64,000 nucleotides of DNA from Deferribacterales bacterium UBA4806 (GCA_002402635.1 DHGE01000126.1:893-64892); one strand, 5' to 3'; counted from the stretch's first letter, positions 1 to 64,000 are shown. The notes: generated by a model from the letters alone, not told the origin. Numbers and translations are program-made.

Positions 1-612
1 TTTTTTACCCTTGGTTTTGCATTTTTGACACTGGTAACCATCTCTATGTAATATATAAGCTTTTAAGTTATAAAATCCTTTTTGATTACCTTCCTGATAT
101 TCTTTACCTTTAACATCAGGATTAGTAATTTTATATATATCAAAATTTCCTGTTTCCACCTTCCATCTTGTTACTGGTAATATACTTTCTACAAACTTTT
201 TCTCCCTTAAATGTGAATCTAATTTAGATTTAATACTTGGGGCTAACCTATCCTCTTTTTTCATAGAAGCCCTATTTTGCCATCTTGGTTTTCTGTATCT
301 AGTTTTCATATACCTTCTATTTCTACGGTACATCTTTCTTTGTTTCATCTTTTTTGATACATCTTGTCTTATTTCAATTTCTGATTGATAAACTACTTTA
401 CCATTTGCTATAGCTGAACATCCTATCTTCTTACTACCTGTATCCATACCCGCAACTACTTCTTGCACATTCTCTTCACAATCCCAAAGTAATTTAATTG
501 TGAAAGGATTTTTCCTGATAACCTTTGCTTTACCATCCCTTAAAAGTTTACGTGCCTTAGCTTCTTTACAAGGCATCAAAGGATTACCATTCTTATTAAT
601 TACATACACCAT
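1..612 (-). CDS. iscB: IscB-type RNA-guided nuclease, N-terminal 204 aa (gene runs off the window start)
   Basis: Own translation from ATG at 612 (minus). MVYVINKNGNPLMPCKEAKARKLLRDGKAKVIRKNPFTIKLLW is the PLMP domain. AGMDTGSKKIG carries the RuvC-I Asp. RRNRRYMKTRYRKPRW is the Arg-rich bridge helix. VETGNFD carries the RuvC-II Glu. HRDGYQCQKC starts the HNH domain. Absent from the ORF track because it is open at the edge. Confidence 0.85.
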   Translation of the reverse strand, partial: MVYVINKNGNPLMPCKEAKARKLLRDGKAKVIRKNPFTIKLLWDCEENVQEVVAGMDTGSKKIGCSAIANGKVVYQSEIEIRQDVSKKMKQRKMYRRNRRYMKTRYRKPRWQNRASMKKEDRLAPSIKSKLDSHLREKKFVESILPVTRWKVETGNFDIYKITNPDVKGKEYQEGNQKGFYNLKAYILHRDGYQCQKCKTKGKK

Positions 613-895
613 GTCTTTAAGACCTCCTGTATGTTGAAGAAATGCGTATCCGAAACATCGGAGTTATTTCGGAATCCGTCCTCCTCTCGAACAGATATGG
701 GAAGGTTTAACGATACAGGCACTATCCCTACCACACAGGATTGTTTAGTTTGTATCCATAGAGGTTGGGACTGAGGCGACATCCCAACGTATCTAATTTC
801 TTCCCTATCGTTTACTAACAACCTTTACCTCCTGTTAGTGTTCTGGTATCCCTGTAGCTGAAAGCTACTGAACTATTGTTCATTGGTGAGATACA
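613..895 (-). ncRNA. candidate omega-RNA (IscB guide-scaffold RNA) directly upstream of iscB
   Basis: Only GC-enriched non-coding stretch in the window, and it ends at the iscB SD/ATG. Hairpins seen: 650-672 (CCGAAA/TTTCGG), 764-788 (GTTGGGA/TCCCAAC), 814-839 (ACTAACA/TGTTAGT), 854-868 (GTAGCT/AGCTAC). The 5' limit is uncertain. Confidence 0.55.
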
Positions 896-900
896 ACAAC

Positions 901-1974
901 TCATTTTTCCACAGAATGTTCTAAACCTTTCAAATAAATAATCGCATCCTCATAATATTCCAAAGCTACCATCCTATGTGAGTCAGGGTAGAGTATAACA
1001 GTTGGTATTATATTATTAGCGTGGTCATAACCAAGTGATTCACCAAATTCATCGAACAATTTGAATGTACCGCAACTAAGAGCTAGTCTCTTTTTCCCGT
1101 GTCTCCAGAATGTTTCAAGCCCACCTTCGTGTAAATGCTCCATTGTTATGATATCTAAATCCCCAATGCTAGCTAAATCATATTTTCTTTTATGGGCGTG
1201 GTGTCTATTCAAAACACTATTGTATTTAAGTTTGTGGTTGATACTAATCCTATATTCTTCATTTCCTACAGTAACAAAAACATACGTTCCGTTACTCCCT
1301 GTATAAATGAATTTATTTTTGTCAACAAAAATATCTTGAGCTGATATAAGAGCCATCTTTTTAGTAAACTCTTCGTGATTACCTAATCCCACATATAAAA
1401 AACTATCTTGATACTCTTCCAATATATATTTGAATAACATCCACTGTTTGTACACTGCTATGTCAGTTTTGTCTGTCTGTGAAATTAATTTTTGTATAAT
1501 AAAATTATCTATAGTATCACCACCTAAAGCAATATACATATTCTCTTCGTTATGTATAGCGTCCAAAGTTTTTTTCAAGCGAGCTACGTCACAAAAGGGA
1601 TTTCCTAAATGAACATCGCTAATAAATGATATAGCGATAGGTTTATCAGTATTTATGTTTATTTTACTAATTTTCTGAAAAATATTATCGTGCTTCCTAA
1701 ACACATTAAATTTTTCATCCTGTATTTTACACAATTCTTGCAGATACTGCTCAGGGTCAAAACCGTTTTCAAATTTTTCTCTGCTATTTTGTTCAAAAAT
1801 TACCTTTGATTTTTTTATATTCCCTCTGAAAAAATGTCTAATACTCTCTGAGCTTCTATTGTATCCTTTACACTTCATCAAATCGGATAATTGGTTATTT
1901 GTATAATCTGGGTGCTCTTCCCTGAGCTTTTTTATAAATTCTACTTCCTCATCACTCCAAAGGTTTCCTGCCAT
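901..1974 (-). CDS. calcineurin-like metallophosphoesterase with N-terminal Myb/SANT-like segment
   Basis: Motifs SFISDVHLG, GGDTIDNF and GLGNHEEF, plus later His residues. N-terminus reads WSDEEVEFIKKLREE. Confidence 0.7.
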   Translation of the reverse strand: MAGNLWSDEEVEFIKKLREEHPDYTNNQLSDLMKCKGYNRSSESIRHFFRGNIKKSKVIFEQNSREKFENGFDPEQYLQELCKIQDEKFNVFRKHDNIFQKISKININTDKPIAISFISDVHLGNPFCDVARLKKTLDAIHNEENMYIALGGDTIDNFIIQKLISQTDKTDIAVYKQWMLFKYILEEYQDSFLYVGLGNHEEFTKKMALISAQDIFVDKNKFIYTGSNGTYVFVTVGNEEYRISINHKLKYNSVLNRHHAHKRKYDLASIGDLDIITMEHLHEGGLETFWRHGKKRLALSCGTFKLFDEFGESLGYDHANNIIPTVILYPDSHRMVALEYYEDAIIYLKGLEHSVEK

Positions 1975-1985
1975 AATATCTCCTT

Positions 1986-2798
1986 TTATTTTAATTGATT
2001 TAAAGTTTGTTGTGATAACTTTTCTGCTTTTTTTCTTGCAAATGTTTTCTTTACTGCTTCACTTATTTTTTTCTTTATTTCATCAGAACGATTCTTCCCA
2101 TATAAAGGATGTTTTTCACCTTTGTGTGCATTAGACATTTTTTTCTTTGTCTCATTAGAAAGCTGTTTTCCTTTATGTGTCTCAGATAGTTTTTTCCTTG
2201 TCTCATCAGAAATTTGCTTCCCTTTTTGTGCCCCAGATATTTTTTTCTTTGTCTCATCAGAAAGATGCTTCCCATAATTAGAATGTTTTTCACCTTTATG
2301 TGCCTCAGATAGTTTTTTTCTGTGTTCATCAGAAAGATGCTTCCCATATAAAGGATTTTTTTCACCTTTGTGTGAATTAGATAATTTTTTTCTATGCTCA
2401 TCAGAAAGATGCTTCCCATATAAAGGATTTTTTTCACCTTTTCGTGACTCCGATAATTTTCTATTATGTTCAGCAGATAATTTTACTCCTAAATTATTCC
2501 CAGCTGTGGGACAAAGGTTATACAAATTTTCAAATCCATAAGTATCAATAGCCCTCTGCTCAAAGAACAACAAATTTTTACCATCACAGTATAAAATAGG
2601 TTTAAATACAAAATTTTCTTCACCATATTTATTCCAAGCTCTTTGAAGATGTCTATTAATGTGTGTATTTTTTATTAAACTATTTTTATGTATATATAAT
2701 CTCTTCTTTAAATTTACAGCACTCCCCACGTATTTTTTTCCATCTATTTTATTCTCTATTATGTAAATACCTGTGTTATACTTTAACTCTTTTTCCAT
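1986..2798 (-). CDS. GIY-YIG homing endonuclease with NUMOD3 repeat array
   Basis: GIYIIENKIDGKKYVGSA (GIY-YIG), then about 7 repeats of GEKNPLYGKHLSDEHRKKLS. Confidence 0.85.
   Translation of the reverse strand: MEKELKYNTGIYIIENKIDGKKYVGSAVNLKKRLYIHKNSLIKNTHINRHLQRAWNKYGEENFVFKPILYCDGKNLLFFEQRAIDTYGFENLYNLCPTAGNNLGVKLSAEHNRKLSESRKGEKNPLYGKHLSDEHRKKLSNSHKGEKNPLYGKHLSDEHRKKLSEAHKGEKHSNYGKHLSDETKKKISGAQKGKQISDETRKKLSETHKGKQLSNETKKKMSNAHKGEKHPLYGKNRSDEIKKKISEAVKKTFARKKAEKLSQQTLNQLK
2090..2460 (-). repeat. tandem roughly 54-60 bp coding repeats (NUMOD3 units)
   Basis: Near-identical DNA units, e.g. ttcatcagaaagatgcttcccatataaaggattttttt. They also create the spurious ORF 2075..2437. Confidence 0.8.
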
Positions 2799-2800
2799 TG

Positions 2801-3223
2801 TTATTTACCATTTTTTAATTGTTCTAGAGCCATTTCCATAGACACGTATGTCCCATCTCTTAGGCAACCCCATCTTGCTTTAGTTCCACGACAATCTATG
2901 TGAAAACCTTTCCGTGCCCAAAACGGATATATACCCATCCCCACGAAATTTTCCAACTGTAAATCTTTAAGATAATATTCCATCATCTTTACTTGGGACT
3001 CAAAATCAATTTTTGTGTCAATATGAAAATCTACAGCATCACCCGTATAGTGTTTGCTTTTTGTAGCGTGCCCTGAATTTTCATATCCACAATGGACAAC
3101 AAACGGACTACCCACTAAATCCCTGAGTTTGTCGAGCATCAGTAATAAATATCCGTTCATTTTCTCAGGGTCTCCCCAGTTTTCATCTTCTTTAAAATAC
3201 TGTAATTCGTCCCAAATGCTCAT
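2801..3223 (-). CDS. peptidase M15A-like zinc cell-wall peptidase (candidate endolysin)
   Basis: SGHATKSKHYTGDAVDFHI ... KGFHIDCR gives an H-x6-D ... H zinc triad pattern. Confidence 0.65.
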   Translation of the reverse strand: MSIWDELQYFKEDENWGDPEKMNGYLLLMLDKLRDLVGSPFVVHCGYENSGHATKSKHYTGDAVDFHIDTKIDFESQVKMMEYYLKDLQLENFVGMGIYPFWARKGFHIDCRGTKARWGCLRDGTYVSMEMALEQLKNGK

Positions 3224-3534
3224 TATTTATCACCCTCCTTTTTATAAAAAAATAACGTGTTATCAACGAGATATAGATTATTAGTATTGAAGAATGAATC
3301 TGCAACATTTTTATACTCTGTTAAAAAGTTTATCAATAACTCTATAGTTTTCTTTTCATTACAGCTAAACAATACCACGTTAGGGTATTCTTTTTTTGCC
3401 TCTTTGAAAGGTAGCCCCAAAAAAATTAAAAATGAAAACTTTAACAGTTCTATATAAGATAATTTATCCAAAAACTCCCTTTCATTCTTATCATTTGCCA
3501 AAGCCCTTAACTGAGAAATGTTTTTTAAGTTCAT
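3223..3534 (-). CDS. hypothetical protein
   Basis: Tiles with neighbouring genes (ATGA-type overlap). No recognisable motif. Confidence 0.5.
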   Translation of the reverse strand: MNLKNISQLRALANDKNEREFLDKLSYIELLKFSFLIFLGLPFKEAKKEYPNVVLFSCNEKKTIELLINFLTEYKNVADSFFNTNNLYLVDNTLFFYKKEGDK

Positions 3535-3543
3535 CTTAACCTC

Positions 3544-4038
3544 TTATTTAACCCTTTTTTCCTTGTTTTGTTTTTTCATATAATACTTGTGTATTTTATC
3601 CAAAAGATATTGTTTAGCAAATTCTTTCTCATTTTCATCCATCCGGTTAACAATATCATTTTTCTTATTCCCTTTTGTCCTTTCAATCTCCTCTTTTAAT
3701 GCTTCTTTTGTATTAACCGCTAACTGTCCTCTCTCAGCTCTACTATAAATCCGGTCAACAATATTAGCCATTTTTACCCCACTATCACTAATTATGCTAT
3801 ATATAAAAGCCAGTTCCTTGGTAGTTAGTGATTCCTCATCATTACTCAATTTCTGCGCTATTGACCCCAATAACCTTCCACTTAAATTAAATATTCCTTC
3901 CAGCTGTATAGAGATACAAGCACCGTATTTGAATAAAAAATCCTCTATTGTATTAATATTTTGTAGCATCTGTTCAGGTTTACTAATTTCTATTGCTTTC
4001 TCTTCACTACTTACATATGGTTCCAAAGATTTCTCCAT
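3544..4038 (-). CDS. hypothetical protein
   Basis: Long ORF in the gene tiling. No motif recognised. Confidence 0.5.
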   Translation of the reverse strand: MEKSLEPYVSSEEKAIEISKPEQMLQNINTIEDFLFKYGACISIQLEGIFNLSGRLLGSIAQKLSNDEESLTTKELAFIYSIISDSGVKMANIVDRIYSRAERGQLAVNTKEALKEEIERTKGNKKNDIVNRMDENEKEFAKQYLLDKIHKYYMKKQNKEKRVK

Positions 4039-4201
4039 TACATTCCTCCAAAAATTTAAACAAATTTATTTGCTCCTTTATATCCAATTCTTTTACATTT
4101 AATTTTTCTATAAGAATATTCAAAAACTGAACGTATATATTTATTATGATTAGTATTGTTTCCATCTTCACTTTCAACATATATATTATAATAACTCTTT
4201 T

Positions 4202-4858
4202 TTAAATCAAATGTTTCCATCTCTTCTTTTCTTTCTCAAAATTTTTTATATATAAAGTAATCGGTGGTATTGTATCATCTACCACCCCCCTTTTATTTAC
4301 CATTACTATCACTACATTATCCGGGATTAACTTAAATCTCTCTTCCAACATTAATCCATATATTGTAGTCTGTAAAAAATACGAATCAATCCACTCCTCA
4401 GGTTTGGGGTAGGTACTTGTTTTAAAATCAATTATGGACAAATCTCCTTCCCAATCAGCTATCAAATCAGCAGTTCCCGCTAGCCTTAATTTATCTGAAT
4501 ACAAAACAAATTCTACTCCCTTTATATTATTAACTGTTTTTAATAACAAATGTTGAAGATACTTTTCAAATAAAGTTTTTATTATATAATTTTTATTTAT
4601 TATAACCTTATTACCTAACAAAAAATCCTCGCAACATTTATGAAGTAAAGTACCAGACTCCAATGCCTCTTTTGCTATCATATCCGCTTCTCTATCCCCA
4701 ATAGATTTCCGCCACTCCTTAAACTTTTCCTGTACTTTAAGCTTTCTATTTACAAAATTAGTTACACTTCGATAAGGTTTATTATTGATAATATAATATC
4801 TTTTACCACCAATATCTTTTTTTTCAAAATCTATTTTTTTTAATAAATTATAATTCAT
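4202..4858 (-). CDS. PD-(D/E)XK (RecB/Cas4-like) exonuclease
   Basis: GTLLHKCCEDF, GTADLIADW...LSIIDFKTS (D...D-x-K) and QTTIYGLM (QxxxY). Confidence 0.65.
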   Translation of the reverse strand: MNYNLLKKIDFEKKDIGGKRYYIINNKPYRSVTNFVNRKLKVQEKFKEWRKSIGDREADMIAKEALESGTLLHKCCEDFLLGNKVIINKNYIIKTLFEKYLQHLLLKTVNNIKGVEFVLYSDKLRLAGTADLIADWEGDLSIIDFKTSTYPKPEEWIDSYFLQTTIYGLMLEERFKLIPDNVVIVMVNKRGVVDDTIPPITLYIKNFEKEKKRWKHLI

Positions 4859-5322
4859 AGCAAAAAATCCCCTAATATGTCAATAGTTTTACCAAATGTA
4901 ATATCATCTTCAATCAATATGTCGCTGAAATGTCTTAAAAAAGGGTGTTTCCTTAACTCCTCACTACTAAATTTATTGACAACTGTAAATATATATTTAT
5001 TATGCTGGTGAGCAAACATAATCTCCATAGATGACCCAATGAAAGGGTAGGAGTATTTGTCCAAAAGGTCTTCATTAAAATAAGCAAAAAGAATATCACT
5101 ATTATAAATCAATTTTAAATCCATATTAACAATACTAGAACTAAAACTACCTCCATTATCCTTTACACAAGTTAACACATTATAATCCACGGGATACACA
5201 AATTCTATCATTCCGTCCAATATGCTATTATTAATAGCACTTACAAATTTACTTCTGTAATCTCTATCCTTGTCTTTCTCTTTGTGAAAAATCCTTCCAG
5301 CTAAATATAATTTCTTTTTCAT
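4855..5322 (-). CDS. nucleoside 2-deoxyribosyltransferase/Rcl-like protein
   Basis: KKLYLAGRIF at the N-terminus. DILFAYFNE...IGSSMEIMFAHQHNKYIF resembles the NDT fold with a catalytic-type Glu. Confidence 0.4.
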   Translation of the reverse strand: MKKKLYLAGRIFHKEKDKDRDYRSKFVSAINNSILDGMIEFVYPVDYNVLTCVKDNGGSFSSSIVNMDLKLIYNSDILFAYFNEDLLDKYSYPFIGSSMEIMFAHQHNKYIFTVVNKFSSEELRKHPFLRHFSDILIEDDITFGKTIDILGDFLL

Positions 5323-5334
5323 ATTAAACCTCCT

Positions 5335-5703
5335 TTAAACATAAAAACAATTTATCTCACACATAAAATTATTATTTACCACTTTTTCAACATAATACGA
5401 AAAACTTATATTACACACCTTCTGATACTTTTTCCCTCTTATTTCGAAAACCTTTTCTATAACATATTCCCCATCTACCTTATGTGCTACTGTATCTATA
5501 ATTTCCATTAACTTTCTTAAATCACATACAAACCTTACCTTCAAGAATACCTCATTTTCAACTACTAAATTTATTTTATTCTGCTTCAGCTCACAAAAAA
5601 CTCTTGGTTCGAAATCAGGAGCTATCTCTGTTATAATATTTACAACTTCCTCAGTATCAGCAGGCACATCAACTATTAATAAATCTAAACTATCACAACT
5701 CAT
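5335..5703 (-). CDS. hypothetical protein
   Basis: ORF in the tiling, 4-nt overlap with the upstream gene. Confidence 0.5.
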   Translation of the reverse strand: MSCDSLDLLIVDVPADTEEVVNIITEIAPDFEPRVFCELKQNKINLVVENEVFLKVRFVCDLRKLMEIIDTVAHKVDGEYVIEKVFEIRGKKYQKVCNISFSYYVEKVVNNNFMCEINCFYV

Positions 5704-5993
5704 TGTTCCCTCTTATTACCATAATTTTCATTATCATTTATCACCACCTCGTTATTTATTTTCAAATAATCAAACAAATTATCAGCCAATACATTTTCAT
5801 CTTTCATCAAAAAACAAATCTCAGGGCTTACCTTTTCTAATATTACATTTTCTCCTTTCAATACACACCCTTGCTCTAAACTATAAATCATTTCTAAAAA
5901 ACAACTCACCACTCTTCTGGTTTTGGGATTACTTTCTACTCCTATTGAACTCAAAAAATCATTTACTGTAATTATTTTTTTATTAATTCCCAA
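5700..5993 (-). CDS. hypothetical protein
   Basis: ORF in the tiling. Confidence 0.5.
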   Translation of the reverse strand: MGINKKIITVNDFLSSIGVESNPKTRRVVSCFLEMIYSLEQGCVLKGENVILEKVSPEICFLMKDENVLADNLFDYLKINNEVVINDNENYGNKREQ

Positions 5994-6002
5994 TATCCCC
6001 TC

Positions 6003-6596
6003 CTATTTCAACGATATTAAATTATTGGCAGTCCGTTCAAAAATCTTACTATGAGTGGTTAGAATTATTTGTATTCCTAACTCTTTTGCTATATCCTGTA
6101 AAAACTGAGCCATTTTTTCCTGTAAATCCACAGATAAAAACTTAAATGGTTCATCAAATATAAAAACACTTCTCTGCTTTCTGTTCAAAATAAACAAAGA
6201 CAATCTTAAAGCAAAGCTAACTACATCAGCAACTCCACCCCCCGAACTATCCAAAACATCTACCAGCATATCTCCTTTTTTAATATAAAAATAAATATTG
6301 TTCTTGCCTCTCTTATTATCCATTTCCATTATAAATTCATAATCATTTCCAAATACTACCTGTAATGCCTTTGTAACAATATCCGTTATCTTATATCTTA
6401 TTATTTCCTGTGTTTTATTAGCCACTGTTTTAATTATGGTATCTACTTCATTTAATATCTCTAAATTACTTTTTAAAACAGATAAAGAAGCAATATTGTC
6501 TTTTATCTGCTTTTTAATCAAATCTCTTTCTCCAGTTTTCTTATCTAAAACTTGCTTTAATTTATTAATTTCCATTGCCAATCGTATTAGTTTCAT
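6003..6596 (-). CDS. Rad50/SbcC-type ATPase, C-terminal half only (signature, Walker B, H-loop)
   Basis: LDSSGGGVADVVSFALRLSL (ABC signature), SVFIFDEPF (Walker B), ILTTHS (H-loop). No Walker A. Confidence 0.7.
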   Translation of the reverse strand: MKLIRLAMEINKLKQVLDKKTGERDLIKKQIKDNIASLSVLKSNLEILNEVDTIIKTVANKTQEIIRYKITDIVTKALQVVFGNDYEFIMEMDNKRGKNNIYFYIKKGDMLVDVLDSSGGGVADVVSFALRLSLFILNRKQRSVFIFDEPFKFLSVDLQEKMAQFLQDIAKELGIQIILTTHSKIFERTANNLISLK

Positions 6597-6825
6597 TAAT
6601 TATTTTTTTAGCTTCTAACATAAGTTCTTCAAGCTTTTTCTCAATTTCCTGTTTTCTATCGGTAACCTTTTTTATTACCTCGTTAATGGGTTGCTTTGTT
6701 AAATCAATGTTTAATTCTGCTAACTCCTTTTTTAACTGCTCTAGCTCCCATTGTAACTTTTTTAATTGCTCCTTCTTTTCCTTAATTTTTTCTTTTGCTT
6801 GAGATAACTTTTCTACATTGTTCAT
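6565..6825 (-). CDS. coiled-coil protein (possible Rad50 coil segment)
   Basis: The 86 aa are almost entirely heptad-like K/E/L sequence. Overlaps the next ORF by 32 nt in another frame. Confidence 0.4.
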   Translation of the reverse strand: MNNVEKLSQAKEKIKEKKEQLKKLQWELEQLKKELAELNIDLTKQPINEVIKKVTDRKQEIEKKLEELMLEAKKIINETNTIGNGN

Positions 6826-6867
6826 CTAACACCTCTTAATATTTTTTATTTATAACAAGAATAATAA

Positions 6868-7740
6868 TTATTCTTGTAAAATACTCATTACTTTTTCTTT
6901 TACTTCAGTCTTTACCTTGTTTTCATTTAACCAGATTTCAATATTTTTCCTAAAATTTATTGTCCAGTCACCCCCCTTTAATGTTTTTAAAAAATCCTCT
7001 GTATTAATCTTCTTATTTAATACATCTATATGCTCAGTACTAATACAATCCTTTTGTATTGGTATTTCTATTTCCTTTACTTTTCTATTGTTCGTATTAT
7101 AAACAAATATTTTTGGAGTATGTTCTATCTGGTCAACATTAAGCCTCAATAAAGAGCCTCCGTTTATTACATATCTCCCCTCTTTCTCCATTTTAATATA
7201 TTCGTGATTATCCCCCGTAAATACCAAATCATACCCATATCTAAACAATTTATTACCTACCAATCCCATATCATTTTTCCAAGCTGGTACTTCATTTGGT
7301 CTAATAATAAACCTATGCCATAAAGCTATCTTAACTTTATCTGTCTTTTCCGGAGATGTTATATCCTGTCCAAAATGAAAAGGATACAATATAAAATCGT
7401 CTGTCTCCAAAGGTTCATTCAAAATCCTAATTACCTCAGCTTTATGCAAAATACTTAAGGCAGATTTATCCAATTCATTTAAGTTATGAGAGGGCATATC
7501 GTGATTTCCTACAATACAATACATATAAGGTAGGTTATCTATTAGCCAATTTAAAAAACTAATTGATACTTTATAAGTGTCCAGTAAATCCCCGGCCTGA
7601 AATATATATTTTACCTTATATTCTTCACTAACTTTCTTGATAAAATTAATCTTATCTAACTGTGTAATAATAAAATCATCAATTCTACAAATAGGTTTTG
7701 TCTCCCTGAAATGACAATCCGCTATAAAAAGTAAATTCAT
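6868..7740 (-). CDS. sbcD: Mre11/SbcD-type nuclease
   Basis: LLFIADCHF, QAGDLLD, VGNHDMP, ALWHRF and TGDNHEY phosphoesterase motifs. Confidence 0.8.
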   Translation of the reverse strand: MNLLFIADCHFRETKPICRIDDFIITQLDKINFIKKVSEEYKVKYIFQAGDLLDTYKVSISFLNWLIDNLPYMYCIVGNHDMPSHNLNELDKSALSILHKAEVIRILNEPLETDDFILYPFHFGQDITSPEKTDKVKIALWHRFIIRPNEVPAWKNDMGLVGNKLFRYGYDLVFTGDNHEYIKMEKEGRYVINGGSLLRLNVDQIEHTPKIFVYNTNNRKVKEIEIPIQKDCISTEHIDVLNKKINTEDFLKTLKGGDWTINFRKNIEIWLNENKVKTEVKEKVMSILQE

Positions 7741-8504
7741 AACCCTTCACCTTTCATTATTTTAAACACCTCTTCATCAAATTCTTTAGTGTAATTATTA
7801 TATAATATAATATCCGCATAATCTTTCACAATATCTAATTCCGTTTCACTCTTGTGATTTAAAGCCTCCTTATCCATTAATTGTTGTCCTGATTGATTTT
7901 CGCTTTTTATAAACCATAATTGAACCTTTGACTTCTTTCTCATAGGTATCATTCGTTGTATATAGTTCACTTCATTTACAAACCTCACACTATCTATAAC
8001 AATTTTTTTCTCTTTATTTTCTAACAATAACTCTACCCTTTCATTTAATTTATCAATCCAAATATTACTATATATACCCCTTGTCAAATCACCAAACATT
8101 TGTAGTATTTTTCTTGTATGTAAATCTTTTTTACTACTATTTTTCGATGTATAATATCCAATTACTAAATTATATAACTCCTTAATCTTAATTTCATTAT
8201 TGTTTAAATAATTCACTACATCATTTTTTGTAAACATTTTACATAACAACTTTTCCAAACAATCCAAAAAATACATTTTATCATATATTTTTAACAAATC
8301 AAAATTACAATCGCTGTAATCTAAATCATTCTCCTTATATAAAAATCTTATTCCAAAACCTTTCCATACATATTCCTTTAAAGCGTCTGAAAAAGATACA
8401 ATTTTAAAACCATAATTATTTGCTAACAAATTACACGTATAAGTTTTTCCTACTCCTTGCTTACCTGAAACTCCTATTATAAATGGTATTTTTAAACTAT
8501 TCAT
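7737..8504 (-). CDS. P-loop kinase, deoxynucleoside-monophosphate-kinase-like
   Basis: IIGVSGKQGVGKTYTCNLLANNYGFKIVSFSDALKEYV resembles the T4 gp1-type N-terminus. Confidence 0.45.
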   Translation of the reverse strand: MNSLKIPFIIGVSGKQGVGKTYTCNLLANNYGFKIVSFSDALKEYVWKGFGIRFLYKENDLDYSDCNFDLLKIYDKMYFLDCLEKLLCKMFTKNDVVNYLNNNEIKIKELYNLVIGYYTSKNSSKKDLHTRKILQMFGDLTRGIYSNIWIDKLNERVELLLENKEKKIVIDSVRFVNEVNYIQRMIPMRKKSKVQLWFIKSENQSGQQLMDKEALNHKSETELDIVKDYADIILYNNYTKEFDEEVFKIMKGEGL

Positions 8505-9429
8505 TTATACAACCCTCCTTATTTAAGGTATTTCCACACAAAGGGCAAACCCCGCCAAATTCCTTTATTAAATCATTAAAAGTTTTATCTAAATCCTTCA
8601 ATTGTACTCTAAAATTTTCTATTTTACCTAATTTATTCTGGTATAAACTTAACTTTTCCGATATAATATCCATTTGTTTTAATTGGTCTTGTAATTCTTT
8701 ATATTCCTTTTCTATTCCTTCTATTGTATCCAATACATTATCAATATGTTTATATTTAGCTATCTTTTCATTTAACTTTTCATATCTATCTAACAACTGT
8801 AAAACATTATCACATACCTCTTTTTCCTTTTCTAACCCTTTATATTCCTTTTCCAAATCCTCATATAATTTATAATACTTTGATAAATCTTGATATTGTT
8901 TATATTTTTCTTTTAATTGCTTTATACTGCTTTCTGTATTCTTTATATTGTTAGTAGTACTTCTAATCTCCTTTCCAACTTTATCCAAACAATTATTTAT
9001 ATCCTCCAAATCAACTAAACTATTTATATAATCATTAATCTGACTTGGTGTTAAACTAACTAAAAATGGACTATCAAATTGAAATTGAAAATTTATCTCT
9101 TTTAAATTTAATAATTTATTAATTGTATCAGGTATATCATTGCCAAAGGCTCTAAAATATTCCTCACCCAACTTGTAAAAATTATCCTTCTTATCTTTAT
9201 AACGCTCCAAAACAATATCATCTATATTTAACCTTACATTTACAAAATCGGTACCAAACTTTTTAAACTCAATTCCCAAAGGTCTATTAAACGTAACCCA
9301 TCTTAACGCTCTTATAATAGCAGACTTTCCCACATCACTTTGTCCTACTATAACATTCAATCCCTCAGTAAAATCTATCTTCAAATTACTGTGCTTTTGA
9401 AAGTTTTGTAAGGTTAAACTCTTTATCAC
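8497..9429 (-). CDS. Rad50/SbcC-type ATPase, N-terminal half only (Walker A, coiled coil, zinc hook)
   Basis: MIKSLTLQNFQKH...VIVGQSDVGKSAIIRAL (Walker A), a long coiled coil, and C-terminal CPLCGN (CxxC hook). No signature or Walker B. Confidence 0.7.
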   Translation of the reverse strand: MIKSLTLQNFQKHSNLKIDFTEGLNVIVGQSDVGKSAIIRALRWVTFNRPLGIEFKKFGTDFVNVRLNIDDIVLERYKDKKDNFYKLGEEYFRAFGNDIPDTINKLLNLKEINFQFQFDSPFLVSLTPSQINDYINSLVDLEDINNCLDKVGKEIRSTTNNIKNTESSIKQLKEKYKQYQDLSKYYKLYEDLEKEYKGLEKEKEVCDNVLQLLDRYEKLNEKIAKYKHIDNVLDTIEGIEKEYKELQDQLKQMDIISEKLSLYQNKLGKIENFRVQLKDLDKTFNDLIKEFGGVCPLCGNTLNKEGCINE

Positions 9430-9983
9430 ATTACATCTCCTGCTACAATATTTAACAATTCTTCCAATTTAAAACAATAGTAATCTTTACCCTCCAAACT
9501 AAAATGTAAGAAATTGCCTTGTATAGATAATCTTTCCCAAGTTATATTATTTACTATAACCACAATAGGTTTTCTATCCTGTTTCCAAATTAATAAAAAC
9601 TCTTTTTTACCACTATTTTTCATTTCAATTTCTAGTTTTCTAACCCAATTATGCAGAATATCATCGTCCTTCCAAATAATGCTCAATAACTTTACATCAT
9701 TATAACCTCGTTTTAATTCTATTATATACCTATCTAACAGAATTTTACCTTGTTCGTCTCGATAACTAATATCTCCTACTGCATTCTCAGTCATTTTATT
9801 ATTTAACATTCTTTGTGTAAATCTTGCTCCACTACTATCACTACGCCAGAATATATCATCCCTTTCCCCACCACTTACCCACAAGGATAATTTTTTACTA
9901 ATAAATCTTTCAAAATCATTGCCTTTATTTTTACCCATACCTTTTCTTGTTAAAATCATATTACGCCTCAAGTTTAAATTCAA
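9426..9983 (-). CDS. Hjc-like PD-(D/E)XK nuclease (candidate Holliday junction resolvase)
   Basis: KGNDFERFISKKL, WRSDSSGAR and VGDIS...YIIELKRGY match the G-x-x-FER / SG / D / E-x-K pattern. Confidence 0.45.
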   Translation of the reverse strand: MNLNLRRNMILTRKGMGKNKGNDFERFISKKLSLWVSGGERDDIFWRSDSSGARFTQRMLNNKMTENAVGDISYRDEQGKILLDRYIIELKRGYNDVKLLSIIWKDDDILHNWVRKLEIEMKNSGKKEFLLIWKQDRKPIVVIVNNITWERLSIQGNFLHFSLEGKDYYCFKLEELLNIVAGDVM

Positions 9984-10614
9984 TTCCTGCTGTTTTCCAA
10001 AAATCTCTCAACCATAAATCTATCGTAGTTATAAGTGGGGCTTTGTCAATATTAAATATACAAAAAACACCTTTGATATTGAAACTCCACTGTAGTATCT
10101 TATAATAAGTATTCTCAATCACCATCTGCTTGCTAACATCTGCAAAATCCCACATTACCATATACCTAAATTTTCCAAAAGTGTTAGGTTCTATACTTAA
10201 TAGAGCATCTACATCAATTTGAAAGCTATTAAATAATGACCTATCACTTAATAACATTATCTCCTTATTTTCGAAATCCAACATATTGTTTGTTAAATAA
10301 GCAAAGTTAACCCTATACATACCTCTACAATATTGTAATATATCCACACTTATGCCGTGCTCTTCTTTTTTAAAAGCAACACCGGAACCTCGTCTAGCAA
10401 TACTTTCTTCATCCAGTCTTAAATTCTCCCTATTAAAAATTATTACAGGCAAATCAGGTTTATTTATTTTTTCTCTCTCTCTAATACTTCTTAAATGTCT
10501 AATTGTAGTTTCATAATCAAGGTCTTCATTATAAATTATCCCATCAACTTGTAATCTATCCTTAACTCTATCTGTTAAACTTTTTAAACTAAAACTAACA
10601 TTCGATATTAACAT
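9961..10614 (-). CDS. hypothetical protein
   Basis: ORF in the tiling. Confidence 0.5.
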   Translation of the reverse strand: MLISNVSFSLKSLTDRVKDRLQVDGIIYNEDLDYETTIRHLRSIREREKINKPDLPVIIFNRENLRLDEESIARRGSGVAFKKEEHGISVDILQYCRGMYRVNFAYLTNNMLDFENKEIMLLSDRSLFNSFQIDVDALLSIEPNTFGKFRYMVMWDFADVSKQMVIENTYYKILQWSFNIKGVFCIFNIDKAPLITTIDLWLRDFWKTAGIEFKLEA

Positions 10615-10618
10615 TATT

Positions 10619-11026
10619 TTATCCTTTATTTATGTTTTTCCATACAGTATTTACTACATAATTCGCATCAAAATCCTCTTCAATCTTAGAGCTAATAAAT
10701 TCCCTAACTTCCTTCAAATATTGCTTAACCCCTTCCTCGCCGTATTTTTCTTTTATGCTTTCTGCCTCTTTTTGAATCAAAGATATACTATACGTAAGAA
10801 TATCCTCATTTTTCATAACATCCCCCAAATATTTTGACAAAGCTTCTACTATCAAATTCGGAATATTTGTATTTTTTCTTACTGCTTCAAAAAACATAAA
10901 CTTATACAAAATTTTTGGACAATGAAAACACATATACTTTACGTCATCCTTCATAGTACTAAGTTTTTCATCAGTATGTTTTAGTGAAAAATCCTTTTTT
11001 AATCGCTTAGGTATCCCTCTTCTCAT
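10619..11026 (-). CDS. hypothetical protein (possible RHH-like DNA binder)
   Basis: NIPNLIVEALSKYLG resembles a ribbon-helix-helix helix. Weak evidence. Confidence 0.4.
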   Translation of the reverse strand: MRRGIPKRLKKDFSLKHTDEKLSTMKDDVKYMCFHCPKILYKFMFFEAVRKNTNIPNLIVEALSKYLGDVMKNEDILTYSISLIQKEAESIKEKYGEEGVKQYLKEVREFISSKIEEDFDANYVVNTVWKNINKG

Positions 11027-11035
11027 AATGCTACC

Positions 11036-11893
11036 TCACTTTATTAAATTTTTATCCTGATACAGTTTTTCTGCTTTCTTTCTTTCCCAAGTTTTCTTTA
11101 CTGCTTCCGTTCTCTTTTTTATATGCTCTTCAGTTTGTTTTTTACCCTTTATCCAAGTGAGTTTACCTTTCTTTGCTTCTGATTTTTTTCGTCTTGTTTC
11201 TTCACTATCTTTTTTACCTTGTAATGATTTAGATATTTTTTTCTTTTCCTCTTCTGTACGAGGTATTCCTTTATTCCAAGGAGATATACCATACATAGGG
11301 TTCTTTTCACCAATTTTTGATACTGATTTTTTTAATCTTATCTCTTCGTTATCTTTTCTACCTTTCATTGCTTCCAACTTTTTTCGTCTTGTTTCTTCAC
11401 TATCTTTTTTACCTTTATTACCTTCTCTTATTTTTTGTATTGTTTCTTCAGAAGGATGCTTCCCATATAAAGGATGGTTTTTACCACTAAGACTTTCTGA
11501 TACTTTTCTTCTATGTTCTTCAGTACGTATTTTTCCTTTATTACTTGCTCCTATTTTTTTCTTACGTTCTTCTGAACATTTTACTCCTAATATATTTCCT
11601 GCTGTAGGTGATATATTATATAAATTTTTTATCCCATAAGTATTTATAGCTCTTTGCTCATAAAATAACAAATTTTCTTTGTCACAATATAATAAAGGCT
11701 TAAATTCAAAATTTTCTTCCCCATATTTATTCCAAACATTTTGTAAATAAATACAATGGTGTTTATTTTTCATTAAATCTCTTTTATGATTCTTAAATCT
11801 ACCCTTCAAATTTATAGCACTTCCTACATATAATTTCCCATTAACTTTATTTTCTATTATATAAATCCCTGTATTAAACTTAGATTTTTTCAT
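11036..11893 (-). CDS. GIY-YIG homing endonuclease with NUMOD3 repeats (paralog of 1986..2798)
   Basis: GIYIIENKVNGKLYVGSA. The N-terminal roughly 110 aa align colinearly with 1986..2798. Repeats of the type GKNHPLYGKHPSEETIQKI. Confidence 0.85.
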   Translation of the reverse strand: MKKSKFNTGIYIIENKVNGKLYVGSAINLKGRFKNHKRDLMKNKHHCIYLQNVWNKYGEENFEFKPLLYCDKENLLFYEQRAINTYGIKNLYNISPTAGNILGVKCSEERKKKIGASNKGKIRTEEHRRKVSESLSGKNHPLYGKHPSEETIQKIREGNKGKKDSEETRRKKLEAMKGRKDNEEIRLKKSVSKIGEKNPMYGISPWNKGIPRTEEEKKKISKSLQGKKDSEETRRKKSEAKKGKLTWIKGKKQTEEHIKKRTEAVKKTWERKKAEKLYQDKNLIK

Positions 11894-12912
11894 CTCTTTT
11901 TACTCCTACCAGATTTAAAATTATCCTCTATAGACCTCCATAAATTAATAACTTCCTGTTTCAACTTATCCTCTAATCCATTCTCTTCTACAATCTGAAT
12001 AGCTTTCTCCATACTTCTATCCAATACTTGTCCTTCTAATGTATATACCGTAGTGTTAGTATGGTCTTTTATAAATTGTAAATTATCCCTTATTGTATCA
12101 ATTCCATAATCAAAAATTATAGTTAAAGGGGCTGTCCTAAACGGGGTATCTACACTTGACTTAAAAACTTCAATTTCTGTCTGTACACCAACAACTCTCG
12201 ATATTTCTTTTCCTTCCACCTTTTTCTTTACTTTTATTTTACTGGGATTAATACAACGTAATCTTAAACTACTATAAAATCCTATAGCCTCTCCGCCTGG
12301 GGTTTTATACTTTTGTCCAAACATCCCAGCATCCGCATTTTGTCTTAGCTGATTAGAGCACACCATTAGAAATCCTTTTTGAGCCAAATATCTACAAGTT
12401 AACCTACATTGTTCAGAAAACTCCTTAGCTCTACGCATTCCATATTGGTCTTTTCCATCCTCTTCCCATTGAGTACTAAGAGCCGCAAGACTATCAGCAA
12501 ATATTCCGTGAATAACATCAGAAGGTTCTGGGTTCCATTTTCTAATAGGCTCAAAAACTTCAGTAACGGTAGATGGTATATCATAATCCATTCCTTCTAT
12601 ATCCAATCCGAACATTTTAGCATATTGTTTATTCAATCTAGCCTCTGGGTCTCTAAACATTATCTTACCGCCTTGTCTCTGTACATTTCCTGCTATTTCA
12701 CACAACAAGGTAGTTTTTCCAGAAGCTGGTAGCCCACTAATCTCTACCATAATTCCACCTGGTATTCCTCCTTCAGAAAAACGACCCCCACTGATAGCGA
12801 GGTCAAGTAAAGTACTACCAGTGGAGATTACTTTATCATTTCCCATAAATTCTGATTTTTCCTCTATGTCTTTCATAACATACTCCTCAACCTGTTTCGT
12901 TAATTTACTCAT
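11890..12912 (-). CDS. RecA-family recombinase (UvsX/RecA-like)
   Basis: STGSTLLDLAISGG...GGIMVEISGLPASGKTTLLCEIAG (RecA core with Walker A). Confidence 0.8.
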   Translation of the reverse strand: MSKLTKQVEEYVMKDIEEKSEFMGNDKVISTGSTLLDLAISGGRFSEGGIPGGIMVEISGLPASGKTTLLCEIAGNVQRQGGKIMFRDPEARLNKQYAKMFGLDIEGMDYDIPSTVTEVFEPIRKWNPEPSDVIHGIFADSLAALSTQWEEDGKDQYGMRRAKEFSEQCRLTCRYLAQKGFLMVCSNQLRQNADAGMFGQKYKTPGGEAIGFYSSLRLRCINPSKIKVKKKVEGKEISRVVGVQTEIEVFKSSVDTPFRTAPLTIIFDYGIDTIRDNLQFIKDHTNTTVYTLEGQVLDRSMEKAIQIVEENGLEDKLKQEVINLWRSIEDNFKSGRSKKR

Positions 12913-14020
12913 TTAATTCCTTCCCATCCAAACACTCACCCCAGACATCACAATCCTCACATTCATCAAACTCATCGGTATCCTTTCCGAAAACGTGACC
13001 ATAAGGACATTTATTATCCTTTTTATTTCTCCCAGATACTTCTTTTTTGGGTTTTTCCTTTACAACTTCTACTTTTTCATTCTCTTCATTCTCTTCATCT
13101 GTATCCTCTTCTATCTCTTCATCTTCATCAAAATCATTATCTACATTATCCCAATCTTCATCTTCATCTTCTATTTCTTTTTCCTCTTTTACTTCTTTCC
13201 TATTTAAAATTCTTACCTTCTCTTGTTTTTGAGTAGTTTCATTAATCTCTTCCAATTCATCTTCATCATTATCTTCTACATCCTCTGGGACTCCATAAAA
13301 CAATTCTTTGATTTCGTTATAAGATTTTACAATTAAAAGCTCATCTAATTTCGGAACTTGACTTAATATTTTCTCATCATATTTCTTAGTTCTTTCTTCA
13401 AAATCAATTCTTGAAATCCCGGCAAACTTATTTTTCCCGATAGCCTCCTCACTAAACCTGATACGAAGTGTATATCCATCTTCCGGGTCAAAGAAGGCAG
13501 CATACTCTTCATTCTCAAGTATTTCGTCCGCAAGTTTATTTTGAAACAAAAATTGGCTAATATCCCAAATATGAGGTTTTTCCTCATACTCGGAATTATC
13601 AATGGGGACTACTACATACAGATTTCGAATTGAAAAATTAAGAGCTTTTACATCCTCATCATTGTATCTTTTTCCTTCCTTGATTAGGTTCGCCTTGTAC
13701 TCACAGATAGGACAAGGCTTCTTAAACGTAGTAGGACAAATTACCACATTATTATTTTCACCTACGTTTCTGTGAATTCTAAATGGACGCTTATACCAAT
13801 AAGTTCCTGCTACAGCTCTCCCCAACTCTTCATCTTTATCCATATGAAACTTGTCTGTAACCAAATAAGGTAGAAAATCAAGTTTAACTTTACCACCCGG
13901 CTCTTCTTTAAAAATGTTAATGTCCTTAATCAATCGCAAATACCCATAACTGGTCTCTCCTGACTTTTTCTGCCTAATTTCTGAAACTACTAAATCTTTA
14001 AAGCTTGTTCTTTTTTTCAT
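12905..14020 (-). CDS. gp32-like ssDNA-binding protein with acidic tail and an extra C-terminal Cys cluster
   Basis: H...C-x7-C-x2-C (IHRNVGENNNVVICPTTFKKPCPICEY) has spacing like the T4 gp32 zinc site. A long D/E tract follows. Then CPYGH...CEDCDVWGEC. Confidence 0.55.
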   Translation of the reverse strand: MKKRTSFKDLVVSEIRQKKSGETSYGYLRLIKDINIFKEEPGGKVKLDFLPYLVTDKFHMDKDEELGRAVAGTYWYKRPFRIHRNVGENNNVVICPTTFKKPCPICEYKANLIKEGKRYNDEDVKALNFSIRNLYVVVPIDNSEYEEKPHIWDISQFLFQNKLADEILENEEYAAFFDPEDGYTLRIRFSEEAIGKNKFAGISRIDFEERTKKYDEKILSQVPKLDELLIVKSYNEIKELFYGVPEDVEDNDEDELEEINETTQKQEKVRILNRKEVKEEKEIEDEDEDWDNVDNDFDEDEEIEEDTDEENEENEKVEVVKEKPKKEVSGRNKKDNKCPYGHVFGKDTDEFDECEDCDVWGECLDGKELNE

Positions 14021-14499
14021 TTATTGCCTCCTTTTGCCCTTTGGGCAATTATTTTATCAACTTTATCTATCTTATTATTCAATTCTTGTGTTAGATTTCT
14101 AGGTTCTTTCGGCCCAGCAAAATATTGAAGACCAAAAAGTTTTACCAAATTTTCTAAAGCGTCCCTTCTTTGTTCCATTGCCTTAACTACTGCCTGTGCG
14201 ATATCATAATTATATTTTGCTTCTAAATACTCGTCAGAAGCCTCTTTGTACTCATCTTGTAACAATATGGTATTTTGAATTGCTGATTCTGTTAATTTAT
14301 CAATATTATAATATTCAGGTCTTTTTCTAATACTACTATCAAGTTGGGCTTTTATAACATCCAACTTCTCCTTCTTTAAATCTAATTCTTTTCTACAATC
14401 CGCTAAATACTTACAATATCTTATCATCTTGAGAGGTTGCTGAAGCCACTCTATATCCAAGCAACTCTCATCTATTTTTACATCACTTTCGAAATTCAT
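14017..14499 (-). CDS. hypothetical protein, possible UvsY-like recombination mediator
   Basis: Position directly upstream of the gp32-like and RecA-like genes. Helical, about 160 aa, loosely colinear with the remembered T4 UvsY pattern. Confidence 0.3.
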   Translation of the reverse strand: MNFESDVKIDESCLDIEWLQQPLKMIRYCKYLADCRKELDLKKEKLDVIKAQLDSSIRKRPEYYNIDKLTESAIQNTILLQDEYKEASDEYLEAKYNYDIAQAVVKAMEQRRDALENLVKLFGLQYFAGPKEPRNLTQELNNKIDKVDKIIAQRAKGGNK

Positions 14500-14702
14500 T
14501 TTAAACCTCCTTCCTCATTTTTATTTTCGCTATCTTTTTCTTTTTTATGTAAACATAAAGAATAAAATTGACAGATAGCTTTCAAACGCCCCAGTGTTAT
14601 TGCTTTACTTAAAGCATAAGCAAAAATAGTTAATACCAAAAAAGCTAATATAATGATTACAAAGTACATTATAAAAGCAATAACCGTTATAGATGATTCC
14701 AT
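14496..14702 (-). CDS. small membrane protein
   Basis: One hydrophobic helix (VIAFIMYFVIIILAFLVLTIFAYAL). Confidence 0.4.
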   Translation of the reverse strand: MESSITVIAFIMYFVIIILAFLVLTIFAYALSKAITLGRLKAICQFYSLCLHKKEKDSENKNEEGGLK

Positions 14703-14717
14703 ATTATCTCTCCTTTT

Positions 14718-15635
14718 TTATTCTACAAAAACAATTCTGTAACATCTTAATACCAACCCCGGAAAACCAGAAGCATATAAATCATTTTCCATCTCTTCCA
14801 TTATTCTTGCTACTGTATGATTTTGTGAAGATTTTAATAAGGTAGTCTGACAATACCCTAATATTGCTCTACGAATATTTTCAGGCTCTTCATCCATCAA
14901 CCCAGAAAGAATATTAGCTACTTTTTTCCACCCCGTATTATTCAACAAAGCCCTACACAATTCAATTACCTGAGATTGTTTTTCTGCTGTTTGTTTTGCT
15001 ACTGCTAACCTTTGCTCAGGTTCTACCACTAAAACCTGTTCCAAAATCTGAAGGGCATTTCTGGGGTGCCCTAAGCTATCTTGAACTATTTGTTCTAGTA
15101 CCTCTTTTTCCAATTTCTGATTTTCTTTTCTATACACTCTATGAAGAAGTTTAGTCATCTGAGTTTCATTTAATAACTGTACCTGAAATTGAGAACAACG
15201 CCCCCTAATGGTAGGTAGAAGTTTTTGAGGTTCCGTGGTACATAAAATAAAATACACGTGAGGTGGAGTATCTTCCAATATCTTCAACATAGCATTCTGG
15301 GCATCCCCTGTCATTTTATGAACTTCGTCTATTACCCATACTTTACAATCCCCTTCCAAAGGTTTAAACTGGGATTGTCTTCTAATCTCCCTAACAGTAT
15401 CAATCCCTCTAAAATCTGCTGAATCAATCTCCCTGTAATCACTGCCCTTACACCCCAATTCTTTCGACATAATTCTAGCAAGGGTAGTTTTTCCACAACC
15501 AGTAGGGCCGTGTAAAAGATAGGAATGAGGACGATTATTCTTATCTGCTATTAAATTTTTAATAGCTTCTATTACATTTTCATTTCCTATTATTTCTTCA
15601 AATGTACTCGGTCTATACTTTAAATATAAGCTCAT
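14718..15635 (-). CDS. AAA+ clamp loader (DnaX gamma/tau- or RFC-like)
   Basis: YRPSTFEEIIGNE, LLHGPTGCGKTTLARI, VWVIDEVHKM, RGRCSQFQ (SRC-like). Confidence 0.8.
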   Translation of the reverse strand: MSLYLKYRPSTFEEIIGNENVIEAIKNLIADKNNRPHSYLLHGPTGCGKTTLARIMSKELGCKGSDYREIDSADFRGIDTVREIRRQSQFKPLEGDCKVWVIDEVHKMTGDAQNAMLKILEDTPPHVYFILCTTEPQKLLPTIRGRCSQFQVQLLNETQMTKLLHRVYRKENQKLEKEVLEQIVQDSLGHPRNALQILEQVLVVEPEQRLAVAKQTAEKQSQVIELCRALLNNTGWKKVANILSGLMDEEPENIRRAILGYCQTTLLKSSQNHTVARIMEEMENDLYASGFPGLVLRCYRIVFVE

Positions 15636-15648
15636 ATATTATCTCCCT

Positions 15649-15687
15649 CTATATATATTATAAGTAAAATTGCCATTTCATTTAGGG
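15649..15687 (-). promoter_or_regulatory. phage-specific promoter-like motif (upstream of the clamp loader)
   Basis: Minus strand: CCCTAAATGAAAT-N11-TTATAATATATATAG. Confidence 0.45.
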
Positions 15688-17073
15688 TAAATTTAAAAAT
15701 TTTCTTTCTCCCCAAGATTTATCCACCTCTGCTTTCTCTACTTCCACTGTTAAAGGTATGTTTATCCATTTCCAATTTTCCCTAATATCCTCTGTAGCTA
15801 TTCTAACCATTAACTTTATAGCATTATCACACTCTTCAGGTAAAATATCAGCCGTTATTTCATCGTGAATTTGGGATACTAATCTACTATCCATTTTATG
15901 CTCCCTAAATACTCTATCAATTTCTACAAATGCCCAAAGTAAACAATGAAAAGCAGTCCCCTGAAAGGGATAATTAGTTATATCTTTTTTACTCATCAAT
16001 CCATAACAGCGAAAACCTGTTTTCATCTCAATATATCCTTTTTTCTGATACTCATACCATACCTTATCTTTCCATCTACTATATTGTTTATATCTCACAT
16101 TCCAAAACTGGTCTTCTACTTTTCTAACGTGCTCCAAAAACTTATCAAATTTTTTAACATTACCTGATTTATCAAGCGTAATTAGTTCCTTATCCTTCAA
16201 ATGAACCAAAGCTGGAGTATCATCTTTGAGATAAGCCTGTCTTGCCCATTTAAGAAGATTTAATACACAATTTCCATAGTAATCTCCATAAAATTGTGGG
16301 AATACAAAACCATTTTTTGCTCCCTGTCTTAATACAGCTTCTCCAGAATGTCTTTTATCCAAATCATCCAACATATATAACTCTATAGCCATATCTTTGT
16401 GCATATCTCCGTGTAGAACATCATAACATAATTTTTCATCTTCTACATAACAAACTGCCATTTTTACTTCAATAGCCGAGTAATCCATAGAAACAAATTG
16501 GTGTCCTGGTCTCGGAAACAAAGCCTCTCTACATATTTTTGTAGCTTCCTTATCTCTCTTGGGTATATTTTGAAAATTTGGACTATCGCTAGAAGAGCGA
16601 AAAGTCTTAGTTAAATGTAAATTAAAAAATGGGTGAATATAGCCATTTACCTGCTCTCTCATAAACGCATCCAAATAAGTATCTCTAATCTTACGAAACT
16701 TTCTCATCTCCAATAACATATCCAATTCTGGTATATCTAACTCTGATAAAGCTTCTTCATCTGTAGCCGGTTGCCCTGATTCTGTAAATCTTACAGGTTT
16801 TAATTTTAGTATTGAATATAAAAATCTGCTCAACTGAGGATTTGAATTAAGGTTAGGTCTTTTCCCACCAATTGACCTGCTCCATTTTTTCCCAAAATTA
16901 CTTTCATAAATTTTCTGTTCTAATTCTGCTATTCTAATTGTCAACTCTTCTTTTTTTCTCTTACAATATTCCATATCCACTCTCATTCCTGTATATTCTG
17001 CTCTTTGTAAGGCTAAAGCTCCTTTATGAAAAAGTTCATAGGCTTCCTTTGTACTAGGTACACTTTTAACCAT
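15682..17073 (-). CDS. polA: family A DNA polymerase, polymerase (palm/fingers/thumb) subunit only
   Basis: SSSDSPNFQNIPKR, RQGAKNGFVFPQFYG (motif B) and QIHDEI (motif C). ATG at 17073 has GAGG 8 nt upstream; the track start at 17079 is TTG. Confidence 0.85.
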   Translation of the reverse strand: MVKSVPSTKEAYELFHKGALALQRAEYTGMRVDMEYCKRKKEELTIRIAELEQKIYESNFGKKWSRSIGGKRPNLNSNPQLSRFLYSILKLKPVRFTESGQPATDEEALSELDIPELDMLLEMRKFRKIRDTYLDAFMREQVNGYIHPFFNLHLTKTFRSSSDSPNFQNIPKRDKEATKICREALFPRPGHQFVSMDYSAIEVKMAVCYVEDEKLCYDVLHGDMHKDMAIELYMLDDLDKRHSGEAVLRQGAKNGFVFPQFYGDYYGNCVLNLLKWARQAYLKDDTPALVHLKDKELITLDKSGNVKKFDKFLEHVRKVEDQFWNVRYKQYSRWKDKVWYEYQKKGYIEMKTGFRCYGLMSKKDITNYPFQGTAFHCLLWAFVEIDRVFREHKMDSRLVSQIHDEITADILPEECDNAIKLMVRIATEDIRENWKWINIPLTVEVEKAEVDKSWGERKFLNLP

Positions 17074-17088
17074 TAGCAAAACCTCATT

Positions 17089-18330
17089 TTAATTTTCTTC
17101 ATCATATTCTATCTCCTTCATTTGTTTAATAGCCAGCCTATACGTAAATATTGTATCTAATCCATTATAAAGCAATAATTGTCTTTTACCTTCGCTACTT
17201 TCTAACAACCTATCAATCCTATTAAGTGAATTTCCATTTTTACTATCCACTGGTTGAAGATAAGAAGATATTTCACTATCATAATCCACTATCCCAAAGG
17301 TCACATACGTTAAAAATTTTAATCCAGTTATACCTTGTCTATTGTCTAAAATATGGGAGGCTAGCATAGTATCCCATTTCCAATTTCTTACTTCATAGCC
17401 TAACTTGTTTTGTATCCAAGTATGTTCAAATTTCATATTATGTGCTATTTTAGGTATATTGGGATTTCTTAAAACTCTTTTAATCTCATACAATACCTTC
17501 TCATCCTCTGGTAATAAAAATGAAAAGGCAGATTTTTCCGAATTACAAAAAGCAAATGAAATTATTTTACTCTCCTTACTATACCCTTTTAAACTATTTG
17601 TCTCTATATCTACCGCTATCAATCCTTTTATCTCTCTCAACAATTCAATTAATCTATCAGATGAACTCACTATTTCCACCTGAGATTTTTCATCTTCATA
17701 TTTCGGAAAAGGTTTATTATGCGTTGATAAGGCTCTTTCTAAATCCTGTTTCCAAATGATTTGAACTTCTCTTTCATCTCTCTCAACTACAAAGGAAGGA
17801 TGCCAAACAGGACACAGCCACGCATTAAAATCTCTATCAGGTATTACCCAACCTCTCCATTTTGTAATACCTCCCAAATCTTTTTTCCATCTATGTCCTA
17901 AAAGACAATTTATAGCAGTATTACCAAAAGCCATAATCACTTTGGGTTTTCTTTCCATTATAACTTTTATGATACTTGCTCTACAACTATTTATTTCCTC
18001 TGAGGTAGGTTCCCTATCATTTCCTTCTTTATCTACTACTCTACAACGTACTGCATTAACATTCAAACAATCCTCGAAAAGGTCAATTCCTAACCTTTCA
18101 TATTCTCTTTCTAATCTTCGTCCAACAACACCTTGCCAAGGTTTCCCCTTTCTATCCTCTTCTTGCGTGGGACTCATACCTATATTTAAAATCCCCTTTT
18201 TAAAATTACCAAAAGGCGGCATTTTAGGATTAATTGAATAACGATACAATCCACAAGAAACACAAGAATAAAATTTCCCATCAGGCCGAGAAACACTTTG
18301 TGTTTCTTTTAAATCAAAAAATCCTCTCAT
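17089..18330 (-). CDS. family-4 UDG-like domain fused to a 3'-5' exonuclease domain (N-terminal polymerase subunit)
   Basis: CVSCGLY, GMSPTQEEDRKGKPWQGVVGRRL, NAVRCR and WHPSFV (UDG4 pattern). Then IAVDIETNSL and later exonuclease motifs. Confidence 0.8.
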   Translation of the reverse strand: MRGFFDLKETQSVSRPDGKFYSCVSCGLYRYSINPKMPPFGNFKKGILNIGMSPTQEEDRKGKPWQGVVGRRLEREYERLGIDLFEDCLNVNAVRCRVVDKEGNDREPTSEEINSCRASIIKVIMERKPKVIMAFGNTAINCLLGHRWKKDLGGITKWRGWVIPDRDFNAWLCPVWHPSFVVERDEREVQIIWKQDLERALSTHNKPFPKYEDEKSQVEIVSSSDRLIELLREIKGLIAVDIETNSLKGYSKESKIISFAFCNSEKSAFSFLLPEDEKVLYEIKRVLRNPNIPKIAHNMKFEHTWIQNKLGYEVRNWKWDTMLASHILDNRQGITGLKFLTYVTFGIVDYDSEISSYLQPVDSKNGNSLNRIDRLLESSEGKRQLLLYNGLDTIFTYRLAIKQMKEIEYDEEN

Positions 18331-18355
18331 TATATTCTAATCCCTTTTCCACTCA

Positions 18356-19372
18356 TTATACATTTTCCTTTACAAATAAAGATATCACGTGTTTCCAATT
18401 TTCTCCTTCAAATAATATCTTATTTTCACCAATAACACAAGATAATTCTTTTTCACACATTTCTTTCAAGAAATCAGGATTAACAGCAAAAGAAAATTCC
18501 TCACCTTCATAACGGACATTAGCTTGTGCTTTAAACCAACTATTATTACTTTTAGCATATATTACCATAGTATTATTACTTACCGTAATATCCACTTGAG
18601 CTTCCAAAGAAAGCTCTCCTTTAACAAAAATTCCAGCTCTATCTAATATCTCCCCTAAATTTTTCGGTAATTTAAGGGTTTTTCCTGAAACCTCAAAAAG
18701 ATGTTCTGTATCCGGATATTTGTCTGTAAAAATTCTGCTTGAAAATATTGTTCCTTCCGCAGTATGAAAATGTATCCAGCCCTCTCCTCCTGCTATTTCT
18801 ATTATGTTTAAAGTAATTAAATTTTTAGCTGAAGATACTGGTAAAAGAAAAGTATTAACGGGTAGCTTTTCTATTTGATATCTTGCAAGTCTATAACCAT
18901 CAGAAGCTTCAATTAATCCATCATTTCTAACATTTACACAAGTTAATATCGGACGACTCATATCTGTAGAACAAGAAGGAATACAAAACTTAATAGCTTC
19001 TATTAATTTTTCAGGAGTTTTTTTCCAACTATCAGATATTTTCAAAGAGTCCAACGGAAGGTATATCTCTTGAGTCAAAGCAAATCCTGCTTTTTCTTTA
19101 CCAGAACTAATACAAACTTCCGACTTATCTACCATTATCTCAATTTCATCTTTTTTACTTTTCTTTAAAAACTGATACAATTCTTGAGCTGGGATAGTTC
19201 CTGTAATTTCTAATCCATTTACAGGGTGCGAAATACTAATCTCATCATTATATGTAACTACCTTACCATCAATAAAAGCAAATGAAGTTGATTGCTCAAT
19301 CATTTCCTTATTAGCCAATCCCGGCTTTACAATTTCTAAAACATTAAGTAATTCTTGTCTATTAATTTTCAC
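18356..19372 (-). CDS. beta sliding clamp (DnaN-like)
   Basis: MKINRQELLNVLEIVKPGL..., about 340 aa with a three-domain repeat feel, located between the polymerase and the clamp loader. GTG start. Confidence 0.55.
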   Translation of the reverse strand: MKINRQELLNVLEIVKPGLANKEMIEQSTSFAFIDGKVVTYNDEISISHPVNGLEITGTIPAQELYQFLKKSKKDEIEIMVDKSEVCISSGKEKAGFALTQEIYLPLDSLKISDSWKKTPEKLIEAIKFCIPSCSTDMSRPILTCVNVRNDGLIEASDGYRLARYQIEKLPVNTFLLPVSSAKNLITLNIIEIAGGEGWIHFHTAEGTIFSSRIFTDKYPDTEHLFEVSGKTLKLPKNLGEILDRAGIFVKGELSLEAQVDITVSNNTMVIYAKSNNSWFKAQANVRYEGEEFSFAVNPDFLKEMCEKELSCVIGENKILFEGENWKHVISLFVKENV

Positions 19373-19387
19373 TTATTACCTCCTTTA

Positions 19388-20380
19388 TTATAATCCTAAA
19401 TTATTTCTTATTTTAAAAACTATATTACTTTTTTTAACATTTAACCATTTTTCTAATTCCAAAAAATATCTTACATTTATAAGAGCCCTCATTTGAAATT
19501 GCTGTAAATCATCATAAGAATATCCATCTTGCTCTAAAAGTTTTAAAAAATTAGAAGTTAAATAACCAGTACCTTTTTTAATTTTCCTATCCGAAACAGT
19601 ACATACAAGAGCAGATTTTGAAAAATTAGAATTTTTAAAACCTCCTTGAGGATAATATATAGCACCCATACCTGCAGAAATCTTCCAACTTGCAGAATCA
19701 CAACTTGTCCAAGGTAAATTTAGAAGTATTTTCTTATTTGTAACTGCAAATCCATGTGTATCAACATTAACATTATTACGATATAAATATTCAAAAACTG
19801 ATAACATCCACTGATTTCTTTCATTTGTCGAAACATCATTTGCAGGTGAAATCCCAATATAATCGATATACTCAAGCATTTTATCTAACCACTTCCAACT
19901 TTCTCCTTGGTGAAATACATGTATTGGTTTTATACCTTGTTTTATCATTTCTTTCATATTTTGAAATCCAGCATTCGCCGCGCGTTCAATTAATTCAATA
20001 TTTTCAAATTTCCTATTCCTAGTTAAAGATTGTGTTTGTCCCACAATCCCGGGAATTACATCAAGATTTACAATATAAACCTTTTGATTAGAAAATTTTG
20101 AAACTTCATTAATTATTTGATGTGCATATTTAATATAATTATCCAAATTAATTAACTTTCCTTTATTCCATGCAGTAAAAGCCCCTGAATCAACTATAAT
20201 ATTCCCTTCCATATCTAATGGAATATTATTTATCCACCCTTTAAATTGGTCTGGGTAAATATAGGAAACAAGCACATTTTTAACCCCCGCATTTATAAGA
20301 TTAAACATCCTCTCATTACTACAACCCCCCCAAACAGCCGCAAAATAAAGTTTAATTGGCTTCATACTCAACCTCAACAT
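19388..20380 (-). CDS. dpdA: DpdA-type DNA 7-deazaguanine transglycosylase (TGT superfamily)
   Basis: IVDSGAFTAWNKG motif, TIM-barrel-like length, adjacent to the que genes. AGGAGG lies 11 nt before the Met at 20380. The longest ORF extends to 20404. Confidence 0.8.
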   Translation of the reverse strand: MLRLSMKPIKLYFAAVWGGCSNERMFNLINAGVKNVLVSYIYPDQFKGWINNIPLDMEGNIIVDSGAFTAWNKGKLINLDNYIKYAHQIINEVSKFSNQKVYIVNLDVIPGIVGQTQSLTRNRKFENIELIERAANAGFQNMKEMIKQGIKPIHVFHQGESWKWLDKMLEYIDYIGISPANDVSTNERNQWMLSVFEYLYRNNVNVDTHGFAVTNKKILLNLPWTSCDSASWKISAGMGAIYYPQGGFKNSNFSKSALVCTVSDRKIKKGTGYLTSNFLKLLEQDGYSYDDLQQFQMRALINVRYFLELEKWLNVKKSNIVFKIRNNLGL

Positions 20381-20810
20381 TAATAAAAGTTCCTCCTCGC
20401 GCATTAAAATTACTAATCACTTTCATCCAACGAGGTGAACAAACAGAAACAAGGTCCTCTAAAATCCTATTTGTAAGTGTTTCCATAAAACAACCATATT
20501 GACGATATGATAAAAGATAAAGTTTTAAACTTTTAGTTTCAATACATTTCTCATTTGGTATATATCTAATAGTAATAGTTGCAAAATCTGGCTGACTAGT
20601 CTTGGGACATAACGAAGTAAACTCACCAAACTTAAATTCAGTAATATAATTTCGATTGGGATATTGATTCGGAAAAACCTCAAGTAAATCTGGACAAGGT
20701 GAATCATATACATACTTTGTATTATGTGCGCCAAGTTGTATAAGCCCTTCAACTTCATCTTGTTTTGTATCAACTTTTGTACTTATTTCCTTTTGTTTAA
20801 AATCTTCCAT
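20352..20810 (-). CDS. queF: NADPH-dependent 7-cyano-7-deazaguanine (preQ0) reductase, unimodular type
   Basis: EFTSLCPKTSQPDFATITIRYIP and ETKSLKLYLLSYR (QueF motif). Confidence 0.9.
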   Translation of the reverse strand: MEDFKQKEISTKVDTKQDEVEGLIQLGAHNTKYVYDSPCPDLLEVFPNQYPNRNYITEFKFGEFTSLCPKTSQPDFATITIRYIPNEKCIETKSLKLYLLSYRQYGCFMETLTNRILEDLVSVCSPRWMKVISNFNARGGTFINVEVEYEAN

Positions 20811-20891
20811 ATATTGCCTCCTTATAATTCTTAGTAACTACTATAAAATAATAAGATACAATTTTATCCAAACTATTCATCTGTACTATAA

Positions 20892-21455
20892 TCAAATTCT
20901 ATTCCTAAGTCGTGCCATAAATTCATCCTTACAACCATCTTTATTTTCAAGAAAAATTCCACGTGCTTCAATCACTTCAAAAGGGCAATCCCATTTTTTA
21001 AGACCTCGCATTTCCTTACAAAGATGTCTTCCTGTCATTAAAAGGATACACCCAAGAGGATGGACAGCTTCCTCAATATAATCTAAAATATTTTTAACTA
21101 ATCTTTCTTGTATTTGAAGGCGCGCGGAAAAATAATCAATCGTTCTACCTATTTTACTTGCTCCCAAATATCCATATTTTGAATCAGGAATATAACCAAA
21201 ATAATAATGCCCAAAAAATGGAACCATATGATGCTCACATATACTAAAAAAATATCCTTTATCCGTAATTAACCCTTGAGGAGTTTCATCATTAAAAATA
21301 GTAATCACAGGAGGATTATCATGGTACCCACGAAATAACTCACAATACATTTTAGCAATTCTCAACGGTGTATCTTTTAACCCTTGACGTTCTGGGTCTT
21401 CACCTATCTCTAAAAGAATTTGTTTAAAAAGATTTGAAATTTTATTCATATTCAT
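20892..21455 (-). CDS. folE: GTP cyclohydrolase I
   Basis: DTPLRIAKMY and SICEHHMVPFFG. Confidence 0.9.
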   Translation of the reverse strand: MNMNKISNLFKQILLEIGEDPERQGLKDTPLRIAKMYCELFRGYHDNPPVITIFNDETPQGLITDKGYFFSICEHHMVPFFGHYYFGYIPDSKYGYLGASKIGRTIDYFSARLQIQERLVKNILDYIEEAVHPLGCILLMTGRHLCKEMRGLKKWDCPFEVIEARGIFLENKDGCKDEFMARLRNRI

Positions 21456-21458
21456 CTT

Positions 21459-22142
21459 CTATTGTCCTCCTTCATATTCAATAGGGTCTTTAATACCTAA
21501 TTCACAAAACGCTTCCAATCTTTCTTGACAACTTCCACATTTCCCACAACTAACAGGTTGACTCTTATAACATGTTCTTGTAAGATAATATGGAACCTGA
21601 GGATTACATTCCAATCCTTTTTTAAGAATAGTAATTTTATTATCATTAATTAATGGTGCCAGAACTTCTACTTTACAATTAGAAGATAAAAAAATAGCAG
21701 TATCCAATGCCTTTATAAATTCTTTTCGACAATCCGGGTAAATATAATGGTCTCCTTGATGGACACCAAGTGCAATAGCATTTGCATCAATTGATTCAGC
21801 CAATCCTGCCATAATGCCCGCAAAGATAAAATTACGTTCGGGAACAACCGTTACAGACATCGATTTATCATTATAATAACCCTCAGGAATATCACCACAA
21901 TGAAGAAGTAAATTAGATTTAAACACTTTCATAATATTGGAAATATCCATCATGTACTTTGTAATAGAAAATCCTTGTTTAAAATAAAATTCAAATACAG
22001 ATTGAGCTGCAATATTTTCCCATTTATTATGTTTAGAACCATAATAAAATATACAACAATGTACATCATAACCTTGCTCAAGTAAAATTCCAAGTAAAGT
22101 TGCTGAGTCCATCCCACCTGACAATCCCATAACTACTTTCAT
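21459..22142 (-). CDS. queC: 7-cyano-7-deazaguanine synthase
   Basis: VVMGLSGGMDSATLL (PP-loop) and C-terminal Cys cluster CYKSQPVSCGKCGSC. Confidence 0.9.
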   Translation of the reverse strand: MKVVMGLSGGMDSATLLGILLEQGYDVHCCIFYYGSKHNKWENIAAQSVFEFYFKQGFSITKYMMDISNIMKVFKSNLLLHCGDIPEGYYNDKSMSVTVVPERNFIFAGIMAGLAESIDANAIALGVHQGDHYIYPDCRKEFIKALDTAIFLSSNCKVEVLAPLINDNKITILKKGLECNPQVPYYLTRTCYKSQPVSCGKCGSCQERLEAFCELGIKDPIEYEGGQ

Positions 22143-22163
22143 AAAATCCTCCTATACGTTCTA

Positions 22164-22204
22164 CTTATATTTATATTATAAGTAAATATACAATTTCATT
22201 TAGG
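22164..22204 (-). promoter_or_regulatory. phage-specific promoter-like motif (upstream of queC)
   Basis: Minus strand: GCCTAAATGAAAT-N11-TTATAATATAAATATAAG. Overlaps the queE stop codon. Confidence 0.4.
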
Positions 22205-22880
22205 CTAATCCTAAAATTTTATGTAACTGTAATGAAATAATTACTCTATCTCTAAATTTATCAGGGAAAAAGAAAAGAACCCCTTTATTTTTTGTATCTG
22301 CATTCATAGGACTGATGATAAACATTCCCTTATACCCCATACTATCTAATTCTATCATATCCGTAACCACAAAATCTCTATCTTTATGATAATAAGGAGA
22401 AACAGTAGAAGCAACTACATATTTAAAAATAACTGGAGTTTTATTCCAATTATAAAAATCTATTCCTAACTCTCCAATAGGACGTGATTGATTTTCAGAG
22501 GAAGGTCCTTTTCTATCTATAACCCAACCTCCACGACCTTGTATCTCTGATATAACAGGAATTGGTAAAGAACCATTAGTTTCTATTTGGACATAATGTC
22601 CTGCCAATAATAAAATTCTAATAAAATCAATACAATTCTCTGCCAAGAGAGGTTCTCCACCTGTAATCAATACTTGTTTGGTTTTAATCTTATTAAATAC
22701 ATCATCCGCAGAATATTCTATTCCGCCTTTAGAGGATTGCGCTTTAACAGTGTCGCAGTAGATACAACGTAAATTACATTTTTGAAATCGAAGGAATATA
22801 CAAATACTTCCCTGAGGAAAGAAACCGGATTCTCCACTAATAGAAACAAAAGGTTCTTCATGTAGATATAATTTCTTCAT
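22200..22880 (-). CDS. queE: 7-carboxy-7-deazaguanine synthase (radical SAM)
   Basis: FQKCNLRCIYCDT (CxxxCxxC), ITGGEPL. Confidence 0.85.
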   Translation of the reverse strand: MKKLYLHEEPFVSISGESGFFPQGSICIFLRFQKCNLRCIYCDTVKAQSSKGGIEYSADDVFNKIKTKQVLITGGEPLLAENCIDFIRILLLAGHYVQIETNGSLPIPVISEIQGRGGWVIDRKGPSSENQSRPIGELGIDFYNWNKTPVIFKYVVASTVSPYYHKDRDFVVTDMIELDSMGYKGMFIISPMNADTKNKGVLFFFPDKFRDRVIISLQLHKILGLA

Positions 22881-23305
22881 ACCTTTTCTCCTTTATTACT
22901 TTCTTGCCTCAAAAAAAATTCTACATCTTTTCTTTCTAATATAGCTACACTATCGGGCGATTCCCAAATACTAATACTTTCTACGCCTTCAAGTTTTGCT
23001 TTGAATACCAACTGCTTCCATATCCAAAGTAACAGATTCTCCGCTGTCGGATTTTCTACATAATTATTAAGAACATTATGGTCTAATAATTCTATTATGT
23101 GTTTCGACATTACTTTCTTCAATTCTGAAAAATCAAAAACCATTCCACTTTCTAAATCAATGCGTTTTTTGATTGATACCTTTACTTTCCATTCGTGTCC
23201 ATGCCAATTATAACATTTACCATTATAAAAAGGTAATCGATGAGCAGAAGCAAAAGACATCGTCTTCGAAACTGTAACAAATGGTAATTCTTTTTTTTCT
23301 TCCAT
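22877..23305 (-). CDS. queD: 6-carboxy-5,6,7,8-tetrahydropterin synthase
   Basis: FASAHRLP...C...HGHEWKV (PTPS-family His/Cys pattern). Confidence 0.85.
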   Translation of the reverse strand: MEEKKELPFVTVSKTMSFASAHRLPFYNGKCYNWHGHEWKVKVSIKKRIDLESGMVFDFSELKKVMSKHIIELLDHNVLNNYVENPTAENLLLWIWKQLVFKAKLEGVESISIWESPDSVAILERKDVEFFLRQESNKGEKV

Positions 23306-23321
23306 ATAAGAATTCCTCCTT

Positions 23322-23360
23322 CTATATATATTATAAGCAAAAACATTATTTCATTTAGGG
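23322..23360 (-). promoter_or_regulatory. phage-specific promoter-like motif (upstream of queD)
   Basis: Minus strand: CCCTAAATGAAAT-N11-TTATAATATATATAG. Confidence 0.45.
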
Positions 23361-23377
23361 TAAATTTAAAAAAAATT

Positions 23378-24913
23378 TCACCAATAACTCCCTAATATAG
23401 CTCTACCCATCTGTAACCGTTGAAGAACTGTAACAGGACGAGATATATCAAAATCAGAATCACGGATTACAATAGGGTTAATTCTCATAAGCCCTATTCT
23501 TTTTTCCTCCGGTGTTTGATTTAATCCAAAAATTGCTGTAGCGTGAGCCATTTTTCTTTTATCCTCACTAAAATCCTCCATAGTTAACAATTCTTTTTCA
23601 TACCCAGCCGCTTTTATCTGTGTTACAGTGATAACTAAACAATTATATTCCTGGGATAAATTTCTTAACCTCTGCCAAATTCTATTTTGCTGGTGTCTAA
23701 AATCTAATCGAATAATATCCGAATCAGGAGCCAATATATCCACATAATCTATAATAATAACATCAGGTTCAAACCCATCTTCTTTTTTCCAAGCAGACAA
23801 ATAAGATTTAATATCCCTAACTGACAATGTTTCATTAGCGTGAGTACTCATACGGAAGGAAGCATTATACTTTTTCCCAAATTCCCTTAAATATCTATAT
23901 GCCTCTTCCCAAATTAATGGAGATACTTCTTTCTTGTAAACCAACCAAGGACTTCCTTTCAATTCTCTACAGTTATGACAAGGTTGATACTCCGGATAAT
24001 CCCTAGCTAACTTAACTAAATTATCGTATGTAATTTCCCTTTTATTTTTAAGGATTGCTCCATGTTCACACTCTCTTTCTTTTTTATTACATTTATCCAT
24101 TTGATTATTTAAACAATCCACGGTAGGCACCCACATAGGTTGGCAATACCTTTCCTGGTCTGACCTACCTGCTAAATAAATTGCAAAACGTCTTAATTGT
24201 TGAAGTTCCGTCATATCCCCAGCTTGAAAAAAGGCTACCCTATTCCCGCATCTAACTGCTCTAAAAGCAATATCAATTAAGGTGAAAGTTTTTCCAATTT
24301 TTTCTCTACCCATCATTGCTACAAACCCACCTCTAATCATTTCTGAATTCCAAAACTGCCCTATCGCTTTCGGAAAAAGGATTAAAGGTTGTTCTCTTTC
24401 TGTAAATGCTTTCTTAATTTTTTCCTTAACCTGTCTAGAAAATGGGTCTATAGTGGTAGCATCTTCTTTTATCAATGGAGCATATTTTGTAAGTATCTCA
24501 GCAGTAGTCTCCAAATTTCCTTTTCTTAATTCAAATTCCGCATCTTCCAATATGAGTTTAGTATGCCTTTCCTCAAAATACTTTTTAGCTAAATCCACCT
24601 TATATTTATCCGGTTCTGTTTTAGCATATTCCTCAGATAAGCTACCTAAAATCTCTTCAATCCATTCACCCTTTTCCTTAGACAATCCTGCCTTTAGTTT
24701 TTCAATATAAATATTCTCAATATCCTTCCCCGGAGCTTTATTGTATTCATCGAAATATTCTACACACCAGCTAGTTAACATCTTTGCAGTATCTGATTCC
24801 ATCCACTTGGGACTCCATAACTTACGTATTTGGTGAAGATATTCGGTAGAAGTTATCATCCCAATAACTATCTGTCTTTCAATAAATTCGCTGGTATTTT
24901 CTATCTCACTCAT
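23378..24913 (-). CDS. dnaB: DnaB-family replicative helicase with a Cys-rich insertion
   Basis: GGFVAMMGREKIGKTFTLIDIA (Walker A), VIIIDYVDIL (Walker B), ITVTQ. The insertion reads C..C...C.H....C.NC. Confidence 0.8.
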   Translation of the reverse strand: MSEIENTSEFIERQIVIGMITSTEYLHQIRKLWSPKWMESDTAKMLTSWCVEYFDEYNKAPGKDIENIYIEKLKAGLSKEKGEWIEEILGSLSEEYAKTEPDKYKVDLAKKYFEERHTKLILEDAEFELRKGNLETTAEILTKYAPLIKEDATTIDPFSRQVKEKIKKAFTEREQPLILFPKAIGQFWNSEMIRGGFVAMMGREKIGKTFTLIDIAFRAVRCGNRVAFFQAGDMTELQQLRRFAIYLAGRSDQERYCQPMWVPTVDCLNNQMDKCNKKERECEHGAILKNKREITYDNLVKLARDYPEYQPCHNCRELKGSPWLVYKKEVSPLIWEEAYRYLREFGKKYNASFRMSTHANETLSVRDIKSYLSAWKKEDGFEPDVIIIDYVDILAPDSDIIRLDFRHQQNRIWQRLRNLSQEYNCLVITVTQIKAAGYEKELLTMEDFSEDKRKMAHATAIFGLNQTPEEKRIGLMRINPIVIRDSDFDISRPVTVLQRLQMGRAILGSYW

Positions 24914-24924
24914 TTTTTATCTCC

Positions 24925-24964
24925 CTATAATATATTATAACCAAAATCTCATTTTCATTTAAGA
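24925..24964 (-). promoter_or_regulatory. phage-specific promoter-like motif (upstream of dnaB)
   Basis: Minus strand: TCTTAAATGAAAA-N11-TTATAATATATTATAG. Confidence 0.4.
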
Positions 24965-24971
24965 TAAATTT

Positions 24972-25622
24972 TCATTTTTCTCCTTTGTATATTTCTAAAC
25001 GATAATTAACCTTATCTTTCCCTCCTATCCTTCTAACTCCTTTTTTTGTACACATTTCCATAATCCGAGATACTAACCTTTCATCTACAAATTTACCTAC
25101 TAATTGTTCCAAACTAAAATTTGAAGTAAAAATAGTAGGCAACATATTATTATATCTATTATCCACTATTAAATACAAAGTAAAATAAGCCCAATCGGTA
25201 GTTAATTCTGTACCAAGGTCATCCAAAACCAATAAAGAAGCATTACTATATAAATCAATTATATCTTTTTCTATTTCCTTCTGATACTGATTAGGTATTT
25301 TATTATAAGTGCTCTTTATCTTCAATAATAAATCTGGTACTCTTGTAAATATGTATTGCTTAGCAAACCAGGGAGTTCGGTCTCCAATATACTCATAAGA
25401 ATTGGGACGTAACATTTCTCTAACGTGTGATATATCAAGCACCTTAAATAAAGATTGTGCTAAGGTAGTCGCAGCACGTATAGTTTTACCACTTCCTGAA
25501 GGGCCGTAGAAAAATAAACTCCTGTTCAAATCTGTCTCTGGGATATCAATTTCAATACCTTTTAATACAGAAATTACTCTTTCCGGCATTCCTGTGAATT
25601 CTAATAAATCTACATTTTCCAT
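24972..25622 (-). CDS. DnaC/IstB-like AAA+ helicase loader
   Basis: FFYGPSGSGKTIRAA, LLVLDDLG, FTSN. Confidence 0.65.
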   Translation of the reverse strand: MENVDLLEFTGMPERVISVLKGIEIDIPETDLNRSLFFYGPSGSGKTIRAATTLAQSLFKVLDISHVREMLRPNSYEYIGDRTPWFAKQYIFTRVPDLLLKIKSTYNKIPNQYQKEIEKDIIDLYSNASLLVLDDLGTELTTDWAYFTLYLIVDNRYNNMLPTIFTSNFSLEQLVGKFVDERLVSRIMEMCTKKGVRRIGGKDKVNYRLEIYKGEK

Positions 25623-25624
25623 AA

Positions 25625-26950
25625 CTAATCCTCCTTTTCTTTTTCTTTATTTTTATATTTTCGTTCTTGTTCCTCTTGATATTGTAAAGCTATTTCATCT
25701 GCTCCTTCACAAATACCAAATATTCCTGTTCGATTAGAACCTCTAACTTGAATATTTATTTGCTCCTTTTGTATTTGCATAGACTTCCTAATCCTCATAT
25801 AATATTCCCGGAACTCTTTTGCGTCCATTACTGATTTTACTTTTGAATAATCATAATTTTTTACATACCATTCTAAAATCTCATTAATTTCCTGTTCACT
25901 CCTTCCATTTTCTTCACTTAAAATCTGAAATTCCTTTGCCCAATCTAGTCTTTTATTTGGTGGTAAAGTTATCTTTATAGCTTTAGACAAAGTTTCTGCC
26001 ATTTCTAAGTATTTTTTAGGTAGTTGTTTTTTATTAGCCTCAAACAAAAAATAACTAAATCCCCCACCTTTAGCAAAATTGTTCCATAAAGTGCTATCCA
26101 ATGATAATCTTTGATTTTCATTTTTTACAATGGTGTAAAGAACTCTTTTTATTTCTGATATACTCCAAGTTTTAAATAAAAGTTCATCAGGGATATTATA
26201 TTTTTTACAAAAATTCTCTAAACTTTTTGCGGGCATATTATTTTTGTTACAAATGACTGGTCTTCCATTCATCAGGTTTTCTATCATTGTATAAATTCTT
26301 TTGTAAACTTTAGTGGTGGAGTCTTTATGTTTCGTAGTACCAGTGAGATTGTTCCAAAAATTTAAAATTTTTTGTACATCTGAACTGTAACGTTCCGTAG
26401 GAACGTAAGATACTTTAGTATCTATATTTTTTATATCTAATTCTTTATTATCTAATTTATTATTATCTATATTATTTAAGGTTTTGCTTAACCCCCCCTT
26501 TAAGGTTTCGCTTAACCCCTCCTTAAGATTATCCTTAATAGGTATTAAGGTTTCACTTAACCCCCCTTTAGATAAATCTTTAAGGGTAGTTAATGTTTTT
26601 TCTAATACCTTTTGTAATATTTTTTGATATTTTTGAGGATAGGTAGGATTAATATAAATCTTTCTAATCTGTGCTCCGTCATATCTTATCTCATATTCTA
26701 TATATAGATACTCTAATTTATATAATTTATTAATCATACTTGATATTGTTTCAGGTCTAATATTTATTAATTTACTGAGATATTTATTGCTTGCCCAGCA
26801 ATACCCTTGTTCATTACTTGTTAGATTATTTAAAAATCCAAATAATATTTTTTCCGTACTTGATAATTTTTCATTAAATAAAATTTCTGCTGGGATTACA
26901 ATATTAGGTAATCCCAGTGAATTTATTTTTGTATATTCTATATTTTTCAT
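25625..26950 (-). CDS. replication initiator/organiser with N-terminal winged-helix and internal iteron-encoded repeats
   Basis: N-terminal HTH-like CWASNKYLSKLINIRPETISSMINKL. Central GGLSETL x3. Located directly upstream of the loader and helicase. Confidence 0.45.
   Translation of the reverse strand: MKNIEYTKINSLGLPNIVIPAEILFNEKLSSTEKILFGFLNNLTSNEQGYCWASNKYLSKLINIRPETISSMINKLYKLEYLYIEYEIRYDGAQIRKIYINPTYPQKYQKILQKVLEKTLTTLKDLSKGGLSETLIPIKDNLKEGLSETLKGGLSKTLNNIDNNKLDNKELDIKNIDTKVSYVPTERYSSDVQKILNFWNNLTGTTKHKDSTTKVYKRIYTMIENLMNGRPVICNKNNMPAKSLENFCKKYNIPDELLFKTWSISEIKRVLYTIVKNENQRLSLDSTLWNNFAKGGGFSYFLFEANKKQLPKKYLEMAETLSKAIKITLPPNKRLDWAKEFQILSEENGRSEQEINEILEWYVKNYDYSKVKSVMDAKEFREYYMRIRKSMQIQKEQINIQVRGSNRTGIFGICEGADEIALQYQEEQERKYKNKEKEKED
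26478..26569. repeat. three roughly 23-bp direct repeats (candidate origin iterons) inside the initiator gene
   Basis: TAAGGTTTTGCTTAACCCCCCCTT (26478-26500), TAAGGTTTCGCTTAACCCCTCCTT (26501-26524), TAAGGTTTCACTTAACCCCCCTTT (26546-26569). An extreme AT tract at 26400-26477 adjoins them. Confidence 0.5.
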
Positions 26951-26972
26951 CTCATACCTCCTTCGGGATTTA

Positions 26973-27365
26973 TTAATATAAATCTTTTCTAAAATTTTTA
27001 AAATACTTTTTATTCTCTTTTTTCATTATATTCTCTAAACTCGTGAATTTCAATCGAAAAAATCTCCCGGACTCTATTAGTGGTATATTTTCTTTTTCTA
27101 TGTTATTCCAATACCAATCTAATACTGCTTGAACTCGTTCTGTACTTACATTATTATATTCCACTAATTTCTTTATTTCATATGTCCATTGGCAAATCTG
27201 ATAAGGAGTAATTTTTATATTTTTTTTAATTTGTAGGATAGTGGCTAGTTCGTAGGCCAATAAAAAATAATCATCATTGTTAATAATACACTTTTTTTGA
27301 AAAAAATCAACTCCAAAAAATTGATTATTGTAATTTCTAGTATTACTATAATTATTTGTTTGCAT
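26973..27365 (-). CDS. hypothetical protein
   Basis: ORF in the tiling. Confidence 0.5.
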   Translation of the reverse strand: MQTNNYSNTRNYNNQFFGVDFFQKKCIINNDDYFLLAYELATILQIKKNIKITPYQICQWTYEIKKLVEYNNVSTERVQAVLDWYWNNIEKENIPLIESGRFFRLKFTSLENIMKKENKKYFKNFRKDLY

Positions 27366-27366
27366 T

Positions 27367-28650
27367 CTACACCCCTATTATTATTTCTGGATATTCTTTA
27401 CTTCTAACTGTCAGGTTAGGTTTCATGAAAAGTGGAATATTGAATTCATTACATTGTATAATCAGAGATTTAACCCATTTCCATTCTGGTTGACCTTCTG
27501 ACATCCCAGTTGACCTAGACCTTCCTCCTACAATTAGCCACTCGATAGGTGGATTTTTTGGAAGTACTATATGTTCCATTAAAGGTTCACATGAAATAAA
27601 TCTGGTAGGATGATTTATTTGTTCGAAAATTTCTAAGGCAAGATTCATTCTTTTTTGAGTATCTGCCGTAGCCCCTAACCAGCAAGTTTCTGGCCACCTG
27701 AATTCTAAATAACGTTTAGGATTTTTAGTAAGAATAATGCAATTCCATTGAGGAGATTTTTTCATACTTTCTATCACCTGTTCAATCCACTCTTTCTTTA
27801 CCCAATCACCAAGCATATCTCCCATAGACACTGTAAAAACATTGTGAATACCAGATTCATTTTTCCTGTTTTCTGGTATTTTTGTGTTTTCTGGAGCTGA
27901 TAATCTTTTAGGATAGAAATGAGGTTCAAATCCATGAGGATAAAAACGATTAGCTATATCTCGAGCGTAACAGTAGGGGCATCCGTGTTTACATCCTGTA
28001 ATGGGATTCCATGTCCACTTTGCCCAGTCGATATTTTCATTGGTAGTATTAAAAGTAGGTTTTTCAACTTCTTTTCTTTCCTTTTTTTCTTTTCTAAGTT
28101 CTCCTGCCGCTTTATCAATGGAGATTTCTCCTACGATAACTTTGTTTTTTATTTCTTCATTATCTGAATCCAATATTGTTCTGGCATTACTAACGGTGGA
28201 GGAACCTACTCCTAATATTTCAGCAGTTTTTTTATGGGAAGGTTCTTTTTGTTCTTGAATCAAATTTTTGGTACCAAAAATTTGATTTTTAAATTCTTTA
28301 CTTTTACGGTCACCACCTCTTTTCTGTCTTTTATCCAAGGCTTCAATACATCTTAATATTTCTGCCTGGGTGAGATTTCTACGATTTCTTTGATTATGAA
28401 TAGCATACTCTAAGGCATGTCTTTCGGACTTAAATTCGTATTGTACCACCGGTATATCTTTTATCCCTGCTTGTTTTGCCGCTTCAAGTCTGGTATGCCC
28501 ATCAATTACAATGTTTCCCCATAAAACAATTGGTAATGCTTCATCATACCCTTGTTCTTCCATATTTTCTTTTATAGCTTGTAAAATAGCATCATTTATA
28601 TCAAATATGGAATTAAAAGGTTCCTGTGTTTTGATTTCATCAATTTTCAT
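27367..28650 (-). CDS. ParB/Srx-like N-terminal domain + HTH + DUF5131 (phage Gp37/Gp68, three-Cys CxxxCxxC) fusion protein
   Basis: NIVIDGHTRLEAAKQAG (ParB motif), TAEILGVGSSTVSNA (HTH), WTWNPITGCKHGCPYCYA, FTVSMGDM, ILTKNP, ISCEPL, WLIVGG, PLFMK (DUF5131 pattern). Confidence 0.75.
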   Translation of the reverse strand: MKIDEIKTQEPFNSIFDINDAILQAIKENMEEQGYDEALPIVLWGNIVIDGHTRLEAAKQAGIKDIPVVQYEFKSERHALEYAIHNQRNRRNLTQAEILRCIEALDKRQKRGGDRKSKEFKNQIFGTKNLIQEQKEPSHKKTAEILGVGSSTVSNARTILDSDNEEIKNKVIVGEISIDKAAGELRKEKKERKEVEKPTFNTTNENIDWAKWTWNPITGCKHGCPYCYARDIANRFYPHGFEPHFYPKRLSAPENTKIPENRKNESGIHNVFTVSMGDMLGDWVKKEWIEQVIESMKKSPQWNCIILTKNPKRYLEFRWPETCWLGATADTQKRMNLALEIFEQINHPTRFISCEPLMEHIVLPKNPPIEWLIVGGRSRSTGMSEGQPEWKWVKSLIIQCNEFNIPLFMKPNLTVRSKEYPEIIIGV

Positions 28651-29452
28651 TTTTTTCCTCCTTTTCTTTTTCTGTATAATTATATTTATATAATAATTCC
28701 TGTCCTTCCTTTGTATCTATACTGATAAATCTGAATGTTTTTATATCATACTGTTCCGTATTAGTTCCAAAAAGTAATAACCATTGGTATTTTGAATGTA
28801 TTTGTAAAAGTGAGTTATCTCTAATCCATATATATTTTTTATTTAATTGGGATATAATGGAAAAAAGTGTTACTTCCTTATACTTTTTAAAGCATTCTCT
28901 TCCGCCTTTTTCATAAGCAGTGCGATTTCTTTTTATCTGTGTAGCGTTAATGTTTAGAATAATATCCATTCTAGGATTGTTTTGAATAAAAGAAATAAGG
29001 GCCTTGTAGTCTTCTAAAATGAATCCATAAGGGTCGAAATATAATAGCCCGTATCTATATTTTTTACCTCCTAAATCATATAGAACTTCTTGCATATTTC
29101 TTCTACGAAAATTTATCTCTATTTTTGTATTTTTTACCATTGGTAAAAATCTGTGATAATAATTTCTTTTTAATTCTTTCATTTCTTTTTTATCCCTTTC
29201 TATTAGGTATAATTTCATTGGAATTTTTGTGTAAGGTAAAAGACTTTTTAAAAATATTTGAGGAGAGGTAAGATAATCAGGGTTCATATCCTTGGCAGTG
29301 CAATCTATAAAATATAATTCATTTTCAAACCATTTATTATATTTATACTTGTTATAAATAAATATTAATTTTCTGATTTGGGTATTAATTAAATACCGTA
29401 AATCCTTTTGTTTAAAAGGTGTTATTTCTGACATTTTTTCTAATGCACTCAT
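28640..29452 (-). CDS. tcmP: TcmP-like protein (three-Cys-motif partner protein), methyltransferase-fold suspected
   Basis: About 270 aa, immediately downstream of and overlapping the DUF5131 gene. YFIDCTAKD and LLYFDPYGF resemble the remembered TcmP pattern. The call is mainly by context. Confidence 0.45.
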   Translation of the reverse strand: MSALEKMSEITPFKQKDLRYLINTQIRKLIFIYNKYKYNKWFENELYFIDCTAKDMNPDYLTSPQIFLKSLLPYTKIPMKLYLIERDKKEMKELKRNYYHRFLPMVKNTKIEINFRRRNMQEVLYDLGGKKYRYGLLYFDPYGFILEDYKALISFIQNNPRMDIILNINATQIKRNRTAYEKGGRECFKKYKEVTLFSIISQLNKKYIWIRDNSLLQIHSKYQWLLLFGTNTEQYDIKTFRFISIDTKEGQELLYKYNYTEKEKEEKNEN

Positions 29453-29529
29453 TTGTTGCCTCCTTATAATTTAAGGTTTTATTTGTTAATTACCTTATAA
29501 TCTAAGGCAATTTTTTTCTCCTTATAATA

Positions 29530-30465
29530 TTATATTTTACCCATCAATTGCCTTACTATATAATCTGCTTCTTTTTGTGGCAATTCAGCAGGGTCTTCTT
29601 TCATATTTATATTCACTCTCCAAGCTTTTATACCTCTCATTTTTAATTCCGCGGATAATTTATCAGCCTGTTGATTAGCCTGGGGTTCTCCATCGAATAG
29701 TATTGCTACCTTTTTAAAATGGTGTGCTATTTGTTTTACTTGAGCTTGTGTATAACTTATTCCAAATATAGCAAATGAATAAATCCCTAATCTCCATACA
29801 TCTGTTATCCCTTCTACACATATACCTATTTCTCTCCATTTTTCCTGCTTTCCGTAAAGAATAGTTTGGTGTTCTATCAGCTCCCTTTCTTTTGGGCAGG
29901 CTTTGTATCTTAATCTTGACGATTTTAATATAGAACGTCCTTGAAAAGATACTATATTTCCATTCCAATAAATGGGAGCTATAATTCTATTTTTATAATC
30001 GGAATTATCTAATTTAGATACCGGCCCAGTCCCTAATAAATTCCATTCTTGTTCTAATTTATCTGGGTCGAAATTTCTAGAGATAAGATATTGTTTATGT
30101 GATTCTAAAAGTTTTCTACAATTCGAAGGAAATTCAAATGGTTTGGTTTTGACTATTTCTTTTTTAACTTTTTCTATGTTACTTTTTTTATTATATTCCT
30201 GTATTAGTTCCTTTATTTGTGTAAAGGATAATCCTGACAATTTAACTAGTGTTTCTACAATGGGGTGACTTCCGCACCTCCAACAATTGCTAGAGGTTAA
30301 TTCTTCGGGAATACCTAAATGATATCCTTCCTCACCAGATTCACAAAAGGGACAATTTACATTACACCAACCTTTTGTAGCGTGATGATGTTCACCTTTT
30401 CTTACATAAGGAATATTAAGGTCGGATAACAATTTAGAGGCACTCATTATTCGCTCCAGAAACAA
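29530..30465 (-). CDS. DNA primase (zinc ribbon + TOPRIM)
   Basis: CPFCESGEEGYHLGI...CWRCG (Zn ribbon), VEGITDVW and LFDGEPQA (TOPRIM acidic motifs). Confidence 0.65.
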   Translation of the reverse strand: MFLERIMSASKLLSDLNIPYVRKGEHHHATKGWCNVNCPFCESGEEGYHLGIPEELTSSNCWRCGSHPIVETLVKLSGLSFTQIKELIQEYNKKSNIEKVKKEIVKTKPFEFPSNCRKLLESHKQYLISRNFDPDKLEQEWNLLGTGPVSKLDNSDYKNRIIAPIYWNGNIVSFQGRSILKSSRLRYKACPKERELIEHQTILYGKQEKWREIGICVEGITDVWRLGIYSFAIFGISYTQAQVKQIAHHFKKVAILFDGEPQANQQADKLSAELKMRGIKAWRVNINMKEDPAELPQKEADYIVRQLMGKI

Positions 30466-30502
30466 TAAATAATTTGAAAAGAAGGTTCATTTTTTATAAC
30501 CT

Positions 30503-30541
30503 CTATATATATTATAGTTAAAAATCACATTTCATTTAGGG
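30503..30541 (-). promoter_or_regulatory. phage-specific promoter-like motif (upstream of the primase)
   Basis: Minus strand: CCCTAAATGAAAT-N11-CTATAATATATATAG. Overlaps the sigma-like gene stop codon. Confidence 0.45.
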
Positions 30542-31004
30542 CATTTTTTATATTGGTGAAAGCTTTCCATATTCTACTCCAAGACCAACCTTGTTTTCTT
30601 AATTTTTTATATATTTCACCTTTACAAACTTTGGGCAAAAATCCTACATATTCCAGAGGTGATTCCAAAATTATTTTACAAACCTCTCTTGCTTCAATTC
30701 CCATATCGTTAAGAAGTTCTGAAATTGGGGGACACCAGGGTACAGGAATTTCCATTGTTTCTCCAGTTTCTGTAATAAGAGATAAATGATTTTTTTCCTG
30801 TCTTTCTTTTACAATATAGGTTATCAACGCATTTTTAACATAGGTATAGATTAAGGTAGTTTTCTTATTACCTTTTGTTATGTCAAAATCCCGTAAAGCT
30901 TTGTAATATGCTACCAGAGCCTCTGATAGCATATCCTCATACTCAAGGTCTGGATTTTTATTCCAGAATTTCCACACTAAATTGTTGATTAAATTTGTTT
31001 CCAT
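30525..31004 (-). CDS. small sigma-70-family-like factor
   Basis: YEDMLSEALVAYYKALRDFDITKGNKKTTLIYTYVKNALITYI (region-2-like). C-terminal KKLRKQGWSWSRIWKAF is a region-4-like HTH. Confidence 0.5.
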   Translation of the reverse strand: METNLINNLVWKFWNKNPDLEYEDMLSEALVAYYKALRDFDITKGNKKTTLIYTYVKNALITYIVKERQEKNHLSLITETGETMEIPVPWCPPISELLNDMGIEAREVCKIILESPLEYVGFLPKVCKGEIYKKLRKQGWSWSRIWKAFTNIKNALNEM

Positions 31005-31124
31005 TTTAATACCTCCTTTAAGTTATTATTATTATAATATATCTGATACTTATTGATTTTTTTAAAAAATTTATTATACTAATAAATAATTGTCTGTAAT
31101 TTTTTGAAAAAATTATTATTTTTG

Positions 31125-31165
31125 CCCTAAATAAAAGTGAAATTTTAGTTATAATATATATATAG
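31125..31165 (+). promoter_or_regulatory. phage-specific promoter-like motif, rightward orientation
   Basis: Plus strand: CCCTAAATAAAAG-N11-TTATAATATATATATAG, in the divergent region 31005-31344. Confidence 0.4.
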
Positions 31166-31286
31166 AGAAAGAAAAGTAAATAGGAAGTAAAATGAATTAT
31201 CTTTTTCATACTATTATATATAATATAAGCATTTTAAAAAGTCAAGAGTTTTTTATAAAATATTTATAAAAGTATTAGAAAAAGTA

Positions 31287-31326
31287 TTGACTTTTTACTT
31301 AAAAAAGTATATTAGGTATTTATAAT
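31287..31326 (+). promoter_or_regulatory. sigma-70-like early promoter upstream of the SNF2 gene
   Basis: TTGACT at 31287-31292. A/T-rich -10 candidates: TATATT (31308), TATTAG (31310), TATAAT (31321). Confidence 0.4.
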
Positions 31327-31344
31327 AACTTCAAGGAGGTTAAA

Positions 31345-32955
31345 ATGTTTGTGGATTTATTAAATAATAGTACTTTAAAAATAAAGTTTAATTATGACAG
31401 GGAGTTGGTCGAATGGGTTAAGGATAGTATTCAAGGTAGAAAATACTATCCCGAAAGTAAAGTATGGACTGCTCCTTTAATTAAAAATAATATAGATTTA
31501 TTACAGCAAAGGGGATTTATTTTCAGTGATGGGTTGAAAGAAAAATTAAATAATGAAAAAAAGATAGAATTAAAAGGGGAGATTGAAATACCCTCAATAA
31601 AGGGTTCTTTATATCAATTTCAAAAACAAGCTGTAGAATTTTTGCAACTTAAGAATGGGAGAGCCTTGATTGCAGATGAGGTAGGATTAGGCAAAACGTT
31701 AGAAGCCTTATCTTGGACAGCACTTCACCCAGATAAAAGACCTGTGTTAATTGTATGTCCTGCTACTTTAAAACTAAATTGGAGACACGAGATAGATAAA
31801 TGGATTGGCAAAGTTAGGATAACTATTCTAAGTGGAACCACTCCATATGATATAAGAGATAGTGAGTATATTATCATTAATTATGATATAATTAATGAAT
31901 GGATGGATAAAATATTAGAAAAACAACCACAGATTTTGATACTAGATGAAGCCCATTATATAAAAAATTCGAAAACTATTAGGACTAAGACAATAAAATA
32001 TATTAGTAAATATATCCCTCACGTAATTGCTCTAACAGGAACTCCTATAATTAATCGTCCTATTGAAGCATATAATATAATAAAAATAATAGATAATAAT
32101 GTTATACCAGATTTTAAAACTTATACACAGGTTTTTTGTGATGCTAAATTAAGAAAATTTCGAGGTAGAATGTTTTGGGATTACAGTGGGGCAAGTAATA
32201 CAGAAGAGTTACACAATTTATTAACCAAGACTATAATGATAAGAAGGCTAAAGAAAGATGTGTTGAAAGAATTACCAAAGGTCACTAGAACTTTTGTACC
32301 CATTGAATTAAATAATTATAATGAATATAAACAGGCAGAAAACAATTTTATTGAGTTTATATTGGATAAGGAGGGAGAGGATAAAGCTAAAAAGATAACC
32401 CGCGCAGAAGCATTAGCTAAGGTAGAGATACTTAAACAATTGGCTATAAAAGGCAAACTTGAGTCTTGTCTGGAGTGGATAGAAGACTTAATTGAGAATA
32501 ATGGTAAAGTAATTGTGTTTGCTGTACATAGACAGGTCATAGATAGAATATATAATCATTTTCATAAAATTGCAGTTAAAGTAGATGGTAGTGTTACTGG
32601 TGCTAAAAGAGATGAAGCTGTACAAAAATTTCAAAACGATGATAATGTAAAGTTATTTGTAGGTAATATAAAAGCGGCAGGTACAGGGTTAACTCTTACA
32701 GCTTCCCATAATACTGTATTCTTGGAATTGCCTTGGACGCCTGGAGACGTTATACAGGCCGAAGGGCGCAATGATAGGATTTCTCAGGAATATCCTGTAA
32801 ATGTGTATTATTTATTGGCGGATAATACAATAGAGTGGGATATAGCTGAAATGTTAGATAGAAAAAGACAGGTTTTAGATATGGTATTAAATGGTGAGGA
32901 GACTGAGCAAGAAAGTTTATTGACTGAGATAATTAAAAAGTTTAAGAAAAATTAA
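31345..32955 (+). CDS. SNF2-family helicase/translocase
   Basis: [14 protein letters not shown] (motif I), [11 protein letters not shown] (DEAH), LTGTPI, and the C-terminal helicase lobe ([15 protein letters not shown]). Confidence 0.85.
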
Positions 32956-32970
32956 TGTGGAGGTAATGTT

Positions 32971-34125
32971 ATGAAAATTAATCTTTGCCCATTGTTTGAT
33001 TTAGCTAAGTTGATAAAACCTAAAAAAAGAAAAAATAAAAAAATTGAGATAATACCAGATGTTAGATGTATTACATTTAGAAAGAAAACTAATGACCCAA
33101 CAGATATCACTAATATTAGAAATATAGCCCAAAAAATGGTAAATAAATATAATTTGTATTTAGATGATTTTTCTATCGATGTGGTAGCTTATAATGTATA
33201 TCAGTATATACAAAAAAAGGGGATGCCCAAAGATTTACACGGATATGTAAAACAATGTGTTAGAAATGCCTATTTTGACAATTATAGAAAATATATAAAA
33301 CACGAAATACCATTGGATGAGTTTTTTGATTATTATATGGAAGGAGAAAAAGAAAATGAAAATAATACTTTTAAAAATGAGATATATAATACTGTTATAG
33401 AATTGTTAAGTATATACTACACTAAAGAGGAGATAAACTATTATTTACCATTATGTGTTAAGTTATTGGATAAAAATATACATATTAGCAATAAAAAGAT
33501 TAAGTTATTTCTAACTCGATTAAAAGGGGTTTGTTACAAGATTAGGGATAAATATCAATTGAAAGAAAACTTAGCTAATATGAAAATAAAAACAGCAAAA
33601 CAAATGATTAATGCTTCGCTGACTAGTTCTTTGTTACTTAGTCTTTTTAATACGATTGATGAAGAACACGGTATCTCCACTAATTTATTATTAGCTTTAG
33701 ATTACAAAAGTTTATACCGATTGATGGAATTGGCTGGAGGTACTACCGTAAATATTCCTACCCTTTCTCAATTCAATTCTTTATTAACAAGTGTCCAGAG
33801 ATATGTTAAAAATAAAATATTTACTGAGGAGCATAAAGATAAGGCATTAGATAGCTATTTAGCGAGGTCTGTAAATTATTCACAAGGAATGCTATTGGAT
33901 AAATTATGTAAAATATATAACATTGAAAATGAAAATGAAATAGCTTCTACTTCTGTGGCTAATATATTGGAAAATAATATAAAGGTACTGAATGAAATTT
34001 TTGAGAAAGTAAAGGATAAGGATTTACAAGATGTTACAGTGGTGAAATTAATTAAGGAAGTAAATATGACAATTACTGAATTATGTGGAACTTTGGTACA
34101 AAGTAAAGAAAATGAAAAAAATTAA
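32971..34125 (+). CDS. hypothetical protein (weak sigma region-2-like N-terminus)
   Basis: DVVAYNVYQYIQKKG...GYVKQCVRNAYFDNYRK. Weak resemblance only. Confidence 0.45.
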   Translation: MKINLCPLFDLAKLIKPKKRKNKKIEIIPDVRCITFRKKTNDPTDITNIRNIAQKMVNKYNLYLDDFSIDVVAYNVYQYIQKKGMPKDLHGYVKQCVRNAYFDNYRKYIKHEIPLDEFFDYYMEGEKENENNTFKNEIYNTVIELLSIYYTKEEINYYLPLCVKLLDKNIHISNKKIKLFLTRLKGVCYKIRDKYQLKENLANMKIKTAKQMINASLTSSLLLSLFNTIDEEHGISTNLLLALDYKSLYRLMELAGGTTVNIPTLSQFNSLLTSVQRYVKNKIFTEEHKDKALDSYLARSVNYSQGMLLDKLCKIYNIENENEIASTSVANILENNIKVLNEIFEKVKDKDLQDVTVVKLIKEVNMTITELCGTLVQSKENEKN

Positions 34126-34190
34126 AAAAAGTCTTGACTTTTATTAAAAAGTATATATAATAGAGATATAAAATAAAAGAAGGAGGTTAA
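34121..34190 (+). repeat. 70-bp promoter/RBS cassette, copy 1
   Basis: Identical base for base to 35031-35100. Confidence 0.9.
34134..34161 (+). promoter_or_regulatory. sigma-70-like early promoter
   Basis: TTGACT (34134-34139), 16-nt spacer, TATAAT (34156-34161). AAGGAGG RBS follows. Confidence 0.6.
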
Positions 34191-34191
34191 T

Positions 34192-35025
34192 ATGAAAACC
34201 TATTTTGAAAAGAAAGGAAAGAAAATTGAGGTAGAATTAGATGAGAATACAGGTAAATGTATTCTTACTATCGAAGGTAATTCTATTGAAACCACTCCTT
34301 GTAATGTAAAGAATACCTGGTGTTTTTTCGTAAAAGGTAAAAAGTTTTTAAAGGACATTTTTAATTTTAATGAAGATAGTGTTTATATGAGTGATAAATC
34401 TGCTGAAAAATTCTATGAAATTCAAAAACAAATAATGGAAAATAATAAACTTAAATTTTTTAAAAATAGTTCTGTAGTAATTCCTTTTCATCGTGAAGGT
34501 GAAAATGGGTTTGTTCTTACAGGTTCTTTATATTTTACAAATGATGAAAAATCGGAATATACTGATATAGCTTATTTGGTGGATAATTTGATTAAAAATG
34601 AAGATTTGAAATGGTGTTTAGATAAAAATAGACATAAAGATATAAGTGTAATTAGTAAAAGAGTGGCTACCTATATTTTGAATATAATGGATAAAGAAAA
34701 CTTAGAAGGAGTTAAACCAATACGTTATAAAGATTGCTATGGTGAATATATTTCAAAAATAGTATTTACCAATTTTGAAATATTTGAAAAATATTTATTT
34801 GAAGCTGTTAAAGATGATATTAATAAATTAAAAGAAAATGAAATGAAAAGAAAGGAACACGAGACTTTGTGTTTTAAACAGGCTAAAGAGACAGGAAAAA
34901 ATGTTAAAATTTATAGTTATTCTGTTCCTTGTAATAGTAAAAATGAAGAATGTGATATAGATAATATTATTGTATATGCTACCCCAGAAGGTACAATAAA
35001 AAAAGAAAGAATACATTGTTATTAA
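34192..35025 (+). CDS. hypothetical early protein
   Basis: Preceded by a perfect promoter/RBS cassette. Confidence 0.55.
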   Translation: MKTYFEKKGKKIEVELDENTGKCILTIEGNSIETTPCNVKNTWCFFVKGKKFLKDIFNFNEDSVYMSDKSAEKFYEIQKQIMENNKLKFFKNSSVVIPFHREGENGFVLTGSLYFTNDEKSEYTDIAYLVDNLIKNEDLKWCLDKNRHKDISVISKRVATYILNIMDKENLEGVKPIRYKDCYGEYISKIVFTNFEIFEKYLFEAVKDDINKLKENEMKRKEHETLCFKQAKETGKNVKIYSYSVPCNSKNEECDIDNIIVYATPEGTIKKERIHCY

Positions 35026-35030
35026 AAAAT

Positions 35031-35100
35031 ATTAAAAAAAGTCTTGACTTTTATTAAAAAGTATATATAATAGAGATATAAAATAAAAGAAGGAGGTTAA
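35031..35100 (+). repeat. 70-bp promoter/RBS cassette, copy 2
   Basis: Identical base for base to 34121-34190. Confidence 0.9.
35044..35071 (+). promoter_or_regulatory. sigma-70-like early promoter (identical copy)
   Basis: TTGACT (35044-35049), 16-nt spacer, TATAAT (35066-35071). Confidence 0.6.
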
Positions 35101-35101
35101 G

Positions 35102-35290
35102 ATGGAAAAACCTATAGTCAAGTTAATTGGGCAAGACGGAAATGTATTTAATTTAGCAGGAATAGTAAGTTCTGCTCTAAAAAAAGCAGGACTTAAAGAC
35201 CAGGCTAAAGAGTTTCAAACCAGGTTATTTAACTGTAGGTCGTATGGTGAGGCTTTACAGTTAATGACTGAATATGTAGAAGTTAAATAA
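35102..35290 (+). CDS. hypothetical small early protein
   Basis: Preceded by the second copy of the promoter/RBS cassette. Confidence 0.55.
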   Translation: MEKPIVKLIGQDGNVFNLAGIVSSALKKAGLKDQAKEFQTRLFNCRSYGEALQLMTEYVEVK

Positions 35291-35304
35291 AAAGGAGGCA
35301 TAAG

Positions 35305-35535
35305 ATGAAAACAGAAGTAAAAAATGAAACAAAAGAATTTATACCTTTATTTCAATTTGAAAGAAAAATATCTGCTGGAGTTGATAGAACTGAATTCAGG
35401 AAGTGGATTAGAGCTAATCGAGAAATATTGTTGAAAGATAATACTATAGAAATTCACTGGATAGGCAAAAATCTTAGACTATGGTATATAGATAAGAATT
35501 TTGATTTGTCAAGGTATAAGGAGGTTGTAAAATGA
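35305..35535 (+). CDS. hypothetical small protein
   Basis: AAGGAGG RBS upstream. Confidence 0.5.
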   Translation: MKTEVKNETKEFIPLFQFERKISAGVDRTEFRKWIRANREILLKDNTIEIHWIGKNLRLWYIDKNFDLSRYKEVVK

Positions 35536-35699
35536 AAACTTTGCTTGAAATTTTTAAAGAAAAGGGATTACTTGAAAAAGTAATCCTTGATAATAATGGA
35601 CTTAAAATATATAAAGATGATTCAAATACTGGAAAGATAGTAATTAATAAAAAGGAGGTAAAAAATGAAAAAGATAATAGATTTTATGAGTGGAGATAG
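35532..35699 (+). CDS. hypothetical small protein (55 aa, not in ORF track)
   Basis: ATGA start/stop overlap with the upstream gene. Own translation MKTLLEIFKEKGLLEKV... Confidence 0.3.
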   Translation: MKTLLEIFKEKGLLEKVILDNNGLKIYKDDSNTGKIVINKKEVKNEKDNRFYEWR

Positions 35700-35784
35700 A
35701 TTTTTTGAATGGTTACTAACAGGTATTATTATGTTAATAATTGGACATCTTATGTTATTTTTAGTAAATATATTAAGTAAATAG
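35665..35784 (+). CDS. hypothetical small membrane protein (39 aa, not in ORF track)
   Basis: AAGGAGG 7 nt upstream. MKKIIDFMSGDRFFEWLLTGIIMLIIGHLMLFLVNILSK contains one TM helix. Confidence 0.35.
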   Translation: MKKIIDFMSGDRFFEWLLTGIIMLIIGHLMLFLVNILSK

Positions 35785-35791
35785 GAAGTGG

Positions 35792-36505
35792 ATGATGAAA
35801 AAAGAAATAAATGAAACTTCAATTAGCAGATTATTAGAAAGGAATGAAAAATTTGATTGTTGCTTTATTACAGCTTTCAGACTAACAGATAACTGTGATA
35901 TGGGCAGACCTTATACTAAAAGAGAAAATATGGCAAGAAATTACTCTTTGGAATTAAAATTAGCACGTAGTTGGTATAGTGTTACCAGAGTCATTGGTAC
36001 TTATGAAGATAAAGGAAAAAAACAAAAAGAAATATCCTTTTTTGTAGTAGATGATAGAGTAGATGAAGATGACTCTTTGAAAAAGAGACAAGAATATACA
36101 AAAGAATTTTTAGAGGATATGTTATATTTAGGAGAATTATATGAACAGGATAGCATTTTATTCCTTCCCAAAGGTTCTATTTTAGGCAAAGCTAAACCTA
36201 TATTATATGGAACTAATGATTGTCCAAGAGCTATAGGCAAAGGAAATAAAGAATATTTTAATGGGGGTTCAAGAATTAATAAAACATCTAAACTATATAC
36301 TACTATTGTTAATGGTAAGCCTATGTATTTTGAAATGGGAGTAAATGAAGTTTATGGGGCTCAAACAGGGCTTGGAAATTTGGGGTTAGCTATATTAGCA
36401 AATAAACCTTGGAAAGATTTACTTAAATACATAGATGAAAAATATGAAAGAAATTATTTTAAAGACCCATATATAGAATATTGTAAAAATAGGAGGTTGA
36501 AATGA
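35792..36505 (+). CDS. hypothetical protein
   Basis: ORF in the tiling, AGGAAG RBS. Confidence 0.55.
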   Translation: MMKKEINETSISRLLERNEKFDCCFITAFRLTDNCDMGRPYTKRENMARNYSLELKLARSWYSVTRVIGTYEDKGKKQKEISFFVVDDRVDEDDSLKKRQEYTKEFLEDMLYLGELYEQDSILFLPKGSILGKAKPILYGTNDCPRAIGKGNKEYFNGGSRINKTSKLYTTIVNGKPMYFEMGVNEVYGAQTGLGNLGLAILANKPWKDLLKYIDEKYERNYFKDPYIEYCKNRRLK

Positions 36506-36801
36506 GAAATATTATTAAAGAGAAAATAAGTAAAAAGAAAGGATGGGCAAAAAGAATTAAAGAGGAAACAAGTGTGGGGTATCTTTCGCCTCTTATGTTT
36601 GCCTTATTTTGGGGAATTAATCCGCATAAGTTATATACTTGGATAGAGGATAATAAAAACATCTTGATTGAATTAGGAGTTTATTATAATAATATGAAAG
36701 ATGTTAAAAATGGAGTATTGAATATCGATGCTTTGGAAAAGTATTGTAAATATACTGATAAAATAATTGATGAATTAGTCGATGAACTATCTCAACGATA
36801 G
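36502..36801 (+). CDS. hypothetical protein
   Basis: ATGA overlap with the upstream gene. Confidence 0.5.
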   Translation: MRNIIKEKISKKKGWAKRIKEETSVGYLSPLMFALFWGINPHKLYTWIEDNKNILIELGVYYNNMKDVKNGVLNIDALEKYCKYTDKIIDELVDELSQR

Positions 36802-36814
36802 AAAGGGGTGTAAT

Positions 36815-37102
36815 ATGAAAATAGCTGGATTAGAAGTACCTCAAGTAGAAAACTTAGATATGTTAAATATATATGATAAAATACTTCTAGCTTTGATTGT
36901 AAATAATAATAATAATGGTATTAATGTGGAGAATTTAAGAAAAATACTTAGCAAAAATTCGAGATATAATAGAATACTTGAGAATAATATTTTACAATCT
37001 TGTTTAAATAAGTTAATAGAAATGAATATTATAAAATCAATTTTTAATTTAGATACTAATGAAGAAATTTTTACAATTAATAATATGGTGGAGGTAGGAT
37101 AA
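36815..37102 (+). CDS. hypothetical protein (possible winged-helix)
   Basis: The in-frame ATG at 36815 has an AAAGGGG RBS and removes the overlap produced by the track start at 36782. Confidence 0.45.
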   Translation: MKIAGLEVPQVENLDMLNIYDKILLALIVNNNNNGINVENLRKILSKNSRYNRILENNILQSCLNKLIEMNIIKSIFNLDTNEEIFTINNMVEVG

Positions 37103-37620
37103 TGTCGTTAAGGAAAAGACCTAAAATATTAACAGGAAAGACTATAGAAATGCGTGTAGGGTGCGGTAAATTACACGTTATTGTTAATGTAGATGAAAAT
37201 AACCTACCTTTTGAAGTATTTGCTAGTATTGGTAAAGGAGGGGGTTGTGCGGCAAGTCAGTGTGAAGCTATAGGAAGGTTAATCTCATTGAATTTGAGAA
37301 CTGGAGGGGATGTAAAAAGAATAATAAAACAGTTGAAAGGAATATCCTGTCACAATAAAATGGGGCTTGGGGAAAATCAGCTCTCTAGTTGTGCCGATGC
37401 TATTGGAAAGGCTATTGAGGAAGTATTGGGATTAAAACCTGTGATTAAATTGCCTAAAAAAGAGAAGGTAATTGTACCAGAAGAGGTTAAATCTGAGGCT
37501 GTGGTAGAACCGGAACCTACCAAGGTTCATAATGGAGCCTGCCCTGAATGCGGGGGAACTTTAGTTTATCAAGAAGGTTGTGATGTATGTAATAGTTGCG
37601 GTTATAGTCATTGTTCTTAA
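37102..37620 (+). CDS. standalone TSCPD-domain protein with C-terminal zinc ribbon
   Basis: GCGKLHVIVN...FASIGKGGGCAASQCEAIGRLISL...LSSCADAIGKA (TSCPD-like). C-terminal CPECGG...CDVCNSCG. Confidence 0.6.
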   Translation: MSLRKRPKILTGKTIEMRVGCGKLHVIVNVDENNLPFEVFASIGKGGGCAASQCEAIGRLISLNLRTGGDVKRIIKQLKGISCHNKMGLGENQLSSCADAIGKAIEEVLGLKPVIKLPKKEKVIVPEEVKSEAVVEPEPTKVHNGACPECGGTLVYQEGCDVCNSCGYSHCS

Positions 37621-37635
37621 TAAAGGAGGTAATAT

Positions 37636-37785
37636 ATGTTTAAATTTTTACTTTATTTTATATTAGTACCAATAATATTTTTGCTATATTTTATATTTTT
37701 GTTTATAAATCTTATTAGGGCTTTTATTGTTTCGATAGAAGATGTAGTGTATTTTGTAAGAAGTGGAATAAGGATTTGGAGATAA
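37636..37785 (+). CDS. hypothetical small membrane protein (49 aa, not in ORF track)
   Basis: AAGGAGG RBS. MFKFLLYFILVPIIFLLYFIFLFINLI is hydrophobic. Confidence 0.35.
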   Translation: MFKFLLYFILVPIIFLLYFIFLFINLIRAFIVSIEDVVYFVRSGIRIWR

Positions 37786-37821
37786 TAGAAGGGATTATTA
37801 TGAAAAATAAAAAAAACAAAG

Positions 37822-39825
37822 TTGGAAAACACTATGAAAAATACTTTTGAAAAAATCTTAAAAGAGATTGTTACAAACTCTCATTATACAACCACACCTT
37901 ATGATTTTTCTGTTTTGAATATTGAAATTTTAGAAAGTGCTTATGAAAGATTTTTAAGTAGGACTATAAATCTAATACACTTACATCAAATAAAAATAGA
38001 AGAAAATCCAGAGGGTAGAAAAGCTGGAGGAGTTTATTATACTCCTGAATATATTGTTGATTATATTGTGAAGAACACTGTTGCTAAAAAAATTGAAGGA
38101 CTAACTCCAGAGGAAATAAAGAATATAAAAATACTTGATCCAGCTTGTGGTTCTGGAAGATTTCTAACCAGTGCTTATGATTGCCTTTTAGAATATCACA
38201 AAGGATGGTATTCAAAAAATCAAAAAAATAAGGAATACAAAAAAGATTGGTATTCAACTGAGGATGGTAACCTCAAAATATGCATTGATAAAAGAGGAGA
38301 AATACTTAGGAACAATATTTTTGGTGTAGATATTGACAGGGAAGCAACAGAAGTTGCAATGATGAGCTTATACTTAAAAATGCTTGATGATGGACTTGAT
38401 AAAGGAGGGAGAGATCTTTCCTTTATGAAAGGACAGGTATTACCAGATATGGAAGATAACATAAAGTGTGGAAATAGTTTGGTCGGTCCAGATTATTTTG
38501 ATGGTAATCCTTTAGCTAATGATAAAGATGAACGTAAAACTATTAATCCATTTGAATGGAAAGCTGAATTTAAAGAGATAATGAATAATGGTGGTTTCGA
38601 TATTATTATTGGTAATCCCCCATATGTTGATATTAAAGGATTGGATCCAAAGATAGTAAAATATTATTTTAAAAAATACTCTACTGTTGAAAATAGGATG
38701 AACCTTTATGCTGTGTTTGTTGAAAAATCTTTAATTTTACTAAAATGTGAAGGATACTTTGGTTTCATTATTCCTAATTCTATTTTATACAATAAATCAT
38801 ATTACAAATTAAGATCACTTATTTTAAATAACACAACTATAAATAAAGTAATAAGATTACCTGATAATGTATTCCAAAATGTTAAAGTGGAAACAATTAT
38901 TTTAGTAATTGAAAATAAAAAAGTGGTTACAAATATATCACAGAGCGAAGTTATTATTTATCCAAGAGAGGCAACTATTAATGAAATAAATATAGAAGAC
39001 AAAAGTAAAGTTATAATATTTAATCAAGAAACTTGGAAATCTGAAGACAATATTATTAATATCTCCATTAATGTTTTAACAAAGCAACTGTTAGAAAAAA
39101 TAGAAAAAAAAGCCACACCATTAATAGATATTTGTGATTTTTCTTTAGGTATAACACCTTATGATAAATATAAAGGGCATACAAAATATCAAATAAAAAA
39201 TAAAATATTTCATTCTAAAATGAAAATAGATGAAACTTATAAACCCTTATTATCTGGAGAAAATATAATTAGATATGGTGTTTTTTGGGATGGCAATAAC
39301 TATATCCGTTATGGAAATTGGTTAGGAGCACCCAGAGAACAACGATTCTTTGTAAAATCCAGAATACTAGTTAGACAAATTCTAAGTGGCAAACCACTAA
39401 GAATTTACGCAGGATACTCAGAAGATGAACTTTATAATACACAAATTGCATTTAATCTTTTAATAAAAGATGGCGTTGATATCCAACTTAAATATTTACT
39501 TGCAATATTGAATTCAAAATTAATGAGCTTTTATCATAAAGAGAAATATTTAGATCCATCAAAAACTTTATTTCAAAAGATTTTAATAGTAAATACAAAG
39601 AAATTCCCAATGGTTATCCAAAAAACACAACAACAGCTTATAGCAGAGCTTGTAGAAAATATGATTAATGCTAATAAAGAACTATTAAATTGTAGGTCAG
39701 ACACAGATAAAAATATTATAGAAAGACAAATTAAATATCTTGATAAAAAAATTGATGAACTTGTGTATAGTATTTATGAATTGACAGATGACGAAATTAA
39801 AATAATAGAAGAAAGTTTAGGATAA
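37822..39825 (+). CDS. N6-adenine DNA methyltransferase (Eco57I/TaqI-like gamma class) with target-recognition domain; no nuclease domain
   Basis: YYTPEYIVDYIV, ILDPACGSGRFL (motif I), IIIGNPPYVDIKG (motif IV NPPY). The start is uncertain (TTG 37822, ATG 37834). Confidence 0.85.
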   Translation: MENTMKNTFEKILKEIVTNSHYTTTPYDFSVLNIEILESAYERFLSRTINLIHLHQIKIEENPEGRKAGGVYYTPEYIVDYIVKNTVAKKIEGLTPEEIKNIKILDPACGSGRFLTSAYDCLLEYHKGWYSKNQKNKEYKKDWYSTEDGNLKICIDKRGEILRNNIFGVDIDREATEVAMMSLYLKMLDDGLDKGGRDLSFMKGQVLPDMEDNIKCGNSLVGPDYFDGNPLANDKDERKTINPFEWKAEFKEIMNNGGFDIIIGNPPYVDIKGLDPKIVKYYFKKYSTVENRMNLYAVFVEKSLILLKCEGYFGFIIPNSILYNKSYYKLRSLILNNTTINKVIRLPDNVFQNVKVETIILVIENKKVVTNISQSEVIIYPREATINEINIEDKSKVIIFNQETWKSEDNIINISINVLTKQLLEKIEKKATPLIDICDFSLGITPYDKYKGHTKYQIKNKIFHSKMKIDETYKPLLSGENIIRYGVFWDGNNYIRYGNWLGAPREQRFFVKSRILVRQILSGKPLRIYAGYSEDELYNTQIAFNLLIKDGVDIQLKYLLAILNSKLMSFYHKEKYLDPSKTLFQKILIVNTKKFPMVIQKTQQQLIAELVENMINANKELLNCRSDTDKNIIERQIKYLDKKIDELVYSIYELTDDEIKIIEESLG

Positions 39826-39846
39826 AAAGATAGAAGGAGGATACTT

Positions 39847-40005
39847 ATGAAAAGTAAGAAATCAAAATTAGATAGGGATATTGAAAAGTTTTTCAGGGAT
39901 ATGTTTGAAACCTTGGAAAACAATAAATTAGAGGACATTTTATTTGTGGTAGAAGGTAAGAAAGAGGAAGAGGAAAATAATAAGAAAGGGGATAAAGATG
40001 AGTGA
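39847..40005 (+). CDS. hypothetical small acidic protein (52 aa, not in ORF track)
   Basis: AAGGAGGA RBS. Its stop overlaps the next ATG. Confidence 0.35.
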   Translation: MKSKKSKLDRDIEKFFRDMFETLENNKLEDILFVVEGKKEEEENNKKGDKDE

Positions 40006-40639
40006 GTACAATTTTACAATTAGTTTTGAAATAAAATTCCCTCAGGATTGGATTCAATATCCTATTATGGCTATAGGGCGCAAGATATCACCTGAAAATT
40101 ATGATAAATGTTTTCATCTGGCTATAGAATTTATGAAATTATTTGATTTACGATTGCTTAGATATTTAAAAGTTATTTATTTTCTGGAATATATGCAATT
40201 ATATGGTAAAGAAGGATGGGGTGGTACCCGAACTAAAAATTCAATCTATTGCACTTATAAAGGCTATTATACTGATTATGATGTGTTGCGAATACTTGTT
40301 GAAGAATTTAGTTCAGTATTATGGTTAAATAATCCTTTTACCAAGACAGAAAAAGAACAATGGTATCAATGTTTGCCTATAGATTTTAAATATTATGGTA
40401 CTGGAATAGAAGTATTGGGTGAAAAAGATTTATTGAAAGAAAATGAAAATTTATTTAACAAAGGATTTCTTAATACTTATGCTATGAGTAGCTTGGAAAA
40501 TGATCTTAATCAAATTTTTGTGTATATGTTTTTGAAAAAAGATGAATTAAATAATATAATAGAAAACAATGAATTGATAAAAAGAAAGGTAAAAATTGTA
40601 AAGGAATGGTTAACAAAAATAATTTTAAAACTATTATAA
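39998..40639 (+). CDS. hypothetical protein
   Basis: Last gene of the plus-strand block. Confidence 0.5.
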   Translation: MSEYNFTISFEIKFPQDWIQYPIMAIGRKISPENYDKCFHLAIEFMKLFDLRLLRYLKVIYFLEYMQLYGKEGWGGTRTKNSIYCTYKGYYTDYDVLRILVEEFSSVLWLNNPFTKTEKEQWYQCLPIDFKYYGTGIEVLGEKDLLKENENLFNKGFLNTYAMSSLENDLNQIFVYMFLKKDELNNIIENNELIKRKVKIVKEWLTKIILKLL

Positions 40640-42370
40640 CTTAAACCGATTGATTAATTCCTGTAATTTATTATTTAGATTACTTAGATTTTCCATCTCA
40701 TCTCCTACCGTTTCAATTATAGACCTGGTTTCAGCGAAAGCTGATGAGATTTCCTGAATTGAGGAGCTAGAATTTTCCAGTGCTTCGGATTGTTGGTATA
40801 TAGCAGGTTTTATTTTATTTATAAAATTATTAAAAATTGTTTCCATATTATTCATTATGGTGTTGAAAATATTGGTAGTATTGATTATATTTTCTTGACT
40901 ATCAGAAATAGAATTATCTACAATTTCTATTTGTTCATTAACCTCCTTATTTTGACTTACAATTTCATTTAGTGTGGTTGTTATTTCCTTTATTGAATTC
41001 CTTGTTTTCTCCGATAGTTTTCCTATCTCTCCCGCTATCACTGTAAAACCAGCTCCTTCCTGTCCTATTCTTGCCGCTTCAATACTTGCATTTAAGGCTA
41101 ATAGATGGGTATTTTCTGCTACATCATTTATGAGATTTAATATAGGATTTATTTCCTTTATAATATTACTGTAATTGTGAATACGGAGGGTTAGATTATC
41201 ATAGTTATTCTGTATGGTCTTTATGTTGGTTTGTATTTTATTAAGATTAGCAATTCCTTTATTATTATCTTCTTTAGCCTTCCCAAGTATTTCCACATCT
41301 TGTTCCACTATATCATTTATTTCTTTTCCATTTTGATTTATCTCTTCTACGGAGGAGGCGATATAGGTTAGTTGTTCATTTTGAACTTGTACGGTTTTTG
41401 TAGTTTGCTCCATAGCGGCACTAACTTGTTCACATATTTGATTTACTGTAGTGAAATTATTTTTTATATTATTAATTAAGTTAGCTATGGTATCTACGAA
41501 TTCATTGTAATATTTTACAATAAGATTAAATTCATCTTTTTTATTGAGGGTTAGTTTTTGTGTTAAATCTGCTTCCTTACTGGACATTACTTGTAATGAA
41601 TTGGTTATTTCTGTAAGTGGTTTTACTACCAGATTTCTGAATACAAAGTAATAGGAGGTATTTAATATTAAAAACATAATAAAATAGGCTTGCGTTAATG
41701 ATATTAATAATTTTCTAATTTGATATGTTATAAATTTGTTAGGTATCCCATACATTACATACCAGTCGTTTTCCATATTTTGTAAACTAAATTTATCACT
41801 GACGAAATAGTGTTTTTTAACACCATCGAAGGTACTGATAAAATATTTTTTACCACTTACAGTATTGTTCACTATTTGTTTTACTTCCGGGGCTGTACTA
41901 TTTATTATTTTTTCCCCACCAGGGTGAAATAGTATATTTTTATCACTATCAATAACTGTAACTATATCATTCTTATTTATCATTAATTTTGAGTAATGTG
42001 TTGAAAAGTAATCCAGTTTTAAGGTTACCGCTAGAATTCCTATTAATTCATCATTTTGTTTTATTGGTACTGCTATTGGGATTGTTCTATTTTGGTTTAT
42101 GTAGGATATATGAATTTTCCCGATATAATAGGATAAATTATCCTCTATTATTTTTTGTACCCATTTTTCTTTTAATGTACTTTGTCCTAAAAGTTTTTTA
42201 TCCTCTAACACGCCTAAAACAAAATCACCGTACCCTACTTCATATTCTTTATCATATATATTTAAGTTATCTTTTTTATCCATTAGGTTAATTATTCCTA
42301 TGTCAAAAATTGCTTCATTGTTTTTCATAGCTTCGTTTAAGGTGTATATTGCTTCCTGTCTATATTCCAT
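40634..42370 (-). CDS. methyl-accepting chemotaxis protein (dCache-like sensor, TM, HAMP, MA domain)
   Basis: LLALNASIEAARIGQEGAGFTVIAGEIGKLSEKT (MCP signalling hairpin). A TM plus HAMP precede it. The reading frame stays open upstream to 42652 and encodes the missing first TM helix. Confidence 0.85.
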   Translation of the reverse strand: MEYRQEAIYTLNEAMKNNEAIFDIGIINLMDKKDNLNIYDKEYEVGYGDFVLGVLEDKKLLGQSTLKEKWVQKIIEDNLSYYIGKIHISYINQNRTIPIAVPIKQNDELIGILAVTLKLDYFSTHYSKLMINKNDIVTVIDSDKNILFHPGGEKIINSTAPEVKQIVNNTVSGKKYFISTFDGVKKHYFVSDKFSLQNMENDWYVMYGIPNKFITYQIRKLLISLTQAYFIMFLILNTSYYFVFRNLVVKPLTEITNSLQVMSSKEADLTQKLTLNKKDEFNLIVKYYNEFVDTIANLINNIKNNFTTVNQICEQVSAAMEQTTKTVQVQNEQLTYIASSVEEINQNGKEINDIVEQDVEILGKAKEDNNKGIANLNKIQTNIKTIQNNYDNLTLRIHNYSNIIKEINPILNLINDVAENTHLLALNASIEAARIGQEGAGFTVIAGEIGKLSEKTRNSIKEITTTLNEIVSQNKEVNEQIEIVDNSISDSQENIINTTNIFNTIMNNMETIFNNFINKIKPAIYQQSEALENSSSSIQEISSAFAETRSIIETVGDEMENLSNLNNKLQELINRFKL

Positions 42371-42618
42371 ATTTTCTGGGTGTAATAAAATATTTTTTAC
42401 TGTAGTGGTTTTTGATATTGAGCTTAGATAAGATATATAATTATTAAAAAAATTGTTTAGGTTATCTTGTACATTTCTGTTAATTGAGTTTGTTATAATT
42501 TTATACCTGCTTATGATAATTCTACTGTTTTGAAAATAAGTGATTATACCGTAAAAAACGAAGGTAGATAATGTGATAATATTAATTAAAATTAAAAATT
42601 TATTGATTAATTTCTTTT

Positions 42619-44319
42619 TTATAATATTCTCAATACCTCTTCTACTGTGGTTTTACCTTGCTTTATTTTTTCCATAGCGTGGTCTTTAAGGGTTTTCATC
42701 CCCTGTTCTTTTCTAGCTATCTCTTCCAGTTCCTCAATTATTTTATTTTGTAACAAGGCTTTTTTTAATTCCTTATCAAACCTCACCATTTCGAATATTC
42801 CAGTCCTTCCCTTAAATCCTGTGCCATTACACTTTTCACAGCCTCTCCCCTTCATCGGGATAAATGAATTTAGTTCATCTTTATTAAATCCAAAATTTAT
42901 TAAAAATTCTTCGGTATATTCATTATTCTCAGTTTTACAATTAGGACAGATAGTTCTTATTAAACGCTGGGCTATAGCAAGTTCCATAGTACTGGTTATC
43001 AAAAACCTTTCAATTCCCATATTAAAAAATCTGTCAATAGTTCCTATAGCATTGTTTGTATGTAATGTTGATAAGGTTAAATGTCCAGTTAAGGAGCATT
43101 GCATAGTCCCCAAAGCTGTTTCCCTATCTCTTATCTCTCCTACCATTATAATATCGGGGTCTTGTCTCAAAAAGGTTCTGATAATTCTATTATAAGTCAT
43201 ACCTGTTGCTTCGTTTATCTGACTCTGGTTTATTCCCAGAATATCATATTCAATAGGGTCTTCCACTGTGAGTACGTGTTTATGGTTTTCGTTTAACTTG
43301 TTTAGTATAGCATATAGAGTGGTAGATTTCCCCATACTTGTAGCACCTGTTACCACTATCAATCCTGTACTTTTATTTATACTGGAGTCTATTATTTTCA
43401 AGTGGTCTTCATTCATTCCCAATTTTTCCATATCTAGCAGGTATTTTTCTTTAACTAATAATCTTAAAGCTACCTTTTCTCCATAAAGTGTAGGCAATGT
43501 AGATACTCTAACATCTACCAATTTATTTTTAATAGTTATAAATATTTTTCCATCTTGAGGCATAAGTTTATTAGCTATGTCCATCCTCGCTATTAATTTA
43601 CATCGACTAATAAGAGGACTTTTTATTTTAGCGGGTAGGTTTATTATTTCTTGTAAAATCCCATCAATTCGCATTCTAATTCTACAATGGTCTTTATAAG
43701 GTTCTATATGTATATCTGTAGCATTGTCCCGTATGGCTATGTCTAACAAATTATTTAGTAAATTGATAATTGGGGCTTCATCTTTTGTAACGTTTATGGT
43801 GGTTAAATCTAATACAGGTATCTTTCTTTCTTCGGACTCCTCTTGTATGTCCTTGAAATAATCTTGCCTTAAATATTTCTGTAATTCTTTTTTTCCAATT
43901 CGATTTTGTATTGCTTGGTCTATATATTTTTCAAGTTCGATATAGAATTCAATCTTTTTACCTACTATGAATTCAATTTCGTTTTTTATTGTTAAGTCAG
44001 CTACATTACCGCAGGCAACTTTTATGGTATTTCCTACCATATCGAAGGGGACTATTTTATATTTTTCGCATATCTCATCACTGATTAAGGTATTTATTTC
44101 GGGTTTTATGTTAACTTTGTTTAAGTTCACATAAGGAACACCAGTTTGCTCACTTAAGGCTTTCAATATTTCTTCTTTCGGAACATACCCTAAACTATCC
44201 AAAATTGAACCAACTTTTTTACCACATTTATTCTGTATGTCTAGGATTTCTTTTATCTGGGTGTCAGTTAATAATCCCTTGTTTTTAAGGATTTTTAATA
44301 ATTTGTTATAGTTGGTCAT
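42619..44319 (-). CDS. pilB: PilB/GspE-family secretion/type IV pilus ATPase with N-terminal MshEN/T2SSE_N domain
   Basis: VTGATSMGKSTTLYA (Walker A), IMVGEIRD (Walker B region), LSTLHTN (His box), tetracysteine CPNC...CEKC. Confidence 0.9.
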   Translation of the reverse strand: MTNYNKLLKILKNKGLLTDTQIKEILDIQNKCGKKVGSILDSLGYVPKEEILKALSEQTGVPYVNLNKVNIKPEINTLISDEICEKYKIVPFDMVGNTIKVACGNVADLTIKNEIEFIVGKKIEFYIELEKYIDQAIQNRIGKKELQKYLRQDYFKDIQEESEERKIPVLDLTTINVTKDEAPIINLLNNLLDIAIRDNATDIHIEPYKDHCRIRMRIDGILQEIINLPAKIKSPLISRCKLIARMDIANKLMPQDGKIFITIKNKLVDVRVSTLPTLYGEKVALRLLVKEKYLLDMEKLGMNEDHLKIIDSSINKSTGLIVVTGATSMGKSTTLYAILNKLNENHKHVLTVEDPIEYDILGINQSQINEATGMTYNRIIRTFLRQDPDIIMVGEIRDRETALGTMQCSLTGHLTLSTLHTNNAIGTIDRFFNMGIERFLITSTMELAIAQRLIRTICPNCKTENNEYTEEFLINFGFNKDELNSFIPMKGRGCEKCNGTGFKGRTGIFEMVRFDKELKKALLQNKIIEELEEIARKEQGMKTLKDHAMEKIKQGKTTVEEVLRIL

Positions 44320-44609
44320 TTTCTTGTTTTAGATAAAGTTTAATTACTCTTTCATACTCTTCAAGTTTGTTTAAGTTTATATAAGGAATATTTGTCTGTT
44401 CCTTTAAAGCTTTTAATATCTCTTTTTTCGGGGCATAGTTTTGATTATATAAAATGGAGATAATTTTTTCCCCAGTTTTGTTTTGTATATCTAAAATTTC
44501 CTTTATCTGGACATCGGTCAATAATCCTTTATCCTTAAGGATTTTTAAAATTTTATTGGTTTTCATTCTTATACCTTAGATAAAGCTTGATTATCCTCTC
44601 ATATTCTTC
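44116..44609 (-). repeat. diverged tandem duplication (units 44366-44609 and 44116-44365)
   Basis: Each unit runs from ..EEYER.IKLYL..stop through M..N.LKILK.KGLLTD.QIKEILDIQNK....NLNK. Both junctions keep a 14-nt stop/start overlap. Confidence 0.7.
44306..44566 (-). CDS. stand-alone MshEN/T2SSE_N-like domain protein (chimeric product of a tandem duplication)
   Basis: Residues 1-68 align colinearly with PilB residues 1-68. The last 19 aa (LEEYERVIKLYLKQENDQL) match the C-terminus of the upstream lipoprotein. Confidence 0.6.
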   Translation of the reverse strand: MKTNKILKILKDKGLLTDVQIKEILDIQNKTGEKIISILYNQNYAPKKEILKALKEQTNIPYINLNKLEEYERVIKLYLKQENDQL

Positions 44610-44867
44610 AATAGTGTTTTCATATCCTCTTTTATTATCAATCAGGTTTTGTAAATCCATATTATCCATACACCATTTGGTTTGGTTATCTACTATATAT
44701 TTTCTAACCATAACTTCTTTTAAATCAGGTCTTTCAACCAAGGTTAAATCGGGTAGTTCAGATTTAATATAAATGTATTTATATACTGGTTCCTTTACAG
44801 TTTTGGTACAAGCTAAAATAGTAAATAGTAAACCTATTAAAATTAATTTTTTCACGGTTGTCCCCAC
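44553..44867 (-). CDS. lipoprotein (o-spanin-like or PilP-like)
   Basis: Signal peptide plus lipobox: KKLILIGLLFTILAC. Confidence 0.5.
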   Translation of the reverse strand: MGTTVKKLILIGLLFTILACTKTVKEPVYKYIYIKSELPDLTLVERPDLKEVMVRKYIVDNQTKWCMDNMDLQNLIDNKRGYENTIEEYERIIKLYLRYKNENQ

Positions 44868-45196
44868 TTTCCTAAATCAATTTCATCTTTGTCATTTAGA
44901 TTAATATTAGGTAGTCCTTGTTTTTGTCTTTCCTCTTTTATTTGCCTATTTATTTCCTTTAACAATAAATCATCCTGTAATTTTTTATCTAATATTTCTT
45001 TGTTTTCCTGGTTAACCTCTATTAGGTCATCTACTTTTTTCTCACTTGTTTTTAGGTCTTTATTTAATCCTTCTATTTTTTTGTTTTTGAATTTTAGCAG
45101 GGTATATAATACTCCTATTATAGCAGTCCAAATTAGGTATGTGTTTGTTTTTAAGAATTCCCAGATTTTCTTTATAATTTCTATAAAACTCATCAT
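44852..45196 (-). CDS. bitopic membrane coiled-coil protein (i-spanin-like)
   Basis: N-terminal TM (YLIWTAIIGVLYTLL) followed by a coiled coil. Overlaps the downstream lipoprotein gene by 16 nt. Confidence 0.4.
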   Translation of the reverse strand: MMSFIEIIKKIWEFLKTNTYLIWTAIIGVLYTLLKFKNKKIEGLNKDLKTSEKKVDDLIEVNQENKEILDKKLQDDLLLKEINRQIKEERQKQGLPNINLNDKDEIDLGKWGQP

Positions 45197-45897
45197 AGCC
45201 TCCTTATCTCTACCTTTTTAAAATTATTTGTATTGAATGATTTTAAATCCACATCTACATTGTCCCCTATCAGAAAATGTAATTCAACTTTGTTAGTATT
45301 TACTAAAATTGTATTTATTACGTTTATCTGCTTTTTTATATATTCGGTTATATTTAAAATTTCCGGTAGGATTATTATTGGTACTTTTTCATTAGTGAAG
45401 GTATAAAAATAAGTTTTGTTGCTATAATCTAACCTCTTTATAGTGGAGCAATTTACATTAGTTTCCTTTACCAATAACATTAGATAATATACATCATATA
45501 CCACGGTGTTTAAGGTACAAATATAATTTTTATATAACTCGTCCTTGCTCAGATAAGAGGGCTGACTAAAAAATCCGATTATCTTTTTTGCTATTATATT
45601 GTTCAGGTAGTAATCAAATAGCAACGTTATTAATTTTTGATATCTATAAGGGACATTATTAATGGGTTTTTCTAAGAAGTATATAAAACGGTTTAAAATG
45701 GTGTCTGCTACTTCCTTTTTGTTTATACAGCTATAAAATTCAAAACAGTTGCTTAGAGATAATAGTAAATTAGTATGGGTTATGCTATATGAATTAAATA
45801 ACACTCGTTTAAATTTCGGTTCTTTTCTTAGGTTTATCTGGTAATATTTAATTTCGTTTATTTTGCTTTCTAAAAGCTTGTAATAATTTATTTGCAT
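45193..45897 (-). CDS. hypothetical protein
   Basis: ORF in the tiling. Confidence 0.5.
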   Translation of the reverse strand: MQINYYKLLESKINEIKYYQINLRKEPKFKRVLFNSYSITHTNLLLSLSNCFEFYSCINKKEVADTILNRFIYFLEKPINNVPYRYQKLITLLFDYYLNNIIAKKIIGFFSQPSYLSKDELYKNYICTLNTVVYDVYYLMLLVKETNVNCSTIKRLDYSNKTYFYTFTNEKVPIIILPEILNITEYIKKQINVINTILVNTNKVELHFLIGDNVDVDLKSFNTNNFKKVEIRRL

Positions 45898-46145
45898 TAT
45901 TTTTTATAGACCTCACATCTAATGTTAATCTCTTTTATTTTGTCTTCAATATTTTTTACAGATTTTTCTATTTCATTTAGTTGTTTTTCCACTTTGTTAA
46001 TAGTCTCCATATTTTTATCCACTAGTTTATCGTATTTGCGCATCTTTGGGACTGCTTGAGTGGTTATGAAAAAAGTTAGAAAACAGATAACTATTACATA
46101 TATAATGGTACTTAAATTTCCGTATAATAATAATTGGTCTAACAA
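45897..46145 (-). CDS. small bitopic membrane protein with coiled coil
   Basis: TM helix IIYVIVICFLTFFITT. TTG start with a GGAGGGG RBS. Confidence 0.45.
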   Translation of the reverse strand: MLDQLLLYGNLSTIIYVIVICFLTFFITTQAVPKMRKYDKLVDKNMETINKVEKQLNEIEKSVKNIEDKIKEINIRCEVYKK

Positions 46146-46154
46146 AATCCCCTC

Positions 46155-46469
46155 CTATTGCTCGGTAAACTTAGAACAGCTTTTATTTAGGTTTTGAATC
46201 CATACTTCCATAACTTTACTTTCCTTGTGATAGTCTGGTATTTTTATAATTACTTTGTAATAGGAAGGTTCTGTCTCTTCTACATAGCAAATATTGTCAA
46301 TACAAATCCTTGTAGCACATACTATTTTTTGAAATTCATCTTTATTGTTATTTTTCAGATTATTTGCAGTAAAATTTATTTTAAAAGTGTAACCTATTAA
46401 CAATAAGATAAATACACAAAACACAGCATACATCCAATATTCCTTTAAAATTTTAATAAAAGATGTCAA
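46155..46469 (-). CDS. small bitopic membrane protein
   Basis: TM helix WMYAVFCVFILLLIGYTF. Confidence 0.45.
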   Translation of the reverse strand: MTSFIKILKEYWMYAVFCVFILLLIGYTFKINFTANNLKNNNKDEFQKIVCATRICIDNICYVEETEPSYYKVIIKIPDYHKESKVMEVWIQNLNKSCSKFTEQ

Positions 46470-47448
46470 TTAAGTCCCCTCCTTTGTTATAAATATAGTC
46501 TAGCCTTAAGTCATTTAATCTATTTTGATTTATCCCGAGGTATGAAGGTGGTGTTATTTGAACACCTTTTTCGGGATAATTTAGTATTAAATTTATTGCT
46601 AATATACTTAGTTCACTTCGTCTAGGTGATACTCCGATAGCTCCACCATATTGTATTCCATCCAGATTTAAAAATACTTCTAGGTGTTTTACATTGTATT
46701 GAGTAAAAATATCTACTATTTCCTTTTTTGTAGCGAATCTGTTTTTTTCCGCATTAATTAAATTTACTAGACAGGATATAATTAAGCCTTTATAGTTTTG
46801 GTTCAATTTTGTTAACTCTCTTTTCAGCTCCCTTGAATTGCTAATTTGTATTACCACTGGTTTTTTAAAAGTATAAAGAGCATTTACATAATTGTTTATT
46901 TGTGGCATAATAGTTTTCAAATAAACAATGGACTGGGGACTCGTATCCGTAAAGATGTATAGATTATCTAGGACAAAGTTTGTTTTCTGTATTAAATTGA
47001 ATAGTTTAGTTAGGTTTGGGATATAATATATTATATTATAGTTTTTAAGTTTTTCGTTGAACATCTCTTTATCAACATAACTCAAACCTGTTATGATATA
47101 TTTATCTTTTTCATTTATCATTCCATTTTTATACATTATATTAAAAGCCATATCATCCATTATTATCACATAATTATATTTTATTTTGCCTAGAAAATTT
47201 TGTATATATACGGCTTCGTTTGCGCTAGGAGGGTTTGGTATATAGTATGTAGATATTTTATAATCAAAATTGCTAGTATTCTCAATTCCAGCTAGGGTAA
47301 ATTTTAACGCGCCCATTTTTTTATAAGTGATTACATTACAGATGGGGTAGCTTGCTACTACTGCTATGGTAATGGGTATTTTATGGTTCTGTGTATTAGC
47401 AGATAAGATAAATAAGAATATAAAAATTAATAATAATATTTTTTTCAT
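46453..47448 (-). CDS. secreted protein, possibly periplasmic-binding-protein-like
   Basis: Signal peptide MKKILLLIFIFLFILSA. Alternating beta/alpha character. Weak call. Confidence 0.45.
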   Translation of the reverse strand: MKKILLLIFIFLFILSANTQNHKIPITIAVVASYPICNVITYKKMGALKFTLAGIENTSNFDYKISTYYIPNPPSANEAVYIQNFLGKIKYNYVIIMDDMAFNIMYKNGMINEKDKYIITGLSYVDKEMFNEKLKNYNIIYYIPNLTKLFNLIQKTNFVLDNLYIFTDTSPQSIVYLKTIMPQINNYVNALYTFKKPVVIQISNSRELKRELTKLNQNYKGLIISCLVNLINAEKNRFATKKEIVDIFTQYNVKHLEVFLNLDGIQYGGAIGVSPRRSELSILAINLILNYPEKGVQITPPSYLGINQNRLNDLRLDYIYNKGGDLIDIFY

Positions 47449-47771
47449 TGTATTTTTAATATTTCCCTTATTTTATTAAATATATTTCTTAATCCAATTT
47501 CATACAGCCCCAAACTGGTACAGGCTATCATAATCATATCCTGTAAATTGAACAAGAATTCATCAGCTATTAAATTTAAGGAATAGCATATTAGAAAGCT
47601 ATATACCAAAATTACAGTTCTATAAATTGCGGCTTGTATATTTATGGGCAAATATTGCATTTTCTTTTCTTCAGGTATTAAATCCTTAGCAATCTGAAAA
47701 GTAATGTTTATGAAAAGTGAAATTGCTATTAGGTTTTTATCTAAAAATAATTGTATAAATTTTTCAAACAT
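47445..47771 (-). CDS. small multi-TM membrane protein (holin candidate)
   Basis: Three hydrophobic segments and a charged C-terminus. Confidence 0.35.
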   Translation of the reverse strand: MFEKFIQLFLDKNLIAISLFINITFQIAKDLIPEEKKMQYLPINIQAAIYRTVILVYSFLICYSLNLIADEFLFNLQDMIMIACTSLGLYEIGLRNIFNKIREILKIQ

Positions 47772-47779
47772 ATTTTCTC

Positions 47780-48472
47780 CTATATTAAAATTGAAGTTGT
47801 AGGGATATTAGTACAATATTCAGGAATAAATAGAATAGCACCTGCTCCTATCGTAGTTCCGCTATTATCATCATAGGCTCCGCCGCCAGGGGGTCTTCCA
47901 TTGTTTGAAGTATTTGTATATCCATTATAACTATTTTGTCCACCAATCCCATATAATTGTGAGGCGTAGGTAGAAGTATATAAATTATATAGATAACTAA
48001 TCCCGCCTACATTTCCGCCTTTATTTCCATCACCATTTTGTCCATTTTCATAAGCAAGTACTTTAGCATAATCAGTCTGTACAAAATTAGTAACAACAGT
48101 TCCACCATTGTTTACATTTCCATTACCACCTTGGTTAACTTGATAAGTATTACCTTTAAAAGTTATTCTAAAATACCCAGCAGTGGTGGTATTATTTGTT
48201 CTCATTGTAGCTACACAGGTTTCGTATGGGCGTAGGATTAATTGTAGTAACATAAAACCTCCACCTCCACCTCCTGTATCTTTCCCTAATGCCCCGGCAG
48301 AACTTGACCAAATGTATATATTAACTTTTCTGATATTTTTATAAAAGGTAGGAGGGTATATATATGTTATATCGGAATTTATTGCTGAGGTAGTAATTCT
48401 TATTCCTTCTATTTGTTTATTGGGTTTATTGTTTCCCATAAATAAGGCTATTAAACCATTGTTAAATCCCAT
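47780..48472 (-). CDS. glycine-rich fibre-associated protein
   Basis: GKDTGGGGGGFMLLQL and further G/N-rich tracts. Confidence 0.5.
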   Translation of the reverse strand: MGFNNGLIALFMGNNKPNKQIEGIRITTSAINSDITYIYPPTFYKNIRKVNIYIWSSSAGALGKDTGGGGGGFMLLQLILRPYETCVATMRTNNTTTAGYFRITFKGNTYQVNQGGNGNVNNGGTVVTNFVQTDYAKVLAYENGQNGDGNKGGNVGGISYLYNLYTSTYASQLYGIGGQNSYNGYTNTSNNGRPPGGGAYDDNSGTTIGAGAILFIPEYCTNIPTTSILI

Positions 48473-49148
48473 CTACAAATAACCTCTCATAGTATTCATT
48501 AATTTCATATTTTAAATAACACACATAATCTCTTAATTTAAAAATAAATTTTCCTGTATAAAACCTTTCTATATCTATATCATTTACGCATTTATAAAAC
48601 CTATATTTATTTAGTTCCAATTCAGATAAATGTTTGAATCCACTTATATTTTCATAGGTCTCAGGTAGTCTTATATGAAATAAATTATTACCTGCTTCAT
48701 ACCATTGTGGGATTATAGCAGGTATATTTTTAAGTGCATTGTATAATTTATCATTGTTTTTTAAGGTGTTTATAAATATATCCTGTTCATCTTTATTTAA
48801 GCTATCAAATAAATTTCCTGTAGTTACATTATTATAATCGTATTTTTGTTTTGTTATTAATATAAATATAGCATATAAAGTTTCAGGGTATTCACTTAAT
48901 TTTTGTAGTATTAGTTTATAGGAAGTATCTGGTATTGCATTTTTGAAGGTTGCTGTATAAAATAAATCCTTGTCCGTATAAAGATTTTGTTGCAATTTTT
49001 GATTGAATAAACTTACAAAAGTACCCCAATCCATATCTACATTATTTACAATATCCTGTCCAAGTTGACAATTAATATTTATGGGTACCTTATTTTTGTT
49101 AAAATAATTTAAAGAATCACCTACTGTATTAAATTCCATTATCATCAT
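48462..49148 (-). CDS. hypothetical protein (fibre module)
   Basis: ORF in the tiling. Confidence 0.5.
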   Translation of the reverse strand: MMIMEFNTVGDSLNYFNKNKVPININCQLGQDIVNNVDMDWGTFVSLFNQKLQQNLYTDKDLFYTATFKNAIPDTSYKLILQKLSEYPETLYAIFILITKQKYDYNNVTTGNLFDSLNKDEQDIFINTLKNNDKLYNALKNIPAIIPQWYEAGNNLFHIRLPETYENISGFKHLSELELNKYRFYKCVNDIDIERFYTGKFIFKLRDYVCYLKYEINEYYERLFVDGI

Positions 49149-50080
49149 CCAATATTATAAGCTATTATAAAGCCCACAAAACTTACACCACCATCTCTGG
49201 TCATTATTCCTACTATGTCGGTTCCGTTAGTTGTAAAAATTGGAGCCTGTTTATCCTGCCACTTAAGTCCGTTAAAAATCAAAGAGTAATTCCCGCCATT
49301 AGTCAATTCCACAATAAAGAGAGCTACGTTTCCACTTATGGGAGCATTAGCAATAGTAAAGGTAGTATTAGCTCCTACTGTAACTACAAAATAATTATTA
49401 GCACTTAAATCCAAGGTAACTGCTCCACTTGTTACAGTTCCTAAATCTGTTGCCTGTCCAAATAGATATTTGTCTGGTGTTTTATTTCCTAGCTTATTAG
49501 CGTTTTCCGCTGTTCCTGTTATGTTTATATTCTGGTTGTTTACTGCATTAATAGCCCTAGTATTTGTAAAATAAAGATTACTACCTTCTGTAACATCACT
49601 GGTGCTTATATTTCCTTTTACAGCACTGATTGCCCTTGTATTAGTAAAATAAAGATTACTATCTTCCGTAACATCACTGGTGCTAATATTTCCCTTAACT
49701 GCATTGATAGCTAGAGTATTACTAAAATATTTGTTGGTAGTTCCTTCTATAACTTGGTCTGTATTTATATTATTTTTAACAGCATCTATTGCTCTGGTAT
49801 TTGTAAAATATAAGTTACTACCTTCGTTTATATCGGTGGTTGTTAATGTAACCGCCCCTGTTTTACTATTAACACTTGTAACAGCCCCATTGGGTAATTT
49901 TGTCCAAGTATTATTATGATAAATATATAAATCAATATTATTTATAACAGCAAAATCACCTTGTTTCATACCAGTAATATTTGTTATATCTGTAGCAGTA
50001 AACAAAATTGAAGTATCATCAATTAGTATTTCTTCAGTAAAACCATCTTCATTACTGATTTGTAAAAGTTTATGAGCCAC
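49145..50080 (-). CDS. tail fibre protein with four roughly 25-aa tandem repeats
   Basis: Repeats of EGSNLYFTNTRAI.AVKGNISTSDVT. Confidence 0.6.
   Translation of the reverse strand: MAHKLLQISNEDGFTEEILIDDTSILFTATDITNITGMKQGDFAVINNIDLYIYHNNTWTKLPNGAVTSVNSKTGAVTLTTTDINEGSNLYFTNTRAIDAVKNNINTDQVIEGTTNKYFSNTLAINAVKGNISTSDVTEDSNLYFTNTRAISAVKGNISTSDVTEGSNLYFTNTRAINAVNNQNINITGTAENANKLGNKTPDKYLFGQATDLGTVTSGAVTLDLSANNYFVVTVGANTTFTIANAPISGNVALFIVELTNGGNYSLIFNGLKWQDKQAPIFTTNGTDIVGIMTRDGGVSFVGFIIAYNIG
49538..49837 (-). repeat. in-frame tandem repeats (four units of about 75 bp) in the fibre gene
   Basis: SNLYFTNTRAIDAVK / NKYFSNTLAINAVK / SNLYFTNTRAISAVK / SNLYFTNTRAINAV. Confidence 0.75.
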
Positions 50081-50082
50081 GA

Positions 50083-50556
50083 TTAAACTCTCCTTATACC
50101 ATTACCAATATTTACTAACAATGTATTCTTATCCAAAGCTACACCTAAATATTGTAAATAAGAAATAGCTGAACTATAAAGTGCAGGTCTATGTCCACTT
50201 AAATAATAAGGTTTTCCTATTGTCAATGTTTCAGTTGTGGTATATATCCCATTCAAATATATTGTAGCTGTACCGTTTACTTCTACGTCACTTAATACAA
50301 AACCACTTGCTAATTTTGTTTTATCATTGCTATCCGCCAACCTTGTTTTTAATATATCACCAGTTGCTAAGTAAATATTTACAAAATCACCAGTACTTAA
50401 ACTTTCTTCAGTGGTTAGGTTTAAAACTTGGTTAAATGTTAAGTTATCGAAAAACTGCCTATCTATGTAGCCCTCGTTATTAAGGGCTACAAGATTATTA
50501 GGCAAGTTTGAGTTAACCTCTGTTAATAAACCATTTTGTAAAGTAATGTATTTCAA
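50083..50556 (-). CDS. small fibre/receptor-binding-like protein, paralog family member
   Basis: LSTGDFVNIY...ASGFVLSDV...IYLNGI...GKPYYLS. Confidence 0.5.
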   Translation of the reverse strand: MKYITLQNGLLTEVNSNLPNNLVALNNEGYIDRQFFDNLTFNQVLNLTTEESLSTGDFVNIYLATGDILKTRLADSNDKTKLASGFVLSDVEVNGTATIYLNGIYTTTETLTIGKPYYLSGHRPALYSSAISYLQYLGVALDKNTLLVNIGNGIRRV

Positions 50557-50559
50557 TTA

Positions 50560-51075
50560 TTATCCTTTTATAACAGGTACATCAATTTCTACAGCCATTT
50601 CTGTAGCAGATACTGCTTTCCCAATTCTTTGTACCACGTGTCCTGCTGTGGTAGGTGGTGTTAAGGATATTGCTCCAGGTGTTACATCTGATAAGAAATA
50701 AACACTACCCCCAGTTAATCCACTCAAAGCATTGTTAAATCCTGCCAAGTAAACATTAGCATCTACAGAAGCACCATAGCTTTGTAATACAAAACCATCA
50801 GCTCCTTTACCGATAGAACTAGCATCTGCCTTCCTTACCTTTATTGTTCCCGCATCAGAAAATACATTTACGAAATCCCCTGCGGCTAATGCTTCATAGG
50901 TGGGCAATACTTTTACTTCTTCACCTACACCAGTTGGTAGTAAAGAACTATCAATTTTTCCTTGCGCATCCAATGCTATAATTTTACCAGCACTATCCAC
51001 GCCTGTGCTAATACTTGTTGCTACTACCTCTTCCAAGTATCCATTTTGATTAAGTTTGATATATTTGTCTGCCAT
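50560..51075 (-). CDS. small fibre/receptor-binding-like protein, paralog family member
   Basis: LAAGDFVNVF...ADGFVLQSY...VYLAGF...GSVYFLS. Confidence 0.5.
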   Translation of the reverse strand: MADKYIKLNQNGYLEEVVATSISTGVDSAGKIIALDAQGKIDSSLLPTGVGEEVKVLPTYEALAAGDFVNVFSDAGTIKVRKADASSIGKGADGFVLQSYGASVDANVYLAGFNNALSGLTGGSVYFLSDVTPGAISLTPPTTAGHVVQRIGKAVSATEMAVEIDVPVIKG

Positions 51076-51101
51076 TTTCTAAAACCTCCTTATTATTATT
51101 T

Positions 51102-51530
51102 TTAATTTTTTACAAATGGCTCGCCTAATTTAACATAAAATGTATTTTCAGTAAAAGCTACCCCCATTCTTAATACAAAACCTGTAGTGGGTGGTACTTT
51201 AGTTAGCTCTCCTACTTCATTTACATAATATGTACTTGCTATTTCTAAATTGTAAAAACCCTGTATTATTCCTTGTTTTACTATTGTTATATTTTCATCT
51301 TTTTTAGCCCCAGTGCCTGCTATACCTACTGTTGAAAATATATTATTTATATCCTGATTATTGCTTATATATGCTTTTCCATCAGTACCTATTTTTATTA
51401 CTTTATGACTAATTATATCCTCTCCAGCTGTTAATTGTAATGTATCCGGGATAGGCAGAACAAGAACATCACGTAGGTTAACCTGTATATTTTCGTCTTT
51501 TAAATTAACAAAAATCTTATCAGTTTGCAT
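51102..51530 (-). CDS. small fibre/receptor-binding-like protein, divergent paralog
   Basis: Same length class and C-terminal pattern (ASTYYVNEVGELT). Confidence 0.4.
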   Translation of the reverse strand: MQTDKIFVNLKDENIQVNLRDVLVLPIPDTLQLTAGEDIISHKVIKIGTDGKAYISNNQDINNIFSTVGIAGTGAKKDENITIVKQGIIQGFYNLEIASTYYVNEVGELTKVPPTTGFVLRMGVAFTENTFYVKLGEPFVKN

Positions 51531-51789
51531 TCAATAATTCCTCTGTAGAAATATTCTGATATTCAATTCTTTCCTTTTGTAACAAATCAATAACCTGATT
51601 TTTGTTTAGTTTTCTTGGGAAGTCAGATAAGAAATAGTTTTTATTGACTTCCGAAAACTCCATAAAATAATAGGTTTCGTTATCAATTTTATATATTACC
51701 TTTTTTATTAAATCCCCCTCCCTTTTGTAGTAAAAGATTAAACTCTTGGTGTATGTAAATTCTTCATTATTGTCTAATAACATTTTCAT
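51520..51789 (-). CDS. hypothetical protein
   Basis: ORF in the tiling. Confidence 0.45.
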   Translation of the reverse strand: MKMLLDNNEEFTYTKSLIFYYKREGDLIKKVIYKIDNETYYFMEFSEVNKNYFLSDFPRKLNKNQVIDLLQKERIEYQNISTEELLNAN

Positions 51790-51803
51790 AATAAAACCTC
51801 TGG

Positions 51804-52130
51804 TTAAGGGGTAACATCTTTTACCACCTTAATCCTGTCATTTAAAATAGTTTTAGTAATATTACCTTTTTTAAACTCAATATCATAGTTATATATTGAA
51901 TTTTCTTTTAGTTTATTAGTATCATTGGAAGTTAGCTCTATCATAGTTTTTCCATTAACTGCGTCTATGTGTTCCGTTACTATTTTTTGTAAAATTATAT
52001 TATCTTTCAAGTCCCTCAATGTAAAAGTAACGATAGCATCTGTTAGATTTATGGGTGTAGTATAATTAGTGGTGAATTCTAATAGGATTTGTTTACTATC
52101 CCCTTGTATAATGTCCTGTAATTTTATCAT
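51804..52130 (-). CDS. Ig-like/BppU-N-like small structural protein
   Basis: IQGDSKQILLEFT...INLTDAIVTFTL...YNYDIEF matches a beta-sandwich pattern. Confidence 0.4.
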   Translation of the reverse strand: MIKLQDIIQGDSKQILLEFTTNYTTPINLTDAIVTFTLRDLKDNIILQKIVTEHIDAVNGKTMIELTSNDTNKLKENSIYNYDIEFKKGNITKTILNDRIKVVKDVTP

Positions 52131-52705
52131 TAAGTTAACTCCGTTATATTATATTCTATCTGTAAAAATTCCTCAGTCATTTCTATCTTAATATCCAATG
52201 GGATTATGTTTGCTGGAGGTGTTTGTAAAATAAGTTTTTGAGGATAACTTAAATTTACCAGTAATTTATCCTTGCTTATTGCTACCCCAACTTTTTGTAA
52301 AATTATTTTATTATATCCTACGTTAGCATAGTCCACTTTTCCATTGTAATTTAAGTAATAAGTTTTCCCTACTTGTAGATTTTTCAACCCTGTATTAATA
52401 CCATTCAGATAAACCAATGTTAAATTATCTGATAAGGTATCATTTATAATAAATCCCTTAGCATATCTTCCATTTATACCAGCATCGGCTTTTAGGATTT
52501 CATTGTTTTCATTTATGTAAACAAAATCCCCAGCTTCCATATCTTCAAAAGCTTTACAAATAACAGTTCTGTATTTATAAGTCTCCTTTATAAAATTGTT
52601 AGCAATAATACCATTTTCATTTAATGCTAGGAGACTACCTGATTGATTAGCAATATTCTCTTTTAATAGTCCCGTATTTTCTAATGTAACAAACGATGAA
52701 GGCAC
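52130..52705 (-). CDS. small fibre/receptor-binding-like protein, paralog family member
   Basis: MEAGDFVYIN...AKGFIINDT...VYLNGINTG...GKTYYLN. Confidence 0.5.
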   Translation of the reverse strand: MPSSFVTLENTGLLKENIANQSGSLLALNENGIIANNFIKETYKYRTVICKAFEDMEAGDFVYINENNEILKADAGINGRYAKGFIINDTLSDNLTLVYLNGINTGLKNLQVGKTYYLNYNGKVDYANVGYNKIILQKVGVAISKDKLLVNLSYPQKLILQTPPANIIPLDIKIEMTEEFLQIEYNITELT

Positions 52706-53172
52706 GTAATATCCTCTCTACAATATTTATCTATATACTTTAAATACTCATCCTCTTGCTCAAGGGCATCCTTCTCCCATTCATTTTCACTCCATTCTTG
52801 TTTAGTAATCTGCTCAAATACATATTCCTTGTTTTTATAAATATATAAACATTTTCCATTTTTATTTATTTCTTTTAATTCTTTTTTTATGTACTGTTTA
52901 CAATGTATCAATTCATGTATTAAAACTCTTATAAAAAATTTAGCATCTAAACAAATATCTAATCCAATACTATAACTATTTGGGAAGAAATACAATGTAT
53001 AACCAAAAACATCTTCTTTGTTAAATAAATTTTTTGTAAAAACAAAGTTAAAATTTAATTTTCTATCCAATATATCAGGTATCTCCTTTTTTAAAGCGAA
53101 GATAGTTATATTATCAATAATCTTTTTCAATATTTTATTATTACTCCTAAATCCGCTGTAAAACGTTAACAT
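52681..53172 (-). CDS. HExxH zinc-metallopeptidase-like protein
   Basis: RVLIHELIHCKQY. Confidence 0.4.
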   Translation of the reverse strand: MLTFYSGFRSNNKILKKIIDNITIFALKKEIPDILDRKLNFNFVFTKNLFNKEDVFGYTLYFFPNSYSIGLDICLDAKFFIRVLIHELIHCKQYIKKELKEINKNGKCLYIYKNKEYVFEQITKQEWSENEWEKDALEQEDEYLKYIDKYCREDITCLHRLLH

Positions 53173-53192
53173 TTATATTTTCCATATTCATC

Positions 53193-54839
53193 TTATTTTC
53201 CACTACAAGTCGCCATCATAGACCTTGGGCTCGCAAGGTTTCCCCAAGTTATTCCATTGCTTAAAGTGTTAATATCCACATACTCTATATTACTATAATA
53301 CGTATTACTTCCTTTATCCCCACCTATCATAACAGCCCTTGCCCCATTTGATTCTGTTCCTAAATATTCTGCTTGTCTGCCCATAATACCAAAACTTGCA
53401 GCATTACTTGTTGTATTTATATCAATGTACTCAATACTATTGTAATAATAACCAAACGGCCAACTGTAATAATATCCACCAGTAAATATCCCTCTACTTC
53501 TATTACTGGTAGCTCCTATTCCACTTTTTGCTTGTGTTAAGTTACCAAAGGTTTGTGTATTTGCTGGGGTAGCAAATGTAAAGTATTCAATTTTCTGGAC
53601 ATAATTACTCCCATTATATCCACCAGCTACTACACCTCTGGTAATATTTGTTGTAGAGGCGTGAACATAAAGGTTCTGACTAGCATCTCCAAAATGTTTA
53701 GCATTGTTTACTATGTATAAATTAAAGTAATCTAATGATTTTGTTGCCCCATTATCATTTTGCCCGCCACTAACTACTGCTAATTGCCCATTGCTAGTGG
53801 AGGCTGTATTTCTTTTAGCCTGAGTTAGATTACCGAAATATAAGCTATTATTGGGGTTTGATATAATGATATATTGAATACTATCTAGGGTTAAGTTTTC
53901 CTTTGTTAAACCACCACTGAAAACTCCCCTATTCTTGTCAGAAGTCCCACTCATACGGGATATAGAATTAATCATATCCCCGAAATAGGAGGTCTGACCT
54001 GATACAGGAATATTTAAACTTTGCATATCACTATAAACGAAATTAGCTCTAATACCACCTGCTATAATACCAGTATCTCCGAACACAGGTAAACTAGTTG
54101 TAGTGGTGGTGTAAATTTTACTGATAACAGATTTTGTCTGGTCACTGTTTTTAATGATAATTCTGTAGTCGTAACTTGTTTCTTGTGCTAGATTAGGTAT
54201 TTGAATTGTATAAGTCCCTACTCCTGTAATAGGATTATTAGCAAAGGATATACTTGTCCAGCTTGTATCTGTACTGAGTTTATAATCAACACTTAGATAT
54301 AAACTTGTATTATTATTAAGATTAGTTATATTTATAGTAGTATCTATTGTAGTTGCGGCTGGGGTTACAGATATAGTATAATTAGGTATATACCAGTCTT
54401 CACCATAAAATCTAACGTAAGGTGTCCATAAGGTATAATTTCCTAAGTTATCTTTATATCTTGCCCTTATAAAATAAGTTCTATCAGTATAATTGAAAGG
54501 ATGTGTATAAGTAGTGGTATATTCTACTTCATAGCTATCGAAAACTATATTTTGAAATAGGTCATCTGTAGCTATTTGAACTTGAGTAGTTAAAGGTGTC
54601 CCATAACCATCAAAAGGCGTTATCTGAACTGTTTTTTCATTGATAGACAGAACCTGGTCAGGTTCTATATTGAGAATTTTGGGGGTTGGTGCTAATTTTA
54701 AGGCTTTGATATAATTTTCCAGAGAGGTATATTGTTTTAATAGGTTATTTTGTAATTGTACTAAATCCACAGGTGTAGTGCTATCCTCTAGATTTATTTT
54801 TTCTAATGTATTATCATCTTTGCGTATTATAAACGCCAT
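53193..54839 (-). CDS. structural protein: N-terminal FN3/Ig-like region + C-terminal six-fold repeat (propeller-like)
   Basis: Six units of about 47 aa of the form GG....N.IEY..I.T..N...FG.L...R......S...R. Confidence 0.55.
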   Translation of the reverse strand: MAFIIRKDDNTLEKINLEDSTTPVDLVQLQNNLLKQYTSLENYIKALKLAPTPKILNIEPDQVLSINEKTVQITPFDGYGTPLTTQVQIATDDLFQNIVFDSYEVEYTTTYTHPFNYTDRTYFIRARYKDNLGNYTLWTPYVRFYGEDWYIPNYTISVTPAATTIDTTINITNLNNNTSLYLSVDYKLSTDTSWTSISFANNPITGVGTYTIQIPNLAQETSYDYRIIIKNSDQTKSVISKIYTTTTTSLPVFGDTGIIAGGIRANFVYSDMQSLNIPVSGQTSYFGDMINSISRMSGTSDKNRGVFSGGLTKENLTLDSIQYIIISNPNNSLYFGNLTQAKRNTASTSNGQLAVVSGGQNDNGATKSLDYFNLYIVNNAKHFGDASQNLYVHASTTNITRGVVAGGYNGSNYVQKIEYFTFATPANTQTFGNLTQAKSGIGATSNRSRGIFTGGYYYSWPFGYYYNSIEYIDINTTSNAASFGIMGRQAEYLGTESNGARAVMIGGDKGSNTYYSNIEYVDINTLSNGITWGNLASPRSMMATCSGK

Positions 54840-54842
54840 AAT

Positions 54843-55766
54843 TTACTCCTCTGGTAGGGCATTTCTGTCTAAATAAATATACCAATCTTTTCCTATATCT
54901 TCTAATCCCATTCTTTTAAGTACTAACTTGTATTCATTTTGAAACTCATTTGTTATCTTATCTAAAAACTCCTCAAAATGTTCTATGTTCGGGAACTTAC
55001 CCTGTTGTATTTCCTGTTCTGTGTGCATTACGTAATTTTTAACTAAAAATAAGGCAGTTTGAACATTTATACCAAATTGGGATAGGTATTCAATTATACT
55101 ATCCCTTGGTCTCCCTTGTGTTAATATGTCTCTATACAATAATTCAAATGCCCTTCTAATATGAAATTTTATCTCCTCTTCTTGGGCATCTTTTTCATCC
55201 CAGTTGTCTGGTATGTTATGTGCTTTTTTTATCTCTGTATATGCGGTAACGAAGTTTGCTAAATCCTTTATAGCCCCTTCAATATATGTAAAACTATCAC
55301 TTATCCCAGTAGCCTTTTCTTCAATTTCCAGGGATAGTTTAGCTAGTTCTTTTTTATCATAGTCAGATTTTAGCATTTCTTGGTACTTTTCCTGTAATGT
55401 TTCCAATTCAATTTTAGCTTTTTTTAATCCCAATATATTGTGTAGTAAAGCTCCTCTTCTATCTTCTATTTCAGTTAAGCATTGTCTCAATAGTCTGTAA
55501 GGACAGCTCATACCGTGTAACATAGTTAAGGTCATTAATCTACCTGTAATATTGGTTTTAGAACGTCCCAAAGTTTTTGTAGCTCTATTTATCTCTGGTA
55601 TATGCTCTCCAATCTTTTCTAGTTTTTGTTCATCAAAAACATTAAAAAGTTTAGTGTCGTTCAAACTTCTTGTGGTTAACTTAGTGAAAATATCTTCTTT
55701 GTTTAATAAACTATTAATTTGGTTTTGAACTCTTGCTAAACTATTTTTGTTTTTTTCTTTTTTCAA
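54843..55766 (-). CDS. hypothetical protein
   Basis: ORF in the tiling, TTG start. Confidence 0.5.
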   Translation of the reverse strand: MKKEKNKNSLARVQNQINSLLNKEDIFTKLTTRSLNDTKLFNVFDEQKLEKIGEHIPEINRATKTLGRSKTNITGRLMTLTMLHGMSCPYRLLRQCLTEIEDRRGALLHNILGLKKAKIELETLQEKYQEMLKSDYDKKELAKLSLEIEEKATGISDSFTYIEGAIKDLANFVTAYTEIKKAHNIPDNWDEKDAQEEEIKFHIRRAFELLYRDILTQGRPRDSIIEYLSQFGINVQTALFLVKNYVMHTEQEIQQGKFPNIEHFEEFLDKITNEFQNEYKLVLKRMGLEDIGKDWYIYLDRNALPEE

Positions 55767-55804
55767 AAAGCACCTCTTTATTCTTTATATTATAATAACT
55801 CTTT

Positions 55805-56053
55805 TTATGAAACAATGTTAAAATTAAGTACTTTACCTATATTATTGCCTTGGTTATCTGTTACATTTATTGAAACTGTAAATTTTGTAGTTGTAGTATT
55901 ACCTACATATAAACTATATTCAGTTTCAGTTACCTTATTTAAGGTAATATAATTAACTGTTTCTAGAATATAAGCATAAGAACTTTCCAAGGCAGTCTCC
56001 CCTGTGGTTTTTGTTAGTGTAATTTTGTAAATCTTACCTTTGTTTACGTCCAT
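55805..56053 (-). CDS. small beta-rich structural protein
   Basis: T/N/V-rich, 82 aa, within the fibre module. Confidence 0.45.
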   Translation of the reverse strand: MDVNKGKIYKITLTKTTGETALESSYAYILETVNYITLNKVTETEYSLYVGNTTTTKFTVSINVTDNQGNNIGKVLNFNIVS

Positions 56054-56055
56054 AA

Positions 56056-56616
56056 TTATATACTTAACTCCGTTACAATATAGTCTATCAATAAGGAAGT
56101 CTTTTCAATTACTACTTTTATATCCACTGGTGTTATAGTTCCTATTTCGGTTACAGTTACATTATAGTCCATTGGTTCTAAAGCTTTAATTTCTTTAACA
56201 TATAAATTTTTATTATGTTTTACTTCTACATTATTCTTAACAGCTTTAAAAGTTAGCGGTATTAAATGATTATTAAAATTAGTATTTACTGTTAAGTTAA
56301 AAGTCCCATTTCCATTATCTATAAAAGTAATATTTTCATCTTCAGGAATATCGATACTATAAGTGCCTCCTGCTACATCTGTTAAAGTTATAGTATATGT
56401 TATATTCTTTTCTATTATATTATTGATTACATTATTGTTTGAGTCTTTTATGGAATACATTAGCCAATAGCAAATATCCTGGTCAGTTAAAGTATAAGTA
56501 TAATCGTGCCATTCACCATATCTATCATTATCCTGTAATCTGACAGAAAAGGTGTAATTACTACCTACCTGACTTACATCGTGATTTAATTGCGTAAAGA
56601 ATACTTGATATGCCAA
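56056..56616 (-). CDS. Ig-like structural protein
   Basis: Beta-rich. The C-terminal IDYIVTELSI echoes the C-terminus of 52130..52705 (IEYNITELT). Confidence 0.45.
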   Translation of the reverse strand: MAYQVFFTQLNHDVSQVGSNYTFSVRLQDNDRYGEWHDYTYTLTDQDICYWLMYSIKDSNNNVINNIIEKNITYTITLTDVAGGTYSIDIPEDENITFIDNGNGTFNLTVNTNFNNHLIPLTFKAVKNNVEVKHNKNLYVKEIKALEPMDYNVTVTEIGTITPVDIKVVIEKTSLLIDYIVTELSI

Positions 56617-56619
56617 TTT

Positions 56620-59115
56620 TTACCTCACAAAAATCATTCCATTAGCCCACAAAGCATTAGTAATATTTGGGGCATCATATTGTATCCCTACTCTTATTGC
56701 GTTCATAGGCGTATCTAAATTGTAAGTATTAGTAGGTATTGTATAGGCGTTGTTAGTTAATGTAGTAGCAACACTTCCCATAACTGTAAAATAATCAATA
56801 GCAGGGGGGTTAACAGGTAAACCTAAAGCCAGTGAATTATAGTCCTGCGCATCCCAGTTGCTCATTTTTTTATTTATACTCAATCCGTTACTACCTACTC
56901 TTATTATTTGAAAATCGTTTGGTATAAAAACCTGAGTAAAATAAAATGGGAAGGTAATAGTCCAATATACACTTACATTACTGTTTCCAAATAAAGGGTC
57001 ACTTCCTGTAGATATATAAAAATATATATGTCCAATAATACTAGCAAAACTACCATAATTGTTAGAGTTGTCCCCAATTCCTACAGTCCAGTTTCCACCA
57101 AGGTGATAATCTGTTCTAGTAATACTAACATAAGGAGCTTGTGTCCAAGGATTATCTATATTCCAATAAGTTAAGCCCATCCAACCACCATTACTTACAG
57201 TCATATCGCAATAGATTTTTATAGGATTAGAATATCCGTTAGGTTTAATCCAGTAGTAATCATTTCCTTGATTATCATAATAATAAGCACTGGTTTCGGG
57301 ATAACTTTTGGGGTTCTTGTAGTGCATTGCACTTGGGAAGGCATACCCATCAGCTCCTATCCAGGCACCATCTTGCTTTATATAAGGTATTTGTATTCCA
57401 TCTATGCTTTCATAAGTATTTTTTATAGTCCCATCTGGTAGTCTTATTTGGGCACTTACTTGTTTATTTTGTAAAGTATAATCATTTAACACTAATATTC
57501 TTAACTTATTATTGTATTTTATAGTATTTTCATATATAACTTCTGGAGAGGTAAAATAAATATCATCTGTTCTCAGTTCAGGTAAATTTTGTATTTCTGT
57601 TATTTTATTGTTTATTAAAGTAATATTGTTATCTATCTCTCCAAACATTGTGGTAAATAAATCCTGTGTTTCATATAAGTTATTATTAGTAGCATTATAA
57701 ATATTAGTTATTTCATTCAAAAATTCTTGGTTTTGATTTATCTGGTTTGTTAATTCTGTATTTTTATTTTGTAAATCATTATCTAATATAACAATAGCAT
57801 TTTCCAGTTCGTTTAAATTAGTAGCTATGCTTGTATTTAAACCTGTAACGGTGTTTAATATTATTTGTAAATTATTTACCTGATTTTCTAATCCAATTAT
57901 TTTATTGTTTATAGAGTTGGTTAAAGTTTGTAAAGAAGTTACCTGTGTTTCTACATTGGTTAGGGATAAATTTATATTAGTAATGTCCTCCGACAAATTT
58001 ATTTGAGCATTTGTAAAATCTGTATTAAAGGTATTTATGTTATTACTTAAACTTGTTTTATAATTATTATAAGTATTTCTTGTAGTTATTATATAATTGT
58101 TTAAATCTTCTTGTATATTATATAAATTGGTAATAATACTATCCAATGTAGTATTTATTATATCTATTTGATTTTGTAGGGAAGTATTCATATTGTCTGT
58201 TTCGGTTTGGTATTGATTAGCTTTATCTTGAATTCCATTTATTAAGTTAGTTACTTTTTCCAGATTTTCATTTACATTTATAGCAGTATTTTCCAGATTG
58301 TTAAACAAATCAATTAAGCTGTTATTATACACATCTGTTAGTTTCTGTAAATATTCTATTTTCCCCGTATTATCTAGTTGAATAGGATACTCCATCTTAT
58401 AACAATAAAAACTTAACACAGTATTTACGGGTATTGTATTTATTAACCTTATTGTATTATCACTTACTGCTAAATAATCAATGTCAGGGATAAGTAATTT
58501 ATTATTTTTATAAATTTCCACCTGATTGTTTATATTTGTAATTCCCTGAGGTAGGTTTAGATAACTATTAGCTAGTAAATCTTTTGTAGTGGTTATTTGC
58601 TTAAATACTATATTATTGTTTTCTGTAATTGTGGTAGTCTTTGAGTTATAAAATAAAGCATATCCATATAGGGAGGCATTGGTTAAAGTAAATTTTATAT
58701 AAATAATATTAGTTTTATAATTAATAAACTCGTAATTTTTTGTATTAAAATAAGTAATATTGTCTGGGCTCCACTGTAATTGTATTGTCCCGTTGCCTGT
58801 GTATAATATACTAAAATTATTTAAGAATAAATTATGCCTAAAAATAACAGTACCAGTCCCACTGTAAGATAAGTTTGTATAAGGTATGGTTTTAGCTATA
58901 GCGTTATCAACTTCTATACTATTTATATAACAATTTTCAAATAGGTTATTACTAAACTTATTTATATAAATCCCATCTGCTTTTATTTGGTTTAGTCTAA
59001 ACTCTAACTCTTTACTTAAATTTAATATTTTTTGATAATTATTATTTAATACAATTACGGAGTCTTCTAGGCTATTCTTATTATTTACCAAATCCAGTAA
59101 AAAAATATTATTCAT
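56620..59115 (-). CDS. large Asn-rich coiled-coil tail fibre with fibrinogen-like C-terminal domain
   Basis: Central N-rich heptad region. C-terminal YYWIKPNGYSNPIKIYCDMTVSNGGWMGL. Confidence 0.65.
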   Translation of the reverse strand: MNNIFLLDLVNNKNSLEDSVIVLNNNYQKILNLSKELEFRLNQIKADGIYINKFSNNLFENCYINSIEVDNAIAKTIPYTNLSYSGTGTVIFRHNLFLNNFSILYTGNGTIQLQWSPDNITYFNTKNYEFINYKTNIIYIKFTLTNASLYGYALFYNSKTTTITENNNIVFKQITTTKDLLANSYLNLPQGITNINNQVEIYKNNKLLIPDIDYLAVSDNTIRLINTIPVNTVLSFYCYKMEYPIQLDNTGKIEYLQKLTDVYNNSLIDLFNNLENTAINVNENLEKVTNLINGIQDKANQYQTETDNMNTSLQNQIDIINTTLDSIITNLYNIQEDLNNYIITTRNTYNNYKTSLSNNINTFNTDFTNAQINLSEDITNINLSLTNVETQVTSLQTLTNSINNKIIGLENQVNNLQIILNTVTGLNTSIATNLNELENAIVILDNDLQNKNTELTNQINQNQEFLNEITNIYNATNNNLYETQDLFTTMFGEIDNNITLINNKITEIQNLPELRTDDIYFTSPEVIYENTIKYNNKLRILVLNDYTLQNKQVSAQIRLPDGTIKNTYESIDGIQIPYIKQDGAWIGADGYAFPSAMHYKNPKSYPETSAYYYDNQGNDYYWIKPNGYSNPIKIYCDMTVSNGGWMGLTYWNIDNPWTQAPYVSITRTDYHLGGNWTVGIGDNSNNYGSFASIIGHIYFYISTGSDPLFGNSNVSVYWTITFPFYFTQVFIPNDFQIIRVGSNGLSINKKMSNWDAQDYNSLALGLPVNPPAIDYFTVMGSVATTLTNNAYTIPTNTYNLDTPMNAIRVGIQYDAPNITNALWANGMIFVR

Positions 59116-61164
59116 TTATTCTCCACCAATTAATACAAAGTCCTGTTTTTCAACGAAATAATTCTGTGTATTATATCCTCTAATTATAATTTTATATATT
59201 TTCCCGAAATCGTTTATATCTGTTAAAGTTATTTTATATTGGGTAGAACTTATTTGTTGTTTTATTATATTTGTAGTTCCTATTAAATTTATATTATATC
59301 GTAATTCTGGGTTTGATAAAAATACATCCACGGTAGCACTGTCTATGGAACTGGTTATATTTATTGTATATGTAAATTGAATATTAGGCATAGTCATAGC
59401 TGTTAGCATAAAAAACACAGGAATACTCAGGTTTAAATAATCATCCATCGTTTGACAGGTGCAACTAAAGGATTGTCCAGGTATTGCTTGTAAATCTACA
59501 AAAAACCTTTCACCTACATAACTCTTATCTTCTATTTTCCATAAATAAGTAATCCTATCAGTGAAATAGCTTTTTCCCTTTTTAGCAGTTAAAAGAACTT
59601 TATCCTCTATATTAAAAAAGGTAGGGATTTCAATAGCAGGCTCTGTTACGAATAAGGAGGTTTGTGATAAATTATTATATAGGTTTAAGTTTTGATAAGT
59701 ATTAATTAAATTGTTGTTTATATCGAATAAAACATTTGTATTATTTTGTATGGTATTATTTATATTGCTTATTATATTATTTACTATATCTTGCGTTTCT
59801 AATAAATCAGCACGTAAATTATTAATTATAGTCATAATATTATTATACATAGTATTTATATTATTATTTAAAGTATCCTTTTTACTATAAGCAGGTAATA
59901 AATTGTTGTTTGTGGTAGTATAAGCGTTATTTAAGTTGGTCATATTTGTAGTGGTTATAGTTACACTGGTATTAGTTGAACCTAATACATTGGTATCAAA
60001 ATCATTTAACTGGTTGGTATAAGAGCCTATATTACTGATTAAAGTATTTATATTATTGTTTAAGGTTGATATTTGACTATTTATATTATTTAAAAAATTA
60101 TTTAAATTATTATTTAAAGTGTTTACTCTATTTATAAATTCTGTGTTTTTACTCTCTATCAAATTGGTTGTAGTGGTTTTATAATTATTTATGGTATTTT
60201 GTGTCTGGGGTATATAAGTATCTTCTATATAGGAGGTGTTATTATTTATGGTAGTAATTCTATCCGGGAAGGCAGTGGTTAATTGGTTATAATTATTTTC
60301 CAGAGTTATGTCTATATTGTTTATATTTATTAATAGGTCTTGCGTTTCATTTCTTAATTCGATTATCTGGGTGTTATAGGATTGTAGTTTATTATAAATA
60401 TCTCCTACCGTTCCTTGTATTATATTTTCAATGTATTTTATTATCTGAAAATTACTTTTACTAAAATCTGCTTCCACATAATATTCTTTCAAATATAAGG
60501 AATGGTTTGCTGATAAATCATTATTGGTTATAATTGTATTTTTATCCTTAACTACATAATCATAATCTGGTATCCAGAATTTTCCAGTGTCGTCCCATAT
60601 CTTTATATAAGTAAAATCAAGTGGGAGGGTTATTTCTTGCCCTACTGTTATATCTTCTGTTAAGGTAAATATGGTTTCCTGTTTTACTTTACTTACATTA
60701 AAAGTTGGTTTAAATCCATATAATATACAAAACCCGTAGAACTTGGTGGAGGTATTAAAAGTAAACTTTAAATCGAATTTTGTTATAGTTTTATTTTCTG
60801 TCGTAGTAAATTCTTGATAATTATCCCCATATTTATAATATACGTTTATTTCTTTATCCGCTATGGGTAATATATAAAAATAAGTGGTAGTTAAATTTAC
60901 AGAAGTTCTTAGTTCAGAACTAACATCACACTCAAAATAGGTATCCTTAAACTTTGGTATAATATCTCCATATCTTTCTATATCTTTGTCCTCGAAAAAA
61001 TAATTGATATAGCAATTTTGAAAATCTACATTGTTTAATAAATTAGTAAATTCAGATAAAAATAAATATTTTTTGTAGGTTTTGAATAAAAGAGAGGGTA
61101 GGATATTATTGTAATTATTTAAGTTGTTATTAATTTTAATTAAACTTTCTTTTAATTTTATCAT
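59116..61164 (-). CDS. large Asn-rich coiled-coil tail fibre (paralog)
   Basis: N-terminal region and central coil are colinear with the neighbouring fibres. Confidence 0.6.
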   Translation of the reverse strand: MIKLKESLIKINNNLNNYNNILPSLLFKTYKKYLFLSEFTNLLNNVDFQNCYINYFFEDKDIERYGDIIPKFKDTYFECDVSSELRTSVNLTTTYFYILPIADKEINVYYKYGDNYQEFTTTENKTITKFDLKFTFNTSTKFYGFCILYGFKPTFNVSKVKQETIFTLTEDITVGQEITLPLDFTYIKIWDDTGKFWIPDYDYVVKDKNTIITNNDLSANHSLYLKEYYVEADFSKSNFQIIKYIENIIQGTVGDIYNKLQSYNTQIIELRNETQDLLININNIDITLENNYNQLTTAFPDRITTINNNTSYIEDTYIPQTQNTINNYKTTTTNLIESKNTEFINRVNTLNNNLNNFLNNINSQISTLNNNINTLISNIGSYTNQLNDFDTNVLGSTNTSVTITTTNMTNLNNAYTTTNNNLLPAYSKKDTLNNNINTMYNNIMTIINNLRADLLETQDIVNNIISNINNTIQNNTNVLFDINNNLINTYQNLNLYNNLSQTSLFVTEPAIEIPTFFNIEDKVLLTAKKGKSYFTDRITYLWKIEDKSYVGERFFVDLQAIPGQSFSCTCQTMDDYLNLSIPVFFMLTAMTMPNIQFTYTINITSSIDSATVDVFLSNPELRYNINLIGTTNIIKQQISSTQYKITLTDINDFGKIYKIIIRGYNTQNYFVEKQDFVLIGGE

Positions 61165-63785
61165 TATTGTTCTATCGCCCAGTTATAGTAAAAACTATTA
61201 CTGTGTTTATCTGATATATTAAAATATATTAAAATATATCCTAAAGGTGTATCAGGGTCATCCCAAGTTAATGAATTAATTTTAGCATTAACTGTTAAAC
61301 TATAACCACTTATTGAAAAAGTTACCCCCACATTACCTGAACCCCTACTCCATACAATATTTCTTAGACTTGTTGTTATTCCCTTAACAGTATCATCATC
61401 ATATAAATTTAATGTTATAGAATATGTACTGCCCACAACAGGACCGAATGTGCGTCTTATATTTGCGCTACTATTAACATATTTTAAATCATCACCAGAA
61501 ACGGAACCATCCCAATATATTGCACTAGCTGACACAGGAATATAGTTAGGTCTTATTTGTATATTATTTATTACTGTATTTGAAGAAGAATAATGACTTT
61601 CTGTTGCGGATATTGTTAACCGTATAAAAGGGTCTATAAATCTGTATTTGGTAGTGAAAAGAGTACCTATATCCTGTATATTCCACGAAGCATTATCAAT
61701 TTTTATTTTGTAGGAGGAATTATTGACTTTGGTAATAGTTATTCCTACAGCATTGGGATTTTTAAAACTTGTATTATATGCCCAGGATATTTCCGTAAAT
61801 GTTACATTGCTATCAATTATTGGTGTCCCATCTGGACTAGTTATATTTATTGTATATTCTTTATATTCTTTTAAAACCGGATAGGTACCGTGGTCGGGGT
61901 CTGAATTTAGAACTGCTACTGGTGGTTTATAATTTCTTATTAACACATTATACCCAACCCATTCTGTAGTATGATAACCATTTGAAGCTCGTAGATAAAA
62001 TGTTTTTGTTTGATTTATATTGGTAGTATCGTAACCTGGGGTATATGTAATGGTATCCTGTTTTGGGTAATTATATATTTTATTCTCTGGTGTTTTAAGT
62101 TGGTAAAAAATATCCCCCATAATACTGGTACTATGTTGTGTTATAGTGATATTAAGTGGTAAATCATAAATACAATCAGATGGGAAAGAGGCTGTAAAAT
62201 TAGTTAATTCGTTATTTATATTTATTAAATATGGTTGTGTATTTATTAAGGTAGTATTACTATTGTTAACTGCGTTATTTAGTTGTCCTTCAATACTATT
62301 AAAATAATTGGTTGCCTCGATATTCAAGGTATTAACATTTTCTACCAAGGTATCCTTATCGTTTGTTATAATCTGAATATCTGTATTTAATATTTCCTCT
62401 TTACTTGCTAAATCATTTTCGATATTCTGTAAATTGGTATTTATTATAGTTATTCTATTATTGTAACCAGTTAAGTTTGGTTGTAGGGTACTAATCCCGT
62501 TGTTGAGACTTGTTATCCTACTATTTATAGTGTTATTTCTATTTTCAAAGTCGTTGAATTTATTATATTCTGTTAAATAAATGGAGTTAGCGTCATTATA
62601 TCTGTTGGTAGGTAAAGAATTATTTATAAATTGACTTAATTGTGTTTCTAGATTGGTTAAGATACTATTAAAATAGTTTACAAAATTAATATTAATTTCC
62701 GTAGTAAAATCTGTCAGTTGTTTATTGTTTAAGCTGTTTAAGGTAGTATTTATATTATTTATAGTGGTCTCTATTACATCTAGTTGGTTATCTATATTAA
62801 TAACTATATTTTGCATATTGTTGATTATAGTTATTATTTGTGAATTAACATTATTATAGTTAGTAATGGCATTTTCTAAATTGGTCTGTGTATTATTTAG
62901 ATAACCTTCTAACTCGGTTATTTCATCACTTAATTCGCCAAACTGCTGTTGTAATAAAGTTAGGTTATTTTGTAAATCCTTGTTGAGTTGGTTAAGTATT
63001 TCATTATTCCTACTAACGTTGTTTTGTATATTATATAAATCAGTTACAAATATATAATCGCTTTTCCTAAATGGTTTTAGAAATTTTATTGTATTATAAT
63101 TTATATATTGATAATCTATATTACTTACTAACAAATCTCCCTTATAGTCAAATATCTGCGTAGAGGGATAAATATAAATGGGCAGGGTAAACAGGTCATC
63201 TACATTAATATTGTTTTCAAAATAGATAACAGAATTCAAAAAAGGTTTTACATTGTTTAGGTTATTTACATAATCATAAAACACACCAAAGCCATTTAGG
63301 GATAAATCTTCTATAGCAGATATTTCTATTTCCAAGTAATTCCACAGTGTGTCTGGTTTTATTAGGCTAAGTGCTGGGATTTCTTTAAAATCATCAATAG
63401 CACTTAATCTATATTTTAAAGTGTAATTTCCTACCCCCTCTACATATATATAAAATATATCATATCTTATTTGAGGAATTATCTTATATCTAACGCTAGT
63501 GTTTTTATATACTTTTAGGACATTATTTTGTAGTACAGGTAATGGAGAGCCTACTTTTTGTAAGCTCGATATATTTGTATTCTCGTAAAAGATTAATTTT
63601 TTACAGATATTAAAATTGCTATTTTGTAATATATCCGTTAATAGAGTATCTTCCAGATATTTATTCTTGTAGTAATTTTGCTGGGAAAAGATAAACTGGT
63701 CAGTTACATTAATATTTTTATTAATTATTTCGTAACTATTATGTAACTGGTTGGTTTTATCTAAATTGGTAAAGTTAATGGGCAT
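61164..63785 (-). CDS. large Asn-rich coiled-coil tail fibre (paralog)
   Basis: Same architecture, with a distinct beta-rich C-terminal region. Confidence 0.6.
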   Translation of the reverse strand: MPINFTNLDKTNQLHNSYEIINKNINVTDQFIFSQQNYYKNKYLEDTLLTDILQNSNFNICKKLIFYENTNISSLQKVGSPLPVLQNNVLKVYKNTSVRYKIIPQIRYDIFYIYVEGVGNYTLKYRLSAIDDFKEIPALSLIKPDTLWNYLEIEISAIEDLSLNGFGVFYDYVNNLNNVKPFLNSVIYFENNINVDDLFTLPIYIYPSTQIFDYKGDLLVSNIDYQYINYNTIKFLKPFRKSDYIFVTDLYNIQNNVSRNNEILNQLNKDLQNNLTLLQQQFGELSDEITELEGYLNNTQTNLENAITNYNNVNSQIITIINNMQNIVINIDNQLDVIETTINNINTTLNSLNNKQLTDFTTEININFVNYFNSILTNLETQLSQFINNSLPTNRYNDANSIYLTEYNKFNDFENRNNTINSRITSLNNGISTLQPNLTGYNNRITIINTNLQNIENDLASKEEILNTDIQIITNDKDTLVENVNTLNIEATNYFNSIEGQLNNAVNNSNTTLINTQPYLININNELTNFTASFPSDCIYDLPLNITITQHSTSIMGDIFYQLKTPENKIYNYPKQDTITYTPGYDTTNINQTKTFYLRASNGYHTTEWVGYNVLIRNYKPPVAVLNSDPDHGTYPVLKEYKEYTINITSPDGTPIIDSNVTFTEISWAYNTSFKNPNAVGITITKVNNSSYKIKIDNASWNIQDIGTLFTTKYRFIDPFIRLTISATESHYSSSNTVINNIQIRPNYIPVSASAIYWDGSVSGDDLKYVNSSANIRRTFGPVVGSTYSITLNLYDDDTVKGITTSLRNIVWSRGSGNVGVTFSISGYSLTVNAKINSLTWDDPDTPLGYILIYFNISDKHSNSFYYNWAIEQ

Positions 63786-63796
63786 TTAACATCCAT

Positions 63797-64000
63797 CTAA
63801 ATGACATAAACTCTAAGATTTTGGGCGTAGCACCTATAAAAACTATTAGTGGAGTTTAAGGATACTTTTATACGGGTTTGACTAATATCCTGTATTCCAT
63901 TAACAATGTATTGTCTTTCTACATACCCATCGGACTTTCCTACGTAATAAGTTTCATTTCTTGTCATTTCAGCCCAATTACCATTTGTATCCTGATAGTA
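63797..64000 (-). CDS. C-terminal 67 aa of a structural protein (gene starts beyond the window end)
   Basis: Own translation YYQDTNGNWAEMTRNETYYVGKSDGYVERQYIVNGIQDISQTRIKVSLNSTNSFYRCYAQNLRVYVI, stop at 63797-63799. Confidence 0.5.
   Translation of the reverse strand, partial: YYQDTNGNWAEMTRNETYYVGKSDGYVERQYIVNGIQDISQTRIKVSLNSTNSFYRCYAQNLRVYVI

Follow-up and report, generated by a model that had tools for sequence, protein, structure and literature searches.

Chemoreceptors are already known from several hundred viral contigs and from cultured jumbo phages. Phage-borne MCP (methyl-accepting chemotaxis protein) signalling domains occur in Escherichia phage A4 (USL83455.1) and in about 360 contigs of IMG/VR, and the receptor of Vibrio phage vB_VmeM-Yong XC31 (QAX96201.1) has the dCache_1-HAMP-MCPsignal layout also found in the receptor described here. 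Phage action on the pilus extension motor is known as well. Tip (D3112), Aqs1 (DMS3) and Zip (JBD26) are small, unrelated peptides of temperate Pseudomonas phages which bind host PilB or PilZ, but they are not homologues of the motor (PMC11656802). The cultured Dolichospermum phage Dfl-JY45 encodes an ATPase of the T2SSE family, which is 27% identical to the protein described below and lacks the MshEN domain. Next to it are genes for a T2SSF platform and a PilO-like protein, so that Dfl-JY45 may build its own machine; in the present phage the ATPase has no such companions.

The locus lies in a window of 64,000 nucleotides from a contig assigned to Deferribacterales bacterium UBA4806 (GCA_002402635.1, DHGE01000126.1:893-64892). 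Coordinates are counted from the first letter of this window; 79.5 kb of the 115.5-kb contig (29% GC) were read. An accessory module of three genes, encoding an 86-residue protein, a PilB-type ATPase and an MCP, is joined to spanin-like genes by stop/start overlaps, which chain the genes in the order i-spanin, o-spanin, 86-residue ORF, pilB and mcp. The chemoreceptors of jumbo phages and IMG/VR contigs are at most 29% identical to the present receptor and are encoded by stand-alone genes, whereas the mcp gene described here overlaps the pilB stop codon and has no canonical start. Among the best 80 viral MCP loci, no PilB lies within 10 kb. Full-length PilB in an internal position is rare, and the coupled pilB-mcp pair is without match.

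The contig represents a large, virulent-looking, contractile-tailed phage of about 115 kb from an uncultured low-GC bacterium; its host is, by weak indications, Deferribacterota-like. Besides genes for replication and for a preQ0/DpdA pathway, annotation revealed a clamp loader, a helicase loader and a sigma-like factor. The structural genes include those for a baseplate wedge and for another virion structural protein, together with a 1192-residue DUF4815 tail/adsorption protein common to many myoviruses. Homing endonucleases and RecA are also encoded. The earlier note had placed the ATPase and MCP genes between phage genes and had seen no integrase; annotation of the flanks confirms the former, and no integrase was found in any annotated part of the contig. 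The pilB and mcp genes form the far end of the late array (baseplate, fibres, lysis), in which no intergenic gap from 51530 down to 40634 exceeds 26 nt. Beyond mcp, a 213-residue ORF with no assigned function (39998-40639, plus strand) closes the early/anti-restriction block of the plus strand; it is convergent with mcp, and the two overlap by 6 nt at their stop codons.

A rival explanation takes the two genes for host DNA from the edge of a prophage, or for the product of a chimeric assembly. Most PilB matches in public 'viral' collections have such an origin: all six PilB loci in IMG/VR are at contig ends, and the GenBank entry 'Bacteriophage sp.' MT835655 contains pilB-pilT-pilC. The DNA inspected here is also only 79.5 kb of the contig. 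However, pilB and mcp are embedded more than 40 kb deep in phage genes on either side and are linked to them by overlapping stop and start codons. GC content is uniform, as is GC3 (0.28 for pilB, 0.23 for mcp, 0.21–0.30 for phage genes). A duplication described below fuses 5' sequence of pilB to the 3' end of a phage lipoprotein gene, and the closest cellular homologues are only 44% (PilB) and 37% (MCP) identical. The same DNA was recovered from ENA, Logan and two JGI assemblies with 100% identity and with identical junctions from three assemblers, although these assemblies may stem from one population or sample series. We consider this explanation, which the earlier note had named as its own refutation, close to refuted. 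From the matching composition and the gap-free array, pilB and mcp belong to the phage.

The pilB gene (42619-44319, minus strand) codes for a 566-residue homologue of type IV pilus extension ATPases of the PilB/GspE clade, as assigned by Pfam (T2SSE, E 4e-124; MshEN, E 1e-13), alignment and NCBIfam. Its best NCBIfam family is TIGR02538 PilB with 553 bits, which is below the equivalog cutoff of 675.65; the GspE family gives 514.5 bits (cutoff 630.25). The protein aligns end to end with solved PilB structures (E 1e-126) and shares length and the layout N1D/MshEN, N2D and C-terminal ATPase with cellular PilBs such as those of Geobacter metallireducens (5TSG, 5TSH, 6OLJ) and Calditerrivibrio. The N1D/MshEN domain is encoded at 43903-44319, the ATPase core at 42628-43785 and the Walker A motif (GATSMGKS) at 43324-43347. 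Further motifs are an atypical Walker B with the catalytic Glu (DPDIIMVGE395), the Asp-box with E357 and the His box with H413 and H420. Comparison with 15 cellular PilBs revealed as invariant the Walker A lysine, the catalytic Glu, E357, T327, T411, H413, H420, R455, the arginine fingers R271 and R286, and R217, which is probably the equivalent of the inter-chain contact arginine of GspE. The roles of the catalytic residues are as described for Geobacter PilB (PMC5424180). Also invariant in this comparison are the four cysteines C458, C461, C494 and C497. Such a tetracysteine zinc motif is present in PilB and GspE but not in PilT or FlaI. The earlier description of a complete PilB/GspE ATPase with MshEN domain, Walker A, His box and tetracysteine motif thus stands, and with all named catalytic residues intact the protein looks competent.

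Nevertheless, the phage PilB differs from its cellular relatives. Cellular PilBs are 56% identical among themselves, whereas the phage protein is 40–44% identical to any of them, none being closer than 44%, and sits on a long branch. While cellular pilB is found in the arrangement aroE-pilB-pilT-pilC, phage pilB stands alone in a late operon. The protein departs from the 15 homologues at 34 otherwise near-invariant positions, including three in the P-loop (GPTGSGKS to GATSMGKS), E250N and R252L; altered or lost activity is possible.

The junction between the 5' end of pilB and the 3' end of the neighbouring lipoprotein gene is spanned by an old tandem duplication (44113-44619, minus strand), consisting of two units (44113-44372 and 44363-44619) with a period of about 250 nt and 70–73% identity. 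It contains the 86-residue ORF (44306-44566, minus strand), in which PilB residues about 4-69, the half of the MshEN domain made up of four helices, are duplicated and fused to a second copy of the lipoprotein's C-terminal tail. This ORF, missed in the earlier note, is the third member of the module. For the duplicated PilB N-terminus we calculated dN 0.19 and dS 1.75 (omega about 0.11), values to be read with a saturated dS and 65 codons in mind. The duplication occurred once pilB already adjoined the lipoprotein gene; since then, purifying selection has acted on both copies. The module is old in the phage, judging from its phage-like composition, the long branch of PilB, the order of these events and the selection on both copies. 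A model of the 86-residue protein superposes on the four-helix c-di-GMP-binding half with an rmsd of 1.2–1.8 Å over about 60 residues, and its fold match is the N-domain of Xanthomonas citri PilB (7LKO).

These features bear on a reading which we hold to be possible, but not probable, namely receptor removal or superinfection exclusion. Phage PilB, aided by the small N-domain, would compete with host PilB for PilC/PilM or for its regulators; productive extension would fail, host PilT would retract the pili, and infected or lysing cells would no longer adsorb phages that depend on pili, the progeny of this phage among them. A selected stand-alone N-domain fragment is what a competitor or decoy is expected to look like, the N-domain of X. 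citri PilB is the PilZ-binding surface, and the long branch and the 34 substitutions, P-loop included, would fit. Phages are moreover known to shut down pili via PilB, as do Tip, Aqs1 and Zip (PMC11656802). Yet those solutions are small peptides and not 566-residue ATPases, and pili as receptor of this phage are an assumption. The catalytic, arginine-finger, His-box and zinc-site residues, which a poison subunit would not need, are all kept, which argues mildly against a pure poison subunit.

The receptor gene turned out to be longer than first delimited. The ORF at 40634-42370 (578 residues) contains only one transmembrane segment and scores 36 bits for dCache_1 (cutoff 45). However, its frame is open for another 94 codons above the annotated ATG (42371-42652, minus strand), up to a stop at 42653-42655, while off-frame open stretches in the phage have a mean length of 7 codons and a maximum of at most 50 (n = 1250). 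With an 84-codon extension, the MCP (40634-42622, minus strand) has 662 residues when read from ATA 42622, or 663 from ATT 42625. It gains a first transmembrane segment (about 42533-42613), the dCache_1 score rises to 49.5 bits (profile positions 3-226), and full-length cellular homologues, at most 37% identical, align from residue about 2-4. The 249-nt 'gap' between pilB and mcp is, for these reasons, coding: it specifies TM1 and the N-terminal helix of the dCache domain. The periplasmic dCache_1 sensor comprises residues 36-279 (41786-42517) and is followed by TM2 (residues about 302-323, 41654-41719), a HAMP-like linker (residues 328-379, 41486-41641) and the signalling domain (residues 449-627, 40742-41278; E 3e-29, 102 bits, cutoff 34.6) with its hairpin tip at 41012-41110. 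Of the claim that this is a full MCP, the signalling domain with the quoted hairpin, the dCache region and a transmembrane segment held, whereas the ORF had been truncated N-terminally and lacked TM1, and the HAMP match of 22.8–23.2 bits is below the Pfam cutoff of 25. Of the tip residues, 20 do not vary among homologues; the departures are Q504N, A519I, R524A and R534G. A methylation-helix consensus (SSSIQEISSA, SAAMEQTTKTV) is visible in the alignment; gap pattern and a match to CtpM tentatively place the receptor nearest to length class 40H. With the tip intact and the signalling and extended dCache_1 domains above their cutoffs, the receptor looks competent.

The start of this gene is unusual. 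None of the 94 upstream in-frame codons is ATG, GTG or TTG, and the sole ATG (42370) would give a product without TM1. Candidates are ATT (42623-42625), with a GAGG 14 nt upstream that has about a 14% probability of occurring by background and is thus modest evidence, and ATA (42620-42622), which forms an ATAA overlap with the pilB stop. Both codons are permitted as starts in bacteria. The ATAA is one G>A substitution away from an ATGA overlap, and the site is possibly a former ATGA. The non-canonical start would imply low, coupling-dependent expression. It could also be the first sign of decay, the module being an old capture which is losing its function, chemoreceptor first, and has no present role. 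The missing Shine-Dalgarno sequence upstream of pilB and the strong divergence from all homologues (PilB 42% identity, MCP at most 37%) would agree with this. We nevertheless consider decay unlikely: ORFs of 566 and 662 codons are intact in a genome whose unselected frames run, on average, for 7 codons before a stop, the functional motifs are all preserved, omega is 0.11 for the duplicated PilB N-terminus, and initiation at a permitted codon by coupling to pilB termination is architecturally plausible.

Upstream of the 86-residue ORF, whose start it overlaps by 14 nt, lies the gene for an o-spanin-like lipoprotein (44553-44867, minus strand). No protein-family match was found for it; the assignment follows from the sequence, its hydrophobic N-terminus, a signal peptide with the lipobox ILAC and its position after an Rz-like gene. 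The latter (44852-45196, minus strand), overlapping by 16 nt, encodes a protein with an N-terminal anchor and a coiled coil that weakly matches phrog_739, Rz-like spanin (E 2.6e-4). By this weak match and their architecture, the small envelope proteins beside pilB look like an i-spanin/o-spanin pair, that is, ordinary lysis equipment, and less like the partners in phage-specific export that had been suggested. A phage-specific device, in which PilB powers egress or spanin/holin action together with neighbouring small membrane proteins, is very unlikely in our view, even though pilB is translationally chained to spanin-like genes amid small membrane and secreted proteins. These neighbours fit a usual two-component pair, and the 79.5 kb contain no genes for a T2SSF platform, a pilin-like protein with class III signal peptide or a secretin. 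Among cultured phages, a T2SSE ATPase was found in Dfl-JY45 alone, and there T2SSF and PilO-like genes are present too. Nor are tailed phages known to require such an ATPase for lysis.

PilC, PilT, pilin and secretin genes are absent from the 79.5 kb, in agreement with the earlier note as regards PilC, pilin and secretin. A tblastn search of this DNA with PilT and PilC detected nothing besides PilB, and no association of pilB with pilC, pilT, pilM or pilin genes is present in it. CheA, CheW, CheY and other Che genes are likewise missing in this part. Without such partners in the 79.5 kb, PilB and MCP must act through host machinery, as had been proposed for the lone ATPase.

Among the roles suggested earlier, pilus manipulation and superinfection exclusion are plausible, and the gene content suggests that the phage may alter movement or sticking of the infected cell. 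As the best explanation of the whole, to which we assign a probability of about 0.5, we propose an old late phage module with PilB as an active replacement motor. The pilB and mcp genes would be transcribed together with the lysis genes and coupled to them in translation; both proteins would accordingly be made late. Phage PilB would engage the PilC/PilM machine of the host and sustain or increase the extension of pili, favouring attachment, aggregation or twitching, and this extension would escape control acting on host PilB. The receptor would join host receptor arrays and feed a phage-chosen signal into host taxis, while the N-domain of host PilB would lose a partner or ligand to titration by the 86-residue mini-domain. 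It is doubtful whether the three genes form a compact behaviour cassette of receptor, motor and regulator-binding mini-domain, made with the lysis genes and steering movement and sticking of the cell late in infection. If they did, an infected cell might, for example, aggregate with uninfected ones and its burst land on new hosts.

The two copies of the PilB N-terminus were compared with c-di-GMP-binding domains. Phage PilB exceeds the cutoff of the NCBIfam c-di-GMP-motif domain (40.7 versus 38 bits), whereas the 86-residue protein stays below it (32 bits). MshEN domains bear a relaxed motif of two tandem 24-residue motifs (PMC5013675). Checked by eye against it, PilB departs from motif I twice and from motif II once, while in the 86-residue protein both glycines of motif II mismatch. 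The closest known c-di-GMP-binding domains of this type are those of Vibrio cholerae MshE (5HTL) and Thermus thermophilus PilF (GSPII-B); here both lead arginines are replaced by lysines.

The genes for a PilB-type ATPase (566 residues, 42619–44319, minus strand) and a chemoreceptor (annotated at 40634–42370, minus strand) belong to the phage; they do not mark a prophage junction or an assembly chimera. As the earlier note had stated, phage genes flank them on both sides, with a replication and modification block on one side and a tail and late block on the other. The minus-strand genes at 1–31 kb encode an exonuclease, RecA, a clamp loader, a split family-A DNA polymerase with a processivity factor, DnaB with its loader, a replication initiator, a ParB-like nuclease, a primase, a sigma-like factor, and DpdA with FolE, QueC, QueE and QueD of the 7-deazaguanine DNA-modification pathway. 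Plus-strand genes at 31–40.6 kb code for an SNF2 helicase, a possible SAM lyase, a TSCPD protein and a type IIG-like methyltransferase without the nuclease part. The late block, on the minus strand, reaches in from outside the window as far as 40.6 kb and includes a baseplate wedge protein, a virion structural protein, a 1192-residue DUF4815 tail/adsorption protein common to many myoviruses, three very large proteins, a fibre-like protein and a group of small membrane proteins. Homing endonuclease genes of the HNH and GIY-YIG types occur at dispersed sites in the genome. The exact PilB sequence is present on the 115,459-bp ENA contig ERZ27315071:k141_1502243, in which the window corresponds to positions 5724–69723 and of which positions 1–79,508 were read. 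Within these 79,508 bp we found no integrase, tRNA or Rfam element and no c-di-GMP riboswitch. A promoter and terminator scan gave counts equal to those expected from shuffled sequence, the DNA being AT-rich.

A host segment at a prophage junction or a chimeric assembly, which the earlier note had named as refuting its reading, is contradicted by composition, gene overlaps, a duplication and identical assemblies. The GC content of pilB (0.32, GC3 0.28) and of mcp (0.27, GC3 0.23) is inside the phage range. From 51530 down to 40634 the gaps measure at most 26 nt. Overlapping stops and starts chain an i-spanin-like gene (44852–45196), an o-spanin-like lipoprotein gene (44553–44867), an 86-codon ORF (44306–44566), pilB and mcp, all on the minus strand, and the mcp stop overlaps that of a convergent 213-codon ORF. 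The ENA, Logan and two JGI assemblies are 100% identical over the module junctions, although the samples may not be independent. About 250 nt are duplicated in tandem (44113–44372 versus 44363–44619, 70–73% identity); the duplication covers the junction between the 3′ end of the lipoprotein gene and the 5′ end of pilB, which shows that pilB already lay next to this phage gene when the duplication occurred. Host contamination as the source of the two genes is a less likely explanation.

The 86-codon ORF was born of this duplication: its first 68 residues are a copy of PilB residues 4–69, and its tail is a copy of the C-terminus of the upstream lipoprotein. Since the duplication, dS has reached about 1.75 and dN 0.19, with omega about 0.11 (65 codons; saturated, hence approximate). 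These values indicate long residence and purifying selection acting on both copies, as far as can be judged from the codon comparison; decay of the captured genes is a less likely alternative. Selection appears to have kept the module long enough for synonymous sites to saturate.

The AlphaFold model of the mini-protein is a four-helix bundle with a tail helix (pLDDT 77; 87–91 over residues 11–50). Structurally it is most similar to the c-di-GMP-binding half of MshE-N (5HTL), the GSPII-B domain of Thermus PilF and the PilZ-binding N-domain of Xanthomonas citri PilB. Compared with the relaxed c-di-GMP motif (PMC5013675), phage PilB departs at two positions of motif I and at one of motif II, and in the mini-protein neither glycine of motif II survives. 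The NCBIfam cutoff for the motif domain is reached by phage PilB but not by the mini-protein. The mini-protein may be a stand-alone regulator- or ligand-binding protein; titration of a partner would be at least as likely as ligand binding.

PilB itself matches Pfam T2SSE at residues 179–564 (E = 4e-124) and MshEN at 60–139, and it aligns end to end with the PilB structures that have been solved for Geobacter, Myxococcus and Thermus (E about 1e-126). Every motif quoted in the earlier note for PilB and the receptor was recovered. In comparison with 15 cellular PilBs from several phyla, the following are invariant: the Walker A lysine, T327, the Asp-box residue E357, the Walker B/catalytic glutamate, T411, H413, H420, the arginine fingers R271 and R286, R455 and the four zinc cysteines. 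Roles have been assigned to these residues from Geobacter structures (PMC5424180). Phage PilB nevertheless sits on a long branch: its mean identity to the 15 proteins is 42%, compared with 55.6% among themselves. It carries 34 substitutions at columns in which 14 or all 15 of these proteins agree, including E250N, R252L and the change of the P-loop from GPTGSGKS to GATSMGKS. R252L was considered as a lost arginine finger and rejected, since the fingers are R271 and R286, both of which are kept. In the NCBIfam ranking, type IV-A PilB (553 bits) leads, followed by GspE (514 bits), and the protein stays under the curated equivalog cutoffs of both. The nearest homologues in a non-exhaustive search are cellular, 43–44% identical, and encoded in aroE-pilB-pilT-pilC operons on Deferribacterota-type contigs. 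The earlier note's remark that PilB has no PilC partner here was borne out by tblastn with PilT and PilC, which revealed no further type IV pilus gene in the 79.5 kb read.

The receptor gene required correction. The annotated 578-codon ORF matches MCPsignal (E = 3e-29), HAMP weakly and dCache_1 weakly (36 bits; cutoff 45), and encodes a single hydrophobic segment and none at the N-terminus, a topology that a receptor with its sensor in the periplasm cannot have. The frame is open for 94 codons upstream of the annotated ATG, as far as a stop at 42653–42655, whereas off-frame stop-to-stop stretches in the phage average seven codons and never exceed 50 (n = 1250). The upstream segment translates as KKKLINKFLILINIITLSTFVFYGIITYF... 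and provides TM1. The extended protein has two transmembrane segments, its dCache_1 score increases to 49.5 bits (profile positions 3–226), and it aligns from residue 2–4 with cellular receptors of 650–675 residues (for example KNILLHPEN with KNILINPED). It follows that the annotated ATG specifies an internal methionine and that the 249-nt ‘intergenic gap’ is coding sequence. Of the earlier note's claim of a full chemotaxis receptor, the MCPsignal and dCache regions and the quoted motifs stand; the ORF as it was delimited is truncated and misses TM1, encoded in the 94 codons upstream.

None of these 94 codons is ATG, GTG or TTG. Candidate starts are ATT at 42623–42625, with GAGG 14 nt upstream, and ATA at 42620–42622, which overlaps the pilB stop as ATAA. 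A Shine–Dalgarno core is found at −17 to −7 in 50 of the 71 genes of the window and is absent at the ATG at 42370; the background chance of a core in this interval is about 14%, so that the GAGG lends modest support to ATT. ATAA is one G>A transition away from the classic ATGA stop/start overlap, which we infer may have been ancestral. In three public assemblies, the gene callers all cut the receptor short at the internal ATG. As a practical lesson, gene callers restricted to ATG, GTG and TTG truncated the receptor and produced a false intergenic gap. The closest cellular homologue (P0362; 463–2429 of L125, a contig of ENA ERZ27283219; 37% identity) was likewise called without TM1, and a 95-codon ORF lies directly upstream. 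It could be a second case of a mis-called or split start within the receptor family. A fusion of PilB and receptor by −1 frameshifting was also considered and rejected: the receptor frame is open for just 11 codons ahead of the lysine run, and there is no slippery heptamer at this run.

At the hairpin tip of the receptor, 20 residues are invariant with its homologues, and the departures are Q504N, A519I, R524A and R534G. A methylation-helix pattern is recognizable by comparison with Tsr (SAAMEQTTKTV, SSSIQEISSA). Gap patterns against 44H receptors and a near-gapless match to CtpM tentatively suggest a 40H-like length class. PADLOC assigned PilB, the receptor and the 86-codon ORF to no defence system; weak ZorA matches over the helical cytoplasmic region of the receptor were disregarded.

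A word-index search for receptor relatives reached at most 26% identity and an exhaustive search 33–37%, the latter on cellular contigs (L124–L128 and L129) of 29–31% GC. One of them also encodes a valyl-tRNA synthetase, whose closest match (58%) is in an uncultured Deferribacteraceae genome. Together with the PilB matches and the spanin pair, these contigs point weakly to a host that is diderm, low in GC and placed in or near Deferribacterota. PilB by itself was dropped as a guide to the host, as its identity is too flat (40–44% to many phyla). Searches of IMG/VR with PilB and SNF2 helicase peptides gave no relative of the phage, and a single metagenome scan yielded nothing but unrelated cellular PilBs (33–44%). 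The best relatives of the SNF2 helicase are at most 54% identical, and for PolA the identity to isolated phages does not exceed 28%.

Judged by their sequences, the motor and receptor homologues are both intact, long resident in the phage and chained to late and lysis genes; no partner genes for either were found in the 79.5 kb read. The module would be expressed late, with PilB relying on the PilC/PilM machine of the host and the receptor on its Che arrays. Because its catalytic apparatus is retained in full, we favour phage PilB as an active replacement motor which would keep pilus extension going beyond host control. On this view the receptor would steer the taxis of the host, and the mini-domain would target a regulator. 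A phage-specific export role for PilB is regarded as less likely. The strongest alternative is that host pili are blocked, leading to receptor removal or exclusion. The unusual substitutions in PilB speak for such a blockade, and there is a precedent in the small phage inhibitor peptides Tip, Aqs1 and Zip, which shut down type IV pili (PMC11656802). The same review of PilB control covers phage inhibitors but not a phage PilB homologue. If the proteins are active, this would be a tractable lytic phage that reprogrammes host surface behaviour by host-type machinery, not by inhibitors, and a naturally diverged PilB still docking on foreign PilC/PilM would be useful to map which motor surfaces matter.

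Motility and chemotaxis genes occur in viral metagenomes, mostly as unverified matches at contig edges, and motility genes in phage genomes have been noted in passing in the literature. Phage chemoreceptors are already known and not new. In IMG/VR about 363 stretches contain receptor relatives, some internal to contigs of 160–437 kb, and the cultured Vibrio phage vB_VmeM-Yong XC31 encodes a full dCache-HAMP-MCP protein, annotated as hypothetical, with a layout like that of the receptor described here. PilB-type ATPases are much rarer in viruses: two conserved peptide patterns identified six IMG/VR loci only, all at contig ends. No PilB gene lies within 10 kb of any of the 80 best viral receptor loci. 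GenBank ‘phage’ matches to PilB are mostly unverified short contigs or host-derived records. MT835655.1, checked as a possible phage PilB, carries a cellular pilB-pilT-pilC operon; this and the ‘Acinetobacter phage MD-2021a’ records are filed as phage and are cellular pilB-pilT-pilC or gspE loci, which indicates that PilB matches in phage databases are mostly host contamination. The one credible cultured case is Dolichospermum phage Dfl-JY45, with a distant T2SSE ATPase plus T2SSF and PilO-like genes. The full internal PilB, its putative translational coupling to the receptor and the apparently selected N-domain duplicate are without match in these comparisons. The module is a case of phage-carried host-behaviour genes, and a clean one, with a full motor and a full receptor deep in a phage and structurally tied to late genes.

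Some further features of the genome were observed. The 7-deazaguanine set (DpdA/TGT-like, FolE, QueC, QueE, QueD; 19388–23305, minus strand) is complete, which implies a modified guanine in the phage DNA. For the 667-residue Eco57I/type IIG-like methyltransferase (37822–39825, plus strand), the match to the PADLOC type IIG profile (1011 positions) begins only at position 300, so the protein has the methylase and specificity domains without nuclease and is probably an orphan self-protective methylase. A faint SAM-lyase match lies nearby (35792–36505). The family-A DNA polymerase is encoded in two adjacent ORFs of 413 and 465 codons (15682–18330, minus strand), which match consecutive parts of one PHROG profile. 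Among the homing endonucleases are two GIY-YIG/NUMOD3 genes (1986–2798 and 11036–11893, minus strand) and two RRXRR-HNH genes of 402 codons in different genome regions (5195–6409 of record L004 and 11363–12571 of record L007), the DNA of which is 80.6% identical. Three small paralogous ORFs of the late block (50560–51075, 51102–51530 and 52130–52705, minus strand) all match the same region of phrog_4368, a family of unknown function.
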